DNA from: a virus
Lineage: Duplodnaviria > Caudoviricetes
DNA length: 51,796 nucleotides
Strand: one strand, 5' to 3'
IMG/VR virus record: IMGVR_UViG_3300020125_000256
Coordinates: 1 to 51,796 of that record
Of the stretch, positions 1-51,796 are shown in pieces; the first letter of the stretch is position 1, and every line of letters begins with the position of its first letter. The translations under genes and the position numbers were made by a program. Under the pieces are notes generated by a model. The model worked only from the letters and a program-made list of their open reading frames with translations. It was not told where the DNA came from and ran no database searches.

Positions 1-176
1 ACGGGGGTTTAGGTGAGCAGGGGGATAGCCCGCACCACCCACTGCCGCCCTCCCCCCGGTAGGTGGCTCAAGGCTGCCTATCGCCGGAACCCCAGATTTG
101 ACAAGGACTTCTGTTTATAGAGGGCGGAGATCGGAAGCGTGGTGCGGAAGATATCCGCCGCCCAACCGATGGAGGG

Positions 177-365
177 ATGGAAATGGCAGACGGCGTGTGG
201 TGCGAGGCGTTCAAGTGGCGGCTGTGCGATCAGTGCAACGCCACGCTGGAAGGGGAGTGGTACGAGACAGTGGCCGGCACATACTGCTCTGAGGGTTGTG
301 CTGATGAGGCTGAGTGTCACGATGATGGGTTGATGCCGCGTGGCGTTGACGATTACCTGGACTAG
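177..365 (+). CDS. Small Cys-rich (Zn-finger-like) early protein
   Basis: CxxC...CxxxC pattern; GGAGGG RBS (start 177 or 183). Confidence 0.6.
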   Translation: MEMADGVWCEAFKWRLCDQCNATLEGEWYETVAGTYCSEGCADEAECHDDGLMPRGVDDYLD

Positions 366-380
366 TGGGAGGGATTGGAC

Positions 381-572
381 ATGGACCGTGATTACTGCCC
401 CGAATGCGATCAGTATGTTGTGGCCAGCGTGCTGGCTGAGTATGGCCGCTGCCTTGGGTGTGTGGAGCGGCACGAGCAAGAGGCACGGCGGGAGTATTAC
501 TCTCATGTGCGGGCCGATTGGGTCTGCTCAAGGTGCGACAAGGTGACTGATGATTGCCAGTGTGGTGACTAG
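381..572 (+). CDS. Small Cys-rich early protein
   Basis: Three CxxC plus CxC; GGGAGGGA RBS upstream of ATG 381. Confidence 0.6.
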   Translation: MDRDYCPECDQYVVASVLAEYGRCLGCVERHEQEARREYYSHVRADWVCSRCDKVTDDCQCGD

Positions 573-654
573 CCGGCCTTTGGTGATGCCCCTCGCCCAG
601 AGGGGCGCCGCCAAGGGCCGACTTCCGGCTCTGTTCACTAGGGAGGGATGGATC

Positions 655-918
655 ATGGTACGCAACGTTGTCGTGAACGTGGATTGCTTTCGTCGCCTTG
701 TCCTAAACCCGCAAGGCGGAATGGATTTGGAGTGTTACGTTGAAGGCATCGGTTGGTGTCTTGATAACGATGCCGTTGTCCCAGATGGCGTAATTGAGGG
801 CCACCTTGCCCGAGCTATCGGCTTGCTCATATTGCAGGCAGACAAGCTAGGGATGACACTCAAGCCAATTACATGGAAGGTGGAAGCACGCATGGCATCA
901 CAGCAAAGCGTAGCCTAG
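655..918 (+). CDS. Hypothetical early protein
   Basis: GGGAGGGA RBS before ATG 655; ORF follows an intergenic hairpin. Confidence 0.6.
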   Translation: MVRNVVVNVDCFRRLVLNPQGGMDLECYVEGIGWCLDNDAVVPDGVIEGHLARAIGLLILQADKLGMTLKPITWKVEARMASQQSVA

Positions 919-1005
919 CTGCGACCCGCAGTAACGGGCAGGCTCGCCCTGCCCGATGCTCTGGGCCGGCACTTCGCCAGCTCGCTTTCCTAAGGAGTGG
1001 ATACC

Positions 1006-1275
1006 ATGAGCACCATTTACGGCGGCGGCCGCATTGCAACTGCGGCGGACTTCGAGCAGATCAACGCAACCCGCAGGGCGGCCTACTACCGGGCAAGAGC
1101 CAAGCTAGTTGTGCCAACGGACTTACACTGCGAGCCGCAACCGCGGCGAGTGTATGGGATGCTGCGATGCGATGACAGGGCCATTGAGTGTCATCGCGAC
1201 CGCATTGTGGCCCGCGTGGAAGCGGGCGCCAAGTGGACGCCGGCTTTGATCAGGAGCTATCTACGTGAGGATTAG
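1006..1275 (+). CDS. Hypothetical early protein
   Basis: AAGGAG RBS before ATG 1006. Confidence 0.6.
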   Translation: MSTIYGGGRIATAADFEQINATRRAAYYRARAKLVVPTDLHCEPQPRRVYGMLRCDDRAIECHRDRIVARVEAGAKWTPALIRSYLRED

Positions 1276-1347
1276 TGACTCATTCCCTCCAGCCCGGCCG
1301 CTCGTTGTGGCCGGGCGCTGGAGGGGCTTTTAGGGGAGGGATGAACG

Positions 1348-1551
1348 ATGTATCGCGTATTTACTCGAACCTGGTGGAAAGAAGCGGATCGACCCGGCTG
1401 GCCACACAATCTTGAGCCCTGTCCCGGTCGGAAGACGACGATTCGTAAGAACGTCAAGACGGAGGAAGACGCAAGGGCCATTTGTCGTGCTTACAACGAC
1501 ACGCACAAGCCGGGACGTTATTCCCGCAAGGCCGAATATGAGGAGCAATAA
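1348..1551 (+). CDS. Small phage hypothetical protein
   Basis: GGGGAGGG RBS; compact 67 aa ORF. Confidence 0.65.
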   Translation: MYRVFTRTWWKEADRPGWPHNLEPCPGRKTTIRKNVKTEEDARAICRAYNDTHKPGRYSRKAEYEEQ

Positions 1552-1742
1552 CCCGTGACGCTTGACCTGACAACCATCTGTGCGGTGTTGGTGGTGTTTC
1601 TCTGTTAGATTTGACACCGTCCCCTTATTATGTGAGAAACCCTGGCGGGAATCCAACCAAACCAAACCACCGGCCCCCCTCGTCTCTGCCCGCCAGGTGC
1701 GAATGCAGGGGGGCTCGGTGGGATTCTTAGGAGGGAATTGCA

Positions 1743-1946
1743 ATGCTTCTTTACGATGTGACCTATCCCAATTCCAAGGCATTCGACCGCGATTGCACTT
1801 GGTCCTATTTGGCCCGGGTTGCTCGCGATCCGAAGCTTGTTGGTGCTATTGCCACTTGCACGAATGGCGAACGCTTTCAGCTCACCTTGGCCAATGATGG
1901 CAAATGGTATCGACCCGAAGATTTCCCAACCACAACAAGGAGGTAA
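1743..1946 (+). CDS. Hypothetical early protein
   Basis: AGGAGG RBS; ORF directly upstream of csrA. Confidence 0.6.
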   Translation: MLLYDVTYPNSKAFDRDCTWSYLARVARDPKLVGAIATCTNGERFQLTLANDGKWYRPEDFPTTTRR

Positions 1947-1948
1947 AC

Positions 1949-2143
1949 ATGCTTGTTCTCAATCGCCGCGTGGAAGAACGTATCATCCTCGAACACGCCG
2001 GCGCCCAGATCACCATTACCCTTTGTGCCGCCCACCGGGACCGTGCCCGGATCGGCATTGACGCCCCCGATGATGTACTCATTCGGCGGGAAGAGTTAGG
2101 ACCCTGGTTGCGAGAGGGGGATCACGATGGAAAGCAAGCGTGA
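1949..2143 (+). CDS. csrA: Carbon storage regulator CsrA/RsmA-family RNA-binding protein
   Basis: MLVLNRRVEERIIL...ARIGIDAPDDVLIRREEL matches the CsrA signature MLxLxR..GE.I.I...VRIGIxAP..V.I.R.E; AAGGAGG RBS. Confidence 0.9.
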   Translation: MLVLNRRVEERIILEHAGAQITITLCAAHRDRARIGIDAPDDVLIRREELGPWLREGDHDGKQA

Positions 2144-2516
2144 GTGGATTTATGGGATTTGGTTTGTGCCCGGCGGTGACCAAGACTACCTGGCCACGCT
2201 CAAGAAAACGGACGACGGGCCCTGGACCCTGGATTACCGCTTCCGGTATTACAGCCCGCTCTCCAAAAGCCCACATGACAACCTTGACAGAAAATCCTGT
2301 TATACCGCCCGCATGAAAGACGGATCGCAGGAAAGCCTTGCGAAGTCTCTGGAATGCCAACGGGCCATAATTGCCCACGTTGAAGCACGTTTGGGCGGAC
2401 AGCACGATTTCGTCGATTTGCAGTGTTATGACAATGATCCCAAAATGTTCTTCGAATTGGGATCAAGGGATTGGGCACATATCAGATTGGAGGGAGACCA
2501 TGGACGGACTGCTTGA
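2127..2516 (+). CDS. Hypothetical protein
   Basis: 129 aa ORF with RBS, overlapping the csrA end. Confidence 0.65.
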   Translation: MESKREWIYGIWFVPGGDQDYLATLKKTDDGPWTLDYRFRYYSPLSKSPHDNLDRKSCYTARMKDGSQESLAKSLECQRAIIAHVEARLGGQHDFVDLQCYDNDPKMFFELGSRDWAHIRLEGDHGRTA

Positions 2517-2625
2517 AATCTTGGCCGCCGTGGTGGTCGGCCTAGTTGTCTGGTACACCGCGATCTGCGTTGATGACTGGATGGAAAGGAGAGAACGCCA
2601 TGAAAATCAGAATAATCACGACTAA
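2500..2625 (+). CDS. Small single-pass membrane protein
   Basis: GGAGGGAG RBS; hydrophobic LLEILAAVVVGLVVWYTAICV. Confidence 0.5.
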   Translation: MDGLLEILAAVVVGLVVWYTAICVDDWMERRERHENQNNHD

Positions 2626-2658
2626 ACGTGACCTATTTTTCATCCACGGAGAACGAAC

Positions 2659-2871
2659 ATGAAACATCAAAAAACCCGCAAATGCCTAAAAGCGTATTGG
2701 TTGACTGGACAGAGCGTTTACACCCTGAAAGGGGATACGTTCTCTGCCGTTAGCCAGGATGGAGACAACTGGTATCGCAACGGCACGAACGAACACGAGG
2801 AAAGTCTTGAATTTTGCGAGGCGGACGTTCTGTTGGTCGGTGGCGCAAGAGACGGCATTGTCGTCGGCTAG
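2659..2871 (+). CDS. Hypothetical protein
   Basis: GGAG RBS; 70 aa ORF in operon. Confidence 0.55.
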   Translation: MKHQKTRKCLKAYWLTGQSVYTLKGDTFSAVSQDGDNWYRNGTNEHEESLEFCEADVLLVGGARDGIVVG

Positions 2872-2886
2872 AAAGGAGGAATCCCC

Positions 2887-3090
2887 GTGACCGAGAGAAT
2901 TAACCATCCTCGTGATCCTGAATGGAACATCGAGATTATCGAAGATGCCTGGCGCCAGGTAAACAACGCTTCCGATGACCTTGAACAAGCCGGGATGCTG
3001 GGCAAGGAAACGTCCCAGTTATTCACGAAACTGCTTGTCCAGCTCGACAAGGACATCCTGGGATTCAAGGACGCTAACCGCTACGCTTGA
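2887..3090 (+). CDS. Hypothetical protein
   Basis: AAGGAGG RBS, GTG start. Confidence 0.6.
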   Translation: MTERINHPRDPEWNIEIIEDAWRQVNNASDDLEQAGMLGKETSQLFTKLLVQLDKDILGFKDANRYA

Positions 3091-3103
3091 CCGCTCAAGC
3101 GGT

Positions 3104-3182
3104 GCCCGCCGAGGGGTACAACGCTCCATGCTGGGAACACGTTGCACTTGGCTCTTATGCGGTTCGAATCCGCAGGCGGGCA
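3104..3182 (+). tRNA. tRNA-like RNA with aberrant (enlarged) anticodon arm
   Basis: Acceptor GCCCGCC/GGCGGGC; D-stem GGGG/CTCC; T-arm TGCGG-TTCGAAT-CCGCA; intergenic; no canonical 7-nt anticodon loop; no encoded CCA. Confidence 0.7.
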
Positions 3183-3186
3183 ATTT

Positions 3187-3408
3187 ATGTATGAAGAGCA
3201 AAAATACTGTCCGATTTGTGGCAAAAAGGCTGCCGATGGGGAGTCGCTGGTCGCCGGCCCTGGAATTACAGCGCAACATCGCTGTAGCAAAGACACATTG
3301 CGTCGTATTGATTCGGCTTTATCTCAAGACGGCAGGTCGCCTAGGAAACCTACCGAAAAAGAGAGACTTCAGCTTGGATTCAAAATGCTTGATGGCCGCT
3401 TTTCTTGA
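3187..3408 (+). CDS. Small Zn-ribbon-like protein
   Basis: YCPICGK...HRC motif. Confidence 0.55.
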   Translation: MYEEQKYCPICGKKAADGESLVAGPGITAQHRCSKDTLRRIDSALSQDGRSPRKPTEKERLQLGFKMLDGRFS

Positions 3409-3420
3409 AGGGAGGGACAA

Positions 3421-3789
3421 ATGGCACATACACCTGGACCGTGGCATTGGAAGGGCGAGGATTATCGCGGCGAATGGGGATGGCAACTCCTGGTAGGTCC
3501 GCACGGAGAAGGCATCTTGTGCGGCGAGGAGGATGACCGCCAACCGTATCGCCATTTGCGGGTAGGCATGCCAATCGAGCCAGCCTATTGCAAGACCGGA
3601 TTTGAGGCCGACAAGGAATCCGCGCCGTGTGTGCATGTGCGAATTGATGATGCCCGGCTCATCTCTGCCGCTCCGGAGTTGCTTGCCGCGTGTGAGGATG
3701 TCATTGAAAAAATGGCACCAACCACATGCGAAGCACAATCCGTATTCGACAAATTACACGCCGCCATTAAGAAAGCGAGGGGCCAATGA
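3421..3789 (+). CDS. Phage protein of the HTPGPW...ARLIxAAPELL family
   Basis: N-terminal HTPGPW and C-terminal DARLISAAPELLAAC motifs common in phage early proteins. Confidence 0.75.
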   Translation: MAHTPGPWHWKGEDYRGEWGWQLLVGPHGEGILCGEEDDRQPYRHLRVGMPIEPAYCKTGFEADKESAPCVHVRIDDARLISAAPELLAACEDVIEKMAPTTCEAQSVFDKLHAAIKKARGQ

Positions 3790-4001
3790 TACCTGACATG
3801 ACACTAATCGACTACTTCGCCGGCCAAGCCTTGACGGGCCTGTTATCCCAGACCACGTACACGGAGACCGGCTATCCGTGCCCTAACTGGGAAGGAGACT
3901 CCGAAGATGTAAAGGGCCTTTGCCAAAGAGCCTACCGTATCGCTGAAACCATGCTGGAGGCCAAGAAAATCATCGCCGCCGACAAAAAGGAGAAATCATG
4001 A
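3786..4001 (+). CDS. Conserved small phage protein (DYFAGQAL...AYxIAxxML family)
   Basis: MTLIDYFAGQAL and AYRIAETML motifs; ATGA overlap with the upstream gene. Confidence 0.75.
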   Translation: MIPDMTLIDYFAGQALTGLLSQTTYTETGYPCPNWEGDSEDVKGLCQRAYRIAETMLEAKKIIAADKKEKS

Positions 4002-4264
4002 CCTGTGAAGAGTTCCGCACCCTAGTAAGCCGCTTCCGCACTATCCCCACCGCTGCCGAGGTAATCAGCGTAGTTGTGCACGCTCGCAAATGCCAAACGT
4101 GCAGGGCGTTTGTTATAACGCGGGATAACCTGGCCGAACAAAGCATGACGCCCGAGCAAATCGAAGGCTGTCGTCAATTATCTAACGCTGTCGCTGCCAA
4201 CGCCCTGGCCAGATTGCGGGAAGACCCTGAACTACAAGACATGATGAAAGGAGCCAATAAATGA
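3998..4264 (+). CDS. zf-HC2/ZAS-like zinc-finger protein
   Basis: MTCEEFR...HARKCQTC (N-terminal Cys plus HxxxCxxC). Confidence 0.5.
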   Translation: MTCEEFRTLVSRFRTIPTAAEVISVVVHARKCQTCRAFVITRDNLAEQSMTPEQIEGCRQLSNAVAANALARLREDPELQDMMKGANK

Positions 4265-5022
4265 GCCAGCCTAATCAGCTTGAACGTTCAAGCGGCGTCA
4301 CCAATCCTCTCGTCTTGCTGGAAGCCGCCATCAAGAAAGGCATTAAGCCCGAGGAACTGGGCAAGCTTCTGGACTTGCAAGAGCGATGGGAACGCAATAG
4401 GGCCGCCGAACAATATGCGGGGGCTATCACGCAATTTCAAGCCAAAATGCCAGCCGTCCTTAAAGTCAACCCCGTGAAAAACAAGGCTGGTCAGATAATG
4501 TACCACTTCGCCGACTTCGCGGACGTAATGGACATTGTTCAGCCCATCGCCTCGGAATGTGGGATTGTCATCACCTTTGACACCGAGCCGCAGGAAAAAC
4601 GTCTCAAAGTAACCTGCAATATCCGCGTTGGCACGCACGTTGAACATGCCCATGCCTACGTTTCCGTGCCCAATATCCCCAATGCCAACGATACCCAGCA
4701 AGATGGGGGAGCCATTGCTTTTGGCAAGAGGTACGCTGTTTGTGCTGGCCTGGGCATCCGCATTAAGGGCGAAGATAACGACGCCAGGTTTGACGACCAA
4801 AGCTTGACCGCTCAAGAGACAGAGGAGATAAACTCGCTCATTGAAGCATGCCGTTTGGCGGGTCGCTCGGACGCTGGTATACAACAGTTCTGGGACTGGA
4901 TTTTTAAGGAGACCGACACCACGAAACGCTTGGCCGAGATGCCACGAACCGATTTGGGACGGGCCAAGGTTGCTCTCCAGGAATGGCTCAAGAAGTATGG
5001 CAAGAAAGGGGGTGGCCAATGA
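4261..5022 (+). CDS. ERF-family single-strand annealing recombinase
   Basis: YHFADFADV and QQDGGAIAFGKRYAVCAGLGI..EDND match ERF motifs (GxxxTYxRRY..xxGI..EDxD); adjacent to exonuclease. Confidence 0.85.
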   Translation: MSQPNQLERSSGVTNPLVLLEAAIKKGIKPEELGKLLDLQERWERNRAAEQYAGAITQFQAKMPAVLKVNPVKNKAGQIMYHFADFADVMDIVQPIASECGIVITFDTEPQEKRLKVTCNIRVGTHVEHAHAYVSVPNIPNANDTQQDGGAIAFGKRYAVCAGLGIRIKGEDNDARFDDQSLTAQETEEINSLIEACRLAGRSDAGIQQFWDWIFKETDTTKRLAEMPRTDLGRAKVALQEWLKKYGKKGGGQ

Positions 5023-5657
5023 TCGAATATAACGTCGAGCAGGGTAGCCCCGAGTGGTTCGGCCTGCGCCTGGGCCGCCCCACAGCCAGCGAGTTTAGCC
5101 GCATTCTCACCCCGGCCAAAGCCGATTACTCGGCCCAGGCCGCCGACTACATCGACGAGTTAATCGGCATCAAGCTGAATGCCCTGGACGGCCGCTTCCC
5201 CCCCTGGGTCGAAAAGTATACCTCGCGGGACATGGCCAATGGCGAGGCATTCGAGGCCGAGGCCCGCTTCTGGTATGCCATGGAGACAGGCAACCGCGTT
5301 AGGCAAGTGGGGTTTGTCACCACCGACGACGGGCGCTTTGGCTGTTCGCCTGATGGCCTGATCGACCCGGACGGTGGCCTGGAGCTCAAATGCCCGCACC
5401 CATCAACCCAAATGTACCGGCTGCGCAAGGGAGTCCTGCCCAACGAGTACAAGGGCCAGGTACACGGGGCTTTGGCCATCACGGGCCGGAAATGGTGGGA
5501 CTTCGTTTCCTACTGCCATGGCCTGCCCAAATTCATGGTGCGGGTCGAGCCGGATGACTTCACCGAGAAGCTCAAGGCCGCCCTGGAGAAGTTCTGGACC
5601 GACTACCAGAAGGTTTTAACCCGGTTCGGTCTTGACACGGTCAACGCACAAGTTTAA
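5019..5657 (+). CDS. YqaJ/lambda-exonuclease-family 5'-3' exonuclease
   Basis: QGSPEW..LRLGRPTAS, GCSPDGL, LELKCP, QVHG..W.DFVSY motifs. Confidence 0.92.
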   Translation: MIEYNVEQGSPEWFGLRLGRPTASEFSRILTPAKADYSAQAADYIDELIGIKLNALDGRFPPWVEKYTSRDMANGEAFEAEARFWYAMETGNRVRQVGFVTTDDGRFGCSPDGLIDPDGGLELKCPHPSTQMYRLRKGVLPNEYKGQVHGALAITGRKWWDFVSYCHGLPKFMVRVEPDDFTEKLKAALEKFWTDYQKVLTRFGLDTVNAQV

Positions 5658-5660
5658 TAT
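5632..5660 (+). promoter_or_regulatory. Candidate sigma70 promoter for the ParB-like/helicase operon
   Basis: TTGACA (5632-5637), 17 nt spacer, TAATAT (5655-5660). Confidence 0.5.
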
Positions 5661-5775
5661 CACGTCCCTCGCTTTGACCACCGAACACTTTTTCCGATCT
5701 TGCCCCCCCGGGCCGGCACTTCAAGCAAAGCGAGAGAACCCGGCTCGGGGGCGGCATTTTTAGAGGTACACATCC

Positions 5776-6468
5776 ATGAAGACCAAGCCCATTGCGGTCC
5801 CCGCAAACTGGAAGACGGCAAAGATTCACCCCTTGGCCGAACTGATCGAGTTCGGCAGCAACATCGACCTGGACGCCATGACGGAGCACGCCAAGAAGCA
5901 CGGCTATGACAAGGATGAAGCCCTGGTGTTCTTCGATGGCATGGTTCTGGAAGGCCGGCACCGGCGGGAAATCTGCAAGCGCATTGGCGTTATCCCGCCT
6001 TGCCGGGAGTTTGTGGGCACCAATGCGTTTGCATACGTGGCCAAGAAGATATTCCGCCAGCATTTGACCACGGCAGAGCGGGCCAAGATAGCTGCCAAGC
6101 TGGCCGATATGCCGGTGGGACGCCCGGAATTAAATGTGCCAAATGGCACAATTGATTCCTCGTCGGCAAAGATGACAGCAACGGCTGCAGCAAAGGCCCT
6201 GAACGTCAGCCGGCGCTCCGTGCAAAGGGCCAAAGCTGGCCCGACGCCTCGCAAGCCCAAGCCGAAAACTGGCGGGGCCATCATCGACTGGAAGGACTTC
6301 TACAACCACTTCGGATCCCTCGTGCGTGCCATTGTCAGCGTTGGGAAAGGCTATCAGTGCCAGCACAGCGACGTTGCCACGAACCTTGAGCGTAGGCTGG
6401 CCGCATTCAAAGAGGAGTTCACCAAATGGGTTGAGTTCCACACCAAGGAAAAGGCACCGAGGTACTAA
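5776..6468 (+). CDS. ParB/Srx-like N-terminal domain plus HTH protein
   Basis: IHPLAELI...VLEGRHRREIC resembles the ParB GxxR motif; RQHLT..ERA; AAKALNVSRRSVQRAK HTH. Confidence 0.75.
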   Translation: MKTKPIAVPANWKTAKIHPLAELIEFGSNIDLDAMTEHAKKHGYDKDEALVFFDGMVLEGRHRREICKRIGVIPPCREFVGTNAFAYVAKKIFRQHLTTAERAKIAAKLADMPVGRPELNVPNGTIDSSSAKMTATAAAKALNVSRRSVQRAKAGPTPRKPKPKTGGAIIDWKDFYNHFGSLVRAIVSVGKGYQCQHSDVATNLERRLAAFKEEFTKWVEFHTKEKAPRY

Positions 6469-8009
6469 TGACACCTTGGCCCCACCAAACCCGAGCGGTC
6501 GAGGCCGTGGTTGATGCCACGACCCGCCAGGTTCGCCGTATCCTCGTTACCGCCCCCACCGGGGCCGGCAAGACGCTCATCATGCAAATGTTGGCCAGCC
6601 TCTGGCTGGAACGCGGCGGCAAGGTGGTTCTCTATTCCAACCGCAAGATGATGATCGACCAACTATCGACCGGTTTAACCGACGTGGGTATCTATCATGG
6701 GGTCAGGGCGGCCGGGCACGATGACGAGAGAGAACACGCATTTCAGGTATCGAGCGTGCAGACCGAGCACAGCCGGGTGACGAAGCGGAAGACATGGGAA
6801 CTTCACAAGGCGGATCTCGTTCTTGTTGACGAGGCCCACATCCAGACTGGCAATGCGGCCAAGGAATTGCTGAGGGCACATTATGAACAAGGCGCAACTA
6901 TTGTCGGAGTTACAGCAACGCCTCTCGGACTCGCTGGACTATATGATGCACTTTTGGTTGCTGGCACCATGTCCGAACTGCGGGCATGCGGTGCCTTGGT
7001 GCCAGCTATCCATTATGGAGCCGACGAACCCGACATGCGAGCCTTCAAGAAACTCCGCGAAGGCGAAGACCCCAGCCAAAGCGAACAGAAAAAAGCCATC
7101 ATGACCCCGAGCATCTTCGGGCGGGTCTGGGAATGGTACGAGAAGCTTAATCCCGAGAGGAAGCCGTGTGTATTGTTCGGGCCGGGGGTTGATGAAAGCC
7201 TGTGGTTTGCCGAGCAGTTCCAAGCCAAGGGTATAAACGCAGCCCATATCGACGGCAACGACGTGTGGCTCTGCGGTCATTGGTATCGTTCGGACACGGA
7301 AGCCCGAGATCGCGTGCGGCACATGCACCAAATAGGGGAACTCAAGGTAGTCTGCAACCGCTACGTCCTCCGCGAAGGCGTGGACTGGCCCTGGATCGAG
7401 CACATTATCCTTGCGTTCGTCGCCGGCTCCCTTCAGACTTACATCCAGACCTGCGGGCGTGGCCTGCGGGCGTATCCGGGCAAATCGCACCTCATTATCC
7501 AGGATCACGGCGGGGCCTGGTGGCGGCATGGTTCAATCAACATGGACCGGGAATGGAATCTGGAACTCACCGGCGAGATCGCTTATGGACTTCGGGCCGA
7601 GCGGCTGCGGAAGAAGAAGCAAACCGAGCCGTTCCGCTGTCCCAAGTGCGGCCGAGTGTGGGGGATTGGGACCAAATGCCAACCGGCACATGGAGGCTGC
7701 GGGTTTGAACTTGGCCTGGGAAGGCGCTCGCGGCCGGTTGTGTCCACCGATGGGCAGCTCAAGGAGATGGTCGGGGACATCTTCAAGCCGCGGCGGATCA
7801 GCAAAGACCCGCGAGGGCCGGATATTTGGGAGAAGATGTACTGGCGATCCAGGAAAGGCAAAGGTACGCGGACCTTCCGGGCGGCTTGTGCCCTGTTTGC
7901 CATAGAAAACAACTGGTCGTGGCCGTCTCCGGACTGGCGGTTCATGCCGGTCGATGAGATGGACTTTTTCAAACTAGTGTCTGATGTTCCAATGGAAAGA
8001 CTCAAGTAA
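6468..8009 (+). CDS. Superfamily 2 DEAH helicase with C-terminal Zn finger
   Basis: Walker A APTGAGKT; DEAH; TAT; QTCGRGLR; CPKC...C. Confidence 0.93.
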   Translation: MTPWPHQTRAVEAVVDATTRQVRRILVTAPTGAGKTLIMQMLASLWLERGGKVVLYSNRKMMIDQLSTGLTDVGIYHGVRAAGHDDEREHAFQVSSVQTEHSRVTKRKTWELHKADLVLVDEAHIQTGNAAKELLRAHYEQGATIVGVTATPLGLAGLYDALLVAGTMSELRACGALVPAIHYGADEPDMRAFKKLREGEDPSQSEQKKAIMTPSIFGRVWEWYEKLNPERKPCVLFGPGVDESLWFAEQFQAKGINAAHIDGNDVWLCGHWYRSDTEARDRVRHMHQIGELKVVCNRYVLREGVDWPWIEHIILAFVAGSLQTYIQTCGRGLRAYPGKSHLIIQDHGGAWWRHGSINMDREWNLELTGEIAYGLRAERLRKKKQTEPFRCPKCGRVWGIGTKCQPAHGGCGFELGLGRRSRPVVSTDGQLKEMVGDIFKPRRISKDPRGPDIWEKMYWRSRKGKGTRTFRAACALFAIENNWSWPSPDWRFMPVDEMDFFKLVSDVPMERLK

Positions 8010-8022
8010 AAGGAGAATGCAC

Positions 8023-8286
8023 ATGGCCAAGGCAAAACAGGCACACCTGGAAGGCATGGAGCCACCGACCATTGCAGAGGTCGAGGCCGCCGCCGAGAAG
8101 TATTACGACCTGAACGACAAGAGTTGGAAGCTCCGGGAGAAGGTATCCGACGCCAAGGACGAACTCCTGGAGGTCATGAAGGCCAACGACCTAACCGTTT
8201 ACCGGTACGATGACAAGGAGATCACCGTCGTGGACAAGGAGACGGTCAAGGTGAAGCGGCTCCGTGAGAACAATGGGGATGATTGA
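8023..8286 (+). CDS. Hypothetical protein
   Basis: AAGGAG RBS; charged helical 87 aa ORF. Confidence 0.65.
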   Translation: MAKAKQAHLEGMEPPTIAEVEAAAEKYYDLNDKSWKLREKVSDAKDELLEVMKANDLTVYRYDDKEITVVDKETVKVKRLRENNGDD

Positions 8287-8300
8287 AAGGATGGTCAAGG

Positions 8301-8525
8301 ATGACTCGGGAAGAATGTATCCAGAAGTTCCACCACACCCTCTGGGGTATCATGCTGGAAATGGGCCGCTTTCGGGGAGATTGTGCCGCCCGCTCTCTCC
8401 TGGAAGACCAGCTGATGCGGAAGATAGACACGATTATCGGCCTCATATGGTCGGAGTTTAACAAGGTGGCCCATGAAAATAATCGACCCCGCAGCCCTGA
8501 AAACCCCACGAAGCCCGCTGTGTGA
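8301..8525 (+). CDS. Hypothetical protein
   Basis: ORF filling the operon gap; overlaps next gene by ~50 nt. Confidence 0.4.
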   Translation: MTREECIQKFHHTLWGIMLEMGRFRGDCAARSLLEDQLMRKIDTIIGLIWSEFNKVAHENNRPRSPENPTKPAV

Positions 8526-8781
8526 GTGGTGCGGCATCTATACCCGCCGCGAGACCGAGCGGCACCATATCGTCAGCCGGGGCATGGGGGGAGGCAACCG
8601 CCTTGACATCCCGGAGAACCTGATTGACCTCGGAGGGGCCTTTGATTGTGATTGCCACGGCAAGGCCCAGCGGGGGGAAATTAAACAGGTTGAACTCTGG
8701 GTCAAGGTCGGCAACCGCCTGGGGAAGAACTGGCGAGCGTGCAAGTCGAAGGTTTACCGGTTATTGAGGAAACCCAAATGA
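8473..8781 (+). CDS. HNH-like endonuclease
   Basis: CEWCG...ERHHIVSRGMGGG...ENLI.L...CDCH. Confidence 0.75.
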   Translation: MKIIDPAALKTPRSPLCEWCGIYTRRETERHHIVSRGMGGGNRLDIPENLIDLGGAFDCDCHGKAQRGEIKQVELWVKVGNRLGKNWRACKSKVYRLLRKPK

Positions 8782-9350
8782 CCATTCGCGCCGAAAACAT
8801 CAGGGTGATGTACCCCCTATTCCAAGGGGGAAAGGGCGGTTCGATTCCGACCTCGGCGCTTCAACTTGATTTTTGGACAGTCGATTTAGCTACAGCTATC
8901 AATCTGAATAGGCTGTGGCATTCCAGGCTGCCGCGAGTGATCGCGTCCAACATTACGAGAAACCCTACATGGCTTTCTTTCGCTGCGTCATTTGACGGAG
9001 TTTTTTACGCAACGGCAATCTGGACGAACCCTACCGCCCGTTTTTTGCCGTATCACACTTGGCTGGAACTGAGACGGTTTGCCATTGCACCGGATGCACC
9101 GAAGAACACGGCGAGCAGAATGCTCGGGTGGATGGTTCGCGAGATACGAAACTCGTGCAGGCATATTTATCATCTGATTTCCTATCAAGACTGCGATGTC
9201 CATCAAGGTACGATTTACAAAGCGGCTGGTTGGGTTCCTACGCAAAAGAGCTTCGATCATCGCAATAGGGGTTTGAGACCTGGCCGCAAGAGGAACTTGA
9301 GCCAAACCACATCTACGAAGCAAAGGTGGGAGAAGGAAATAAGAAAATGA
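8778..9350 (+). CDS. Mom-family (GNAT-fold) adenine-modification enzyme, copy 1
   Basis: WHSRLP, WTNPTAR, LELRRFAI, ISYQD..VHQGTIYKAAGW, KQRW motifs; GAGGA RBS; ATGA overlap with HNH stop. Confidence 0.82.
   Translation: MTIRAENIRVMYPLFQGGKGGSIPTSALQLDFWTVDLATAINLNRLWHSRLPRVIASNITRNPTWLSFAASFDGVFYATAIWTNPTARFLPYHTWLELRRFAIAPDAPKNTASRMLGWMVREIRNSCRHIYHLISYQDCDVHQGTIYKAAGWVPTQKSFDHRNRGLRPGRKRNLSQTTSTKQRWEKEIRK
8788..8863 (+). tRNA. tRNA-Gly(UCC)-like cloverleaf nested in the mom coding sequence
   Basis: Acceptor GCGCCGA/TCGGCGC (7/7); D-arm ACATC-AGGGT-GATGT; anticodon arm CCCCC-TATTCCAA-GGGGG; T-arm GGCGG-TTCGATT-CCG(A)CC; discriminator T followed by TCA. Confidence 0.8.
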
Positions 9351-9371
9351 TCCGTCAATGGAGGATACAAA

Positions 9372-9830
9372 GTGAAAGCCTCGGCTGACGAAATCGCTGC
9401 CTTTGAAAAGCTGGCTCTGGAGCGTGGGGGATCGGTGGGCCGTGCACCGGGCAGGCAGAACGAGCGAACTGCGGCAACGGACACGGCCCATGTTCAACTA
9501 CCCACCAATTACTCTGAAAAGGAATTCCTGGACGACGTTATCGCCATAGCCCGCCGCTGCGGGTGGAAGGTGGCCCACTTCAGGCCAGCCAAGACGGCCA
9601 AGGGCTGGCGTACAGCGGTCCAGGGTGACGGTAAGGGTTTCCCTGACATCATTTGTCTCCGCCGTGGCGTTATCCTCGTTGCTGAACTCAAGGTCGGCAA
9701 AAACAAGGAGACCCCAGAACAAGAGGTATGGCTGGACGAGTTCCGCCATGCAGAAGATTACCATGGCTGGGTGAAGGTCTACGTGTGGCGCCCCGAGGAC
9801 TGGAAGACCATTGAGGAGGTCCTAAGGTGA
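9372..9830 (+). CDS. VRR-NUC (PD-(D/E)xK) nuclease
   Basis: GFPDII...VAELKV...TPEQEVWL...VWRPEDW. Confidence 0.85.
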   Translation: MKASADEIAAFEKLALERGGSVGRAPGRQNERTAATDTAHVQLPTNYSEKEFLDDVIAIARRCGWKVAHFRPAKTAKGWRTAVQGDGKGFPDIICLRRGVILVAELKVGKNKETPEQEVWLDEFRHAEDYHGWVKVYVWRPEDWKTIEEVLR

Positions 9831-10528
9831 GCCGACCTCGCTTGCTTGATTTGTTCTGCGGCGCCGGTGGCTGTGCAATGGGATACTATCGGGCCGGGTT
9901 TGATGTGGTCGGCGTGGATATCAAGCCGCAACCGCGTTTCCCGTTTCCGTTCGAACAGGGCGACGCAATCTTGAAGCTTCGGCATTTGCTGGACTCGGGT
10001 TTTATTTACCCGAACGGAAAGCCGCTTCGCCTGGAAAACTTCGCCGCGATCCACGCAAGCCCGCCCTGCCAGATTCACAGCCAGAGCAAAAATATTTGGA
10101 AAGGACGAAGGGGCGACGGAAGCCATCAAGACCTCGTGCCAGATACCCGGCGACTTCTTGAAAAGTCCGCCTTGCCATGGGTCATTGAGAATGTTGTTGG
10201 ATCGCCGCTCACGACTAACCTGACCCTCTGCGGCAGTATGTTTGGCCTCAAAGTCAAGAGGCACCGCTTGTTTGAAACAAGCGTACTTATTCTCAGTGGA
10301 CTCACCTGTCGAAAAGGGCATCCTGAGTTCGAAGTAAGCGTGTTCGGAGGCGGGGCGAAAGGAAGGCGACAAGGCCACAAATTTCCTCAAAACCATGTGA
10401 AGCACGAAGTAGCCAAGATTGCCATGGGCATAGACTGGATGACGCGGGACGAACTTAGCCAGGCCATACCACCGGCGTACACGGAGTACATCGGCAAGCA
10501 ATTACTCCGGCACATTCAGGACCATTGA
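9827..10528 (+). CDS. Short DNA (cytosine-5) methyltransferase
   Basis: Motif I DLFCGAGG, motif IV ASPPCQ, motif VI VIENV, motif VIII RHRLF, motif X QAIPP. Confidence 0.88.
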   Translation: MSRPRLLDLFCGAGGCAMGYYRAGFDVVGVDIKPQPRFPFPFEQGDAILKLRHLLDSGFIYPNGKPLRLENFAAIHASPPCQIHSQSKNIWKGRRGDGSHQDLVPDTRRLLEKSALPWVIENVVGSPLTTNLTLCGSMFGLKVKRHRLFETSVLILSGLTCRKGHPEFEVSVFGGGAKGRRQGHKFPQNHVKHEVAKIAMGIDWMTRDELSQAIPPAYTEYIGKQLLRHIQDH

Positions 10529-10540
10529 GGAGGTATTGAG

Positions 10541-10795
10541 ATGAGCAGCCCCGGCACTGCCCCCGAAATCCAGCAACATTGCCCAGAACATTACCGTTTC
10601 TTAATCCAGGCGGTCGGTTGCCAGACCGTTATGGATGCCGCTAAATACGTTTTTGAGGCATTCGGACGGCCAGACGCCATATTTGTCAAGGGAGTCTACC
10701 GGCCTGCCAATAAGCACGCTATAGGCGGCCCCTGGACGTTCCGGGAGGAGGATGGGTGGATGGCTTTTGTACCCCTGGGAGGCCGCCATGCTTGA
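10541..10795 (+). CDS. Hypothetical protein
   Basis: GAGGAGG RBS; 84 aa ORF. Confidence 0.6.
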   Translation: MSSPGTAPEIQQHCPEHYRFLIQAVGCQTVMDAAKYVFEAFGRPDAIFVKGVYRPANKHAIGGPWTFREEDGWMAFVPLGGRHA

Positions 10796-11135
10796 CCTAT
10801 CGAAGCTGACGCCGGCACCGTGGGAGGTTCATGATGGCGGCCGGTCCGACCATACGGTTTGCCAGCGGGTGGGCGAAGGCTGTAAGCCGTTGTTCGAGCG
10901 CTGGGATGGTACGAATGACTTGACGGATGCCGAGTTCATCGCCCTGGCCCGCAATGCCTTTGACGTGATGATGCGGCGGGGATGGACCCCTCGCAAAGAA
11001 GAACGCGGCTGGGTTGCGGCTGACGCCAAAACCGGACTGTGCCCACAAAGTTTTCCCGGTTTTTTCCAGGCAGCCGATGACCCATTCACCGCCCTGGTGG
11101 AAGCCGACAAGTGGTACAAGGAGCAGGGTATATGA
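10788..11135 (+). CDS. Ead/Ea22-like phage protein (TPAPW...EFIALAR)
   Basis: MLDLSKLTPAPW...DAEFIALARNAF; GGAGG RBS. Confidence 0.65.
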   Translation: MLDLSKLTPAPWEVHDGGRSDHTVCQRVGEGCKPLFERWDGTNDLTDAEFIALARNAFDVMMRRGWTPRKEERGWVAADAKTGLCPQSFPGFFQAADDPFTALVEADKWYKEQGI

Positions 11136-11347
11136 TCGATCTATCGAAACTGACTCCGGGGAATTGGTTCTACAGAGATGGCATCGGCGGTGACTTCGTG
11201 CTTTCTTATCCAGACGGCACGACGATATTGCAAGACAAAACCAAAACCAGCCGTGAGATTTTCGAGTTCATAGCCATGGCCCACAACGCATTTCAGGGCG
11301 ACCCGGATGCGCTGACCTGGTGGGAAGAGAACCGGAGGAAACCCTGA
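11132..11347 (+). CDS. Paralogue of the preceding gene
   Basis: MIDLSKLTPGNW...EFIAMAHNAF; ATGA overlap. Confidence 0.65.
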   Translation: MIDLSKLTPGNWFYRDGIGGDFVLSYPDGTTILQDKTKTSREIFEFIAMAHNAFQGDPDALTWWEENRRKP

Positions 11348-11353
11348 GCCGGG

Positions 11354-11473
11354 GGCTATCGGGGCGGGCACGGTGACCCGTGAAAACGTCAAGGGCGTTA
11401 AGCTCTGTATCCCTACTTCGGTGTAGGTCGTGAGGCGTAAAAAATCAGCCGGTTCGACTCCGGCCGGTAGCCT
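11354..11473 (+). ncRNA. tRNA-like RNA (8-bp acceptor, 5-bp T-arm) with branched domain in place of the anticodon arm
   Basis: GGCTATCG/CGGTAGCC closing stem; GCCGG-TTCGACT-CCGGC T-arm; internal hairpins; lies between ORFs. Confidence 0.65.
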
Positions 11474-11576
11474 TTTCGGAAACCCACGGGACCCACTCAT
11501 GCGTTGTGATTGGGCCTCGTCCCTGCCCGGTAGCCGGTTGGCCGGGGCCGGGCTTTACTTAAAGAGCGTTTTTGGC

Positions 11577-12134
11577 ATGAGGTTACTCAATCCACTTTGG
11601 GACAAAGAAACGCCACCACCGCCGTCATGCCGCCAATTGACGCTCGAAATCGTTGACTTTCTCTGGGCCAAGAGGCTGAACAAACAATGGCATTCGCGTT
11701 TGCCACGTATGGGGACAGGTTTTGTGGCTTCCATGCCATTCCTGTCCTTTGCCGCCTCGCACGAAGGGACAGCCTATGCGGTGGCCATTTGGTCCAATCC
11801 GGTCGCCCGAAACCTGCCCCAGCAGACTTGGCTCGAACTCAGGAGATTGGCCGTGGCGCCAGACGCCCCGAGGTACACGGCAAGCTGGATGCTCGGCAAA
11901 ATGACGCGGCATATTCGGAAGTGGCTGCCAGAAATAGAGAATCTCATCAGTTACCAAGATTTAGAGGTTCACACCGGCACCATTTACAAGGCCACTGGCT
12001 GGCTTCCTACCGTATCCAGCAAGGAAGGTGCTGGAATATGGGACAGACCAGGCAGAAGGCGTCCCAAGGCCCAATCTGAGGCCGGCAAACAAAGATGGGA
12101 AAAATGGTTGACAGGCGGGGTGGGTTCGGGGTAG
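11577..12134 (+). CDS. Mom-family adenine-modification enzyme, copy 2
   Basis: WHSRLP, WSNPVAR, LELRRLAV, ISYQD.EVHTGTIYKATGW, KQRW; start uncertain (in-frame GTG at 11430 also exists). Confidence 0.82.
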   Translation: MRLLNPLWDKETPPPPSCRQLTLEIVDFLWAKRLNKQWHSRLPRMGTGFVASMPFLSFAASHEGTAYAVAIWSNPVARNLPQQTWLELRRLAVAPDAPRYTASWMLGKMTRHIRKWLPEIENLISYQDLEVHTGTIYKATGWLPTVSSKEGAGIWDRPGRRRPKAQSEAGKQRWEKWLTGGVGSG

Positions 12135-12530
12135 AAAATGTGAGAGCCAGCCCCATGAAGTAAGGCTGGCTCTCTAATTCACACAGCGAAGGCAATTCTA
12201 TACGGCTTCTCAGCCATATTCAACCCCTTCGCTGTCCTACAAACGAAGTCCCCTTTTACGTCTTGGGGCCGAGAGTAGTAAGTCTCTCGCAAATAAAAGG
12301 ACGGTTCCGCCCCTCTCGTGAGTTGCCTCGTAGGGCCTCAATGATTGCCGGACGGTGGCGACCTTGAGGGATACGGTAAACTGGCAGCATATTCCGGTCG
12401 GGATATCGACGCATGGCCTTTGGCCGTGGCTGCAAACCAATGGCCCCGCGGGGGGGATTAAGGGGGGGCACGTGCTGTGCTTGCCAATGAGCCGTTAGGC
12501 GAATGGCAACGAGAGACAGAAGAAAGAAGG

Positions 12531-12701
12531 ATGACTATGAAGACATGGGACGTATACCGGGTCTGGTCCTTGGGAGAGATTAACTGGCTAACCACGGTAC
12601 AAGCGGAGACCGCCCTAGAAGCCCACGAGCGAGCCGAGGAGCTGATGGGCCCTGAGGACGACTACGCCAAGCTGGTGGTTGTACCGCGGGAGGAAGAGTG
12701 A
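12531..12701 (+). CDS. Hypothetical protein
   Basis: Purine-rich RBS; acidic 56 aa ORF. Confidence 0.5.
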   Translation: MTMKTWDVYRVWSLGEINWLTTVQAETALEAHERAEELMGPEDDYAKLVVVPREEE

Positions 12702-12856
12702 TGGACAAGACAAGGGAAGTCCTCGTCCAGTGCCTCATGTGCGGTCAGGTTAGGCTGGTGCGGCTGGTGTGCGGAGAACCGGATAGGATACCCTGTGACA
12801 AGTGCAAGGGGCCGGTGGAAGTTCTGGCGGTGGATGGGAAGACGCGGAGGGAGTGA
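12701..12856 (+). CDS. Small Zn-ribbon protein (not in ORF track)
   Basis: Hand translation MDKTREVLVQCLMCG...PCDKCKG...; TGATG overlap with previous stop; GGAGG RBS. Confidence 0.55.
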   Translation: MDKTREVLVQCLMCGQVRLVRLVCGEPDRIPCDKCKGPVEVLAVDGKTRRE

Positions 12857-12859
12857 GTC

Positions 12860-13345
12860 ATGTGCTTTTACCAAGATTACGATTGGTATGCAAGTATCGT
12901 CGAAGAACAAACCACCGTGGCCACGACGGAGGCGGCTTGCAATGAATGCTACCGCAAGATTCAGCGTGGACAGACCATTCACACGGTATACCAGCAAGAG
13001 CACGAAACTTGCCAGGATTGCGAAAACGGATATTGCGACTGTCATGTCAGATTTGACGGCGATGACCACGAATGCGAGTGCCCGAATCCAAACTTCGGCG
13101 AGACATTCGATTACGTTTGTTGCCACGATTGTCATCTCTTCCTGGAGGCCGTCGAATCGGTCGAGATTGAGGCTGGGTGCCACGAGAGAGAGTCGCGTCC
13201 GTCGTATTGCGGCATGATAGAGGATATTGGTAGGGCAAATGGCGATATGGACGAGGCCAAGCGGTACTTCAAGAAAGCAGCCAAGATGTTCCCAAACCTT
13301 GTCAAATCTGGTTATCTCGGCTGTCTCTGGAGAAAGATGTTCTGA
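12860..13345 (+). CDS. Cys-rich putative metal-binding protein
   Basis: Multiple CxxC/CxC motifs; GGAGGGAG RBS. Confidence 0.7.
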   Translation: MCFYQDYDWYASIVEEQTTVATTEAACNECYRKIQRGQTIHTVYQQEHETCQDCENGYCDCHVRFDGDDHECECPNPNFGETFDYVCCHDCHLFLEAVESVEIEAGCHERESRPSYCGMIEDIGRANGDMDEAKRYFKKAAKMFPNLVKSGYLGCLWRKMF

Positions 13346-13363
13346 CAACGCGGAGGGAGTGAC

Positions 13364-13543
13364 ATGCCGACGAAAGAAGAATTGGCCGAGGCCATAAACG
13401 TGCTGTACCGAATCAATGCGGACTCGCTGTTCGACGGCGGCTATATGTGTCTCGGAGGCGAAGAACGTAGTGCCCTGGCAGTGGCGATTAAACGGCTGGA
13501 AGAAGATATCGCCATTGCCAATGTCAAGATAGAGTTCAAGTGA
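13364..13543 (+). CDS. Hypothetical protein (not in ORF track)
   Basis: Hand translation MPTKEELAEAINVL...IEFK*; GGAGGGAG RBS. Confidence 0.55.
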   Translation: MPTKEELAEAINVLYRINADSLFDGGYMCLGGEERSALAVAIKRLEEDIAIANVKIEFK

Positions 13544-13912
13544 ACCACTCTTCCCCAGGTTTTCGTTGTTTTCCTGGGGATGGCCCTGGGATGTGTTATC
13601 CTTGGGTAGCCCGGTCGTGTAGCGATGCAGGGCCGGGCATTTATGAGCCGGACGTGGGAGGAATGATAAGCTTCGCACTCTCACGCTGTCCCGAGAATGA
13701 TGACAGCATTGCTTGGGTTCCGGCTCATTTCGACGATGTCCCTGGCTTGTTGCCAGGGCGAATGGGCTGCCGTGTGGACCGGCGGCCCCTTTTTCTTTTG
13801 AGCCGGGCGAGGCGTAATGCTTCCGAAGTTAATCCGGTGGGGTTGCTAAGCAGCCAGTGAATGATCGGCATGTCTCCCATGAAATGGCTGATAGGCAAAG
13901 TGCGTGCCAGGT

Positions 13913-16900
13913 TCACCGGGCCGGCACCCAAATCTGACGATATCCAGGCTCTGCCCCTGGTGGCCTCTTTCTCTCCCTGACGCCAAAAGGCCCAAGCAAT
14001 CTTCTCCAATCAGTCGGTTCCGTTGCCCGGGCCCTTTCCTTGCCGGCCACCGTGGCTATCAGAGGATTGGCATTCCAGGCGGCGGCGATGAAGTCGTTCC
14101 ATGCCTGGTTTTCTCCACCTCTGGCCTCTTCGGAAACTCGCATTCCCATGGCATTTTCGCCGGTCGCCATGGTGTGGATGAACTGGGCAACCGGCCCAAA
14201 GACAGGATGGGACAGGGAGTGAATGATATCGTCCCTGGCCTTGGTCGCAGTTGGCCCAAAGCGGGCACCGGCCCGTCTTCCCTCGATGTTGGCCAGCAGG
14301 CCGGTTTCGCGTAGGCCGCGTGTCAGGCCGGTCAGGTTGGTGAGGTCGAAGTAGGATGTCTTGCCTTCCTTGCTCCCGAGCTTGATGGCGCCAAATGGCG
14401 TATTGTCGTCTCCGTCAGCACGTCCCCATAACCTCCAGTTGGTGAAGGCAACGGCACCGGCAACGGCAGCAAACCTTCCCAGGACGTTCATACGGAGTTT
14501 GAAGGCCGCCTCGGGGCTAGTTGCCTTGACCCCAGGAGAGAGGAAGAGATTGCCAAGTCCTTGAGCATAGTAGTTGCTGCCGGCCGTCGCGAATGGTCCC
14601 AAGCCGGTATCGCGTAGCCAGGCGACGATCTTGTTTTGGCCGCGGCGGTTATACTGGCCAAGCTGGTTGATGAAATCGCGACGATTGGCTTCACTCCCCT
14701 CTACCAGGCCGCTGCGGTGAAGTTTGTCGAAAGCGTTGTCTGCCGTCAGCCGCATGGTCCTTTGCATGAAGTCAAGGAACTTACCTCCCCAGGTGGTTGG
14801 GTCCCATTTGCCTCCCCAGAGAGTGCCTGACTCCAAGCCGCTTTCCTTGAGGGCGCCAATCCTGGCCAGATCGACAAGCTGTTCACGGATGGCCGGATCG
14901 CCACGGATTATTCCCATGGCATTCTTGGCAAGGTTGATGGGAGACATACCGGGCTTCATCATCATCGTCATCAGGTTCTTGCCGTGGTAGGCAACTTCCA
15001 CCGTCGAGGCCAAAGAGAAGCGGGTAAGCAAACCTGAACCGAATATCTTGCCCCAGCGTTCATTCACATCCAATGCCTTGACGAGCTCGGGCAAGGCATC
15101 GGAATGGACGTAGAAGCTGGTCTGGCCAGCCTTGGCAGCCTGAGTTCCTCGGGGTGGTGATGTAAATGGCACTTCCGACATGCCTTCATGTTGCTGGCCA
15201 GGTTTTTCCCAGAAGCCAACGCCCTTGCTTTCCATGGTCCGGAACATCTCTGCCTTGGCGGCCACGCTGGACCGACGGGAGAGCGAGTTCTCAATGATAC
15301 TTCCCAAGTCGATGTCGTAGCCGAAAGCGGCCCCGGTGGCTTCCTGGGCAAACACGTCACGTTTGATCTTCACGTTCTTGATCCGGGCCGGCGGCTCTCC
15401 GGTAAAGACGGTGCTGGCCGTTGGCTGTTCGCCCTCGGCGTAATGCTTGAGGTTGACCGGTTCGCCGGGTATCTGCGTCCGGCTGTTGATGGGGTCGGTG
15501 TCTTCCAGGCCAGCGGCACGGCGGTAGAAGTCGTCAATGACAGGGACAAAATGTTCGCGATAGCGCTGAAAGACTTCCTGCATGAATGGACTATTCAGCG
15601 CTTGCTGATATTCCGCCTCGCTGGCAAGGGGGGAGTTGGGCTGGCCGACAATGGTTTTGACTCTGGCCGCCTTTTGGCGGGCTTCCTGGAGGAGATCGAA
15701 TGCATCGGCCTTGGCTTTGGGGTTGGGGGCATAAAGCCAGTCTTGGTGGGCCTGCATGATGTCTTGATTGTGCGTTTCCCTGATTTGGCGAAGACGGCGT
15801 TCGGTGATGACGGCCCCGGCGAGACGGCGAGTGTTCTGGTCGGCCTTGTCGCCAAGAATCTTGTCGATGTAGTAGGGGGCTGCTTCCTTGGCATAGCCAT
15901 TGGCGGCAACGTAACGGACGGTAGCCTCGCCGCTCTCTTGATCCAGGCCATGGATGCGAGGGAACATCTTGCCGCCCAGTTCTTTCATGCCATTCCAGAT
16001 TGTGGATACGGTTTGCCTGACTCGTGCCGCCATGGCAGCAACGTCCTGGCTGAACCCTGGTGGACCGGCCACGATGCCTTGCTGGTTGCGGATCAGGTCT
16101 TGGACAAGGGCAACGCCAGGGTCGATCGCTTCCTTGATAGGTGGGGCTACTCCTGCTCCGGGGGGCTCTCCTCGAACCCCTCCGGCACTTCCAGGCTCGG
16201 GGCCGGCTGCTGCTCCGGGCTCGGCTGTTGTTCGGGCTGCACTTGGGGCTGGCTCTGCTCCGGATCCGGCAGCGGCATCGGGGGGAGCTGCGGCCTGATT
16301 TTGCCTCGCGATGGCTTCGTCTCCGAAGACATCCGCAAGCTCTTGGCCGGCACGCCACTCGTCCCGGAAGCGTTCCTCTTCCGTAATTTCGCTCCTAACT
16401 TCGCTTTCAATGCGTGCAATGTCTTCGCGTACCTTGTCGGCAGGCCGTTTAGCCAGTTGACCTTCTTTTTCGGCATTGGCTACCTCCTCCGGTGCTATCT
16501 TTCTGATTTGCTCGACCACGAACTCGTTGAATGGATGCTTGAATGCCTCAACCTGGGCCTGGGCATTAATCCCACGGGCTTTGCTGGGGGGAGCTCCCCT
16601 GATCTGCTGGCCCTTGAGTCCCAGTTCTTGCTTGAGGCTGGCAATGAGGGCCAGGTTTTGCTCGGGCTCGAAATGGTCATTCATCACCTGGAGCATCTTG
16701 CCGACTTGCCATTTGTTGCCCTGGGCCATGGCCTCGCGAACGGCAGAGATAACGGCCTCGGGGTGGGGCCTTACGACGTTACCACCGGCCGCACCGCCTC
16801 GGGCAGCGGCAGTTCCAGATGGGGCGTTTTCTTGGGCAAGCCCTTGAGCTGTTTGACCCGCAGGTGGGGCGCCAGTTGGCTGTCCCGGTACTTCGCCGGT

Positions 16901-19141
16901 GGCTGTAGGTCGAACGGGTGTCTCTGGAGTAAGTGGTAAGCCGCCCGTAGGTTTAGCTCTTTTCTTCGGGCCTGGGCTTGATAACTCTTGATTAAGTGCA
17001 GAAGATCGCTCACGGAAGGTCCTTTCTATTTCCGGGGTCAAGGTGTTCTGGTCAATGTGCTGCATGTATTCATCGGCAATGTCCTGAAGCTCCTGCTGGA
17101 TTTCAGCATAACGGTCGGCATGGTCCTTTATCTTCTCTCGTCCCTGCGGAGTTATTTCACGCAACTCGCTGATCGGCACCGTCTTGCCCTTGGCAAGCAT
17201 GTCAATTTTCTTTTCCTCACGCTCTGGAACGCTCAAAGACTTCTCCGTCGTCAATTCTGGCCGTCCCATCCTTCGGAAGACTTCCTTTTCGATTTGCCTG
17301 ATGCGTTCGTGTGACAATTTCTGGGGTGCCTGCGGATCAGCCGCCATTTGGCGGTAGGGAGTCCGCAAGGCCATGCGGTTCAGAACTACCCAGCGTTCCA
17401 AGGGCGAGGCATCCACGGCATCAAGGGCTTCAGTTATGGCCCCAGCATCTCCGGCCTGCATTCGAGCCGACAGCCTGCCTATCTTCTCTTTGGGTGACTC
17501 CAGTTGCCCGGATTCAATCTGCCTGCCAACTTCCCTGGCATACTTGCTGAGAACGCTGTTTCCGGGGTAACGGTTGTTTACTGCCTCGATGCCGCCTTTC
17601 TCGAAACTTTCACGAACGTTAGCTTGGATGCTGGCCGGGTTCCTGCCGCTTCTCCGGAGTTGCTCACCCATTCCTGCCAAATCTTGCGGTTGAGGGGCAA
17701 CGGGAGGCTCTGGCGGCTTTGTAAGAGCATCCAGGAAGCCTTGGCCACCTGCTGTTCTGATTCGGGCCTCTATTTCCGCCTGGCTGCCTTTTGTGGTCAG
17801 TCCGAGGCTCTTGGCCACCCTCTTAACGTCGCCAATAGATGGCTGTATTGGGGCTGCTGGAGGCTCGGGAGGTGCTTGGACGGTAGGTGGTGCCTCTGGG
17901 GCCGGTGGAGGCTCAGGCGGGGCTGGTGGGGCCTCCACGGGGGCATTGGCAGGAAATGGTTCTAGATAATGGGCACCGCCAGGTTCCAAAAAGCTAGTGT
18001 CCGGTGGTGTTGGGGCTGGAGGAGGCGGTTCCGGTGGTCTTGGCGGCCCTTGCCAGGCTTCCGGGGGCAGGGATTCGGCCAAATCCAGTGCCATGCCGCG
18101 GGAATAGGTGCTGGGCAGGTCGGAAAACTGGGACATATCCCGATTTCCTTCCTGAACGGCCTGGGAAACGGCCTCTATGGCCTCGCTGGCGTGTTCTCCG
18201 GCTGCCCGGCGGGATAAGCCGGCCCTGGACATCCGATTCATCCAGTTATTGACCGCCTCCATGCTCGGCCTCCCTGGATTGCCATGGGCCACATTGAAGG
18301 CGGCAAAGGTGACGGCACTTACGGCCGCAGAACGTAAACCCTGTTCTGTGCGGTCATTGAGGAGATCATCTAGGGTGCCATAGCCCGATTTGAGGCCGGT
18401 GGCAAAGGCGGCAACATCGGCCAGTTGTTGGCTAAGGACGCCGGTTCCTGTACGGGCCCCGAGGCGGGCAGCATAGTTTTGGAGTCCTCCCCCGACCTCA
18501 CTAGTGGCTCCGAGGACGAGGTTTTGCAGGACACCCAGGCCCAGGGCGGGAGGAAGATCCTCGACGCGACCGCCGCGTTGTGCCCAATCTTCGGCATAGA
18601 GGCTGGGCATAAGGGGGGTAGCGGCTGCTTGGCGGGCCACGAAGCCGCCGACCCGAGAGGCGACGCCGGCACCTTCGGCACCCAGGCGACCGAGGCCAAT
18701 GGCGCCCAGGGCACGTCCGGCCAGGGGACCAGCGGCGACTGACTCGACCAGCATGGCCGGCACGCTCGCCAGGGCGCCACCGATTTCCGCTCCGAGACTT
18801 CTGCCCTGGGCGGCTCGCTGGAACTCTTCCCGCTTGGCAACCAGATCATAATCGGCCTGCTCTGGTCTGCCCTGCTGTATCCGCTCGCGTGCGTTCTGGT
18901 ATTGCCTGTGCTCGATGTGGCCGGCAATGGCACCCGTGAACGGGAAAGGACTGGGAGTGGTCAGAAAGGCAGCCGTATCCGGATCCAGGCCCGTATATCG
19001 TGCCCGTGCTTCCTGCATCTGCTGGACCTGCTCATAACGACGACGCATGTAGCTTTCATCGACGCCTGGGAAGGTTTGCCGAAAGGTATCGGCCACTTCA
19101 TCCCACGGCTTGTCGGCAACGAGCATCTGGTCTTCGGGCAT
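13913..19141 (-). CDS. Large internal virion / DNA-ejection (polyvalent) protein
   Basis: 1742 aa; last gene of structural arm; Ala/Gly-rich amphipathic N-terminus, Pro-rich linkers, helical C-terminus. Confidence 0.7.
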   Translation of the reverse strand: MPEDQMLVADKPWDEVADTFRQTFPGVDESYMRRRYEQVQQMQEARARYTGLDPDTAAFLTTPSPFPFTGAIAGHIEHRQYQNARERIQQGRPEQADYDLVAKREEFQRAAQGRSLGAEIGGALASVPAMLVESVAAGPLAGRALGAIGLGRLGAEGAGVASRVGGFVARQAAATPLMPSLYAEDWAQRGGRVEDLPPALGLGVLQNLVLGATSEVGGGLQNYAARLGARTGTGVLSQQLADVAAFATGLKSGYGTLDDLLNDRTEQGLRSAAVSAVTFAAFNVAHGNPGRPSMEAVNNWMNRMSRAGLSRRAAGEHASEAIEAVSQAVQEGNRDMSQFSDLPSTYSRGMALDLAESLPPEAWQGPPRPPEPPPPAPTPPDTSFLEPGGAHYLEPFPANAPVEAPPAPPEPPPAPEAPPTVQAPPEPPAAPIQPSIGDVKRVAKSLGLTTKGSQAEIEARIRTAGGQGFLDALTKPPEPPVAPQPQDLAGMGEQLRRSGRNPASIQANVRESFEKGGIEAVNNRYPGNSVLSKYAREVGRQIESGQLESPKEKIGRLSARMQAGDAGAITEALDAVDASPLERWVVLNRMALRTPYRQMAADPQAPQKLSHERIRQIEKEVFRRMGRPELTTEKSLSVPEREEKKIDMLAKGKTVPISELREITPQGREKIKDHADRYAEIQQELQDIADEYMQHIDQNTLTPEIERTFRERSSALNQELSSPGPKKRAKPTGGLPLTPETPVRPTATGEVPGQPTGAPPAGQTAQGLAQENAPSGTAAARGGAAGGNVVRPHPEAVISAVREAMAQGNKWQVGKMLQVMNDHFEPEQNLALIASLKQELGLKGQQIRGAPPSKARGINAQAQVEAFKHPFNEFVVEQIRKIAPEEVANAEKEGQLAKRPADKVREDIARIESEVRSEITEEERFRDEWRAGQELADVFGDEAIARQNQAAAPPDAAAGSGAEPAPSAARTTAEPGAAAGPEPGSAGGVRGEPPGAGVAPPIKEAIDPGVALVQDLIRNQQGIVAGPPGFSQDVAAMAARVRQTVSTIWNGMKELGGKMFPRIHGLDQESGEATVRYVAANGYAKEAAPYYIDKILGDKADQNTRRLAGAVITERRLRQIRETHNQDIMQAHQDWLYAPNPKAKADAFDLLQEARQKAARVKTIVGQPNSPLASEAEYQQALNSPFMQEVFQRYREHFVPVIDDFYRRAAGLEDTDPINSRTQIPGEPVNLKHYAEGEQPTASTVFTGEPPARIKNVKIKRDVFAQEATGAAFGYDIDLGSIIENSLSRRSSVAAKAEMFRTMESKGVGFWEKPGQQHEGMSEVPFTSPPRGTQAAKAGQTSFYVHSDALPELVKALDVNERWGKIFGSGLLTRFSLASTVEVAYHGKNLMTMMMKPGMSPINLAKNAMGIIRGDPAIREQLVDLARIGALKESGLESGTLWGGKWDPTTWGGKFLDFMQRTMRLTADNAFDKLHRSGLVEGSEANRRDFINQLGQYNRRGQNKIVAWLRDTGLGPFATAGSNYYAQGLGNLFLSPGVKATSPEAAFKLRMNVLGRFAAVAGAVAFTNWRLWGRADGDDNTPFGAIKLGSKEGKTSYFDLTNLTGLTRGLRETGLLANIEGRRAGARFGPTATKARDDIIHSLSHPVFGPVAQFIHTMATGENAMGMRVSEEARGGENQAWNDFIAAAWNANPLIATVAGKERARATEPTDWRRLLGPFGVRERKRPPGAEPGYRQIWVPAR

Positions 19142-19150
19142 GATCGGCTC

Positions 19151-20539
19151 CTACATCGGCATATCGAAGACGGACTGGGTCGCTGGCGGGGGTGTGCCAT
19201 TTGGCACAGGCGCCTGTGTCCTCGGAGGCCGGGAGATGGGGGCCACAAGGCCGGCTTCCACGAGGCGGTCAAAAGCGGCCCGAGAAGCGGTGGGTACTTC
19301 GCCCCCGGACGGCGGCTCCTCGACTCGTGGCCGATTGCGGGGGCTTATGCCCGAGCGGCGGAGGTGCTCCTGGAGAAGAGATTCGCCGCGGCTGCGAATG
19401 GCCTGGTCTCTGGTGGTCTGATCCTGAACGTGCTGGGCACCTTCCCCCCTTGGAATCTGCGGCATCCAGGGAGGTCGAGGCGGTCTTGCTCCGCGTTCTC
19501 CCGGAGGCTGTTTGGCCCAATCCCTCTCTTCCTTGATCTGGGCGTCATATTCCTTCTGTGCCTGCGTGTAGTATTTGTCCTCCCGTGCCATCTCCTGCTG
19601 GAGAGTGAGTTCCCCATGCCCTCGCAGGGGCGTGGCCGCCATTTCCCCGTTAGCCCGGTGCGAGATCAAGTGCGGTCCCATCGACTCGCCTGTCTCCGGG
19701 TTCCTGAGTACCTGAATTTGCTGCTGTGCCGTCCGCGAGCGTGAGGTTAGGTTCTGCTGCAAGATCGACTCTTGTTGGGCCATCATGTGCTGGAGCATGA
19801 GCCCCTGATGCTGCATGGTGGCCATGGGTAGATTCTCACTCCTCTGTACCAAAGGTCTGGCCCTGGCCCCGATCATGTTGGTAAGTATCTGGGCGTTCTG
19901 ATCGGTCAGCATCCCCGAGGCGTGTTGGTCCTCGACCACCGCCTGGGCCATTCTGAGACGTTGAAGCTGGAGCTCTTCCGGCTGGGAGAGTCGGGCCACA
20001 GACACGTCATTCTGGGCCTGTCGTAAGGCTGCATCGGCTGCCTGGGCCGGGGTAAGCATGGGATCAAGCTTGACGCTGGGATCAAGCAAGGCCCGTCCAT
20101 AGGCTCGCAAGGCTGCATCGGGCGACATCTGGCCACCCCAGGCCATGCGGGCGGCCTGATCGCGTAAGAGGTTGGCCTGCTGCACTGGATTCAAAGGCGT
20201 TCTACCGGCCAGTTCCATGTCCCGGTTGGGCCGGCCGCTGGGTGTGCCAACTGGCTCAGCGTAGCGGGGAATGACTTCACCAGGTGCCTGATAGGGGGGA
20301 TAATCCTCGGAACGTGGCACCCTTGGCCCTTCCGTTTCGCGGCGGTAGTCTTCCGGACGAGGAACACGGGGTCCCTCGGTTTCGCGAGTCTGCTCTAACG
20401 GCGGCACCTCTCTCACCTGCTGGCGGGGACGAAGCCAATCCGGCAAGCCGATCTGTGGCGTCCAATCGGCCTGGCCAAGCCTACCGGCTTCTCGATTGAT
20501 GTCAGCCAAGGGATCACCGAAGATTTCTTCATACGCCAT
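19151..20539 (-). CDS. Putative internal virion (ejection) protein
   Basis: Gln/Pro/Arg-rich; located just before the giant ejection-type gene. Confidence 0.55.
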   Translation of the reverse strand: MAYEEIFGDPLADINREAGRLGQADWTPQIGLPDWLRPRQQVREVPPLEQTRETEGPRVPRPEDYRRETEGPRVPRSEDYPPYQAPGEVIPRYAEPVGTPSGRPNRDMELAGRTPLNPVQQANLLRDQAARMAWGGQMSPDAALRAYGRALLDPSVKLDPMLTPAQAADAALRQAQNDVSVARLSQPEELQLQRLRMAQAVVEDQHASGMLTDQNAQILTNMIGARARPLVQRSENLPMATMQHQGLMLQHMMAQQESILQQNLTSRSRTAQQQIQVLRNPETGESMGPHLISHRANGEMAATPLRGHGELTLQQEMAREDKYYTQAQKEYDAQIKEERDWAKQPPGERGARPPRPPWMPQIPRGEGAQHVQDQTTRDQAIRSRGESLLQEHLRRSGISPRNRPRVEEPPSGGEVPTASRAAFDRLVEAGLVAPISRPPRTQAPVPNGTPPPATQSVFDMPM

Positions 20540-20547
20540 TTGTCACC

Positions 20548-22050
20548 TTACGGTATGGGTCCAATCAAAGCCGCTATCCGGTCCAGGGCCTCTCCCACCG
20601 TACTGGGCTGGTTCAATGCCCAATCTGCCGGGTTGGCCGCCTGGTAGCCGAGGCGGAAGACGTTGGTGTTGTCCTCGACAATGCCGCCCGAGCGGATGAG
20701 GGAGTTGATGAGGAGGGCCACTACCTGTTGATGATACCGGCTACGCTTCCTGGGGTCTTGCTCGTCCCACGGAATCAGGGCAGGCACACGCAGGTTCGTC
20801 TTGCCGTTGAAGTTGGTCGTGCTGGTGCCGATGATCGTCAGAACCGCGGTCAGGCCACCCTGAGCGATGAAATTGGTGGTACTGTTTCCGGTAATGCCGA
20901 GAACGCCTTCCGTGGCAAAGGCACCGGTAAAGGTCGTGCTATTGGTCCCGGCGATGGCCAGGGCGCCCAAGCCACCCAACGAACTGGTGAAATCGGTTGT
21001 GCTGTCTCCAGCGACATCTAGCAGGTCTTCCGCAAGCACCTGGGCCACAAAGGCATTCGTGCTTGTTCCGGCAATCGCCAGAACAGCATCGACCGTGGAT
21101 GTACCTGTGAAGGCGGCTGTGCTGGTGCCGGCGGAACTGAGAATGCCACCGGCTGCCCCCACAAAGGCCGCAGTTGAAGTGCCCGCCGCACTGAGAGCGC
21201 TACCCGTGGCACCCCGGAGCGTAGCAGTGGACGTGCCGGCGGCACTAAAGACTGCCGGGGAACCGCCAGGCAGAGTAAAGGCCCGGATACGTCTTATGCC
21301 ACGAGGATAGCCCTGCGAGGATTCGAGGTAGAGATCACGGACTTCATTGGCTCCAAGAGCCCTGCGATATATGCGGCAGTCGTCAATGTATCCATTCATG
21401 CAGTTCGCGTTGGTGTCCGCACCAAGCGTTTGCGTGTGGCCCGCCGTGTAAAAGATGCTACCCGTAGATGCGAAGCTAGTTTGCTGCTGGCCGTTTACGT
21501 ATAGCCTCCCAGTCAATCCGTCGTAGGTCCCACATAGATGCACCCAGGTTCCGGTTGCCACGCCTGACGATGACGTGGCCTGCACGTTCCATGTACCGGT
21601 CGCCAGACTGACCCAAAAGTTCCAGGTGGTAGTGTTGAGAAACCAAATGGCACCGCTGTTCTCCGCCCCGTTGGCACGATTGGCCATCAAGATGTAAACG
21701 CCGGTGGCTGAGAGATTGATCCAAAATGATTTGGTGATAGCTACGGTTGGGGCCAACTGGCCAGACGTGCCGCACAAAATGTGATGGTTTGCTGTGCCGC
21801 CAAGCTTAAAAGCGCCGAATCCGCCACGCCGGTTTGTGCCTGTCCAGCCTTCGGTCGTTCCCTGCGTGATATTTTTGAGAGTCCCATGATTGCCAAGGCT
21901 CAGATCGGCCGGACCTACCAAGTTGCGCCATTTGGCACCACCCATGAAACCGGGCAAGGCCAGCCACCAGCCGACAAGATCTTTGTTGCCGGCCCAATTC
22001 CAATTGACCGGGCTGGCATAATCAATGATCTTGCCCTGAGCGTCTCGCAT
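20548..22050 (-). CDS. LamG/concanavalin-like domain virion protein with Ala/Gly/Thr repeats
   Basis: WVHLCGTYDG..GRLYVNGQ and GYIDDCRIYRRAL LamG motifs. Confidence 0.85.
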   Translation of the reverse strand: MRDAQGKIIDYASPVNWNWAGNKDLVGWWLALPGFMGGAKWRNLVGPADLSLGNHGTLKNITQGTTEGWTGTNRRGGFGAFKLGGTANHHILCGTSGQLAPTVAITKSFWINLSATGVYILMANRANGAENSGAIWFLNTTTWNFWVSLATGTWNVQATSSSGVATGTWVHLCGTYDGLTGRLYVNGQQQTSFASTGSIFYTAGHTQTLGADTNANCMNGYIDDCRIYRRALGANEVRDLYLESSQGYPRGIRRIRAFTLPGGSPAVFSAAGTSTATLRGATGSALSAAGTSTAAFVGAAGGILSSAGTSTAAFTGTSTVDAVLAIAGTSTNAFVAQVLAEDLLDVAGDSTTDFTSSLGGLGALAIAGTNSTTFTGAFATEGVLGITGNSTTNFIAQGGLTAVLTIIGTSTTNFNGKTNLRVPALIPWDEQDPRKRSRYHQQVVALLINSLIRSGGIVEDNTNVFRLGYQAANPADWALNQPSTVGEALDRIAALIGPIP

Positions 22051-22658
22051 TAGAAGGAGTCGAAGGTAATCAGGGAGATTTCCGCCGCGAACGCCTGACC
22101 GCCGCCCGCGTTATCCACGATGTACCGCAGCCGCGTGTACGTGGACAGATCGAACGATGCCCATACCTCTTCCGCCTGATCCGTGACCTGGGCCGCATTG
22201 GCGTGATTATTGACAAAGACTTCCTCGGGAGTGATCGTCAGGTTGGCCACCAGCTTCACCCGGATCAACTCGTAATTGGCGGCCGAAGTGTCCTTGATGT
22301 AGACGAGGTCGCCAGCGGCAATGTTGGTATTGGCCGTGACAGCCATCGTGGCATCGCCTGCTGTTATGCCAGCCGTGAGCGTCGTATTGGCCACGCTGGC
22401 CCCAAGCTGCATTTGATAGTTGTACAGCGGCACCCAGGAATTATTGCCCGAGGCTGTTGTGCTGGCCTCGATACGGATATTCGGCCAGCCGGCTGTGAAG
22501 GCCGATCCCGATTGCCTGCCCAGACGAATGCCGACCGCTCCGGCCCATTTGGTGGATATGTCTATCCCAGTACCGACGCTGACCGTCCCGGCCGTGCTGG
22601 CGATGTCTGTCCAGGCCAAGAGGGGGGTCTGGATTACTTTGGTCGGTGTCGTGGCCAT
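22050..22658 (-). CDS. Putative structural protein
   Basis: Beta-rich 202 aa ORF, translationally coupled (TAATG). Confidence 0.65.
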   Translation of the reverse strand: MATTPTKVIQTPLLAWTDIASTAGTVSVGTGIDISTKWAGAVGIRLGRQSGSAFTAGWPNIRIEASTTASGNNSWVPLYNYQMQLGASVANTTLTAGITAGDATMAVTANTNIAAGDLVYIKDTSAANYELIRVKLVANLTITPEEVFVNNHANAAQVTDQAEEVWASFDLSTYTRLRYIVDNAGGGQAFAAEISLITFDSF

Positions 22659-23080
22659 TAACGTGCGGCTCCTACTTGTTGGGCGGTAATCACCGTTCCC
22701 GTGCCCCAGAGCGCCTCGGCTCTGCTACCCGTCCTGGAGACAATGGCCTGCATGGCGGTCAGCGTGGCCCCGCTAAATAGAGCTTGCACCGCTGCCCGCA
22801 AGTTTGCATTGGTGGCATCCAGAACACCGGGACCCAGGACCATGGTTAGCTTGGAGGTATTGAGTTGGGTCAGGGCTGCGAAATCAGTTGTGGTGATGCA
22901 GTTGAGGAACTCCTGACTCCGCATGTCGTTGCGGAAGACAGAAGCCGCCCCGGCACTGGTCAGTGAGTTGATGAGATCGGCCACGCCCTGATCGTTGGCT
23001 TTTTGCAAGAGGGTGGCGTAGCCCATGGAGACCGGATCGGTCGTGAGTTCGGTATGCAGTGCTGCGATGGAGAATGCCAT
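22658..23080 (-). CDS. Putative structural protein
   Basis: TAATG coupling at both ends. Confidence 0.65.
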   Translation of the reverse strand: MAFSIAALHTELTTDPVSMGYATLLQKANDQGVADLINSLTSAGAASVFRNDMRSQEFLNCITTTDFAALTQLNTSKLTMVLGPGVLDATNANLRAAVQALFSGATLTAMQAIVSRTGSRAEALWGTGTVITAQQVGAAR

Positions 23081-23892
23081 TAGCCGTAACTCCAATCTCC
23101 CGCCTCGGGCAAGCCTTCAATGTACGGGCTGGGCATCGGTCCCATTTCCGAACCCCCGTAACCGCCTCCTCCCCCGCCATACGCCAGAATGTTCGGCCCG
23201 GTGTTGTAGCCCATGGTGAAGTTGCTCTGGGGACCGCCTCCCCCATACCCGGCCGCCATCCCGTAAGGCGCCCCACCGCCCCCACCACCACCGGCGAACT
23301 GGTGCCCAAAGCCGAACGGGTTGGAAGATCCCCCATAACCTCCCGAGCCGGCGACGCGGGCCTGGGCGTTGAGGCGGGCTATCTCGTACTGGTTCTCAAG
23401 ACCCATGGCCCCCAGGCCAAGCTGCCCCTGCTGCTGGGCATAGGCATTCATGGCCCCCAACTTCTGCTGGGCCAAAGCAGTATTGGCCTGTACCGCCTGC
23501 CCCTGATAGCCAAGCCCCGCCAGACCAAGCTGGGACTGATAACCGGCCTGGAGCTGGGCAAACTGGTTCTGGAGGGCCACCTGGGCCTTCTGCTCATCCA
23601 GAGTGAGGCCCCGCATGACGCCACTTGTCACAGTGGTATTGCCGAGGCCGGCGCTCACGAGTCCTTGCGTGGCGGCCCCGACTTGCTTGGAATAGACATC
23701 GGCGATTTGCTGGGAGGCAGACTTCTCGACTCCCTGGATGCCGCCGAGGACGTTTTGGTAGAGGGTGTTGTAACCGGCTGCCACCTGGTTCTGGGCGGCG
23801 ATCTGGGCGTTCATGGCGGTTTGATAGCCGGCCAGGGTTTGACTGTAGCCCTGGTTGGCGGCATCGAGAAATTGCTGATAGTTTACTGGCAT
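23080..23892 (-). CDS. Putative small ejection/pilot protein
   Basis: Gln/Ala/Gly-rich helical sequence directly after the nozzle gene, as for P22 gp7-like proteins. Confidence 0.55.
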   Translation of the reverse strand: MPVNYQQFLDAANQGYSQTLAGYQTAMNAQIAAQNQVAAGYNTLYQNVLGGIQGVEKSASQQIADVYSKQVGAATQGLVSAGLGNTTVTSGVMRGLTLDEQKAQVALQNQFAQLQAGYQSQLGLAGLGYQGQAVQANTALAQQKLGAMNAYAQQQGQLGLGAMGLENQYEIARLNAQARVAGSGGYGGSSNPFGFGHQFAGGGGGGGAPYGMAAGYGGGGPQSNFTMGYNTGPNILAYGGGGGGYGGSEMGPMPSPYIEGLPEAGDWSYG

Positions 23893-23893
23893 G

Positions 23894-25513
23894 TTATGCT
23901 CCACGACGGCGAATCTTGCCCGTCCCTGCCAATCTTACCCTAATCTGCTCCATGGCCCAAGGAGTTGAGGCCGATAGCTTTACGTAAATGGCATGGGCCG
24001 ACCGGCGAATACCACTGGTAAGGTTCCTGCCCGCTTGCCAGATCCCCGTCGCTACCGGTGTCGAAGCCAGGGCCGCTTCCGCCGTCGATCCCAGGTGCAC
24101 CGAGTAGGTGATGTCGCCCGAGCCGGTGCCGATAATGGCCTGCATGTCCTTGAGAATGACTTCATCCTGCTCTTTGGTCAGGATCGGCCCAATGACGACA
24201 GATGACGCAATAGCCGTCCCATCATCATCCACCGCATCCGGATTGAGGAACCGCACATACCCATCCCAAGACCCAATCAGGGCCACCCGGTCTTGGGACG
24301 TATTGCCGTCGAAGGTGGCACAACAAAGGGGGTTGTGGTAGGGGTTGGCAAACTCGTCCGTCCACCACGCTCCGACCCGCCATTCCCAGAACAGGTGCCG
24401 TGCCGTGGCCACGCCGGCCGTTGGCGTTACGAACACATGAAGACCCTGCAGGCGGTCGTCCCAGATAAGCCGGATGGTATTGGCCCCAGTGTTGACCTTG
24501 GCCAAAAGCTGCTCGATCTGCTGGCTGATCCTTTGCGGCACGGTCAAACCCGTCTGGGGGTTCATCATGTAAATGCCGCACAGGTTCGAGACAAAGTAGA
24601 CGGCCCCATAGGGGTCCTTACACCACGCCTCGCCCCAGGCCATGCCGATGGCGTCGGATACCCTGTCAATTTGCCCTCCAGAGAGGGGATCGCCACGTAT
24701 CACCCAGAGCGTGTGATCCCCTCCCATGAAGAGTACGTCGTCCGTGTACGGAATCAGGCCAGTGATCGTATCCCCCACCAGGCCAAGCTGGCTATTGTTT
24801 CCAGCTACCGCGTCGATGGCCGATGGGGATACGGGCGAGTAGTCGAAGTTGGTCGGGTCGCTGACCTTGGACATGAACCAGTTTTGCCCATCCTTGAGAA
24901 GACCGGACAGGACCGTCCGGCCTCGCCAGGTGCAGATGAGCCGCGGGGTATTGCCGTCCGAATCAACCGGCAGTGTGCCAGCTGTCGCAACCCAGGGGAG
25001 AACGGCATTCAGCTTTGGGTCGTAGAAGAGATAATGGCTGCCATCGGCGAAGTACATCTTCTGGTTATTTACCGCCGAGAAGACGATGCCGTTGGCGTTG
25101 AAGGCGCCGGTGCTGTTGGTGGGGGCGGTCCAGCCGGTGCCGCCGGCATCGACGATGCGAAGATCGCCGTTGGAGATGGCGACCAGTGTTACCACCCGGC
25201 CTGATTGACTTGCTTGCACAACGCCTCCCGGTGGGGGATAACCAATCCCCTCGACTAACCGAATCTCCTGAATCAGCCTCGACCCAGACACCTTCGCATT
25301 GACAAACTTCGATAATCCCGCTCTTTGGGCCCCTCGGGAACGGTTATTGGTCGGATCGAACGAACGCACATTGGTGCCTGCCCTGGTCGTCTTGGAGTAG
25401 GTGCCGTCGGGGAGCTGGACGACGGGCTGTTGCTCGACGGCCTTGCTGATGTCGATCCCGGCCAGAGGAAAGTGCATATCGACATACTGGAAGGTCTCCG
25501 CGAGAGGCGGCAT
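23894..25513 (-). CDS. Tail nozzle / tail tubular protein (P22 gp10 / T7 gp12-like beta-propeller)
   Basis: WRGRTVL..., WFMSKVSDPTNFD, GDTITGL repeated beta blades; position before ejection genes. Confidence 0.7.
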   Translation of the reverse strand: MPPLAETFQYVDMHFPLAGIDISKAVEQQPVVQLPDGTYSKTTRAGTNVRSFDPTNNRSRGAQRAGLSKFVNAKVSGSRLIQEIRLVEGIGYPPPGGVVQASQSGRVVTLVAISNGDLRIVDAGGTGWTAPTNSTGAFNANGIVFSAVNNQKMYFADGSHYLFYDPKLNAVLPWVATAGTLPVDSDGNTPRLICTWRGRTVLSGLLKDGQNWFMSKVSDPTNFDYSPVSPSAIDAVAGNNSQLGLVGDTITGLIPYTDDVLFMGGDHTLWVIRGDPLSGGQIDRVSDAIGMAWGEAWCKDPYGAVYFVSNLCGIYMMNPQTGLTVPQRISQQIEQLLAKVNTGANTIRLIWDDRLQGLHVFVTPTAGVATARHLFWEWRVGAWWTDEFANPYHNPLCCATFDGNTSQDRVALIGSWDGYVRFLNPDAVDDDGTAIASSVVIGPILTKEQDEVILKDMQAIIGTGSGDITYSVHLGSTAEAALASTPVATGIWQAGRNLTSGIRRSAHAIYVKLSASTPWAMEQIRVRLAGTGKIRRRGA

Positions 25514-25521
25514 GGGCAACC

Positions 25522-26658
25522 TCAGAAGTACGTCCAGGCGACATAGCAGCGTAGGACCACGTCTTTGTCCGGCAGGAATATCGTCTTGCTCGTGATAAAG
25601 ATTTCTCCGCTCGTCCCCGTGGTCACAGTGCAATTGACAGTATCCGTGCCGGACAGTCCAACGCTATTGCCGAAGCTGTCGTCGAATCTCAGGGCAGTAC
25701 CAACAAGCGTTGTGCTCCATGTACCATCAGCCACTTCACCCTCTCCGGGGATTGTGCCAGATGGCGTATTTGGTCCAGGCGGGCTAACGGACCAGGGCGG
25801 TATGATCTCGAAGCTGCCGAAGGACGTGGTGTGCTCGGGAATGTCCGGGACCGTGATGCCGATACGCCGCAGAGTCGTCCGCACGGTAATGCTCAGGCCG
25901 TTGCACGCCAGAGTTCCGCCACCGCCTTCGTCGGGAACCGGCGGGCTGGGCGCCTTACCGTCCCAGGTTATCGTGACGACATTGCTCATGATGCCGTCGC
26001 TGGTCGCCTTGGCCTGGTACGTGACTGTCTCATTCACGTCATCGGCGACGCTCCAGGTAGCATTGCCATTGGGCGGGGAACTGATGTCCGTGACGGTGAT
26101 GGCGTGGATGTTGTCCCCGATCCGCCCCGAGGGGTTGGTGAAGAGGACAATGTCCTCGCCGCCAACGGTCGCCCCATTTCCGTCCTTGAGCGTGGCGACA
26201 AGGGTGTACTGGCTGCCGTCGCGATGGAGGGCCAGTTTCAGGGTGCGGGTTCCGGTTTTTGCTGACTGGAATCCATAGCCGACAGTGTTATCGAAGTAGG
26301 TAAGGTAAGTACCCACTCCGCCGACAATGTCCACGTATTTGAGATCGAACAGAAGTTGCCCGATATCACCAAGCTCGATGGTGTCGAAGTTAGCTCCCAG
26401 GGCGGCTCCATCGGTGATGGTGATAGTGTCAAGGAGTTGGATTTCATGAAAGCCACTCACCTGCATGTTGAGGTATTTGGTAATCCCCGGACGCTGTCCG
26501 CCCCGGCCCCGTTTGGTTAGCATTTCATAGGCACGGACATTGTCCCCGATAGGCGTGGTCCCAGGCGGCTGCTCCTCCTGCAAATGGGCAACGTCGATTC
26601 CCTTGGTGGGGAAAAGCTGCTGCACCAGTTGCTCATCGGCTGGGATAGCCTTGGCCAT
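25522..26658 (-). CDS. Tail-associated protein with nozzle-like N-terminus and Ig-like domain
   Basis: N-terminal ~65 aa resemble the nozzle N-terminus; VATLKDGNG...VTYQA Ig (Big_1-like) segment. Confidence 0.6.
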   Translation of the reverse strand: MAKAIPADEQLVQQLFPTKGIDVAHLQEEQPPGTTPIGDNVRAYEMLTKRGRGGQRPGITKYLNMQVSGFHEIQLLDTITITDGAALGANFDTIELGDIGQLLFDLKYVDIVGGVGTYLTYFDNTVGYGFQSAKTGTRTLKLALHRDGSQYTLVATLKDGNGATVGGEDIVLFTNPSGRIGDNIHAITVTDISSPPNGNATWSVADDVNETVTYQAKATSDGIMSNVVTITWDGKAPSPPVPDEGGGGTLACNGLSITVRTTLRRIGITVPDIPEHTTSFGSFEIIPPWSVSPPGPNTPSGTIPGEGEVADGTWSTTLVGTALRFDDSFGNSVGLSGTDTVNCTVTTGTSGEIFITSKTIFLPDKDVVLRCYVAWTYF

Positions 26659-27164
26659 TAAACACCCAAATCAAGAACCACGTACACCACATTTACCGTC
26701 AGCACGTTGTTGGCATGACCATCGTGGTAATCGCCGTTGATGCCGTTGTAGGCACCTATTGCCAACGCTTTGTTTGTAGGAGTCTGGGCCTCCGATGTAA
26801 CATATGCAGAAGTTTCACCCACATCGGTTAGTTGGACGATACTCATCAAAGCGGCTGTGGAAAATCCAGCGGCAAGGAATTGGGAGACTTTGCTAGAAAC
26901 GCCGCTTTCTTGCAAAGTAGCCATGTAGGAGTTGCCATCGGTATCACTTACATACATCGTCCCTGCCGCGAGAATGTTTGTGTAATCAGCTACCCAGTGC
27001 AGCTTTAACGAGATGGCCAGTGGCACAATGATTTTTCCAGAGCCCTGTGCAGGCACCAGTTCTACCAATCCTCCTGGAAATGTTGGCAAATGCAGGATTT
27101 GGGCGTTGTTTAGAACCTGCCGGGCTACGCGGACCGTATTCTGAGGAAATACCGAGATCGCCAC
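26658..27164 (-). CDS. Putative structural protein
   Basis: ORF coupled to neighbours; LVELVPAQGSGKIIVP beta-rich pattern. Confidence 0.6.
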   Translation of the reverse strand: MAISVFPQNTVRVARQVLNNAQILHLPTFPGGLVELVPAQGSGKIIVPLAISLKLHWVADYTNILAAGTMYVSDTDGNSYMATLQESGVSSKVSQFLAAGFSTAALMSIVQLTDVGETSAYVTSEAQTPTNKALAIGAYNGINGDYHDGHANNVLTVNVVYVVLDLGV

Positions 27165-27165
27165 A

Positions 27166-27762
27166 TTAGTCCTCCACAATCGAACTCGCTGTGGTCAGAA
27201 TCGGGGTGATGCCCGAGCCGCAGACGATATTTGGGGTCACCGTGCCGTTGTAAAGCCGGTGTCCCGTGCTCGTCTGGGCTGTGCCAATTGACCCATGCGT
27301 CGCCGTTCCCGAGCCACCGCCGCCCGTGGGGAACGTGATGGCGGCAACGGGAGTAACCGTGCTGGCGCTCACACTCCAGCCGGAACCCGAACGGGCCACG
27401 GAGACACGCCCATAGGACGTATAGCCGATCTCGCTCGTCGTCTGGTCTCCCGTCTCGCCCGGATCGGCGGTATGCAGAGCACACCAGAAGACGCCCGGCG
27501 TCGAGGAACCCCGCAAGCCCGTCGCGTCGCCGATATTGGCGAAGTTGGTGTTGTTGAAGATTAAGAGGAGCAACCCGTTCTCCATCTCATCGGTCTTGGA
27601 GAAGTAGACGGGCGGCGTCCAGCCGGTATCTTTGGCGAACCGGTACGCCTCGTTGACCGCTCGCCGGAAGGGACTCTTCGGATTGAAGAACCGCAACCGG
27701 TCCAGGGTGATCGTCTGGAGCGTGCCCAGACGCATTTCTGCTTTAACTTTCTTTCGAGCCAT
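27166..27762 (-). CDS. Phage tail-fibre-associated protein
   Basis: ENGLLLLIFNN.., ALHTADPGE, YTSYGRVSV, ITFP motifs of a widespread phage tail family. Confidence 0.75.
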   Translation of the reverse strand: MARKKVKAEMRLGTLQTITLDRLRFFNPKSPFRRAVNEAYRFAKDTGWTPPVYFSKTDEMENGLLLLIFNNTNFANIGDATGLRGSSTPGVFWCALHTADPGETGDQTTSEIGYTSYGRVSVARSGSGWSVSASTVTPVAAITFPTGGGGSGTATHGSIGTAQTSTGHRLYNGTVTPNIVCGSGITPILTTASSIVED

Positions 27763-27773
27763 CGGACTCTCCT

Positions 27774-29618
27774 TTACATTCCAAATCTTCCCAGTTTGCG
27801 TCGCCAGCCCCGTGCGAAGCGACGTTTGAGAAATCTCATCGGTGTTCCACCCAACACAACCGGCGGCGGGATAATAATCGGCCCCTTGAAGGCATATGGC
27901 CGCCAGCCACCCACAACCGGCGTTGGCCCCTCTCCCACAAAGTCTACCACCGTAGTACCCGTTATCGTCAGCACCGATTCCTTCGTAGTTGTGCTAACGA
28001 AGGCCACCGTGCTCAGGTCAATGACATGGAGTACCCCTTCATCCTGGAGCGTGGCCGCCCCGACAAAGAGAACGGTACTACTTCCCGTGATGGCCAGAAC
28101 AGAGGCAGCCGTTGAAGCGGCGACGAAGGCGACAGTTGACGCACCTGTAATGGCCAGAGTCGAACCACTTCCACTTGCCCCGACAAAGGCGACCGTTGCC
28201 GTGCCCGAGATATCAAGATGGGCCGGGAAGGTGGTCTGACCCACGAAGGCAGCCGAACCGGTCCCCGAAATAGCCAAGACGGAATTGGGTTGGAGGACAG
28301 CGGCGGTGACGACCCAGAAGGCGGTGTCGATGAACTTCCAGTCGGCCGAGGTTGTCCCACCGGCAGCGTTCGTGATGTCCCCCAGCGTGATGACGCTGAT
28401 GCCCATGGACTGCTGGGACAGTCCGGGCAGGCTGGCCTTGTTACTCCAGCCACTCTTGTAGCCGATGGTGTTCTGGTAATCGTTCCCGGTCCCCAGGCTG
28501 ATGTCCTCGCCCATGACAGCGATGACGAGGCCGTTGGCGATACTAGTCAAGCTGCCCGAGGTCGGAGTGCTCGTAACACCGCTGTTGTTCGCCGCGGTCA
28601 GAAGGACGTTGCTGGCACCCGAATACTCAAGAACCACCGCACTGACGTAGACGTTGGCGTCGGGCGTAACGGTGACGATATGTCCGCTGCCGCCGTTGGT
28701 GTTGACGCACTGATAGATGGCCACCCGTAGGCCCGAACCGCTAGTGGCGGACTCGGCAGTCAAAAGCTGCCAGGTGTTGCCCTTGTTATCGGTGACGGTG
28801 GCAGTCAAGGTGCCCGCCGAACCGCTTACCGTGCCGACGCAGCAAACCAGGAGATTGCCCGTTGTGGTGGCAAAGGGATAGTTGACGGTGAGTGCGGTGG
28901 AAACGTAGGTCGATGTCGTTGGCGAGACGTATTCGGCATAACCAGCCTTTTGAACGAGTTGGATGCCGGCTGTGGGCGTCACGGTGGGCAACATGCCAAA
29001 TGACACACCCGTCTGGGTCACTGCCGAGGCAAAGGTGAAAGGCGTGTCCGTGTCGCCCGAGACGCCCAGCTTGTCTTGGGTGAACAGCGTCATGGCACTG
29101 GACGAGTTAGGCTGATCGACCCGCTTGGTAAAGCCAGTCCCGGCAGTGCCGGCGATCGTCCCGGCCGGCTGGGTGTAGGCGGCGAAGATGGCCACGCCGC
29201 TGTTGTTGGTGTAAACCTGACCGGCCGTGCAAGCCGTGACGCTAGTTTGATGGCGGCTGGACCAGGATTCGATGGGGGTTATCGCATCAACGCCCGAGTA
29301 TTCATGAATACCCAGGCCCATGTAGACGCTGGTGCCGTTGGGATCGACCGATACCGTGCAGGCCCCGGCGATAGCGATGCGGACAATGAACAGGTGAATG
29401 CGGGCTGTACCGACCTGCTGGGGAGGATAGACGGTGAACTGTTCGTATTCGTTGCCCAGGCCATCGGTGACGGTCAGGACGGGAATGGCGCCGCTGAAAG
29501 TAGAAACGGCGACGACGAGAAAGTTGCCGACAGTGACGTTCGAGTCGAAAGCAAGGGTGCGTGCGGAGGTACTGTTATTGAACCCTTGCCCCTTCGATTG
29601 CACGAACGCAATGCTCAT
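27774..29618 (-). CDS. Tail fibre/adhesin-like protein with two related beta-sandwich domains and C-terminal short repeats
   Basis: Duplicated I.xVQ...TxGNxLVV...VTD.xGN...EYSG units. Confidence 0.7.
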   Translation of the reverse strand: MSIAFVQSKGQGFNNSTSARTLAFDSNVTVGNFLVVAVSTFSGAIPVLTVTDGLGNEYEQFTVYPPQQVGTARIHLFIVRIAIAGACTVSVDPNGTSVYMGLGIHEYSGVDAITPIESWSSRHQTSVTACTAGQVYTNNSGVAIFAAYTQPAGTIAGTAGTGFTKRVDQPNSSSAMTLFTQDKLGVSGDTDTPFTFASAVTQTGVSFGMLPTVTPTAGIQLVQKAGYAEYVSPTTSTYVSTALTVNYPFATTTGNLLVCCVGTVSGSAGTLTATVTDNKGNTWQLLTAESATSGSGLRVAIYQCVNTNGGSGHIVTVTPDANVYVSAVVLEYSGASNVLLTAANNSGVTSTPTSGSLTSIANGLVIAVMGEDISLGTGNDYQNTIGYKSGWSNKASLPGLSQQSMGISVITLGDITNAAGGTTSADWKFIDTAFWVVTAAVLQPNSVLAISGTGSAAFVGQTTFPAHLDISGTATVAFVGASGSGSTLAITGASTVAFVAASTAASVLAITGSSTVLFVGAATLQDEGVLHVIDLSTVAFVSTTTKESVLTITGTTVVDFVGEGPTPVVGGWRPYAFKGPIIIPPPVVLGGTPMRFLKRRFARGWRRKLGRFGM

Positions 29619-31609
29619 GACTGAAATCCAGTGAACGAACTACTCACCAGAATGACCGTATAGCCGGTGATGTCCTGGGCCTTGGAACCGGCGAACGTCC
29701 CGGTCCCTAGGCTAAACGTCGTGTTGTACATCGCTATTTGGCCGGACGTGCCGCTATGTGTGCCAGGTGGCACGTAATCGGCAAGGCCAATCGGTGCATC
29801 GGTAAAGCTGCAATGATCGAATATGGCGCCCGTATAGGATCCAAGCGCCGCCCAGTCAGCAACGATAAGGCCGGTGCAAGTCAGGTTGCGGTAAATGGAG
29901 CCTATGTTGGTCGTCCCGTTGAAGGCCGCTCTTTGAGCCGTGACGAGCGTGCTGTCCTCAATCAAGTTGTGCATGGAATAAAAGCGTTCCGAGATGATGC
30001 CATGCCTTGTGTCCGTGACAGCATTGTTTCTGACCCAGTTGGCGGCATTTATCATGAAGAACTCAACGCCCACCGAGGCGGTGCCGTACTGGTTATTGCC
30101 GTCCAGCGTATTGTTCTCGATCACCCATTCTGTTGTGACATCGCCAAAAACGATGGTGCTCGTGGAATCGACATCCACACGCCATTTCCTGTCCAGGGTG
30201 ACATCGTTTCCCGACTTGCTTACCGTGCGTGCCCATTGGCCGATCCCCTTGCCCGCAACCACCAATAAGCCGGCACTTGGCCGAATGAGGGTAGCATCGG
30301 AGAACGTTACTATCGTGGCTGCTCCTGTTGAATTGGACAAAACCGCCTGACCGGTAAACTCGACGGTGCCGCCATCGGAGTTTATTTGTTCTCCCGAGTT
30401 GGCATTGCCGTCCGTATCGAGCGGAGACAGCTTAAAGGTCGTATTGTTTGCGATGTAAAAGTAGTAGGTGTTGAACTCGCCCGCGACAAATTTGCCGTTG
30501 CCGCGGGACACCGTTGGACTGACCTGTGCCAGTGCCGGTATGAGCAAGTTTGCCTTGGGCGTTCCTCGTCCCGTAACCAGATCGAAGCCAACGCCCGCGG
30601 ACCCTGATACGGTGCTGCCCGTCGTGATGTCGTGAAAATTGGTACTGGCCGAGGAGTAGATGCCTGGCAAGGTTCCCGATGGACCGTCAAGCACGCTTTT
30701 GCCGGCAGCCACCCGCAACTGATTGACAATGGCTATGAGCCCGGCCCATTGCGGAGTCCCGGCACTCGTGCCGCCCGCTCCCAGCCATCCCGAAAAGGGA
30801 GGCTCACTGTTGTAAACCGAAAACGTCTGGCCACCGACATAGGCCACGTCCGGGGTGCAACGTTTCGTACTGCTCTGGGTAACAATACCTGTTTGGTAGG
30901 TCGGCTGTGTTTCGTAAACGCTGATACCGCCGCCGCTGCTCGCCCAGCCGGTTTCACTGGACCAGTTCCCCGAGCCGTCCGTTGTGACTAGCGTTCCGCC
31001 CACTCCCAGCACTTTCGGTGAGACACTGGGCCAGGAGATCGTGCCATCATCGCCACTGGCGGCCACGAAGGTAACGCCCGGTCCTGGCCATTGTGTGTCC
31101 CAAAAGGAGGCTTCATTGAAGAACTCGTTGAAGTCCCAGGACATGCTGATGACCGAGGCCCCCGCACTGGCGGCGTAAATGATGCCGGCCATCAGGTCGG
31201 ATACGGTGAAAGTATCGCACTCGACCAGAAGGATATTGGCCCCTGGGGCAATGGCATGTGCCCATTGCACGTCCAGGCACATCTCTACCGTCGCACCCTG
31301 GTCATAAGCTGGATAGGCGGTGCCGCCACGCTGATCGACCTTGGTGAAAACGGGCGGGTCGGGTAGCCCAAAGAAAGCACTGAAGAATGCCAGATCGCTT
31401 TCCACGTTGCCATTGTCGCCGCCCGGAATGATGATGGCGATGGTTTGCCCTGTCCCGTCGCCGACTACCAGATCGAAGCCATACGCCTTTTTGATGTCAT
31501 CTGGAGCAAAGCCGGCTGGACCTGACGGGGGAGAGCCGAAAGTACCAGCCCTGGCATCGTCCTTTTTGACGATGAAGTGCGGGAATCGGAATTTGCTTGG
31601 CTCGTTCAT
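29615..31609 (-). CDS. S53 (sedolisin) peptidase fused to a C-terminal beta-helix
   Basis: EMCLDVQW (Glu/Asp), AASGDDG (oxyanion Asp), GGTSAGTP (Ser), GFDLVTGRGTP. Confidence 0.88.
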   Translation of the reverse strand: MNEPSKFRFPHFIVKKDDARAGTFGSPPSGPAGFAPDDIKKAYGFDLVVGDGTGQTIAIIIPGGDNGNVESDLAFFSAFFGLPDPPVFTKVDQRGGTAYPAYDQGATVEMCLDVQWAHAIAPGANILLVECDTFTVSDLMAGIIYAASAGASVISMSWDFNEFFNEASFWDTQWPGPGVTFVAASGDDGTISWPSVSPKVLGVGGTLVTTDGSGNWSSETGWASSGGGISVYETQPTYQTGIVTQSSTKRCTPDVAYVGGQTFSVYNSEPPFSGWLGAGGTSAGTPQWAGLIAIVNQLRVAAGKSVLDGPSGTLPGIYSSASTNFHDITTGSTVSGSAGVGFDLVTGRGTPKANLLIPALAQVSPTVSRGNGKFVAGEFNTYYFYIANNTTFKLSPLDTDGNANSGEQINSDGGTVEFTGQAVLSNSTGAATIVTFSDATLIRPSAGLLVVAGKGIGQWARTVSKSGNDVTLDRKWRVDVDSTSTIVFGDVTTEWVIENNTLDGNNQYGTASVGVEFFMINAANWVRNNAVTDTRHGIISERFYSMHNLIEDSTLVTAQRAAFNGTTNIGSIYRNLTCTGLIVADWAALGSYTGAIFDHCSFTDAPIGLADYVPPGTHSGTSGQIAMYNTTFSLGTGTFAGSKAQDITGYTVILVSSSFTGFQS

Positions 31610-31615
31610 TTTGCC

Positions 31616-34600
31616 TCACGCGGGAACCAAGTCCTGGCAGGTGCAGTTGGTGACAGACCAGCGTGCCGTGTTCCATATGAAAATAGACGCGGCAACGAAA
31701 TCAATATCGGTCATACGCAAGGTGCAGCCGTCCACGATGCCGCCTGGACCGCCGTTCGTGAACACTGCTTGCGGCGAGATGATCGTGCTGTTCAGCACGC
31801 ATCCAAACGGATGGTTGTTCGTGTAATCGACCGCTCCAACAGTCGGGGCAATAACCTTGGAGTTAACAATGCGGGCACTGCGTATGGCGCCCAGGGATGG
31901 AGCGAACCCCGTAACATCAACCGTCACGCCTTCCAGTTGGCCGTAGAGGAAGCCATCAAGCAGGAGGTTATCGGTGAACCCTGCCGTGGGCTTGATGAAG
32001 GTTACGTCAACTCCCTGCCCCTTGATCTTGATCGCCTTGCCGCCGCCGCCGACAAAGAGCAATTGCGAATCGAGGAGATACGTGCCGGCCTGGAGGTTCA
32101 GCGTTCCCGGTCCATTGTTGCCAATGGTCGTCAGGGCACTCGTGAATTTCGCCTTGTCGGTCAGGCCGCCGCCAGCAGGTGCGGCCAAGTTCTGAACGTT
32201 ATGGCTGTAATCGAGTCCAATCGCCTGGGCTGTCGTGATAGTCAAGGTGTCTCCGCAGAGAGACCAGCCGTATTGTCCTCCGTGACCGTTGTGGACCCAG
32301 ACCTGATAAATCCCAACAGGAAGATTGGGGATTGTGAACCGGACCCTGCCTGGAGCCACGCTGAGGTTGGTGCCTGTCGTATCAACGCACGTTGGCGTGC
32401 CTCCGAATGTCGGCACCAGCCAGACCCAGCATTTGGCGGCCGCCACATTGGAGAGGTTGATGCCGTGAACGTTGCAGATGTCTCCGGCAATGCCCGAACC
32501 CGGATAAGCCGTGGTCGTATTCAGCCATCTCGCCTCGGCCCGGTTGACGACAAATGGCTCACCCACCCCAATCGAGTTCTGCGGCCAGACCATGTACATG
32601 TCCGTCGCCGGCAAGCCGGATGGCAGGATCAGGCGAGCCATCTGATGTGCTACATCGACACTGCCGATAAAGACACCCTGGAGGACGGCACCATTGCGTC
32701 CCGAGGCCAGGAAAGTCGTATCGGCAGTAAACTTGTCTCCGAAGATAACGATGGCATCGCCATTGTCGGCCACGCGGAAGTTGCCCTCGGACCACCTGGG
32801 GGCGTTGGCGTTGACGGACACGGCACCCACCGGATAGTTGACCGCATCCATGCCGGCCAGGAGACCAACCCCCGAAGGTGGGGCCTGGAACTGAGGGGCC
32901 GGGAAGCTCGGCGGCGGCGGCGGTGCCGAGGTAACGGTGAACGTGATGCCGTTCGATGTTCCATTGGCGTTGGTGACGGTAATCTGGGCCGTGGTTGCAT
33001 TGACAAGCAAACTGCTCGGAATGACGGCACTCAAAGAAGTTGAGTTGATGAACGTCGTGGTGAGGAAGGTCGAGCCAAACTTGGCCGTGCTCGGGTTGAT
33101 GAAGCCTGTACCCGTGAGATTGATCGTCGTATTGCCCGAACCCGCCTGGACCGATTGGGGAGAAACAGTGGTCAAGGTCGGTACTGGTGGCGGCGGGGGC
33201 GGCGGTGCCGGCGTGATGGTGAAGGTGACTGCGTTGGAGACGCCGCTGGTGTTGGTGACGGTTATCGAGGCTGTGCCATCTGACACAAGCAGCGTACTCG
33301 GGATAACGGCACTCAGGGACGTTGACGTAATGAACGTCGTACTCAGGGACGTGGCATCAAACTTGGCCGTGCTGGGGTTAATAAACCCGGTGCCGGTCAG
33401 GGAGATTGTGGTGTTGCCCGTGCCCGCCTGTACCGACTGGGGAGAAACCGTTGTCAGCGTGGGAGCCGGTGGGGGTGGTGCCGTGATCGTGAAGGTAACG
33501 CCATTGGAGGTCCCGTTCGTGTTCTGCACCGTCACCGTAACGAGGCTGGCCGAGACAAGCAGCGTACTGGGGATGATTGCTGTCAGCGTGGTTGCGTCCA
33601 CAAAGGTCGTGGTCAGGGACGTGGCACCGAAGAAGATCGTGGTGGGGTTGATGAAGTTCGTGCCAACCACGGTCAGGGGCGTATTGATGCTGCCGGCCTG
33701 GGTCGAGGATGGAGTTAGCGTGGAGATACTCGGCAGTATGGGAGGCGGGGCGGCCGTGATGGTGAAGGTAATGGAGTTCGATGTCCCATTGGCGTTGGTC
33801 ACATGCACGCTCACTGTGCCATCTGACGCTAGCAAGGCACCGGAAATCGTGGCCGTGAGCGAGACTGAACTAACGAACGTCGTGGCAATGCTGTTGACGC
33901 CAAAGACCAGAGTGGTGGGGTTGATAAACCCGGTGCCACCGATTGTCACCGGCAAATTGCCGCCACCTGCCTGCACGGACGAAGGCACAATGCTTGTCAG
34001 ACCTGGCACTGGCGGCGGTGGCGACGTGATCGTGAACGTAATGGAGTTTGAGGATCCGTTGGCGTTCGAGACGCTGACGGTCACGCTGCCGGCGGCGACA
34101 AGCGCAGTCGATGGGATGGTCGCCGTGAGCGAGGTGGAGTTGACAAATACCGTGGATAGATGGCTACTGCCGAATATCAGAGTCGTTGGATTGATGAAGT
34201 CCGTGCCGGTAAGTGTGACCGGCAAATTGCCACTCCCGGCCTGCACCGATGATGGTGCCATGCCGGTTAGCGTTGGTACGGGTGCTGGCGGTGGCGGCGT
34301 GACAATCGAGAATGCCAGCGAATTGGACGTGCCATTGGCGTTGGTCACAAAGCAAGGAACATTGCCACCGGTCGCGAGCAGCGTCGAGGGAATCGTGGCC
34401 GTCAGAGACGTGATGCTGCCGAAAACTGTCGAGAGGTTATTGCCGCCAAAAACAAACGTTGTCGGGTTGACGAAGTTGGTCCCGGTGAGCGTAATGGGCA
34501 GATTGCCGCTGCCGGCCGAGGCGGAAGACGGGGCCATGCTTGTCAGGGTAGGCGTTGGCGGTGGTGGATTGGTGCCTACCAGGAAAGTGAAAGGATTGGA

Positions 34601-35155
34601 GGTCCCCCCTCCCGGAGTGGGATTGATGACGGTAATGAACTCCGTCCCGCCCGTCTGCATTGCTATTTGCGGAATGGTGGCGGTAAGCGTCTGCTGATCG
34701 ACAAACGTGCTGAGGATCGTCACGCCGTTGAGTTGTACAACGCTGACGGAGCGGTAATTCGTCCCCGTGATCGTGATAGGCGTGTCTTCCGATCCCTGCT
34801 GGACAGTGCTTGGATTGACATCCGTTATCGTTGGCACCGGCCATTGCACGGTGATCGTCAGGGCGTTGGAGCTCGGCCCGCCCGGAGGACGAAAGACGGT
34901 CACGCCCAGGCTGGTGGGCGTGGCAAAAACGGCCGCGGGAACCAGGGCACACAGCTTGGTAGAGTTCGTGAAAGTGGTGGTGTAGGCTGTGCCACCGACC
35001 TTGATGATATCGCCCAGAACAAAGTTCTGGCCGACGACGTGGACCCACACGTCTGTCAAGATCTCCGCCGGCACTACGGTGGGTGTAATCGAATTGATGA
35101 AGGGGGGCGGTGTGGGTGCGGCGGTTGCGGGCGCCCTGGAGGGAAGTGGAAGCAC
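31616..35155 (-). CDS. IPT/TIG-repeat virion adhesin with pectate-lyase-like beta-helix C-terminus
   Basis: Eight ~90 aa PTLTxxxPxS..ITxTGTxF..SNxxTFTI repeats; GGGLTDKAKFTSAL..LQAGTYLL..IKGQG beta-helix start. Confidence 0.85.
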   Translation of the reverse strand: MLPLPSRAPATAAPTPPPFINSITPTVVPAEILTDVWVHVVGQNFVLGDIIKVGGTAYTTTFTNSTKLCALVPAAVFATPTSLGVTVFRPPGGPSSNALTITVQWPVPTITDVNPSTVQQGSEDTPITITGTNYRSVSVVQLNGVTILSTFVDQQTLTATIPQIAMQTGGTEFITVINPTPGGGTSNPFTFLVGTNPPPPTPTLTSMAPSSASAGSGNLPITLTGTNFVNPTTFVFGGNNLSTVFGSITSLTATIPSTLLATGGNVPCFVTNANGTSNSLAFSIVTPPPPAPVPTLTGMAPSSVQAGSGNLPVTLTGTDFINPTTLIFGSSHLSTVFVNSTSLTATIPSTALVAAGSVTVSVSNANGSSNSITFTITSPPPPVPGLTSIVPSSVQAGGGNLPVTIGGTGFINPTTLVFGVNSIATTFVSSVSLTATISGALLASDGTVSVHVTNANGTSNSITFTITAAPPPILPSISTLTPSSTQAGSINTPLTVVGTNFINPTTIFFGATSLTTTFVDATTLTAIIPSTLLVSASLVTVTVQNTNGTSNGVTFTITAPPPPAPTLTTVSPQSVQAGTGNTTISLTGTGFINPSTAKFDATSLSTTFITSTSLSAVIPSTLLVSDGTASITVTNTSGVSNAVTFTITPAPPPPPPPVPTLTTVSPQSVQAGSGNTTINLTGTGFINPSTAKFGSTFLTTTFINSTSLSAVIPSSLLVNATTAQITVTNANGTSNGITFTVTSAPPPPPSFPAPQFQAPPSGVGLLAGMDAVNYPVGAVSVNANAPRWSEGNFRVADNGDAIVIFGDKFTADTTFLASGRNGAVLQGVFIGSVDVAHQMARLILPSGLPATDMYMVWPQNSIGVGEPFVVNRAEARWLNTTTAYPGSGIAGDICNVHGINLSNVAAAKCWVWLVPTFGGTPTCVDTTGTNLSVAPGRVRFTIPNLPVGIYQVWVHNGHGGQYGWSLCGDTLTITTAQAIGLDYSHNVQNLAAPAGGGLTDKAKFTSALTTIGNNGPGTLNLQAGTYLLDSQLLFVGGGGKAIKIKGQGVDVTFIKPTAGFTDNLLLDGFLYGQLEGVTVDVTGFAPSLGAIRSARIVNSKVIAPTVGAVDYTNNHPFGCVLNSTIISPQAVFTNGGPGGIVDGCTLRMTDIDFVAASIFIWNTARWSVTNCTCQDLVPA
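32930..35110 (-). repeat. Eight tandem IPT/TIG domain repeats with poly-Pro linkers
   Basis: Repeated units in the translation; the last two are the most similar (both begin PTLTTVSPQSVQAG). Confidence 0.85.
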
Positions 35156-35159
35156 ATTT

Positions 35160-35714
35160 TCACCCCACGGATACGATTGGTTCGGCAGTGGCGTCCGTCG
35201 CCACGTCTTGTTGATAAGCGGTCGTCGCGTCGTCCTCCCGTGTCGTCGTCATTTTCCCCGGCGTCGAGTTGGTATCCACATGGTTGAGCAGCTTCCGCAA
35301 GGCATTGAGGACTGACTTGGCCTGCGGCTGGCCAGACCGAGAGATTACCGTGTTGATGTCCCCCAGAAGCATCTCGTCAATCGAGCCCGCATAGGTGGGT
35401 GAACCGCTGGACCCCACGGCATCCCAGGACAGATCGCCATAACCGGCCAGGGTATCCCCCTCGGCGGGGCCTACGCCGGCTTGGACGAAGATGGAAATGT
35501 GGTAGACGCCACTTGGCACAGCCGGCATATCGGCAGTGAAGTAAGCAGAAGCTACGCCCTGTTCCGTCATGGCAATGGCATAGGTGGCGAGGTTGGCGGT
35601 GGCGTAGACTTCGAAAGCGGCCCCGTTCCAGATCTGGCCATCGGTTGCCCGGCGTACCTCGGCGTAAAGGGTATCGCCGGTTGCCGTCCACTGGATTTGA
35701 ATTTCTTTGGCCAT
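35160..35714 (-). CDS. Putative structural protein
   Basis: MAKEIQIQW...GQIWNG; in late operon. Confidence 0.65.
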   Translation of the reverse strand: MAKEIQIQWTATGDTLYAEVRRATDGQIWNGAAFEVYATANLATYAIAMTEQGVASAYFTADMPAVPSGVYHISIFVQAGVGPAEGDTLAGYGDLSWDAVGSSGSPTYAGSIDEMLLGDINTVISRSGQPQAKSVLNALRKLLNHVDTNSTPGKMTTTREDDATTAYQQDVATDATAEPIVSVG

Positions 35715-35730
35715 GATATCATTCCGCCAC

Positions 35731-36417
35731 TTAAGTAAGAGCGACCGACCCGGTGACGACCGTTCCATTCGCGGTCTTCGCCTTTATTTTTAACTTGCCG
35801 GCACCATTCGTTGGGTCCAGGTACAGGCAGATTTCGTTCGCGGCCAAATCGCCGTCCGCTGGTATTGTTGTTCCCATGATGACGATATCGCCGAATTGCA
35901 CACGGCCTGCCCCTGTTTTGATGGCGAAGTTATTGGTGGCGGCGGCGACATCGCCAACAAAAACTCCATAGGCGTTATCAACGCTTGGATAATTGCCATC
36001 AATAACGTAGAAGCCAATCCAATTTGTAACAGGGCCGCCAACTGGCTGGATAATTCCGTCCGCGACAAAACACGACAATGTGCCGCACCGGCCCGGACCA
36101 AAGTTTCCAACCGCACAGTCTATCCCCCAAATGCGGTTGTTGGGTGCATCAACAGCACTTTTTCCGAATGTGTCGATGTTCAATGCGGCCGCCCCGGCAC
36201 CTATGCCACTGTCATCGGTAGTCAAGGCCACCACATTGAGTCCGGTTGTATAGCCACCGCCTTCTTGCTGAACTAACAGACCTACCGAACCACCAGAAGG
36301 AACAATGGTACCGATGTTTACCGTGCCTCTTCGTCCCCACCAGTCCTGAATACTGGTGTCGAAGTTGGGATTGTCACCAAGCAGCCCAAAATTTCCTGAT
36401 ATTACGCCAATCCCCAT
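35731..36417 (-). CDS. Tail fibre-like protein
   Basis: Gly-rich beta repeats; C-terminal LYLD...KLKIKAK..NGTV; GAGG RBS. Confidence 0.6.
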   Translation of the reverse strand: MGIGVISGNFGLLGDNPNFDTSIQDWWGRRGTVNIGTIVPSGGSVGLLVQQEGGGYTTGLNVVALTTDDSGIGAGAAALNIDTFGKSAVDAPNNRIWGIDCAVGNFGPGRCGTLSCFVADGIIQPVGGPVTNWIGFYVIDGNYPSVDNAYGVFVGDVAAATNNFAIKTGAGRVQFGDIVIMGTTIPADGDLAANEICLYLDPTNGAGKLKIKAKTANGTVVTGSVALT

Positions 36418-36424
36418 GTCAACC

Positions 36425-36937
36425 TCACAGCAAAGCAAACAGGGCGTTCATGCTCGTCGGCCCCGTGCCGATCTGGAACGTGAACTGAATCTTCTGGAAT
36501 CCCTTCACGTCACTCATGAAATGGGCCACCGTGTCGTCCGCCGGCGACACCGTGTCCGTTGTCACGCCCGCATCACCCGTCGTTAACACCAACGTGTCCG
36601 CGAAATGCTCCGTCGCCGTGAAGAATCGAACGCTCGCCCCCGCGGTGCAGGCGTATTCAACGATGGTCACGGGCACCCACACGATCCTGATTGGGTCATT
36701 CTCATCGAGGCTGGACCAGCCAGTTACCCGGATGGAGTAGGTGTCGTTGGTGGCCCCGAGGGAGTAAGGCACGACCCGAATGCCGTTCTGGACCACCCCG
36801 CCGTTCATGTCGTCCAGGGTGAAGACCCCGGCGCCGGATGGCGTCGTATGCGTCTCGGCCAGGACGGGGAAGGTGGCCGATGTCGAGTTGACGGCCAGGG
36901 CTCTGCGGAAGCTGGAGCCCATGGTTTGGATCATCAT
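36425..36937 (-). CDS. Putative structural protein
   Basis: 170 aa beta-rich ORF with GAGG RBS. Confidence 0.65.
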   Translation of the reverse strand: MMIQTMGSSFRRALAVNSTSATFPVLAETHTTPSGAGVFTLDDMNGGVVQNGIRVVPYSLGATNDTYSIRVTGWSSLDENDPIRIVWVPVTIVEYACTAGASVRFFTATEHFADTLVLTTGDAGVTTDTVSPADDTVAHFMSDVKGFQKIQFTFQIGTGPTSMNALFALL

Positions 36938-36949
36938 GCCTCACCCCAT

Positions 36950-36990
36950 GAAAAAAGCCGCCAGCCCCGGGAATAGAAGGGCCGGCGGCC
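36950..36990 (-). terminator. Rho-independent terminator-like hairpin
   Basis: Minus strand GCCGCCGGCCC...GGGCTGGCGGC followed by a T-run. Confidence 0.6.
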
Positions 36991-37081
36991 TGGCACTGAG
37001 AATAACAAACCGCCCCCTATGGTTTCCGTCTGCCTCTCCCGGCCAAGGTGTTAAGGAGAAAGAAGCCGAGGGCGGCTTGGC

Positions 37082-37351
37082 TCAACCAATATTCGCCCAG
37101 ACAGCGGACAGGTTTGTCCCTTGGTTCACATACAACCCAGTGCCCGAACCAAGGGCCTGAGCGCCCGCTGTACCCTTCATGTTGAAGAAGATCGCCCCAT
37201 GGGCAAAACCGGCGATGCCATTGACGGGTACGCCAGTTGTCGCATTGGAGGACTGGCCGGGCCGGGAATCCATGCCGATCAAGTGCCCCTTGCCGGGTAT
37301 GAACATCAGCCGGTCTACGGCAGCTTCCACATCTAAACGCCGGTCAGCCAT
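37082..37351 (-). CDS. Small structural protein
   Basis: GFAHGAIFF...LYVNQGT motif typical of head-fibre-like proteins. Confidence 0.6.
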   Translation of the reverse strand: MADRRLDVEAAVDRLMFIPGKGHLIGMDSRPGQSSNATTGVPVNGIAGFAHGAIFFNMKGTAGAQALGSGTGLYVNQGTNLSAVWANIG

Positions 37352-37362
37352 GATTCACCCTT

Positions 37363-38175
37363 TTACTGATAAGTCATCCCGTTGTACGTCGCCGCCGGCG
37401 CCCACCAATGCACGTTCTGCCGGTTGAACGGCGCCCGGTCGGAATCGTCCCGGTTGTATCCCAGCTTGGCCGGCTTGTGCTTCCTGTCGATGCTGATGGA
37501 AGCCGACAATCTCTCCTGCCAGGTGGCCCACTGGGGTCCCTTGGCGTCGTCCAGCTTGAGTTCGGCCATGGCGAGGCAGGATTGCAGGATCGTCTCGGCA
37601 TGGGCAGCCCCACCATAAGCAAACGGCAAAGCGTTCGTCATGGCATCGGCCTGGAGATAATACTGCCCCTGGATCGTGTACTCCCGGTCGGCTAGCGGGA
37701 AGACGAACAGCTCAAACCGCTGACTGCGGACGGCATTGGTCCCCTTGATGGGTCGTTCGCAGGCATATTGCGGCGGGCCGGTCATGGTTGGCGTCACGGA
37801 ATACTGCTGGCGGATCTTGCCCTCGTTCTGCCACTCGATCTGCCACGGCATCGAGGTCGTGTTGTCCGTCAGAAGGCTCAACTGGTTCTCAAAGCCGCCG
37901 AAGTCATCGGGCAATGTGACAGTTGACGCACCCTGGGCGAAGGTGAAGGTTCCGACAGGATGGAGGAAGCTCCAGTCGTAGGAGTTGGCTTCGCCTTCGC
38001 GGGGGGAAGGGTAGAGGAACTGGTGATACCCGGATCGGACGCAGTCCATGATGTCGTTGGTCTTGTTTACGTCCCAGGCCGGTTCCCCGAAGTCAACACC
38101 CCGACCGTAGCCCAGGAATCTGCCGACTCGGGCTTGCAGGTCTGCGAATGTCAGGTTCAGGGTTGATTCGGCCAA
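37363..38175 (-). CDS. Head-tail adaptor / gatekeeper protein
   Basis: TFADLQARV, YDWSFL, TLPDDF, G.P.Y, L.VFP..D..YTI...Y pattern of podoviral adaptors. Confidence 0.75.
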   Translation of the reverse strand: MAESTLNLTFADLQARVGRFLGYGRGVDFGEPAWDVNKTNDIMDCVRSGYHQFLYPSPREGEANSYDWSFLHPVGTFTFAQGASTVTLPDDFGGFENQLSLLTDNTTSMPWQIEWQNEGKIRQQYSVTPTMTGPPQYACERPIKGTNAVRSQRFELFVFPLADREYTIQGQYYLQADAMTNALPFAYGGAAHAETILQSCLAMAELKLDDAKGPQWATWQERLSASISIDRKHKPAKLGYNRDDSDRAPFNRQNVHWWAPAATYNGMTYQ

Positions 38176-38178
38176 GGC

Positions 38179-38397
38179 TTACCCCTTGTAGTGCTTGGCG
38201 TTTGAGGCCGGGGTGGCCCCGCCGCCTGCCGGACTGCTCGTACCCTTGTCGTCGCAAGAGTAGATGCCGCCCAAGCCATGCTCGCTGTTCTTGGACTTGT
38301 ACTCACTGGAAGCGTGCGGGTCGGGACTCTTCACGCCTTCCAGGTTGTGAACGTGAATGTCGCCGTGATGGTCATGTCCCTTTTTGCCGTACTTCAT
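38179..38397 (-). CDS. Small His/Lys-rich protein
   Basis: 72 aa ORF with ATGA overlap. Confidence 0.5.
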   Translation of the reverse strand: MKYGKKGHDHHGDIHVHNLEGVKSPDPHASSEYKSKNSEHGLGGIYSCDDKGTSSPAGGGATPASNAKHYKG

Positions 38398-38537
38398 CGC
38401 TTGGCCCTCTTTCTGGTCTTCTTCTTGCTAACTCGGGCAGGAAGCTTGCCTTTATTGTCGAAATGGTGCTTCTTCACCCAGGCGTGCCCAAACTTGGCGT
38501 TCAGAAGCTTTCTCTGTGCCTCGCTCTTGGCCGGCAT
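38394..38537 (-). CDS. Small basic protein (MPAKSEAQRK, DUF3008-like; not in ORF track)
   Basis: Hand translation MPAKSEAQRKLLNAKFGHAWVKKHHFDNKGKLPARVSKKKTRKRAKR*. Confidence 0.65.
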   Translation of the reverse strand: MPAKSEAQRKLLNAKFGHAWVKKHHFDNKGKLPARVSKKKTRKRAKR

Positions 38538-38545
38538 GATTACCC

Positions 38546-39475
38546 CTACGAGTTCGGGAGCTGGGCACACCTGATCCAGTCCACCAGGAGTCGCAACGTC
38601 GTCCCGGTCGAGTTCATGACGGAGAATCCAGGAGACATGAACGCCGTCGGGAAGTTGGTGTTCACCAGATCGAGACTGGACAGGAATGTCGCTGCCGGCA
38701 GGCCATCCACAAAGACCTTGATAAGCGGACGTGCCAGCTGTCCGACCGTCTGATTGCCTGTCGCCGTCGTTACCAAGACTGGTGGAGCATTGGGATCAAA
38801 GCGGAAGCCAAGCTTGTGGAAGGCCCCGGCGGTGTTGACTGCCCCGGTGACGCTGTTCATGAGAGTAGTCAGGCCAGTCACTTGCACCGCAGCCTGGCCA
38901 GTCAGCTTGTAGCAGAAGGACCACTCGGTCGGCGTGCCCACAAGAGAGGAGAAGCCGATCATGTCCACATTGGCCAGTGCGTCAGCCGTCGTGATCGGGA
39001 TAGCTGCCTGGGGCAATCCCGTGCTACCGCTCAGGAAACCGCCAAAGAGGCCGACAAACACGTCCCCCAGTGTGGCGGCAATGGATGACTTGGCTACCCG
39101 TGCCTCGAACCAAAGCTGCTGATTGAGAGCGTTGGTTGAAGTCGTGACGAGGCGGAACGAGTTCATGCCGCCGCCAAATGTCACGGTCTCGTTGTCGGTG
39201 TCCGAGTTGATGCTGACGACCCCGCCTTCCACGTCGCCGCTCAACGCCGTGCCGCCCGTGTCGGCATAGACCGCCCAGCGGCCGAAGCTGCCGACGTTGG
39301 AGGCGACGTTCATGACCCCGGAATTGAAGTCGTCGAAGATGTACTGGCCGCCCGCCCCTTCGTTGGCCTGCTCCAAGAGGAGGGGAACATCGCAGTCAGC
39401 CCATATCGCCTGCGTCGGCCCGCGGTGCGTATCGGCGACCAAGTTGGCTTCGTAAACAACGCTTTTGACCGCCAT
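38546..39475 (-). CDS. Putative capsid decoration / minor head protein
   Basis: IFDDF...WFEARV...LLVDWIRCAQ beta-sandwich; downstream of MCP. Confidence 0.6.
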   Translation of the reverse strand: MAVKSVVYEANLVADTHRGPTQAIWADCDVPLLLEQANEGAGGQYIFDDFNSGVMNVASNVGSFGRWAVYADTGGTALSGDVEGGVVSINSDTDNETVTFGGGMNSFRLVTTSTNALNQQLWFEARVAKSSIAATLGDVFVGLFGGFLSGSTGLPQAAIPITTADALANVDMIGFSSLVGTPTEWSFCYKLTGQAAVQVTGLTTLMNSVTGAVNTAGAFHKLGFRFDPNAPPVLVTTATGNQTVGQLARPLIKVFVDGLPAATFLSSLDLVNTNFPTAFMSPGFSVMNSTGTTLRLLVDWIRCAQLPNS

Positions 39476-39477
39476 TG

Positions 39478-39879
39478 TTAGGTTCCTTTTCTCTTGGCCG
39501 TTTTCTCGGGTTCGTCGTCAGGCTGAACTGTTTCCACATTGCGGCGATACACCCTCGCCGATACCCAACTCTTGGATACGTGGGCCCCTTCCCGGTCCTT
39601 GACGATCTTCTCGGGGTTCACCAAGACATCGGTGCCCAGAATCTTCTTGGCGTTGGCCCCCTTCTTGCCACCGTTCACAAACCGGCCAGTAACCTCGCCA
39701 AAGCGGCTGTACTGCTGCTCGATCGGTTCGTAAGTCTTGCCGTCGTTGGTGAAGCCGACCAGATGGGGGCAATAGCCGTACTCGTCGGCATCATCCTTGG
39801 TGCAGCCGAACGGACAATGAACGCGGATCTCCCCGAATACCGAGGCCCGGAGTTCCTGTGCTTCTTCGGATAACGGCAT
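39478..39879 (-). CDS. Hypothetical protein with CPxxC..CPH motif
   Basis: ORF directly after the MCP stop. Confidence 0.6.
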   Translation of the reverse strand: MPLSEEAQELRASVFGEIRVHCPFGCTKDDADEYGYCPHLVGFTNDGKTYEPIEQQYSRFGEVTGRFVNGGKKGANAKKILGTDVLVNPEKIVKDREGAHVSKSWVSARVYRRNVETVQPDDEPEKTAKRKGT

Positions 39880-39881
39880 GG

Positions 39882-40925
39882 TTAACTCGGATACGTGGTT
39901 GCCGTGGAGCCAACCATGTGGCAACGGCGATTTTTGGAGACAAAATTATAGGTGCAGTCCACAAAGTGACTGCTGACCGTGTGCTGGCCGGGGGTGAACG
40001 GGATGGTCGTTTCCTTCATCCACCAGCCGCGGAGGATGTAGGTTTTGAACCAGCCCCAGTTGATTCCGTAGAAAGGTCCAGTTGTATCGCGTTCCAGCCA
40101 TGGTACCCACACCACGGGGACACGCCGGAACAAAACCCGGCCGTCCATACTTGCAATGTCCGGTCCGAGGTTTTCGTTCTGACTCTCCAGGGACTCTTCG
40201 AGAGGCTGGATGACGCTGTAATTGCTATAGAACCCATACTCATCCCCGGTATTAGGGGTCGGAATGCCCTCGACGGGCGGCATGAACTTCGTGAACGTCG
40301 CCGCCCGGCGGGCCGCCCTGATAAAGTCGTCGCGGCTGACCACCGTGTAGGGGAACGTGTAATTGGTCCAGTTGGGATACGTCGTCGATGAAACACCGGC
40401 GACGTTTGTGTAGCCGGTGAGGACGGTGCCGTTGAAGCCGGCGGTGGCGCCCTTGACGATCCAGTAGGGCAGACCCAGGGGAGTCTTGGGGTCCGAGGCC
40501 GGGGGAGCAGCCCAAAAGTTTGTTTCCATCAATTCGGCGAAGCTGATAAGCGACATGATGCGCTTCTGCTTCACATAATCGACGATGCGGGCAGGCTCGC
40601 GGTTCATGGCGATGACCTGGCCGATGAGCGAGTAGTTGGTGCCCGAGTTGCGCCAGACGGTATTGGCCTGGATCATGCCGTCCACGTCGTTGACGTTGTC
40701 CGACTCGCCCAGGCCCATGTTCTTGGCCGAGTTGGACTGGCCAACCAGCACGTCGAACTGGATGCCGGTACCCGATTCGAGAATCACGCGATTCTTGCGA
40801 AGCAGGTTGGACATGGCGACGTGGGTTTGCAGGTTGGACGAAATGTCCGTGAATTTCGGCTTGCCGAGGTCACGCAGGGTATCGGCAATCAGATCGCCGA
40901 TATTTTCCGCTTGGAATACGGGCAC
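39882..40925 (-). CDS. Major capsid protein
   Basis: 347 aa after scaffold; pattern SG.xIQF.V...W.......N....IVDYV...F.RVPVVW...YGINW...NRR typical of HK97-fold MCPs. Confidence 0.8.
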   Translation of the reverse strand: MPVFQAENIGDLIADTLRDLGKPKFTDISSNLQTHVAMSNLLRKNRVILESGTGIQFDVLVGQSNSAKNMGLGESDNVNDVDGMIQANTVWRNSGTNYSLIGQVIAMNREPARIVDYVKQKRIMSLISFAELMETNFWAAPPASDPKTPLGLPYWIVKGATAGFNGTVLTGYTNVAGVSSTTYPNWTNYTFPYTVVSRDDFIRAARRAATFTKFMPPVEGIPTPNTGDEYGFYSNYSVIQPLEESLESQNENLGPDIASMDGRVLFRRVPVVWVPWLERDTTGPFYGINWGWFKTYILRGWWMKETTIPFTPGQHTVSSHFVDCTYNFVSKNRRCHMVGSTATTYPS

Positions 40926-40949
40926 GGTGGCTTACCTTCTACCTTGGCC

Positions 40950-41981
40950 TTAACCGAGAAAACCGTCCATTTCTTCACTGTCGGGCATCACTTCCGATGA
41001 CTCTTTCATGCGGGCCGTCAGGTTGCGAATCGCCTTGGCATCCCCCTTGGGCTCCTCGCCTTTTCGTTGCGTCGGCTTGGCTACCGTCCCATTGGCCCAC
41101 TGCTCGGGAGTGATCCGGGAGGGTGCGTCATTTGACGCACCCTGCTTGACGACTTCGCCGTAGGCTTCCTGGGTGTCGGGGTACATGAGCTCGACCGACT
41201 CGCGGATCTTGGCCTTGATCTGGGCCGGCGTCATGTTCTGGACATTGATCTGGGCATCACGGAGGACGGCCAGCCGGCGACGATACCCAGCCTGGTCTTT
41301 CTGCGATACGTCCCGGCCGGCCCCCTTGCCGAAAATCTTCTCGAACTTGTCGCCCATGGAGGAGAAGGCCCCGTCGATGATCGACTCCAGCCTCAACCCT
41401 TCCCGCTGCTGATCTCTTTGATCGCGTTCGGCCAGCTGTGCCTTGAGAGATTTGACTTCCTGGCTTTGCGAGCGAGCCAGTTTCTTCATGGCCGCCACCA
41501 GTTGAGGATCGTACTGGGCCTCGTCCAGCCCCAGGTCGATGTCGTCATCTTCGGTCTTGGGCGCCTCGACGGGGACATGCACCTTGTTCTGGTCGATGGC
41601 GTGCTGTTTGGAGAACTGGTCGGCGATAAGACGTTGATGATTTCTGTGCTGGGTGATGACTCGCCGCAGCGCTTGCGGGGACAACTCTTCTATGTCCTCC
41701 GGTCCATAGCCGAACTCCTCGGCCTGCTGCACGAGATAGGCTTCGTGCTTGGGGACCTTGGCGAATGTGCCGTCTGGATTGCGAGGGCGGTCTGTTTTGG
41801 CTTCGGGGTCTTCAATTACGCCATTTGGCGGAATTGGCTCTGGTTTTGGCTCTGGTTCTGGTGTTTTGGCTGTCTTTTCGGGTAGTTCGACGGCGAGATT
41901 GGTATCCCCGAGGTCGTAGGGATCGTTGGATGGGGGGGTGGCCGGAGTCTCTGGCGTCTGTGCCGCTACATTTTCTGCCAC
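40950..41981 (-). CDS. Capsid scaffolding protein
   Basis: Acidic/Pro-rich N-terminus with RNPDGTFAK motif, coiled-coil; immediately before MCP. Confidence 0.75.
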   Translation of the reverse strand: MAENVAAQTPETPATPPSNDPYDLGDTNLAVELPEKTAKTPEPEPKPEPIPPNGVIEDPEAKTDRPRNPDGTFAKVPKHEAYLVQQAEEFGYGPEDIEELSPQALRRVITQHRNHQRLIADQFSKQHAIDQNKVHVPVEAPKTEDDDIDLGLDEAQYDPQLVAAMKKLARSQSQEVKSLKAQLAERDQRDQQREGLRLESIIDGAFSSMGDKFEKIFGKGAGRDVSQKDQAGYRRRLAVLRDAQINVQNMTPAQIKAKIRESVELMYPDTQEAYGEVVKQGASNDAPSRITPEQWANGTVAKPTQRKGEEPKGDAKAIRNLTARMKESSEVMPDSEEMDGFLG

Positions 41982-42023
41982 TGCATGATGCCAATCTCCT
42001 TGGCCGAGAAGACTATGTCAGCA

Positions 42024-42052
42024 AGACTACACGTGTTAGGTGACGTTGGCAA
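42024..42052 (-). promoter_or_regulatory. Candidate sigma70 promoter for scaffold/MCP
   Basis: Minus strand TTGCCA, 17 nt spacer, TAGTCT; AAGGAG RBS downstream. Confidence 0.5.
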
Positions 42053-42057
42053 GCTAA

Positions 42058-42432
42058 TTATGTACTGACGACTAGATATTCCATCTGGCAGGCGGCAGTA
42101 TTGGCCAATGCCGTCGGCGTCTGGAAGTCGGCACCTGCCTTGAAAAAGGCGAACCCATTGACGGGATCAAGGCGAGCATTGTTTTGGCCGCCATCCGTGT
42201 AAAGGTCGATGTAATTGGTCGGGTCTTTGTTGAGGAAGATCACATATCCCGCTACTGGCACCGCCCCAAAATCAATACTGGCGGCGCTTGTGCCAGTTGG
42301 CACACTCACCTTTTGCCGGGTGATGATCTTGGTGGCCACACTCTTGATGAGGTTCACCACGTCGAGGACTTCTTCGGTCCCCTCCGCATCGGAATAGGCG
42401 AGGTTGGCGTTCAGTGTCAGTTCATTGGACAT
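42058..42432 (-). CDS. Putative structural protein
   Basis: 124 aa beta-rich ORF. Confidence 0.65.
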   Translation of the reverse strand: MSNELTLNANLAYSDAEGTEEVLDVVNLIKSVATKIITRQKVSVPTGTSAASIDFGAVPVAGYVIFLNKDPTNYIDLYTDGGQNNARLDPVNGFAFFKAGADFQTPTALANTAACQMEYLVVST

Positions 42433-42555
42433 TGGCTTACCCCTTCAATTGTGCCATTTGGCACAATTAACAAAGAGGCCCCTGGGTGCCGTACACACCC
42501 AGGGGCCGGGAGGGAAGAGAAGACATCACGTACCGCTAAAACAGAAACCCGCCCT

Positions 42556-43104
42556 TCACGCAGGCTGTACAACAAAGCCGGTCGGACCACCGGCAACTAC
42601 ATTGTACGCCACGTCGCCATTGAAAGGCCCGAAGCTGCCGTCATTGGCATTGACGGTGACAGCCACGGACCCGGCACCGGCCTTGACTCCCTGGGTCGAG
42701 AACGTCATGGGTCCGGTTGACGAGGCACTCAGGGTGCCCGAGGAGTCGGCCGTGACTGACGAGGTTGCAATGGCACTGCCGTCGATCAGTTCGCCGGCCG
42801 CGTTGGTGAGGAGGATGAGCCAGTTGCCCGGATTGTTGGGATCGTCGGTGATCGTAAATGGATTGTCCGGGTTGACAACATCACCCGCCTTGTACTTTCG
42901 GGTGGCCTTCTGGCCCTTCTTCGCCTTGGTTTTGAACTTGCCGGCCATGTTCGGTCCTTTCTGTTGAGGTTCCACTTGGAACCCAGTAATGGGATTAACT
43001 ACTTCTACGATAAGTTTGAGCTGGGCACAAATACATTCTGCCGCCGTGGCCTGTCTCTCGGCAGCGTCGGCAAGGCGTTCAAGATTCTGGAAGAGTGTGT
43101 GCAT
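42556..43104 (-). CDS. Coiled-coil plus Ig-like domain protein
   Basis: MHTLFQNL...; possible internal start MAGKFK with AAAGGA RBS. Confidence 0.55.
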   Translation of the reverse strand: MHTLFQNLERLADAAERQATAAECICAQLKLIVEVVNPITGFQVEPQQKGPNMAGKFKTKAKKGQKATRKYKAGDVVNPDNPFTITDDPNNPGNWLILLTNAAGELIDGSAIATSSVTADSSGTLSASSTGPMTFSTQGVKAGAGSVAVTVNANDGSFGPFNGDVAYNVVAGGPTGFVVQPA

Positions 43105-43105
43105 G

Positions 43106-44134
43106 TTACTTACACCCTCCTTGGCCACGAGGAATGAAGCCGCAGATCTGGCTGATGATGGGCTGGAGAGCCGGCCCGAATACGCCAGGATTGGCACAGA
43201 CGTAGGCAATGCCTTGCCGCAGAATCATGAGCAGCAGGGACCAGGGAATAGCCTCGGGCGTGGCCATCAGGGCGGGTGCCGACGTGACGGGATAGGTGCC
43301 CCCCGGAACCGTGACATGCAAAAAAGGCAGGCCCGTGATATAGCCGGTTTGTGTCGGAATGACCACGACCTGATGAAGTGGTGTCGGGCCCGGAGCCGGC
43401 GGAACTGGCGTAATACCCGGCGTCGTCGGGTCTCTCAGCCACGCCTCGCCACAGGCAGCCATGAGCCAGGCGTGGTCCACCACCCCAATCGTACCCCAGG
43501 TGTAAAGCAAGTAGCCGTTGGCCGGGGCGTTGTTCGGCACCTGTACCCCTAAAGCTTGGAACAGGGCCGAGCAGGGACCATAGCCAGACAGGGCCACGCA
43601 ATGGTCCTGGGCCCCGCCATGTCCCCCGAAAGCATACCAGCCGTTGTGGTTGCCGGCGCCGGATGGCAAGGAACTGGACGAGATGCCTATTTTCACCGGT
43701 CCCTTGGAGATCGCATTTTGCAAGATGGACTCGTTGGAAAAATCGACGCCGGTGTAATGGCCATCGTTGTAGGTTGTGCCATCCTGATGGAAGCCGTCCG
43801 AGATCATGAGGTCCATGACCTGGGGCAGTTCGGCACCGTTCAGGAGGTCATACTTGCGGCAGAAGGCCATGAGGGTGGCGTCGGTGATCTTGGTCTCGGG
43901 CAGGCCATTCATGACGCTATAGGCGGCCTTGGCGAAGCATTCTTCGGCGGAGACGCAATCGCCGTACTGGTCATTGAGCCACGCTTCCAGAAATGGGGGA
44001 ATGACGATAACCTGGGGGGGTGTCACCCCAATGGCACGATAGGGACGTGCTGTGAGCAGTTTGTACCGGGGTGTTGGTTTAGCACCCGTTTTGAATTTCC
44101 TCGGCTCGACTGGTTCGACCGGTTCGTCGGGCAT
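43106..44134 (-). CDS. Papain-like cysteine peptidase (candidate endolysin)
   Basis: LNDQYGDCV (Cys), DHCVAL.GY (His), YTWG; Pro linker; hydrophobic C-terminus. Confidence 0.7.
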   Translation of the reverse strand: MPDEPVEPVEPRKFKTGAKPTPRYKLLTARPYRAIGVTPPQVIVIPPFLEAWLNDQYGDCVSAEECFAKAAYSVMNGLPETKITDATLMAFCRKYDLLNGAELPQVMDLMISDGFHQDGTTYNDGHYTGVDFSNESILQNAISKGPVKIGISSSSLPSGAGNHNGWYAFGGHGGAQDHCVALSGYGPCSALFQALGVQVPNNAPANGYLLYTWGTIGVVDHAWLMAACGEAWLRDPTTPGITPVPPAPGPTPLHQVVVIPTQTGYITGLPFLHVTVPGGTYPVTSAPALMATPEAIPWSLLLMILRQGIAYVCANPGVFGPALQPIISQICGFIPRGQGGCK

Positions 44135-44243
44135 TGGATGCTCCTTTGAGAAGGTGGGGCCATTGAGAGGTAATCTACCCCCGAGTGCCGCGGACACCCG
44201 GAGGCGGCCCATGCCCCTCTCAAAGGCATGGACGCATCAAGAA

Positions 44244-44369
44244 TCATTTGGCTTCAAGTGCCTTCAAGCGGCGGTCAACTTCCTCGAACGTATCGACAAT
44301 ATTGGCGAGGGACCGCTGTATCAATTCAACCGCGATTTCCAGGGCGGTTACTCGTTCTTCGATGGTCAT
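44244..44369 (-). CDS. Small coiled-coil peptide (not in ORF track)
   Basis: Hand translation MTIEERVTALE...RRLKALEAK*; ATGA overlap. Confidence 0.5.
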   Translation of the reverse strand: MTIEERVTALEIAVELIQRSLANIVDTFEEVDRRLKALEAK

Positions 44370-44563
44370 TGCAATGCCTCGCAGACGGCTTTACGGATAA
44401 CCTGCGTTTTGCTGAGGCCGATTTCACGAGTGCTGGCCATCAGGTCCTTGGCATCCTGGATTATCTTCGGGTCCGAGGCCAACAGAGACAGGCAGTCTTC
44501 CACACTCATGTCTTTCATGATGGACTGGTATTTGAGGTCGAACCAAGTGGGCTGTGCTGCCAC
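44366..44563 (-). CDS. Hypothetical protein with possible C-terminal RHH-like helix pair
   Basis: GLSKTQVIRKAV motif. Confidence 0.45.
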   Translation of the reverse strand: MAAQPTWFDLKYQSIMKDMSVEDCLSLLASDPKIIQDAKDLMASTREIGLSKTQVIRKAVCEALQ

Positions 44564-44706
44564 GAATCACCCCTTAAATCCCCACCTGGAAACGATCCAG
44601 GTGGGGCTCCGAATGCGGAAACATTCTCTCCATAAAGGAGAAACTGAGGTAGAGAAAAGGCCACCCCACGGCTCCTAACGGACAAGATTGCTCGCACCCA
44701 ACTACG

Positions 44707-44943
44707 CTAGCAGCCACCCCTCAGACGGCCGCGGAAGATTCGGTGGAATATTCGCACACGTACTCGCGTCTCACCCGCCGCACAGGCCGTAACCTGGACC
44801 GCCGCCGCCGGGGCACAAGCCGCCTGCGGGGCGACCTGAACGGAAACGTTACACGCTCCTGACGAGCAACCACGACCACGGAAGATTTGGGCGTCCGCCG
44901 TGGAGGCGAGAAAAAGCAGTCCGAGAGAGAGAATCCATTTCAT
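44707..44943 (-). CDS. Small secreted Cys/Arg-rich peptide
   Basis: Signal peptide MKWILSLGLLFLASTADA; AAGGAGG RBS. Confidence 0.65.
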   Translation of the reverse strand: MKWILSLGLLFLASTADAQIFRGRGCSSGACNVSVQVAPQAACAPAAAVQVTACAAGETRVRVRIFHRIFRGRLRGGC

Positions 44944-45152
44944 CGCGAACCTCCTTTAACAGGCCATGCCGAGACCACCCCGGCAAAGGGAACTTCATCT
45001 GGAACCAGCTCAAAGACGATTTCATCCCGAGCCACATGGCTGACCCGCACGACCTTGCCCATGAGTTCGGTAATGTCGAAGTCGGCCCCGAACTCGTCCG
45101 AGCAATCGAGAGGGGCACCAAGTACCGTCGTAATGTGGATGGTTGGCATCAT
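44940..45152 (-). CDS. Hypothetical protein
   Basis: AGGAGG RBS; ATGA overlaps at both ends. Confidence 0.55.
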   Translation of the reverse strand: MMPTIHITTVLGAPLDCSDEFGADFDITELMGKVVRVSHVARDEIVFELVPDEVPFAGVVSAWPVKGGSR

Positions 45153-45274
45153 GCCCTCCTATGATTGCGTGTTTCAACCACTACTCGCCACCAGATAAAG
45201 AAGGCTGCCAGGCCAATGAGTGTAACGGGCCAGAACAGAATAAGCCAGAGCCATTCCCAGATGGTGGGCTTCAT
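45149..45274 (-). CDS. Small membrane peptide
   Basis: MKPTIWEWLWLILFWPVTLIGLAAFFIWW... Confidence 0.5.
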   Translation of the reverse strand: MKPTIWEWLWLILFWPVTLIGLAAFFIWWRVVVETRNHRRA

Positions 45275-45444
45275 CTGAGTACCACGATACCACTTCCAGA
45301 CAAGAATACGACCATGCCCAGAAATAGGCAGGCGAAGAAGGCCAGCCACGGCGAGTAGTTCGGGGCATTCGGCACCGCCCCGAGAAGGGACAATAACCAG
45401 AGAAACATGACCATGATGAAGCAGACAAGTAGGACAGTAAACAC
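45271..45444 (-). CDS. Small two-TM membrane protein (holin-like; not in ORF track)
   Basis: Hand translation (GTG) FTVLLVCFIMVMFLWLLSLLG...WLAFFACLFLGMVVFL... Confidence 0.5.
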   Translation of the reverse strand: MFTVLLVCFIMVMFLWLLSLLGAVPNAPNYSPWLAFFACLFLGMVVFLSGSGIVVLR

Positions 45445-45447
45445 TTT

Positions 45448-45546
45448 TCACCCTCTTTCCCTCGTTTCCAGCCACACCGCCAGGCCGGTCGCAAGACCGG
45501 AGGACCAGGCGAGCAGCAGTATGCCGAAGACCTCATATTCGTTCAT
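45448..45546 (-). CDS. Small membrane peptide (not in ORF track)
   Basis: Hand translation MNEYEVFGILLLAWSSGLATGLAVWLETRERG*; ATGA overlap. Confidence 0.45.
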   Translation of the reverse strand: MNEYEVFGILLLAWSSGLATGLAVWLETRERG

Positions 45547-45980
45547 GGTCGGCCCCAAAACACCAGTGCCACCGCTCCAAACGCTGCGACCAAGGCGATA
45601 GCTGTTCCTATTACGGAGAATATATCCCGTTTCATCGTGTCCGTGCGGCTTAACTGGCCGCGGTTCTCTGACACAAACCTTTCTATCGCCAGCGTTCTGC
45701 GTTCCAGGTCAATGTGATGGGCCTCGTATTCACTCTTCGTCAGAAAGCGGTTGATCTGGTCGGACAACTGCCCTCGAAACTCATTGACGCTCTCAAAGCG
45801 TTTTTCGCTTGCGTGCTCGGCCTTGCTGAGTGCCTTGTCGGAAGCTAAATGCATGGCTTCCATGGCATCCACGACAGCCGCCAACTTTGCTTCTATCCAG
45901 CGGTGCTCGGCCTCAATCATTCTCTGGACGTGCTCGTGCAGGGTGCGGACGGTCCAGTCGGAGAGTTGTTCGGGCTCCAT
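45543..45980 (-). CDS. Coiled-coil protein with C-terminal TM (lysis-module type)
   Basis: KAEHASEKRFESVNEFRGQL coiled coil; IFSVIGTAIALVAAFGAVALVFW TM. Confidence 0.7.
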   Translation of the reverse strand: MEPEQLSDWTVRTLHEHVQRMIEAEHRWIEAKLAAVVDAMEAMHLASDKALSKAEHASEKRFESVNEFRGQLSDQINRFLTKSEYEAHHIDLERRTLAIERFVSENRGQLSRTDTMKRDIFSVIGTAIALVAAFGAVALVFWGRP

Positions 45981-45981
45981 T

Positions 45982-46227
45982 CTATAGCCCCATCTTGTTC
46001 CGCATGTTCTCCACCCGCCGGCTGTCCTCGACCATCTTTGAAAGGGCCATCATGCGGGCTTCCTTCTTGATGTCCTCGGCCCGGTCAATGCCCATGTGCA
46101 AGATGGACTTCACATAGTCCCAGGTCTTGAAGACTTCCCGGTCGAATTGCAGGTCCACCGCCTGGAGCTCGGGGTTCCAGGCTACGATGATGGCGTGTAC
46201 TTTAGACTCGCCGTTTTGTTCAGACAT
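45982..46227 (-). CDS. Hypothetical protein
   Basis: MSEQNGESKV...; GGAG RBS. Confidence 0.55.
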   Translation of the reverse strand: MSEQNGESKVHAIIVAWNPELQAVDLQFDREVFKTWDYVKSILHMGIDRAEDIKKEARMMALSKMVEDSRRVENMRNKMGL

Positions 46228-46591
46228 CGGCCCACTCCGGTTCGGGGGGCTTCGGCAGATCGGGCGCCCGGTCACTGTAACCGGCGTCCCTGTCGAAGAA
46301 ACCATACGCCTTATGGTATGCACGCCGGTGCGAACGACTCGTGAACACCGGGCACCCATTCTCATCGAAATACGTCGGTACTCCCTTCCTGACCGCTGAG
46401 TCCATGGCCTCTTCCCTCTGATCGGGATGAACAGCTAACGCCTCGCAATGCTGATCCTTCCAATGAACGAGGCCGGCGCCTGTGCCAATTGGCACATCCG
46501 GGAAAACTGCGTCAAATGTCGCCTTGGCCACTTGCTTGCCGTCGATCCAGTAAGTGGTCCGGTCGCCTTCGCCCTTGATTATGCCTTTCAT
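46220..46591 (-). CDS. Conserved hypothetical protein downstream of portal
   Basis: ATGA overlap with portal stop; ALAVHPDQ...GVPT.F...G.PVFTSRSHR. Confidence 0.65.
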   Translation of the reverse strand: MKGIIKGEGDRTTYWIDGKQVAKATFDAVFPDVPIGTGAGLVHWKDQHCEALAVHPDQREEAMDSAVRKGVPTYFDENGCPVFTSRSHRRAYHKAYGFFDRDAGYSDRAPDLPKPPEPEWADV

Positions 46592-48429
46592 CCGATGCCT
46601 GCTCCTGCTGGTTGACCGTTGGCTTTGGGTGCCGAGGCCATCATCTGTTGCACCCGTGAATTGTCCTGGTTCGCCGTCGAGTTGCCAAGAGAACGCCGGT
46701 TGTAGTTCCGCGTCGTCTCGGCCTGCATGGGCGGCTTCTCCACCCCCGCCTGCCCCTGCTCCTTGTCCACTGGCGGCTCCCCAATCGTGAGAAGTTCCTG
46801 AATGTCCGGATCGTCCAGATACAGGCCCACCTTCTGGAAGTATTTGTTGAGGTCCAGAGCAATCCCCTGCTGCTGGGCCAGCTGGGCCAGGGGAAGGTAA
46901 ACCTGCTGGATCACCTGATTCATCGCCGCCAGCCTTTGTTGCGGCGTCTGGTGCTGGAGAGAATAAGCATCCACCTTGACATCCATGTCCTCGTACTTGT
47001 GCGAGCGTACCATTCTCCCCGGCATGTTCTGATGCACGTCCGGGTTGTTGGGGTAAGTCTCCAGGGGAATGGAGATGCCCTCTATCCCTGGTATCTCGTA
47101 CTCGGCCCTTGTGACCCGATGTGGATCGTGATGGTAGAACCAACAGAGGGCATTGGCCACATCGTTGGTGAAGTCGAGCACCCGTCCCTGCATGTCGGCG
47201 ATCGAGGCGGCCGAGTTCTCGTTGAGCATTTCATCTTGATGGGCCGTCTTACTCTGGGGAGACAGGCCGCCCATGATGTCGAGGTTGCCGGCCAGCCATG
47301 AGACCAATTCCTTCATGGCCATGAAGAACTGGAAGTTCTGCGGGTTGGGGCCGCCCATCGTCACTTGGCGGATCTGATCGGGGTTATCGACCTTGATGAT
47401 CTCGCCGTCGTTGGAGACCATGACGCGAGTGCCGTCCTCGTTGGCGGGGCCGGTTACGAAGGTGTTTTCCTTTTGCCTTTCGGCTTGGCGCATGAGCTTT
47501 CTGAGGAGGCGGTTGATGTTTTCGTGGAGGTCGATGAGATCCATGACAGGCGCTTTTGGCATTGGGTTTCCAGGGACCGTGCCAAAGCCAAGAATGTGGT
47601 AAGGTCCTTGATCCGGACCAACCCAGGGTCGAATTGAAAGAGCCTTTCCATGATGCTGGTCGTCCCCGGAAGCCGCCCCCGTAAGGTTATCGTCACGGAG
47701 AGTAATGATGAGGCGGTGTCTGGGTAAATAAAACTCCCATAGGTCAACGAAGTCTTCAAACTCTTCTTGGTCCGAGCCAAGGGTCGTCCTCCCGATAAGG
47801 CCAATCCGTTCGTCGCCTTCCATGTTGTAAATGCGGTCAGTGGATACTTCGACGTTCTTGCGGTCCTTGGAGAACATCTTGGTTTCGCGGACTACAGCCA
47901 GGGGCGCTCGATAACGATGCCCAAGAAACCCAGCCTCCCCGAAGTCTCGGCAGTGGATGTCAAACACAAAGTCGTCCAAATCCACTCGCTCAACAAATGG
48001 CTGTCCCGCCTGGTTCTTCCAACCAGTGGTAGCTGACTCAGCGGGAGTAGCCAGCCCAACCTTCGCGATCCCAATGGAGAATAAGGCATCCGTCACCACC
48101 CTCTTCAAGATGTTCGCCAGCCGAATCCGCGGTATCTCCCGGTTGATCCACAGGCCCATGGCGTTGACAATCGGCCGGCTGCCGCGGTCCCAGGTGGACA
48201 GGAGAACTCTCGGGTTCTGGGCGATGAGTTTGCGGCCGACGACGGAGACGTACTGGCCGATGATGTTGCAGGGGACGGCCTGAATGGCACCTTCTTCGGA
48301 ATAGTGGCGGCCTACATATTGGCGGACGGCATCGAAGCGTTCTTGACGGGGCCGCCTCAAGACGAGTCGAGCACGCTGGGCAGCGGCCGCGAGGCGGGCT
48401 ATGAAAGTGCTGTCGATCTTGTCAGCCAC
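46588..48429 (-). CDS. Portal protein
   Basis: 613 aa after terminase; GIAKVG, ERVDLDDFVFD, DLWEFY, SKTAHQ patterns of P22-like portals. Confidence 0.85.
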   Translation of the reverse strand: MADKIDSTFIARLAAAAQRARLVLRRPRQERFDAVRQYVGRHYSEEGAIQAVPCNIIGQYVSVVGRKLIAQNPRVLLSTWDRGSRPIVNAMGLWINREIPRIRLANILKRVVTDALFSIGIAKVGLATPAESATTGWKNQAGQPFVERVDLDDFVFDIHCRDFGEAGFLGHRYRAPLAVVRETKMFSKDRKNVEVSTDRIYNMEGDERIGLIGRTTLGSDQEEFEDFVDLWEFYLPRHRLIITLRDDNLTGAASGDDQHHGKALSIRPWVGPDQGPYHILGFGTVPGNPMPKAPVMDLIDLHENINRLLRKLMRQAERQKENTFVTGPANEDGTRVMVSNDGEIIKVDNPDQIRQVTMGGPNPQNFQFFMAMKELVSWLAGNLDIMGGLSPQSKTAHQDEMLNENSAASIADMQGRVLDFTNDVANALCWFYHHDPHRVTRAEYEIPGIEGISIPLETYPNNPDVHQNMPGRMVRSHKYEDMDVKVDAYSLQHQTPQQRLAAMNQVIQQVYLPLAQLAQQQGIALDLNKYFQKVGLYLDDPDIQELLTIGEPPVDKEQGQAGVEKPPMQAETTRNYNRRSLGNSTANQDNSRVQQMMASAPKANGQPAGAGIG

Positions 48430-48664
48430 TTGGCATGGCTTTCTCCCTGGCCTCTACAACCATCTTCTCGTATTCGTTGAGCCTATCAAGAGACTTCTGT
48501 GCCTCCGGAGTAATGGTTGGCGTCCACGTCCATCCATCCGGTCCATACGTCCCCTTGCCAGCACATTTCATCATAATAAGGGCTTTCATCGAATTGATTC
48601 GCGAAAGTTCTTGGCGAAAAAGCAGATCATCAGGAGGAGGAGGGATCGAGTCAAACTTCTTCAT
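48422..48664 (-). CDS. Hypothetical protein
   Basis: 80 aa ORF between terminase and portal. Confidence 0.5.
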   Translation of the reverse strand: MKKFDSIPPPPDDLLFRQELSRINSMKALIMMKCAGKGTYGPDGWTWTPTITPEAQKSLDRLNEYEKMVVEAREKAMPSG

Positions 48665-50513
48665 ATTCTCTCTTCCTCCAGTAATCCCGCCGCCACTGAA
48701 GACTCATCTGCGGAACAAGTGGCTCGACCTTCTCTTTCCGTGGCACGCCAATCAACTTCATCATCTTACAACTTTGGGCGTCGGCCATGGCCATGTCGGC
48801 GTGGTTGAGGCCCGAGCCCGATGGGTCGGGGCTCTCCTTGCCCTGCTCGATGTTGCCACGCTTATCGTAACGGAACGACAGGCACTCCTCCAGAGCATCC
48901 CTGGATGGGTTGCGAAATACCCGGTCTCTCAAAGCCGCCTGATATTCCTCCAGCCACATGCGTTTACTCTGGGGAGTGGGCTGCCAGCCAGGCTTGTCGG
49001 TCACTTCCGCAAAGATGCGGTACTCGTCACGTTTATAGTAAACGTGCCGGTATCCGAGTTCCACCACTCGATTTCCGAATACCGCACCAGGACCGGCCAT
49101 TTCCCAACAGAGCAGAGCACCTTCATCATCGGGAGATTTGAACAGCCAGCAGAGTGCCACGGTGAGTGCGGCGAACTTGTCTGCCAGGATATGAGCATTG
49201 GCGTACTCCAGAATCTTTTCACCCGTGGAAACCTTTACCCCCGATAGACAGGACGGGGTCGCCCCGGTCCCCGCCGATACGTCGGCACCAAAGGCATAGA
49301 TTCCTCGGGGTGGTGCTCCTCCTGAGAGGTTGAGCCAGAGCTTGAGGGGTCCGCCGGGGAGCTGGATGAGCTTGCCCCGCCCCGTCTCCGAGTCAAAGTG
49401 AACATCGCCTTCCCAATAGGGGGCGACACAATCTTCCTGGAGAACCCGGATGAGGAGGCGGTCGAAGACTTGCGAGACCGATCCTTTAGGATCAATGTCC
49501 AGATCCATGGCGATCGCGCGAGAACTACCCTTGCGGCGGCACTCTTTGTCGTACCAGGGGGAACGAACGCCAGGCAGCGGCCCCCCAGTCGGACTTCCAT
49601 CCATGACGAATCGGTAGTCGGGACCAAAGTTATGTGCCTTGTCAAGAACTGTAATCTTGTTGGGTTCATTCTCATAGCGGTAGAGCCCCGCGTTCTTGTC
49701 CGGATGCTGCGTCCAGTGCATCCGCAGTTTCTTCATGTCTACTCTTTGGGTGAGGTCATAGAAGGCCGTGTCCAGGCCCAAGTGGGTACCATTAAAAATA
49801 CGGCATCCTGTGGTGTCAGATGTACGGTGCAAAACTTCATAATCCTCTTCAATCTGGGAGAATTCGTCGATGAACATTGCCGTAGCGCGTCCTCCCACGC
49901 CAGCCTTTCCCGTACTAGCTTGGCCAGTAATGGTACTGCCGTTGTCTTCGTTGCCATAGTAAAGTTTCAACCTCTTCATCTTGGGAAGCAGCCAGTCCGG
50001 CAGTCTATCGTGCATGAAGTCAACCTTCCAGAACAGACTGTCGGGGCTCGGATCCTCGACCGCCTTCTCATTCCGGGAAATGCAAAGAAAGTGCTCCCAC
50101 TTCCTGAACAGCCAGAGGTAATCCATGACGATGAGGCACAGCCACGAGGCCCCCATCTCTCTGGACTTCTCGATTACCAGATCCTCGTCGTTCTCGATGC
50201 ACCAGAGTATACCCGCATCCTCCGGCCGGTCGTCGTCCTCATCCCAGGGAATGCCAGGAACCTTGAGGATGGCCCGGTCCTGAAAACCCCAGGTGATAAA
50301 GGGGCCGACCTTCTGGTTATCGCCCTTCTTTCTCTGATTGATCTGCCAGACGAATGTGTTGATGTAGAAGAGAATGTCTTCCGAACATGCCTGAATCAAA
50401 GCTTGCTGGCGCCAGTAATCCTCGTCGGCCCATTCTCTGAGTCGCAGGCGGAAGCGGACGTTGTCCACCGGATCACGCGGGATGCCACCTTTGACGAGAT
50501 CATGCCACGACAT
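48651..50513 (-). CDS. terL: Terminase large subunit
   Basis: Walker A EKSREMGASW, Walker B MFIDEF, nuclease GADVSAG and HADMAMA. Confidence 0.92.
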   Translation of the reverse strand: MSWHDLVKGGIPRDPVDNVRFRLRLREWADEDYWRQQALIQACSEDILFYINTFVWQINQRKKGDNQKVGPFITWGFQDRAILKVPGIPWDEDDDRPEDAGILWCIENDEDLVIEKSREMGASWLCLIVMDYLWLFRKWEHFLCISRNEKAVEDPSPDSLFWKVDFMHDRLPDWLLPKMKRLKLYYGNEDNGSTITGQASTGKAGVGGRATAMFIDEFSQIEEDYEVLHRTSDTTGCRIFNGTHLGLDTAFYDLTQRVDMKKLRMHWTQHPDKNAGLYRYENEPNKITVLDKAHNFGPDYRFVMDGSPTGGPLPGVRSPWYDKECRRKGSSRAIAMDLDIDPKGSVSQVFDRLLIRVLQEDCVAPYWEGDVHFDSETGRGKLIQLPGGPLKLWLNLSGGAPPRGIYAFGADVSAGTGATPSCLSGVKVSTGEKILEYANAHILADKFAALTVALCWLFKSPDDEGALLCWEMAGPGAVFGNRVVELGYRHVYYKRDEYRIFAEVTDKPGWQPTPQSKRMWLEEYQAALRDRVFRNPSRDALEECLSFRYDKRGNIEQGKESPDPSGSGLNHADMAMADAQSCKMMKLIGVPRKEKVEPLVPQMSLQWRRDYWRKREYEEV

Positions 50514-50727
50514 CGGGCTTTACCTCGTCTTCCGAGAAATGATGGCCAACGAAAGTGCAGTCCTTGACGACCAACCCACTCAGCCCTTTGAGCACGCTCG
50601 CCTCAAATTCGTGCAGCGGCATGACGGTCCACCAGAAGTTGCCGAACCGCACCCGCACGTATTTCGCCTCCTGATGAGGTGGCAGGTACGCCAGCGCCTT
50701 CAGAACCACTTCCCTTGGATTGTCCAT
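50500..50727 (-). CDS. Hypothetical protein
   Basis: AAGGAG RBS; overlaps neighbouring ORFs. Confidence 0.4.
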   Translation of the reverse strand: MDNPREVVLKALAYLPPHQEAKYVRVRFGNFWWTVMPLHEFEASVLKGLSGLVVKDCTFVGHHFSEDEVKPDVVA

Positions 50728-51106
50728 CTTCCATCTCCTTCCTTAAAACCTTCTCATGCCTATTCGCGATCCGGTGAGCCTTGTCGTAACTCATCCCCCT
50801 TCTCATGTCCCGCCACTCATGGGCCTCATGATACAGGACCGGCGCCCAATACTTCGGCACCAACTCGTCCGAAATCCACAGTTCATCCTTCGGAATCCAC
50901 GACGACTCCATCGAATTGTTCCCCTCCACAAAGTCCATCTTGTACTTGAGCTTCACCGCATTGCCATCCACCAGATAAACCTTCACCCGGCCAATCTGAC
51001 CCAGATGCGTCCTCGGGATAGGGGACCCCGGAAGTACCCGCCGCGGCGACTTGTACCCCGAAGTCAAGGCCTGGCAGTGAGACCAAAGCTTCTCATCTAT
51101 CTTCAT
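50603..51106 (-). CDS. Zincin-like (HExxE/HExxH-type) hypothetical protein
   Basis: VLYHEAHE...YDKAH motif. Confidence 0.55.
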   Translation of the reverse strand: MKIDEKLWSHCQALTSGYKSPRRVLPGSPIPRTHLGQIGRVKVYLVDGNAVKLKYKMDFVEGNNSMESSWIPKDELWISDELVPKYWAPVLYHEAHEWRDMRRGMSYDKAHRIANRHEKVLRKEMEDGQSKGSGSEGAGVPATSSGGEIRAGAVRQLLVDRHAAARI

Positions 51107-51450
51107 CTCTCATACCTCCCCAACCACTCCCTCAGTTCCGCCAACTTCTCGTCCTTCTTCCCTTTCCCACTTTGAGCAACCGGCTGCTCAGCCTGCAACT
51201 GGGCTGCCTTGGCCGCATCCATGGCCTGAATCTTCGCATTATGACTGATCTGCAACTTGTCATACCGGGCAACGAACTTCTCAAAGTTAGTCTCGAACAT
51301 CTCCACCAGCTTCCGACCCATGCTGTCGTAAGGCGAAAAGTCCCCGTCCATGATCGCCTTCATGTCCACCATCCTCTTGGGCGGTAGCCTCTCCGCCCAT
51401 TCCAAAAACTCCCCAGGATCGTCCGGCGGCGGCGTCGCGTAGTCTTCCAT
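51103..51450 (-). CDS. Putative terminase small subunit
   Basis: First late gene; helical ~115 aa; position upstream of terL (no motif support). Confidence 0.4.
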   Translation of the reverse strand: MEDYATPPPDDPGEFLEWAERLPPKRMVDMKAIMDGDFSPYDSMGRKLVEMFETNFEKFVARYDKLQISHNAKIQAMDAAKAAQLQAEQPVAQSGKGKKDEKLAELREWLGRYER

Positions 51451-51457
51451 GCCACGC

Positions 51458-51485
51458 ATCCTACCCGCTTATTTCCCAATTGCAA
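51458..51485 (-). promoter_or_regulatory. Candidate late promoter, possibly giving a leaderless mRNA
   Basis: Minus strand TTGCAA, 16 nt spacer, TAGGAT, then 7 nt to ATG 51450 with no RBS. Confidence 0.45.
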
Positions 51486-51796
51486 TAGCTATACGTACTC
51501 TGTATACCTTTTCTCATGATAGACACCATCCTCCAATGCCTCCGTTGTAACTGGCGCTGGGTACCCCGCGGCTCACCAAGCCCAGGTACCTGCCCCAAAT
51601 GCCGCTCTCCCTACTGGAACCGGCCCAGAAAGAACAAAAAACGGCATAAAGCCAAAGAGAACAAGCCATTAGATGAGGTAAAGTGCCAAAGATGCCAACG
51701 AATAGACAACATCCTCGATTGCCCCCAATGTAAAGCCCTAAGAGAAGCCGCCCAAAAGACTTCCACCTCCCCTGTGCCAAATGACGCACCCAACGG

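Follow-up and report, generated by a model that had tools for sequence, protein, structure and literature searches.

According to passages of a study of phage Mu, the donor used by the DNA-modifying enzyme Mom is Gly-tRNAGly, whereas Gly-tRNAAla is rejected (Silva et al., Nat Commun 2026, PMC13219725); as far as these passages go, they bear out the donor that an earlier note on the DNA analysed here had named. Supplements aside, neither this paper nor the 2023 preprint mentions a tRNA-like element or a tRNA gene beside mom, and a full-text literature search of incomplete coverage found no account of a tRNA linked to mom or embedded in it. A dedicated glycine tRNA is described for S. aureus, in which, according to sections of Rietmeyer et al. 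(NAR 2020, PMC7826273), a non-proteogenic tRNAGly serves the Fem transferases; the same sections state that EF-Tu affinity for tRNA bodies is determined by the first three pairs of the T stem. For charging, parts of a further source list G1-C72, C2-G71, C35, C36 and U73 as the determinants of bacterial GlyRS (PMC10464925).

The window, that is, the whole stretch of 51,796 nucleotides analysed here, carries a mom-family ORF of 190 amino acids plus stop on the plus strand (8778..9350), whose protein reads MTIRAENIRVMYPLFQGGKGGSIPTSALQ... from ATG 8778 and ends at 9350, with no alternative in-frame start from 8808 to V54. Its assignment to the Mom family, as claimed in the earlier note, is secure (Pfam PF25680, E 8.7e-13; 48.8 bits against a gathering cut-off of 27.1), and 2158 Mom homologues were found at E <= 1e-3. 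The essential Mu residues R111 and S124 correspond in the alignment to R100 and S113 of the window protein, given a Mu numbering offset of +10 deduced from the paper's mention of the M107-S124 segment, and R100 is invariant in 34/34 Mom homologues. The window Mom is predicted from its family to transfer a glycyl group to N6 of adenine in double-stranded DNA. A small ORF of 102 amino acids lies immediately upstream (8473..8781, plus strand; a weak HNH match to PF01844, E 0.041, under the cut-off), and its TGA stop shares bases with the mom ATG (ATGA), an overlap that indicates an operon arrangement with likely translational coupling. A Shine-Dalgarno-like GAGG is seen by inspection on the same strand at 8766..8769, 8 nt 5' of the ATG, so that the ribosome-binding site described in the note is present and the coupling to the upstream stop that it described is likely. 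Of 68 unique homologous loci, 23 have a preceding ORF whose stop overlaps or abuts the mom start.

Codons 4-28 of this gene simultaneously encode a tRNA-Gly(UCC)-like element that runs from G1 to U73 on the plus strand (8788..8860). It is identified by its fold, by covariation and by a score of 89.2 bits with R1, a covariance model made from 35 homologous elements. Specifically, the acceptor stem pairs GCGCCGA (8788..8794, with G1, C2 and G3) with TCGGCGC at 8853-8859, the 3' strand extending to the discriminator U73 at T8860 (8853..8860). The anticodon arm (8813..8830) has the stem CCCCC/GGGGG and an 8-nt loop, TATTCCAA, with UCC at 8821-8823 and thus C35 C36 at 8822-8823. The T arm (8835..8852) reads GGCGG-TTCGATT-CCG(A)CC, contains pairs that are compensated in relatives and carries A8850 as an additional base between positions 63 and 64. 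The D arm (8797..8811) consists of the stem ACAT/ATGT and the 7-nt loop CAGGGTG, which holds G18 G19, and the trailer at 8861-8863 reads UCA, in place of the CCA of most relatives. All of these parts are on the plus strand. The coordinates proposed previously for a cloverleaf beginning at 8788 inside the mom ORF therefore hold for the acceptor, the anticodon arm and the T arm; the proposed 5-bp D stem ACATC/GATGT does not, as the comparative data favour the 4-bp version. The fold has a minimum free energy of -34.5 kcal/mol (z = -3.2; 2/200 shuffles equally good). It shows the 7-bp acceptor, the D arm with G18 G19, a T loop matching TTCRANY and a variable loop of 4-5 nt that are hallmarks of tRNA, and lacks the canonical 7-nt anticodon loop with U33 and the unbroken 5-bp T stem.

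Standard tRNA finders, which the note had proposed as a check, do not call the window element: ARAGORN returned 0 tRNA genes, and thus no other tRNA in the window phage, RF00005 gave nothing at E <= 0.001, and the tRNA-Sec model of clan CL00001 reached 23.5 bits (E 0.023) against a gathering score of 47. On homologous loci, ARAGORN called a tRNA at the mom start in 22/60 (5 of them tRNA-Gly(tcc)) and, among 25 further loci, in 18 (9 tRNA-Gly); some tRNA-Gly calls have a 7-nt anticodon loop. When R1 was run on five MAGs, the five best host tRNA matches were all tRNA-Gly, with which the element is collinear except for one additional nucleotide each in the anticodon loop and the T stem.

Chance is excluded by the homologues, whose evidence is decisive over the window's own scores. 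R1 matches the mom start in 74/91 sources at 62-95 bits. In the primary alignment of 35 elements, which is codon-anchored and gap-free, 91.6% of cells pair compared with 80.7% in shuffles (0/500 reach the observed value), the covariation score is 0.320 versus 0.135 in shuffles, and slid registers pair at only 37-50%. Fitted to R1, the alignment pairs in 95.1% of cells and two-sided changes occur at 15/21 pairs; in the DNA-ascertained element set, the corresponding values are 98.2% and 14/21. The covariation and anticodon conservation that had been suggested as a check are therefore both found (C35 and C36 in 35/35). RNAalifold unaided recovers the acceptor, D and T stems together with the bulge. 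Pairing is seen in 99.6% of acceptor-stem cells, including the reciprocal pair 4-69 (CG 19, GC 16) and the diverse pair 5-68 (CG 17, AU 11, UA 4, GC 1, UG 1, other 1), and in 100% of T-stem cells, with compensatory pairs; the D stem has two-sided changes at 3/4 pairs. G.U pairs outnumber A.C by 28 to 9 when the sense strand is read, which indicates that the RNA is made from this strand. The minimum change counts (9 and 22) derive from a quick tree. Well-supported branches of the Mom-domain tree provide three independent contrasts per base pair, all agreeing; as the sign test gives p = 0.25 and is not significant alone, no weight is put on them.

The same constraint is visible in the coding sequence. 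Residue swaps in the peptide are linked because the underlying bases compensate each other: A..A occurs in 28 and G..P in 6 of 34 homologues (93 and 13 of 111 in a larger set), and further linked swaps are D..S, T..V and GG..PT versus DG..PI. Synonymous choice is nearly frozen, with TTC for the Phe of the anticodon loop in 68/68, Gly GGC in 54/59, Gly GGT in 63/68, Pro CCG in 62/68, Thr ACC in 59/60 and, for Leu, CTC (48) or CTT (14) and no other codon. Normalised codon entropy is 0.37 over 9 conserved codons in the element compared with 0.93 over 48 outside it (one-sided p = 2e-6). The cloverleaf is absent from one clade (L063, L067, L069, L072, L073, L075 and L079), and fold-less homologues use TTT for the same Phe while retaining the PLF peptide. 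AlphaFold assigns a pLDDT below 50 to Mom residues 1-20, though these are the best-conserved part of the protein, and a pLDDT of 83 to residues 21-30. The comparative sequence evidence thus shows that selection acts on the element as a genuine RNA gene of non-canonical, tRNA-Gly(UCC)-like type, through which the reading frame is kept open; a part of the N-terminal peptide (P-L-F, residues 21-30) may additionally be selected as protein.

The glycine identity set of bacterial tRNA is complete in the window element, as the note had listed, and G1, C2, G3, C35, C36, C70, G71, C72 and T73 are invariant in 35/35 elements, as is TTCC of the anticodon loop. Glycylation by GlyRS is therefore predicted from the conserved identity set. 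Among 68 unique relatives, the discriminator is U73 in 63 and A73 in 5, and CCA is encoded after it in 52. The 8-nt anticodon loop, which had been singled out as unusual, is present in the window but is not conserved in size, relatives having 5-11 nt with CC retained; C35 and C36 are fixed next to a variable position 34 (U, C or A), and some copies have A or G at position 33. The bulged A8850, by contrast, is invariant in 35/35 relatives of the protein-anchored set. A subclass of elements lacks G18 G19 and has G55.

A second Mom paralogue in the window (11430..12134, plus strand, likely start ATG 11577; Pfam Mom E 1.1e-12) shares 52% identity with the first, the N-terminal part of the alignment containing a 2-residue gap, and the N-terminus of this paralogue is a decayed version of the element-coded peptide. 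It has no cloverleaf (no R1 match; fold z = 0.21), so that the window holds one intact element and two Mom paralogues.

How the element is distributed was assessed with a DNA scan that is independent of protein and searches for the bulged T arm only. It found at least 119 stretches, of which 80 loci were examined; bulge conservation among these 80 follows from the search pattern, which required it. The element touches a mom gene in 74/80 loci, in four layouts. It is in frame at the 5' end of an ORF matched by the Mom HMM in 52, in frame with a Mom ORF while itself cut by the locus start in 2, and in frame with an ORF whose match to Mom is weak in 3. It lies closely 3' of a same-strand Mom ORF in 12 (mostly a single metagenome and a single clade), overlaps the mom 3' end in 4 and stands immediately 5' of mom in 1. 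In the 6 loci without Mom, the element is at the locus edge in 4, and the locus is only 1.4 kb long in 1. Free-standing downstream elements are found about 10-20 nt 3' of full-length mom genes, and 10/10 partner ORFs tested are full-length Pfam Mom proteins (E 1e-40 to 1e-55). In the in-frame layout, the Mom domain begins at residue 28, directly after the element-coded peptide, and the mom start codon lies 3-18 nt 5' of the G1 codon in 63/68 loci. MAG contigs of up to 254 kb contain the element intact and attached to mom. The element is thus a portable partner of mom genes. One neighbouring locus, L144, also encodes other tRNAs.

Of the cultured phages tested with R1, Psychrobacter phage vB_PmaS_Y8A alone is positive. 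Directly after its Mom homologue lie two tandem copies of the element, detected without the bulge as a search requirement, and both are D-arm-less with a T-stem bulge, U73 and CCA. Neither copy appears in the annotation of this phage. Within 800 nt of mom, R1 found nothing in Mu (best score in Mu, 5 bits), JD024, pAEv1818, PAN70, a Porphyromonas phage, PX29, Q69, SWEP2 or Melnitz-3, from which it follows that Mom enzymes in general can dispense with the element. Searches of cultured phages gave a single weak match for the window Mom (tblastn) and none for the free-standing element (blastn).

The available data are compatible with a model in which the element supplies Mom with a glycyl carrier of its own. 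Host RNase P would cut the mom transcript, polycistronic in the window, at G1, the 3' end would be trimmed, and the CCA-adding enzyme of the host would convert the window UCA into CCA. Host GlyRS would then charge the freed RNA with glycine via G1-C72, C2-G71, C35, C36 and U73, and Mom would take the glycyl group from the charged element for N6-adenine modification of phage DNA; the second paralogue probably shares this donor. Weak binding to EF-Tu is predicted from the bulge between positions 63 and 64, and the bulged A in the first three T-stem pairs, together with the odd anticodon loop, would exclude EF-Tu and the ribosome, with the consequence that the donor pool would be neither sequestered by translation nor draining it. 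The bulged T stem, the 8-nt loop and the lack of a D arm in some copies might just as well interfere with RNase P, GlyRS or CCA addition, and heterotetrameric GlyRS is reported in parts of one study to need the arms as well as the complete L-shape (PMC10464925). In the embedded layout, any one transcript would go either to translation or to processing; excision destroys the embedded mom mRNA, which makes this layout costly. There, the acceptor stem starts 10 nt past the AUG, and a fold so close behind the start probably throttles Mom synthesis too, such that a secondary effect in cis on mom translation may accompany the carrier role. Taken as a whole, release by RNase P, charging by GlyRS, private donation to Mom and avoidance of EF-Tu and the ribosome form a model that we regard as moderately probable.

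The strongest competing view holds that the fold acts in cis as a tRNA mimic, bound within the mRNA by Mom, GlyRS or another protein to tune mom translation or stability, and never released or charged. The short distance between AUG and acceptor stem, with a start 3-18 nt before the G1 codon in 63/68, fits this view, as do the translational control of Mu mom via Com (annotation of AF083977) and the binding of the tRNAGly acceptor end by Mom that passages of the Mu study describe (PMC13219725). However, copies that are downstream (12 loci), in the 3' tail (4 loci) or in tandem (Y8A) cannot occlude initiation, occlusion requires neither U73 nor an encoded CCA nor the retention of C35 and C36 in loops that range from 5 to 11 nt, and the second window Mom has no such element. 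Operators of the thrS type are confined to the initiation region, and the element is not. An initiation operator would be unworkable from downstream, 3'-tail, upstream or tandem sites, and the data hence speak for a private glycyl carrier that acts in trans rather than for an operator in cis, which we consider unlikely, if still deserving of some weight. Of the two readings offered in the earlier note, carrier and autoregulating mimic, the RNA level common to both is thus strongly supported, and comparative genomics leans towards the carrier.

tRNA genes are common in phages, and the element could in principle be an ordinary phage tRNA-Gly for translation, supplying codons or rescuing the phage from host tRNA-cleaving defences, that lies near mom by chance; some copies are indeed called tRNA-Gly with a 7-nt loop, and L144 carries other tRNAs. 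The chances of this are slim in view of the near-exclusive linkage to mom, found in 74/80 loci from a DNA pattern alone, of a window phage in which ARAGORN finds no other tRNA, and of loops of 5-11 nt, A or G at position 33 and D-arm-less copies. The extra A, furthermore, sits within the T-stem pairs that set EF-Tu affinity and is invariant in 35/35 and present in both Y8A copies, and a variable position 34 beside fixed C35 and C36 is the pattern expected for GlyRS, not for decoding. Slimmer again is the prospect that the fold is a processing or stability signal, with RNase P and 3' nucleases punctuating the operon or setting the half-life of mom mRNA and the freed RNA idle. Such tRNA-like punctuation is known from other systems, and the operon setting with overlapping stop and start would suit it; yet RNase P is independent of the anticodon CC, U73 and the glycine acceptor pairs, which are the most conserved features, and neither tandem CCA-ending duplicates nor the link to a Gly-tRNA-dependent enzyme would be accounted for. 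Finally, the window score below tRNA thresholds, and a possible importance of PLF and residues 21-30 to the protein, would be in line with a chance resemblance or a relic of tRNA capture, conserved purely at the protein level and without RNA function. This has next to no probability, given frozen synonymous sites confined to the element, radical residue swaps that track pairing (Ala to Pro with Ala to Gly), non-coding copies of the element and the predicted disorder of residues 1-20. Three narrower candidates were rejected: an attP site or integration relic, as compensatory changes are unexpected in an att core and the element is intact and joined to mom in contigs of up to 254 kb; an RNA from the antisense strand, on the G.U to A.C ratio of 28 to 9 for the sense strand; and conservation purely at the protein level, on the codon entropy inside versus outside the element and the disordered residues 1-20.

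These findings would apparently constitute the first case, as judged by the full-text search, of an aminoacyl-tRNA-consuming enzyme whose gene contains, in frame, a tRNA-type gene for that aminoacyl-tRNA, and the resulting double coding constraint is measurable. They provide independent evolutionary support for Gly-tRNAGly as the glycine source of Mom enzymes and suggest that many phages may provide a donor of their own and thereby sidestep competition with EF-Tu, a strategy that staphylococci follow in cell-wall synthesis. They furthermore indicate that tRNA finders and phage annotation systematically overlook such RNAs, call for the conservation of the Mom N-terminus to be reinterpreted as an RNA constraint, and offer a compact, portable enzyme-plus-carrier module for the study and engineering of DNA hypermodification. 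Whether phage Mom enzymes include a widespread class equipped with a private glycyl-carrier RNA, one that is excluded from the ribosome, read twice in its commonest layout and recognised by Mom through its bulge in a self-contained cassette, is to us an evenly balanced question. If so, recognition of the bulged T arm by Mom is a product of co-evolution, and the cassette is free of host tRNA bodies and dependent on universal GlyRS rules alone.

Message and tRNA-like acceptor are also combined in one RNA in tmRNA and in plant RNA viruses with aminoacylatable tRNA-like structures; there, the acceptor end coincides with the molecule's 3' end or arises from its two termini. The element, in contrast, is internal, requires excision and overlaps translated codons. 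Operators of the thrS type are situated in mRNA leaders, where they mimic one arm of a tRNA and bind the synthetase cognate to it, are untranslated and act in cis only; they share with the element a tRNA-like fold adjoining the start codon, whereas the element is a full cloverleaf, with CCA in the family, and also exists in free-standing copies. Like ordinary phage tRNAs, the element is a tRNA-shaped phage gene, some copies of which ARAGORN calls tRNA-Gly, but it differs in its non-canonical loop and stem, its linkage to mom, its overlap with a reading frame and the lack of any other tRNA in the window phage.

The comparison is closest with Mu and with S. aureus. The window Mom shares PF25680 with its Mu counterpart and has counterparts of R111 and S124, the Mu donor chemistry, as far as the published passages describe it, fits the glycine identity of the element, and Mu Mom is 42% identical to partners of free-standing elements over residues 8-148. 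In contrast, the window Mom is of a shorter and distantly related subfamily (27% identity over 60 residues), and Mu, which is without the element, scavenges host tRNAGly. The staphylococcal tRNAGly used by FmhB, FemA and FemB resembles the element, in the parts of the published account concerned, in being a dedicated species that is charged normally by GlyRS and serves a tRNA-dependent transferase; its first three T-stem pairs and its D and T loops are altered, thereby avoiding EF-Tu, and a subclass of elements likewise lacks G18 G19 and has G55. Unlike the element, the staphylococcal species are, in the same account, chromosomal, free-standing and canonical cloverleaves that differ in base-pair identity, while the element is set apart by its bulge, its variable anticodon loop, its phage origin, a DNA target, its linkage to the gene of the enzyme and, in the window, its dual coding.

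Within the window, the Mom-family ORF (8778-9350, +; Pfam PF25680, E 8.7e-13) begins at an ATG (8778) that shares bases with the TGA stop of the upstream ORF (8473-8781, +) and has GAGG 8 nt before it, and its codons 4-28 occupy the same bases as a tRNA-Gly-like cloverleaf. Read from the plus strand, the acceptor stem of this element has 7 bp (8788-8794 with 8853-8859), its D arm spans 8797-8811, its anticodon arm, CCCCC / TATTCCAA / GGGGG, spans 8813-8830, its T arm, GGCGG-TTCGATT-CCG(A)CC, spans 8835-8852 and carries one additional A (8850), and T8860 is the discriminator; re-reading of 8500-9600 confirmed all sequence statements of the earlier note. After 8808, the first in-frame start is a GTG at residue 54, within the conserved domain, and since none lies between, the element is translated here. 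Its fold reaches an MFE of -34.5 kcal/mol (z = -3.2) and its clan-CL00001 match stays under threshold (23.5 bits, E 0.023), while the tRNA-finder check proposed earlier returned neither an ARAGORN call nor an RF00005 match for the element. Taken alone, the window sequence is only suggestive evidence for a tRNA; the same two tools find no other tRNA in the whole 51.8-kb IMG/VR virus record.

The element lies within a DNA-metabolism module (4261-10528, +) that encodes, all on the plus strand, an ERF single-strand annealing protein (4261-5022), a YqaJ exonuclease (4983-5657), an SF2 helicase (6468-8009), the upstream ORF, which is HNH-like, a weakly matched VRR-NUC nuclease (9372-9830, E 0.002) and a C5 cytosine methylase-like ORF (9827-10528). 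Since the module combines the latter with Mom, the phage may modify both A and C. Two very long ORFs of 1742 aa (13913-19141) and 1179 aa (31616-35155) lie on the minus strand.

Comparison with homologues indicates conservation of the element at the RNA level. A search with the Mom protein gives 2158 homologues at E <= 1e-3, and among the 120 listed the N-terminal segment is present in 117 and three are N-terminally shorter. An alignment of 34 proteins places the first 28 residues among its best-conserved stretches, and the residue from acceptor positions 3-5 covaries perfectly with that from 69-71 (Ala..Ala 28, Gly..Pro 6); 111 proteins give Ala..Ala 93 and Gly..Pro 13, the other 5 being ambiguous owing to indels. 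Read through the codons, this swap is exactly C4-G69 to G4-C69 of the predicted acceptor stem. DNA from 80 viral and 10 MAG loci yielded 35 distinct 73-nt elements in a gap-free, codon-anchored alignment, in which 91.6% of cells are paired versus 80.7% in shuffles (0/500 as high), the covariation score is 0.320 versus 0.135, and slid registers are only 37-50% paired. Pairing reaches 99.6% in the acceptor stem, where pair 4-69 is CG in 19 and GC in 16 elements and pair 5-68 is CG in 17, AU in 11, UA in 4 and GC, UG and another combination in one each; in the T stem it is 100%, and there C-G is exchanged for U-A and G-C for A-U in compensatory changes. Without a supplied structure, RNAalifold recovers the stems of the acceptor, D and T arms along with the bulge; the anticodon stem is absent from its prediction because the pairing register is offset by one base in a subclass whose D loop has 8 nt and whose anticodon loop has the canonical 7 nt. 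A covariance model made from the 35 elements (R1) yields hits of 62-95 bits for the element at the start of mom in 74 of 91 sources and also matches a genuine tRNA-Met (39.6 bits); the alignment fitted to it (64 distinct rows, one being this tRNA-Met) has 95.1% of cells paired and 15/21 pairs changing on both sides. The stem covariation among Mom homologues that the earlier note had set as a check is thereby present. On a tree of the Mom domain only, pair 4-69 changed at least 9 and pair 5-68 at least 22 times; well-supported branches provide only three contrasts per pair, all of which agree and which are not significant alone.

Could the protein account for this conservation? In 74/74 R1 cases the reading frame continues out of the element into a Mom protein of 172-266 residues, the elements measure 73 nt, except for three of 76 nt, and so differ in length only in steps of three, an in-frame start precedes the G1 codon by 3-18 nt in 63/68 unique loci, and homologues lacking the fold keep P-L-F. 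Coding constraint is thus also real, and synonymous sites separate it from the RNA constraint. Specifically, element codons across unique loci are TTC for Phe (68/68; TTT in the fold-less homologues), GGC (54/59) and GGT (63/68) for Gly, CCG for Pro (62/68), ACC for Thr (59/60) and only CTC or CTT for Leu, whereas invariant residues of the Mom domain use the full range of synonymous codons (normalised codon entropy 0.37 for 9 element codons versus 0.93 for 48 outside, p = 2e-6). The synonymous sites that do vary within the element are those covarying with their pairing partner, and G.U pairs (28) exceed A.C (9), so the folded strand is the sense strand. AlphaFold assigns pLDDT values of 35-40 to residues 1-20 (disordered), 83 to residues 21-30 and above 85 to the domain.

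The conserved RNA closely resembles a glycine tRNA. G1, C2, G3, C35, C36, C70, G71, C72 and U73, which are invariant in 35/35 elements, constitute the reported determinant set of bacterial GlyRS (PMC10464925). The discriminator is followed by CCA in 52/68 unique relatives (U73-CCA 47, A73-CCA 5) and by UCA in 7, window included, and the Leu codon supplying C74 is CTC (48) or CTT (14) and never ends in A or G. At the start of mom, ARAGORN reports a tRNA in 22/60 loci (5 tRNA-Gly(tcc), 17 with a 6-nt-loop reading), and R1's five best host matches in five MAGs are all tRNA-Gly (52.1 to 40.8 bits). Aligned with host tRNA-Gly, the element is collinear except for one additional base each in the anticodon loop and the T-stem 3' strand and, judged by sequence, is a glycine tRNA in all but these two details. 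Five loci (L012, L014, L016, L032, L078) carry A73 instead of U73 with CCA kept; A73 is reported to accompany alpha2-type and U73 alpha2-beta2-type GlyRS (PMC3990555), which suggests adaptation to the host synthetase type. Eight further loci (L018, L023, L033, L048, L049, L053, L060, L070) lack G18 G19 in the D loop and have G for U at T-loop position 55, and the elbow contact is therefore seemingly lost on both sides at once, as is reported for non-proteogenic tRNAGly.

Scanning viral contigs for only the bulged T arm, a degenerate motif of 20 nt that carries no protein information, found at least 119 stretches, and 79 of the 80 loci examined contain a full-length element by R1. In the scan-hit alignment (one row being a real tRNA-Trp), 98.2% of cells are paired and 14/21 pairs are compensatory, T-stem invariance being a consequence of the search pattern. 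In 52/80 loci the element forms the in-frame 5' end of an ORF that is matched by an HMM of the Mom domain from which the N-terminal part had been left out; in 2 it is truncated by the locus start with the Mom ORF in frame, and in 3 it is in frame with weak Mom matches. In 12 it comes after a Mom ORF of the same strand, at a downstream distance of about 10-20 nt, in 4 it overlaps the 3' end of the Mom ORF and in 1 it precedes the ORF with an intervening stop codon; the 6 loci in which no Mom was seen have the element at the locus edge (4), span only 1.4 kb (1) or hold its 3' half only (L177). All ten partner ORFs tested are full-length Mom (Pfam, E 1e-40 to 1e-55, model positions 1-202), and in the in-frame cases the Pfam Mom domain starts at residue 28, directly after the element-coded peptide. 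ARAGORN calls free-standing copies tRNA-Gly(tcc) or tRNA-Gly(ccc). Across all copies the anticodon-like loop measures 5-11 nt, so that its 8-nt length is not conserved; position 34 is U, C or A, and CC is kept (C35 and C36, 35/35 in the codon-anchored set). The 3'-embedded layout occurs at L129 5804-5876, L137 12305-12377 (-) and L145 1347-1419; counted from coordinates, G1 in L137 falls at codon position 2. The 5' layout has it in the same frame, which therefore seems to be intrinsically open in the element.

Over residues 8-148, one of the partner Mom proteins shares 42% identity with Mu Mom, and the best cultured relative of this partner is found in Psychrobacter phage vB_PmaS_Y8A (OQ059336.1). 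Here, two tandem tRNA-Gly-like elements (L235 2162-2229 and 2234-2302; record about 7786-7926) lie in an unannotated 165-nt gap between the Mom homologue WBF05279.1, annotated as hypothetical, and the small terminase gene. Neither has a D arm, and each combines a GCG... acceptor stem with the same bulged T arm, U73 and CCA; the copies differ from each other by a compensatory pair, and ARAGORN calls neither. Mu and eight other cultured Mom phages have no comparable element within 800 nt of mom. The window also encodes a second Mom paralogue (11430-12134, +; Pfam E 1.1e-12; 52% identical to the first), whose N-terminus MRLLNPLWDKETPPPPSCRQL, from ATG 11577, is 2 residues shorter than the element-coded peptide and looks like a decayed copy of it; no cloverleaf or fold was found there. 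A Mom clade with the N-terminus YSERELTRAVSPLFFRPEEDGSPPQSPRQL has a long hairpin where the cloverleaf would be (L063 757-843, L069 10-96, L072 1497-1583, L073 184-270, L079 1497-1583), with an outer stem of 11-15 bp, a consensus energy of -40.9 kcal/mol and 1 compensatory pair in five sequences.

What might such an RNA do? Mu Mom is reported to move glycine from Gly-tRNAGly, accepting all three isoacceptors and rejecting Gly-tRNAAla (PMC13219725), which bears out, for Mu Mom, the donor named in the earlier note. Because the GlyRS determinants and CCA end are kept and the element follows mom in four layouts, the best reading, which we hold with moderate confidence, is a trans-acting private glycyl carrier for Mom. 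The element would be transcribed and excised by RNase P and 3' trimming, CCA would be restored on the window copy, and the product would be glycylated, avoid EF-Tu and serve Mom as donor. The first three T-stem pairs are described as setting EF-Tu affinity for the tRNA body (PMC7826273), and the extra A lies inside them, between positions 63 and 64; the variable loops argue against a decoding role. One rival is a tRNA mimic acting in cis. A thrS-type operator is impossible because the element also occurs at other positions relative to mom, and the fold, which begins 10 nt after the AUG, may limit Mom synthesis as a secondary cis role to the carrier function. Excision in the embedded layout would destroy the message, so translation and donor production would compete. 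Phage Y8A offers a cultured system in which the carrier idea can be tested.

A mom-linked or embedded tRNA goes unmentioned in the portion of the full-text literature that the searches covered, and term look-ups in the main text of the Nat Commun paper on the Mu Mom donor (Silva 2026) and of its 2023 preprint gave no mention. The element falls outside canonical tRNAs, its window scores being sub-threshold, its T stem bulged and its loop not 7 nt. Its nearest parallels are Mu Mom together with host tRNAGly and, in staphylococci, the pair formed by non-proteogenic tRNAGly and Fem. In S. aureus, Gly-tRNAGly is reported to be contested between EF-Tu and FmhB, and non-proteogenic tRNAGly to be kept because of this competition (PMC7826273); by analogy, the element would work as this pair does.
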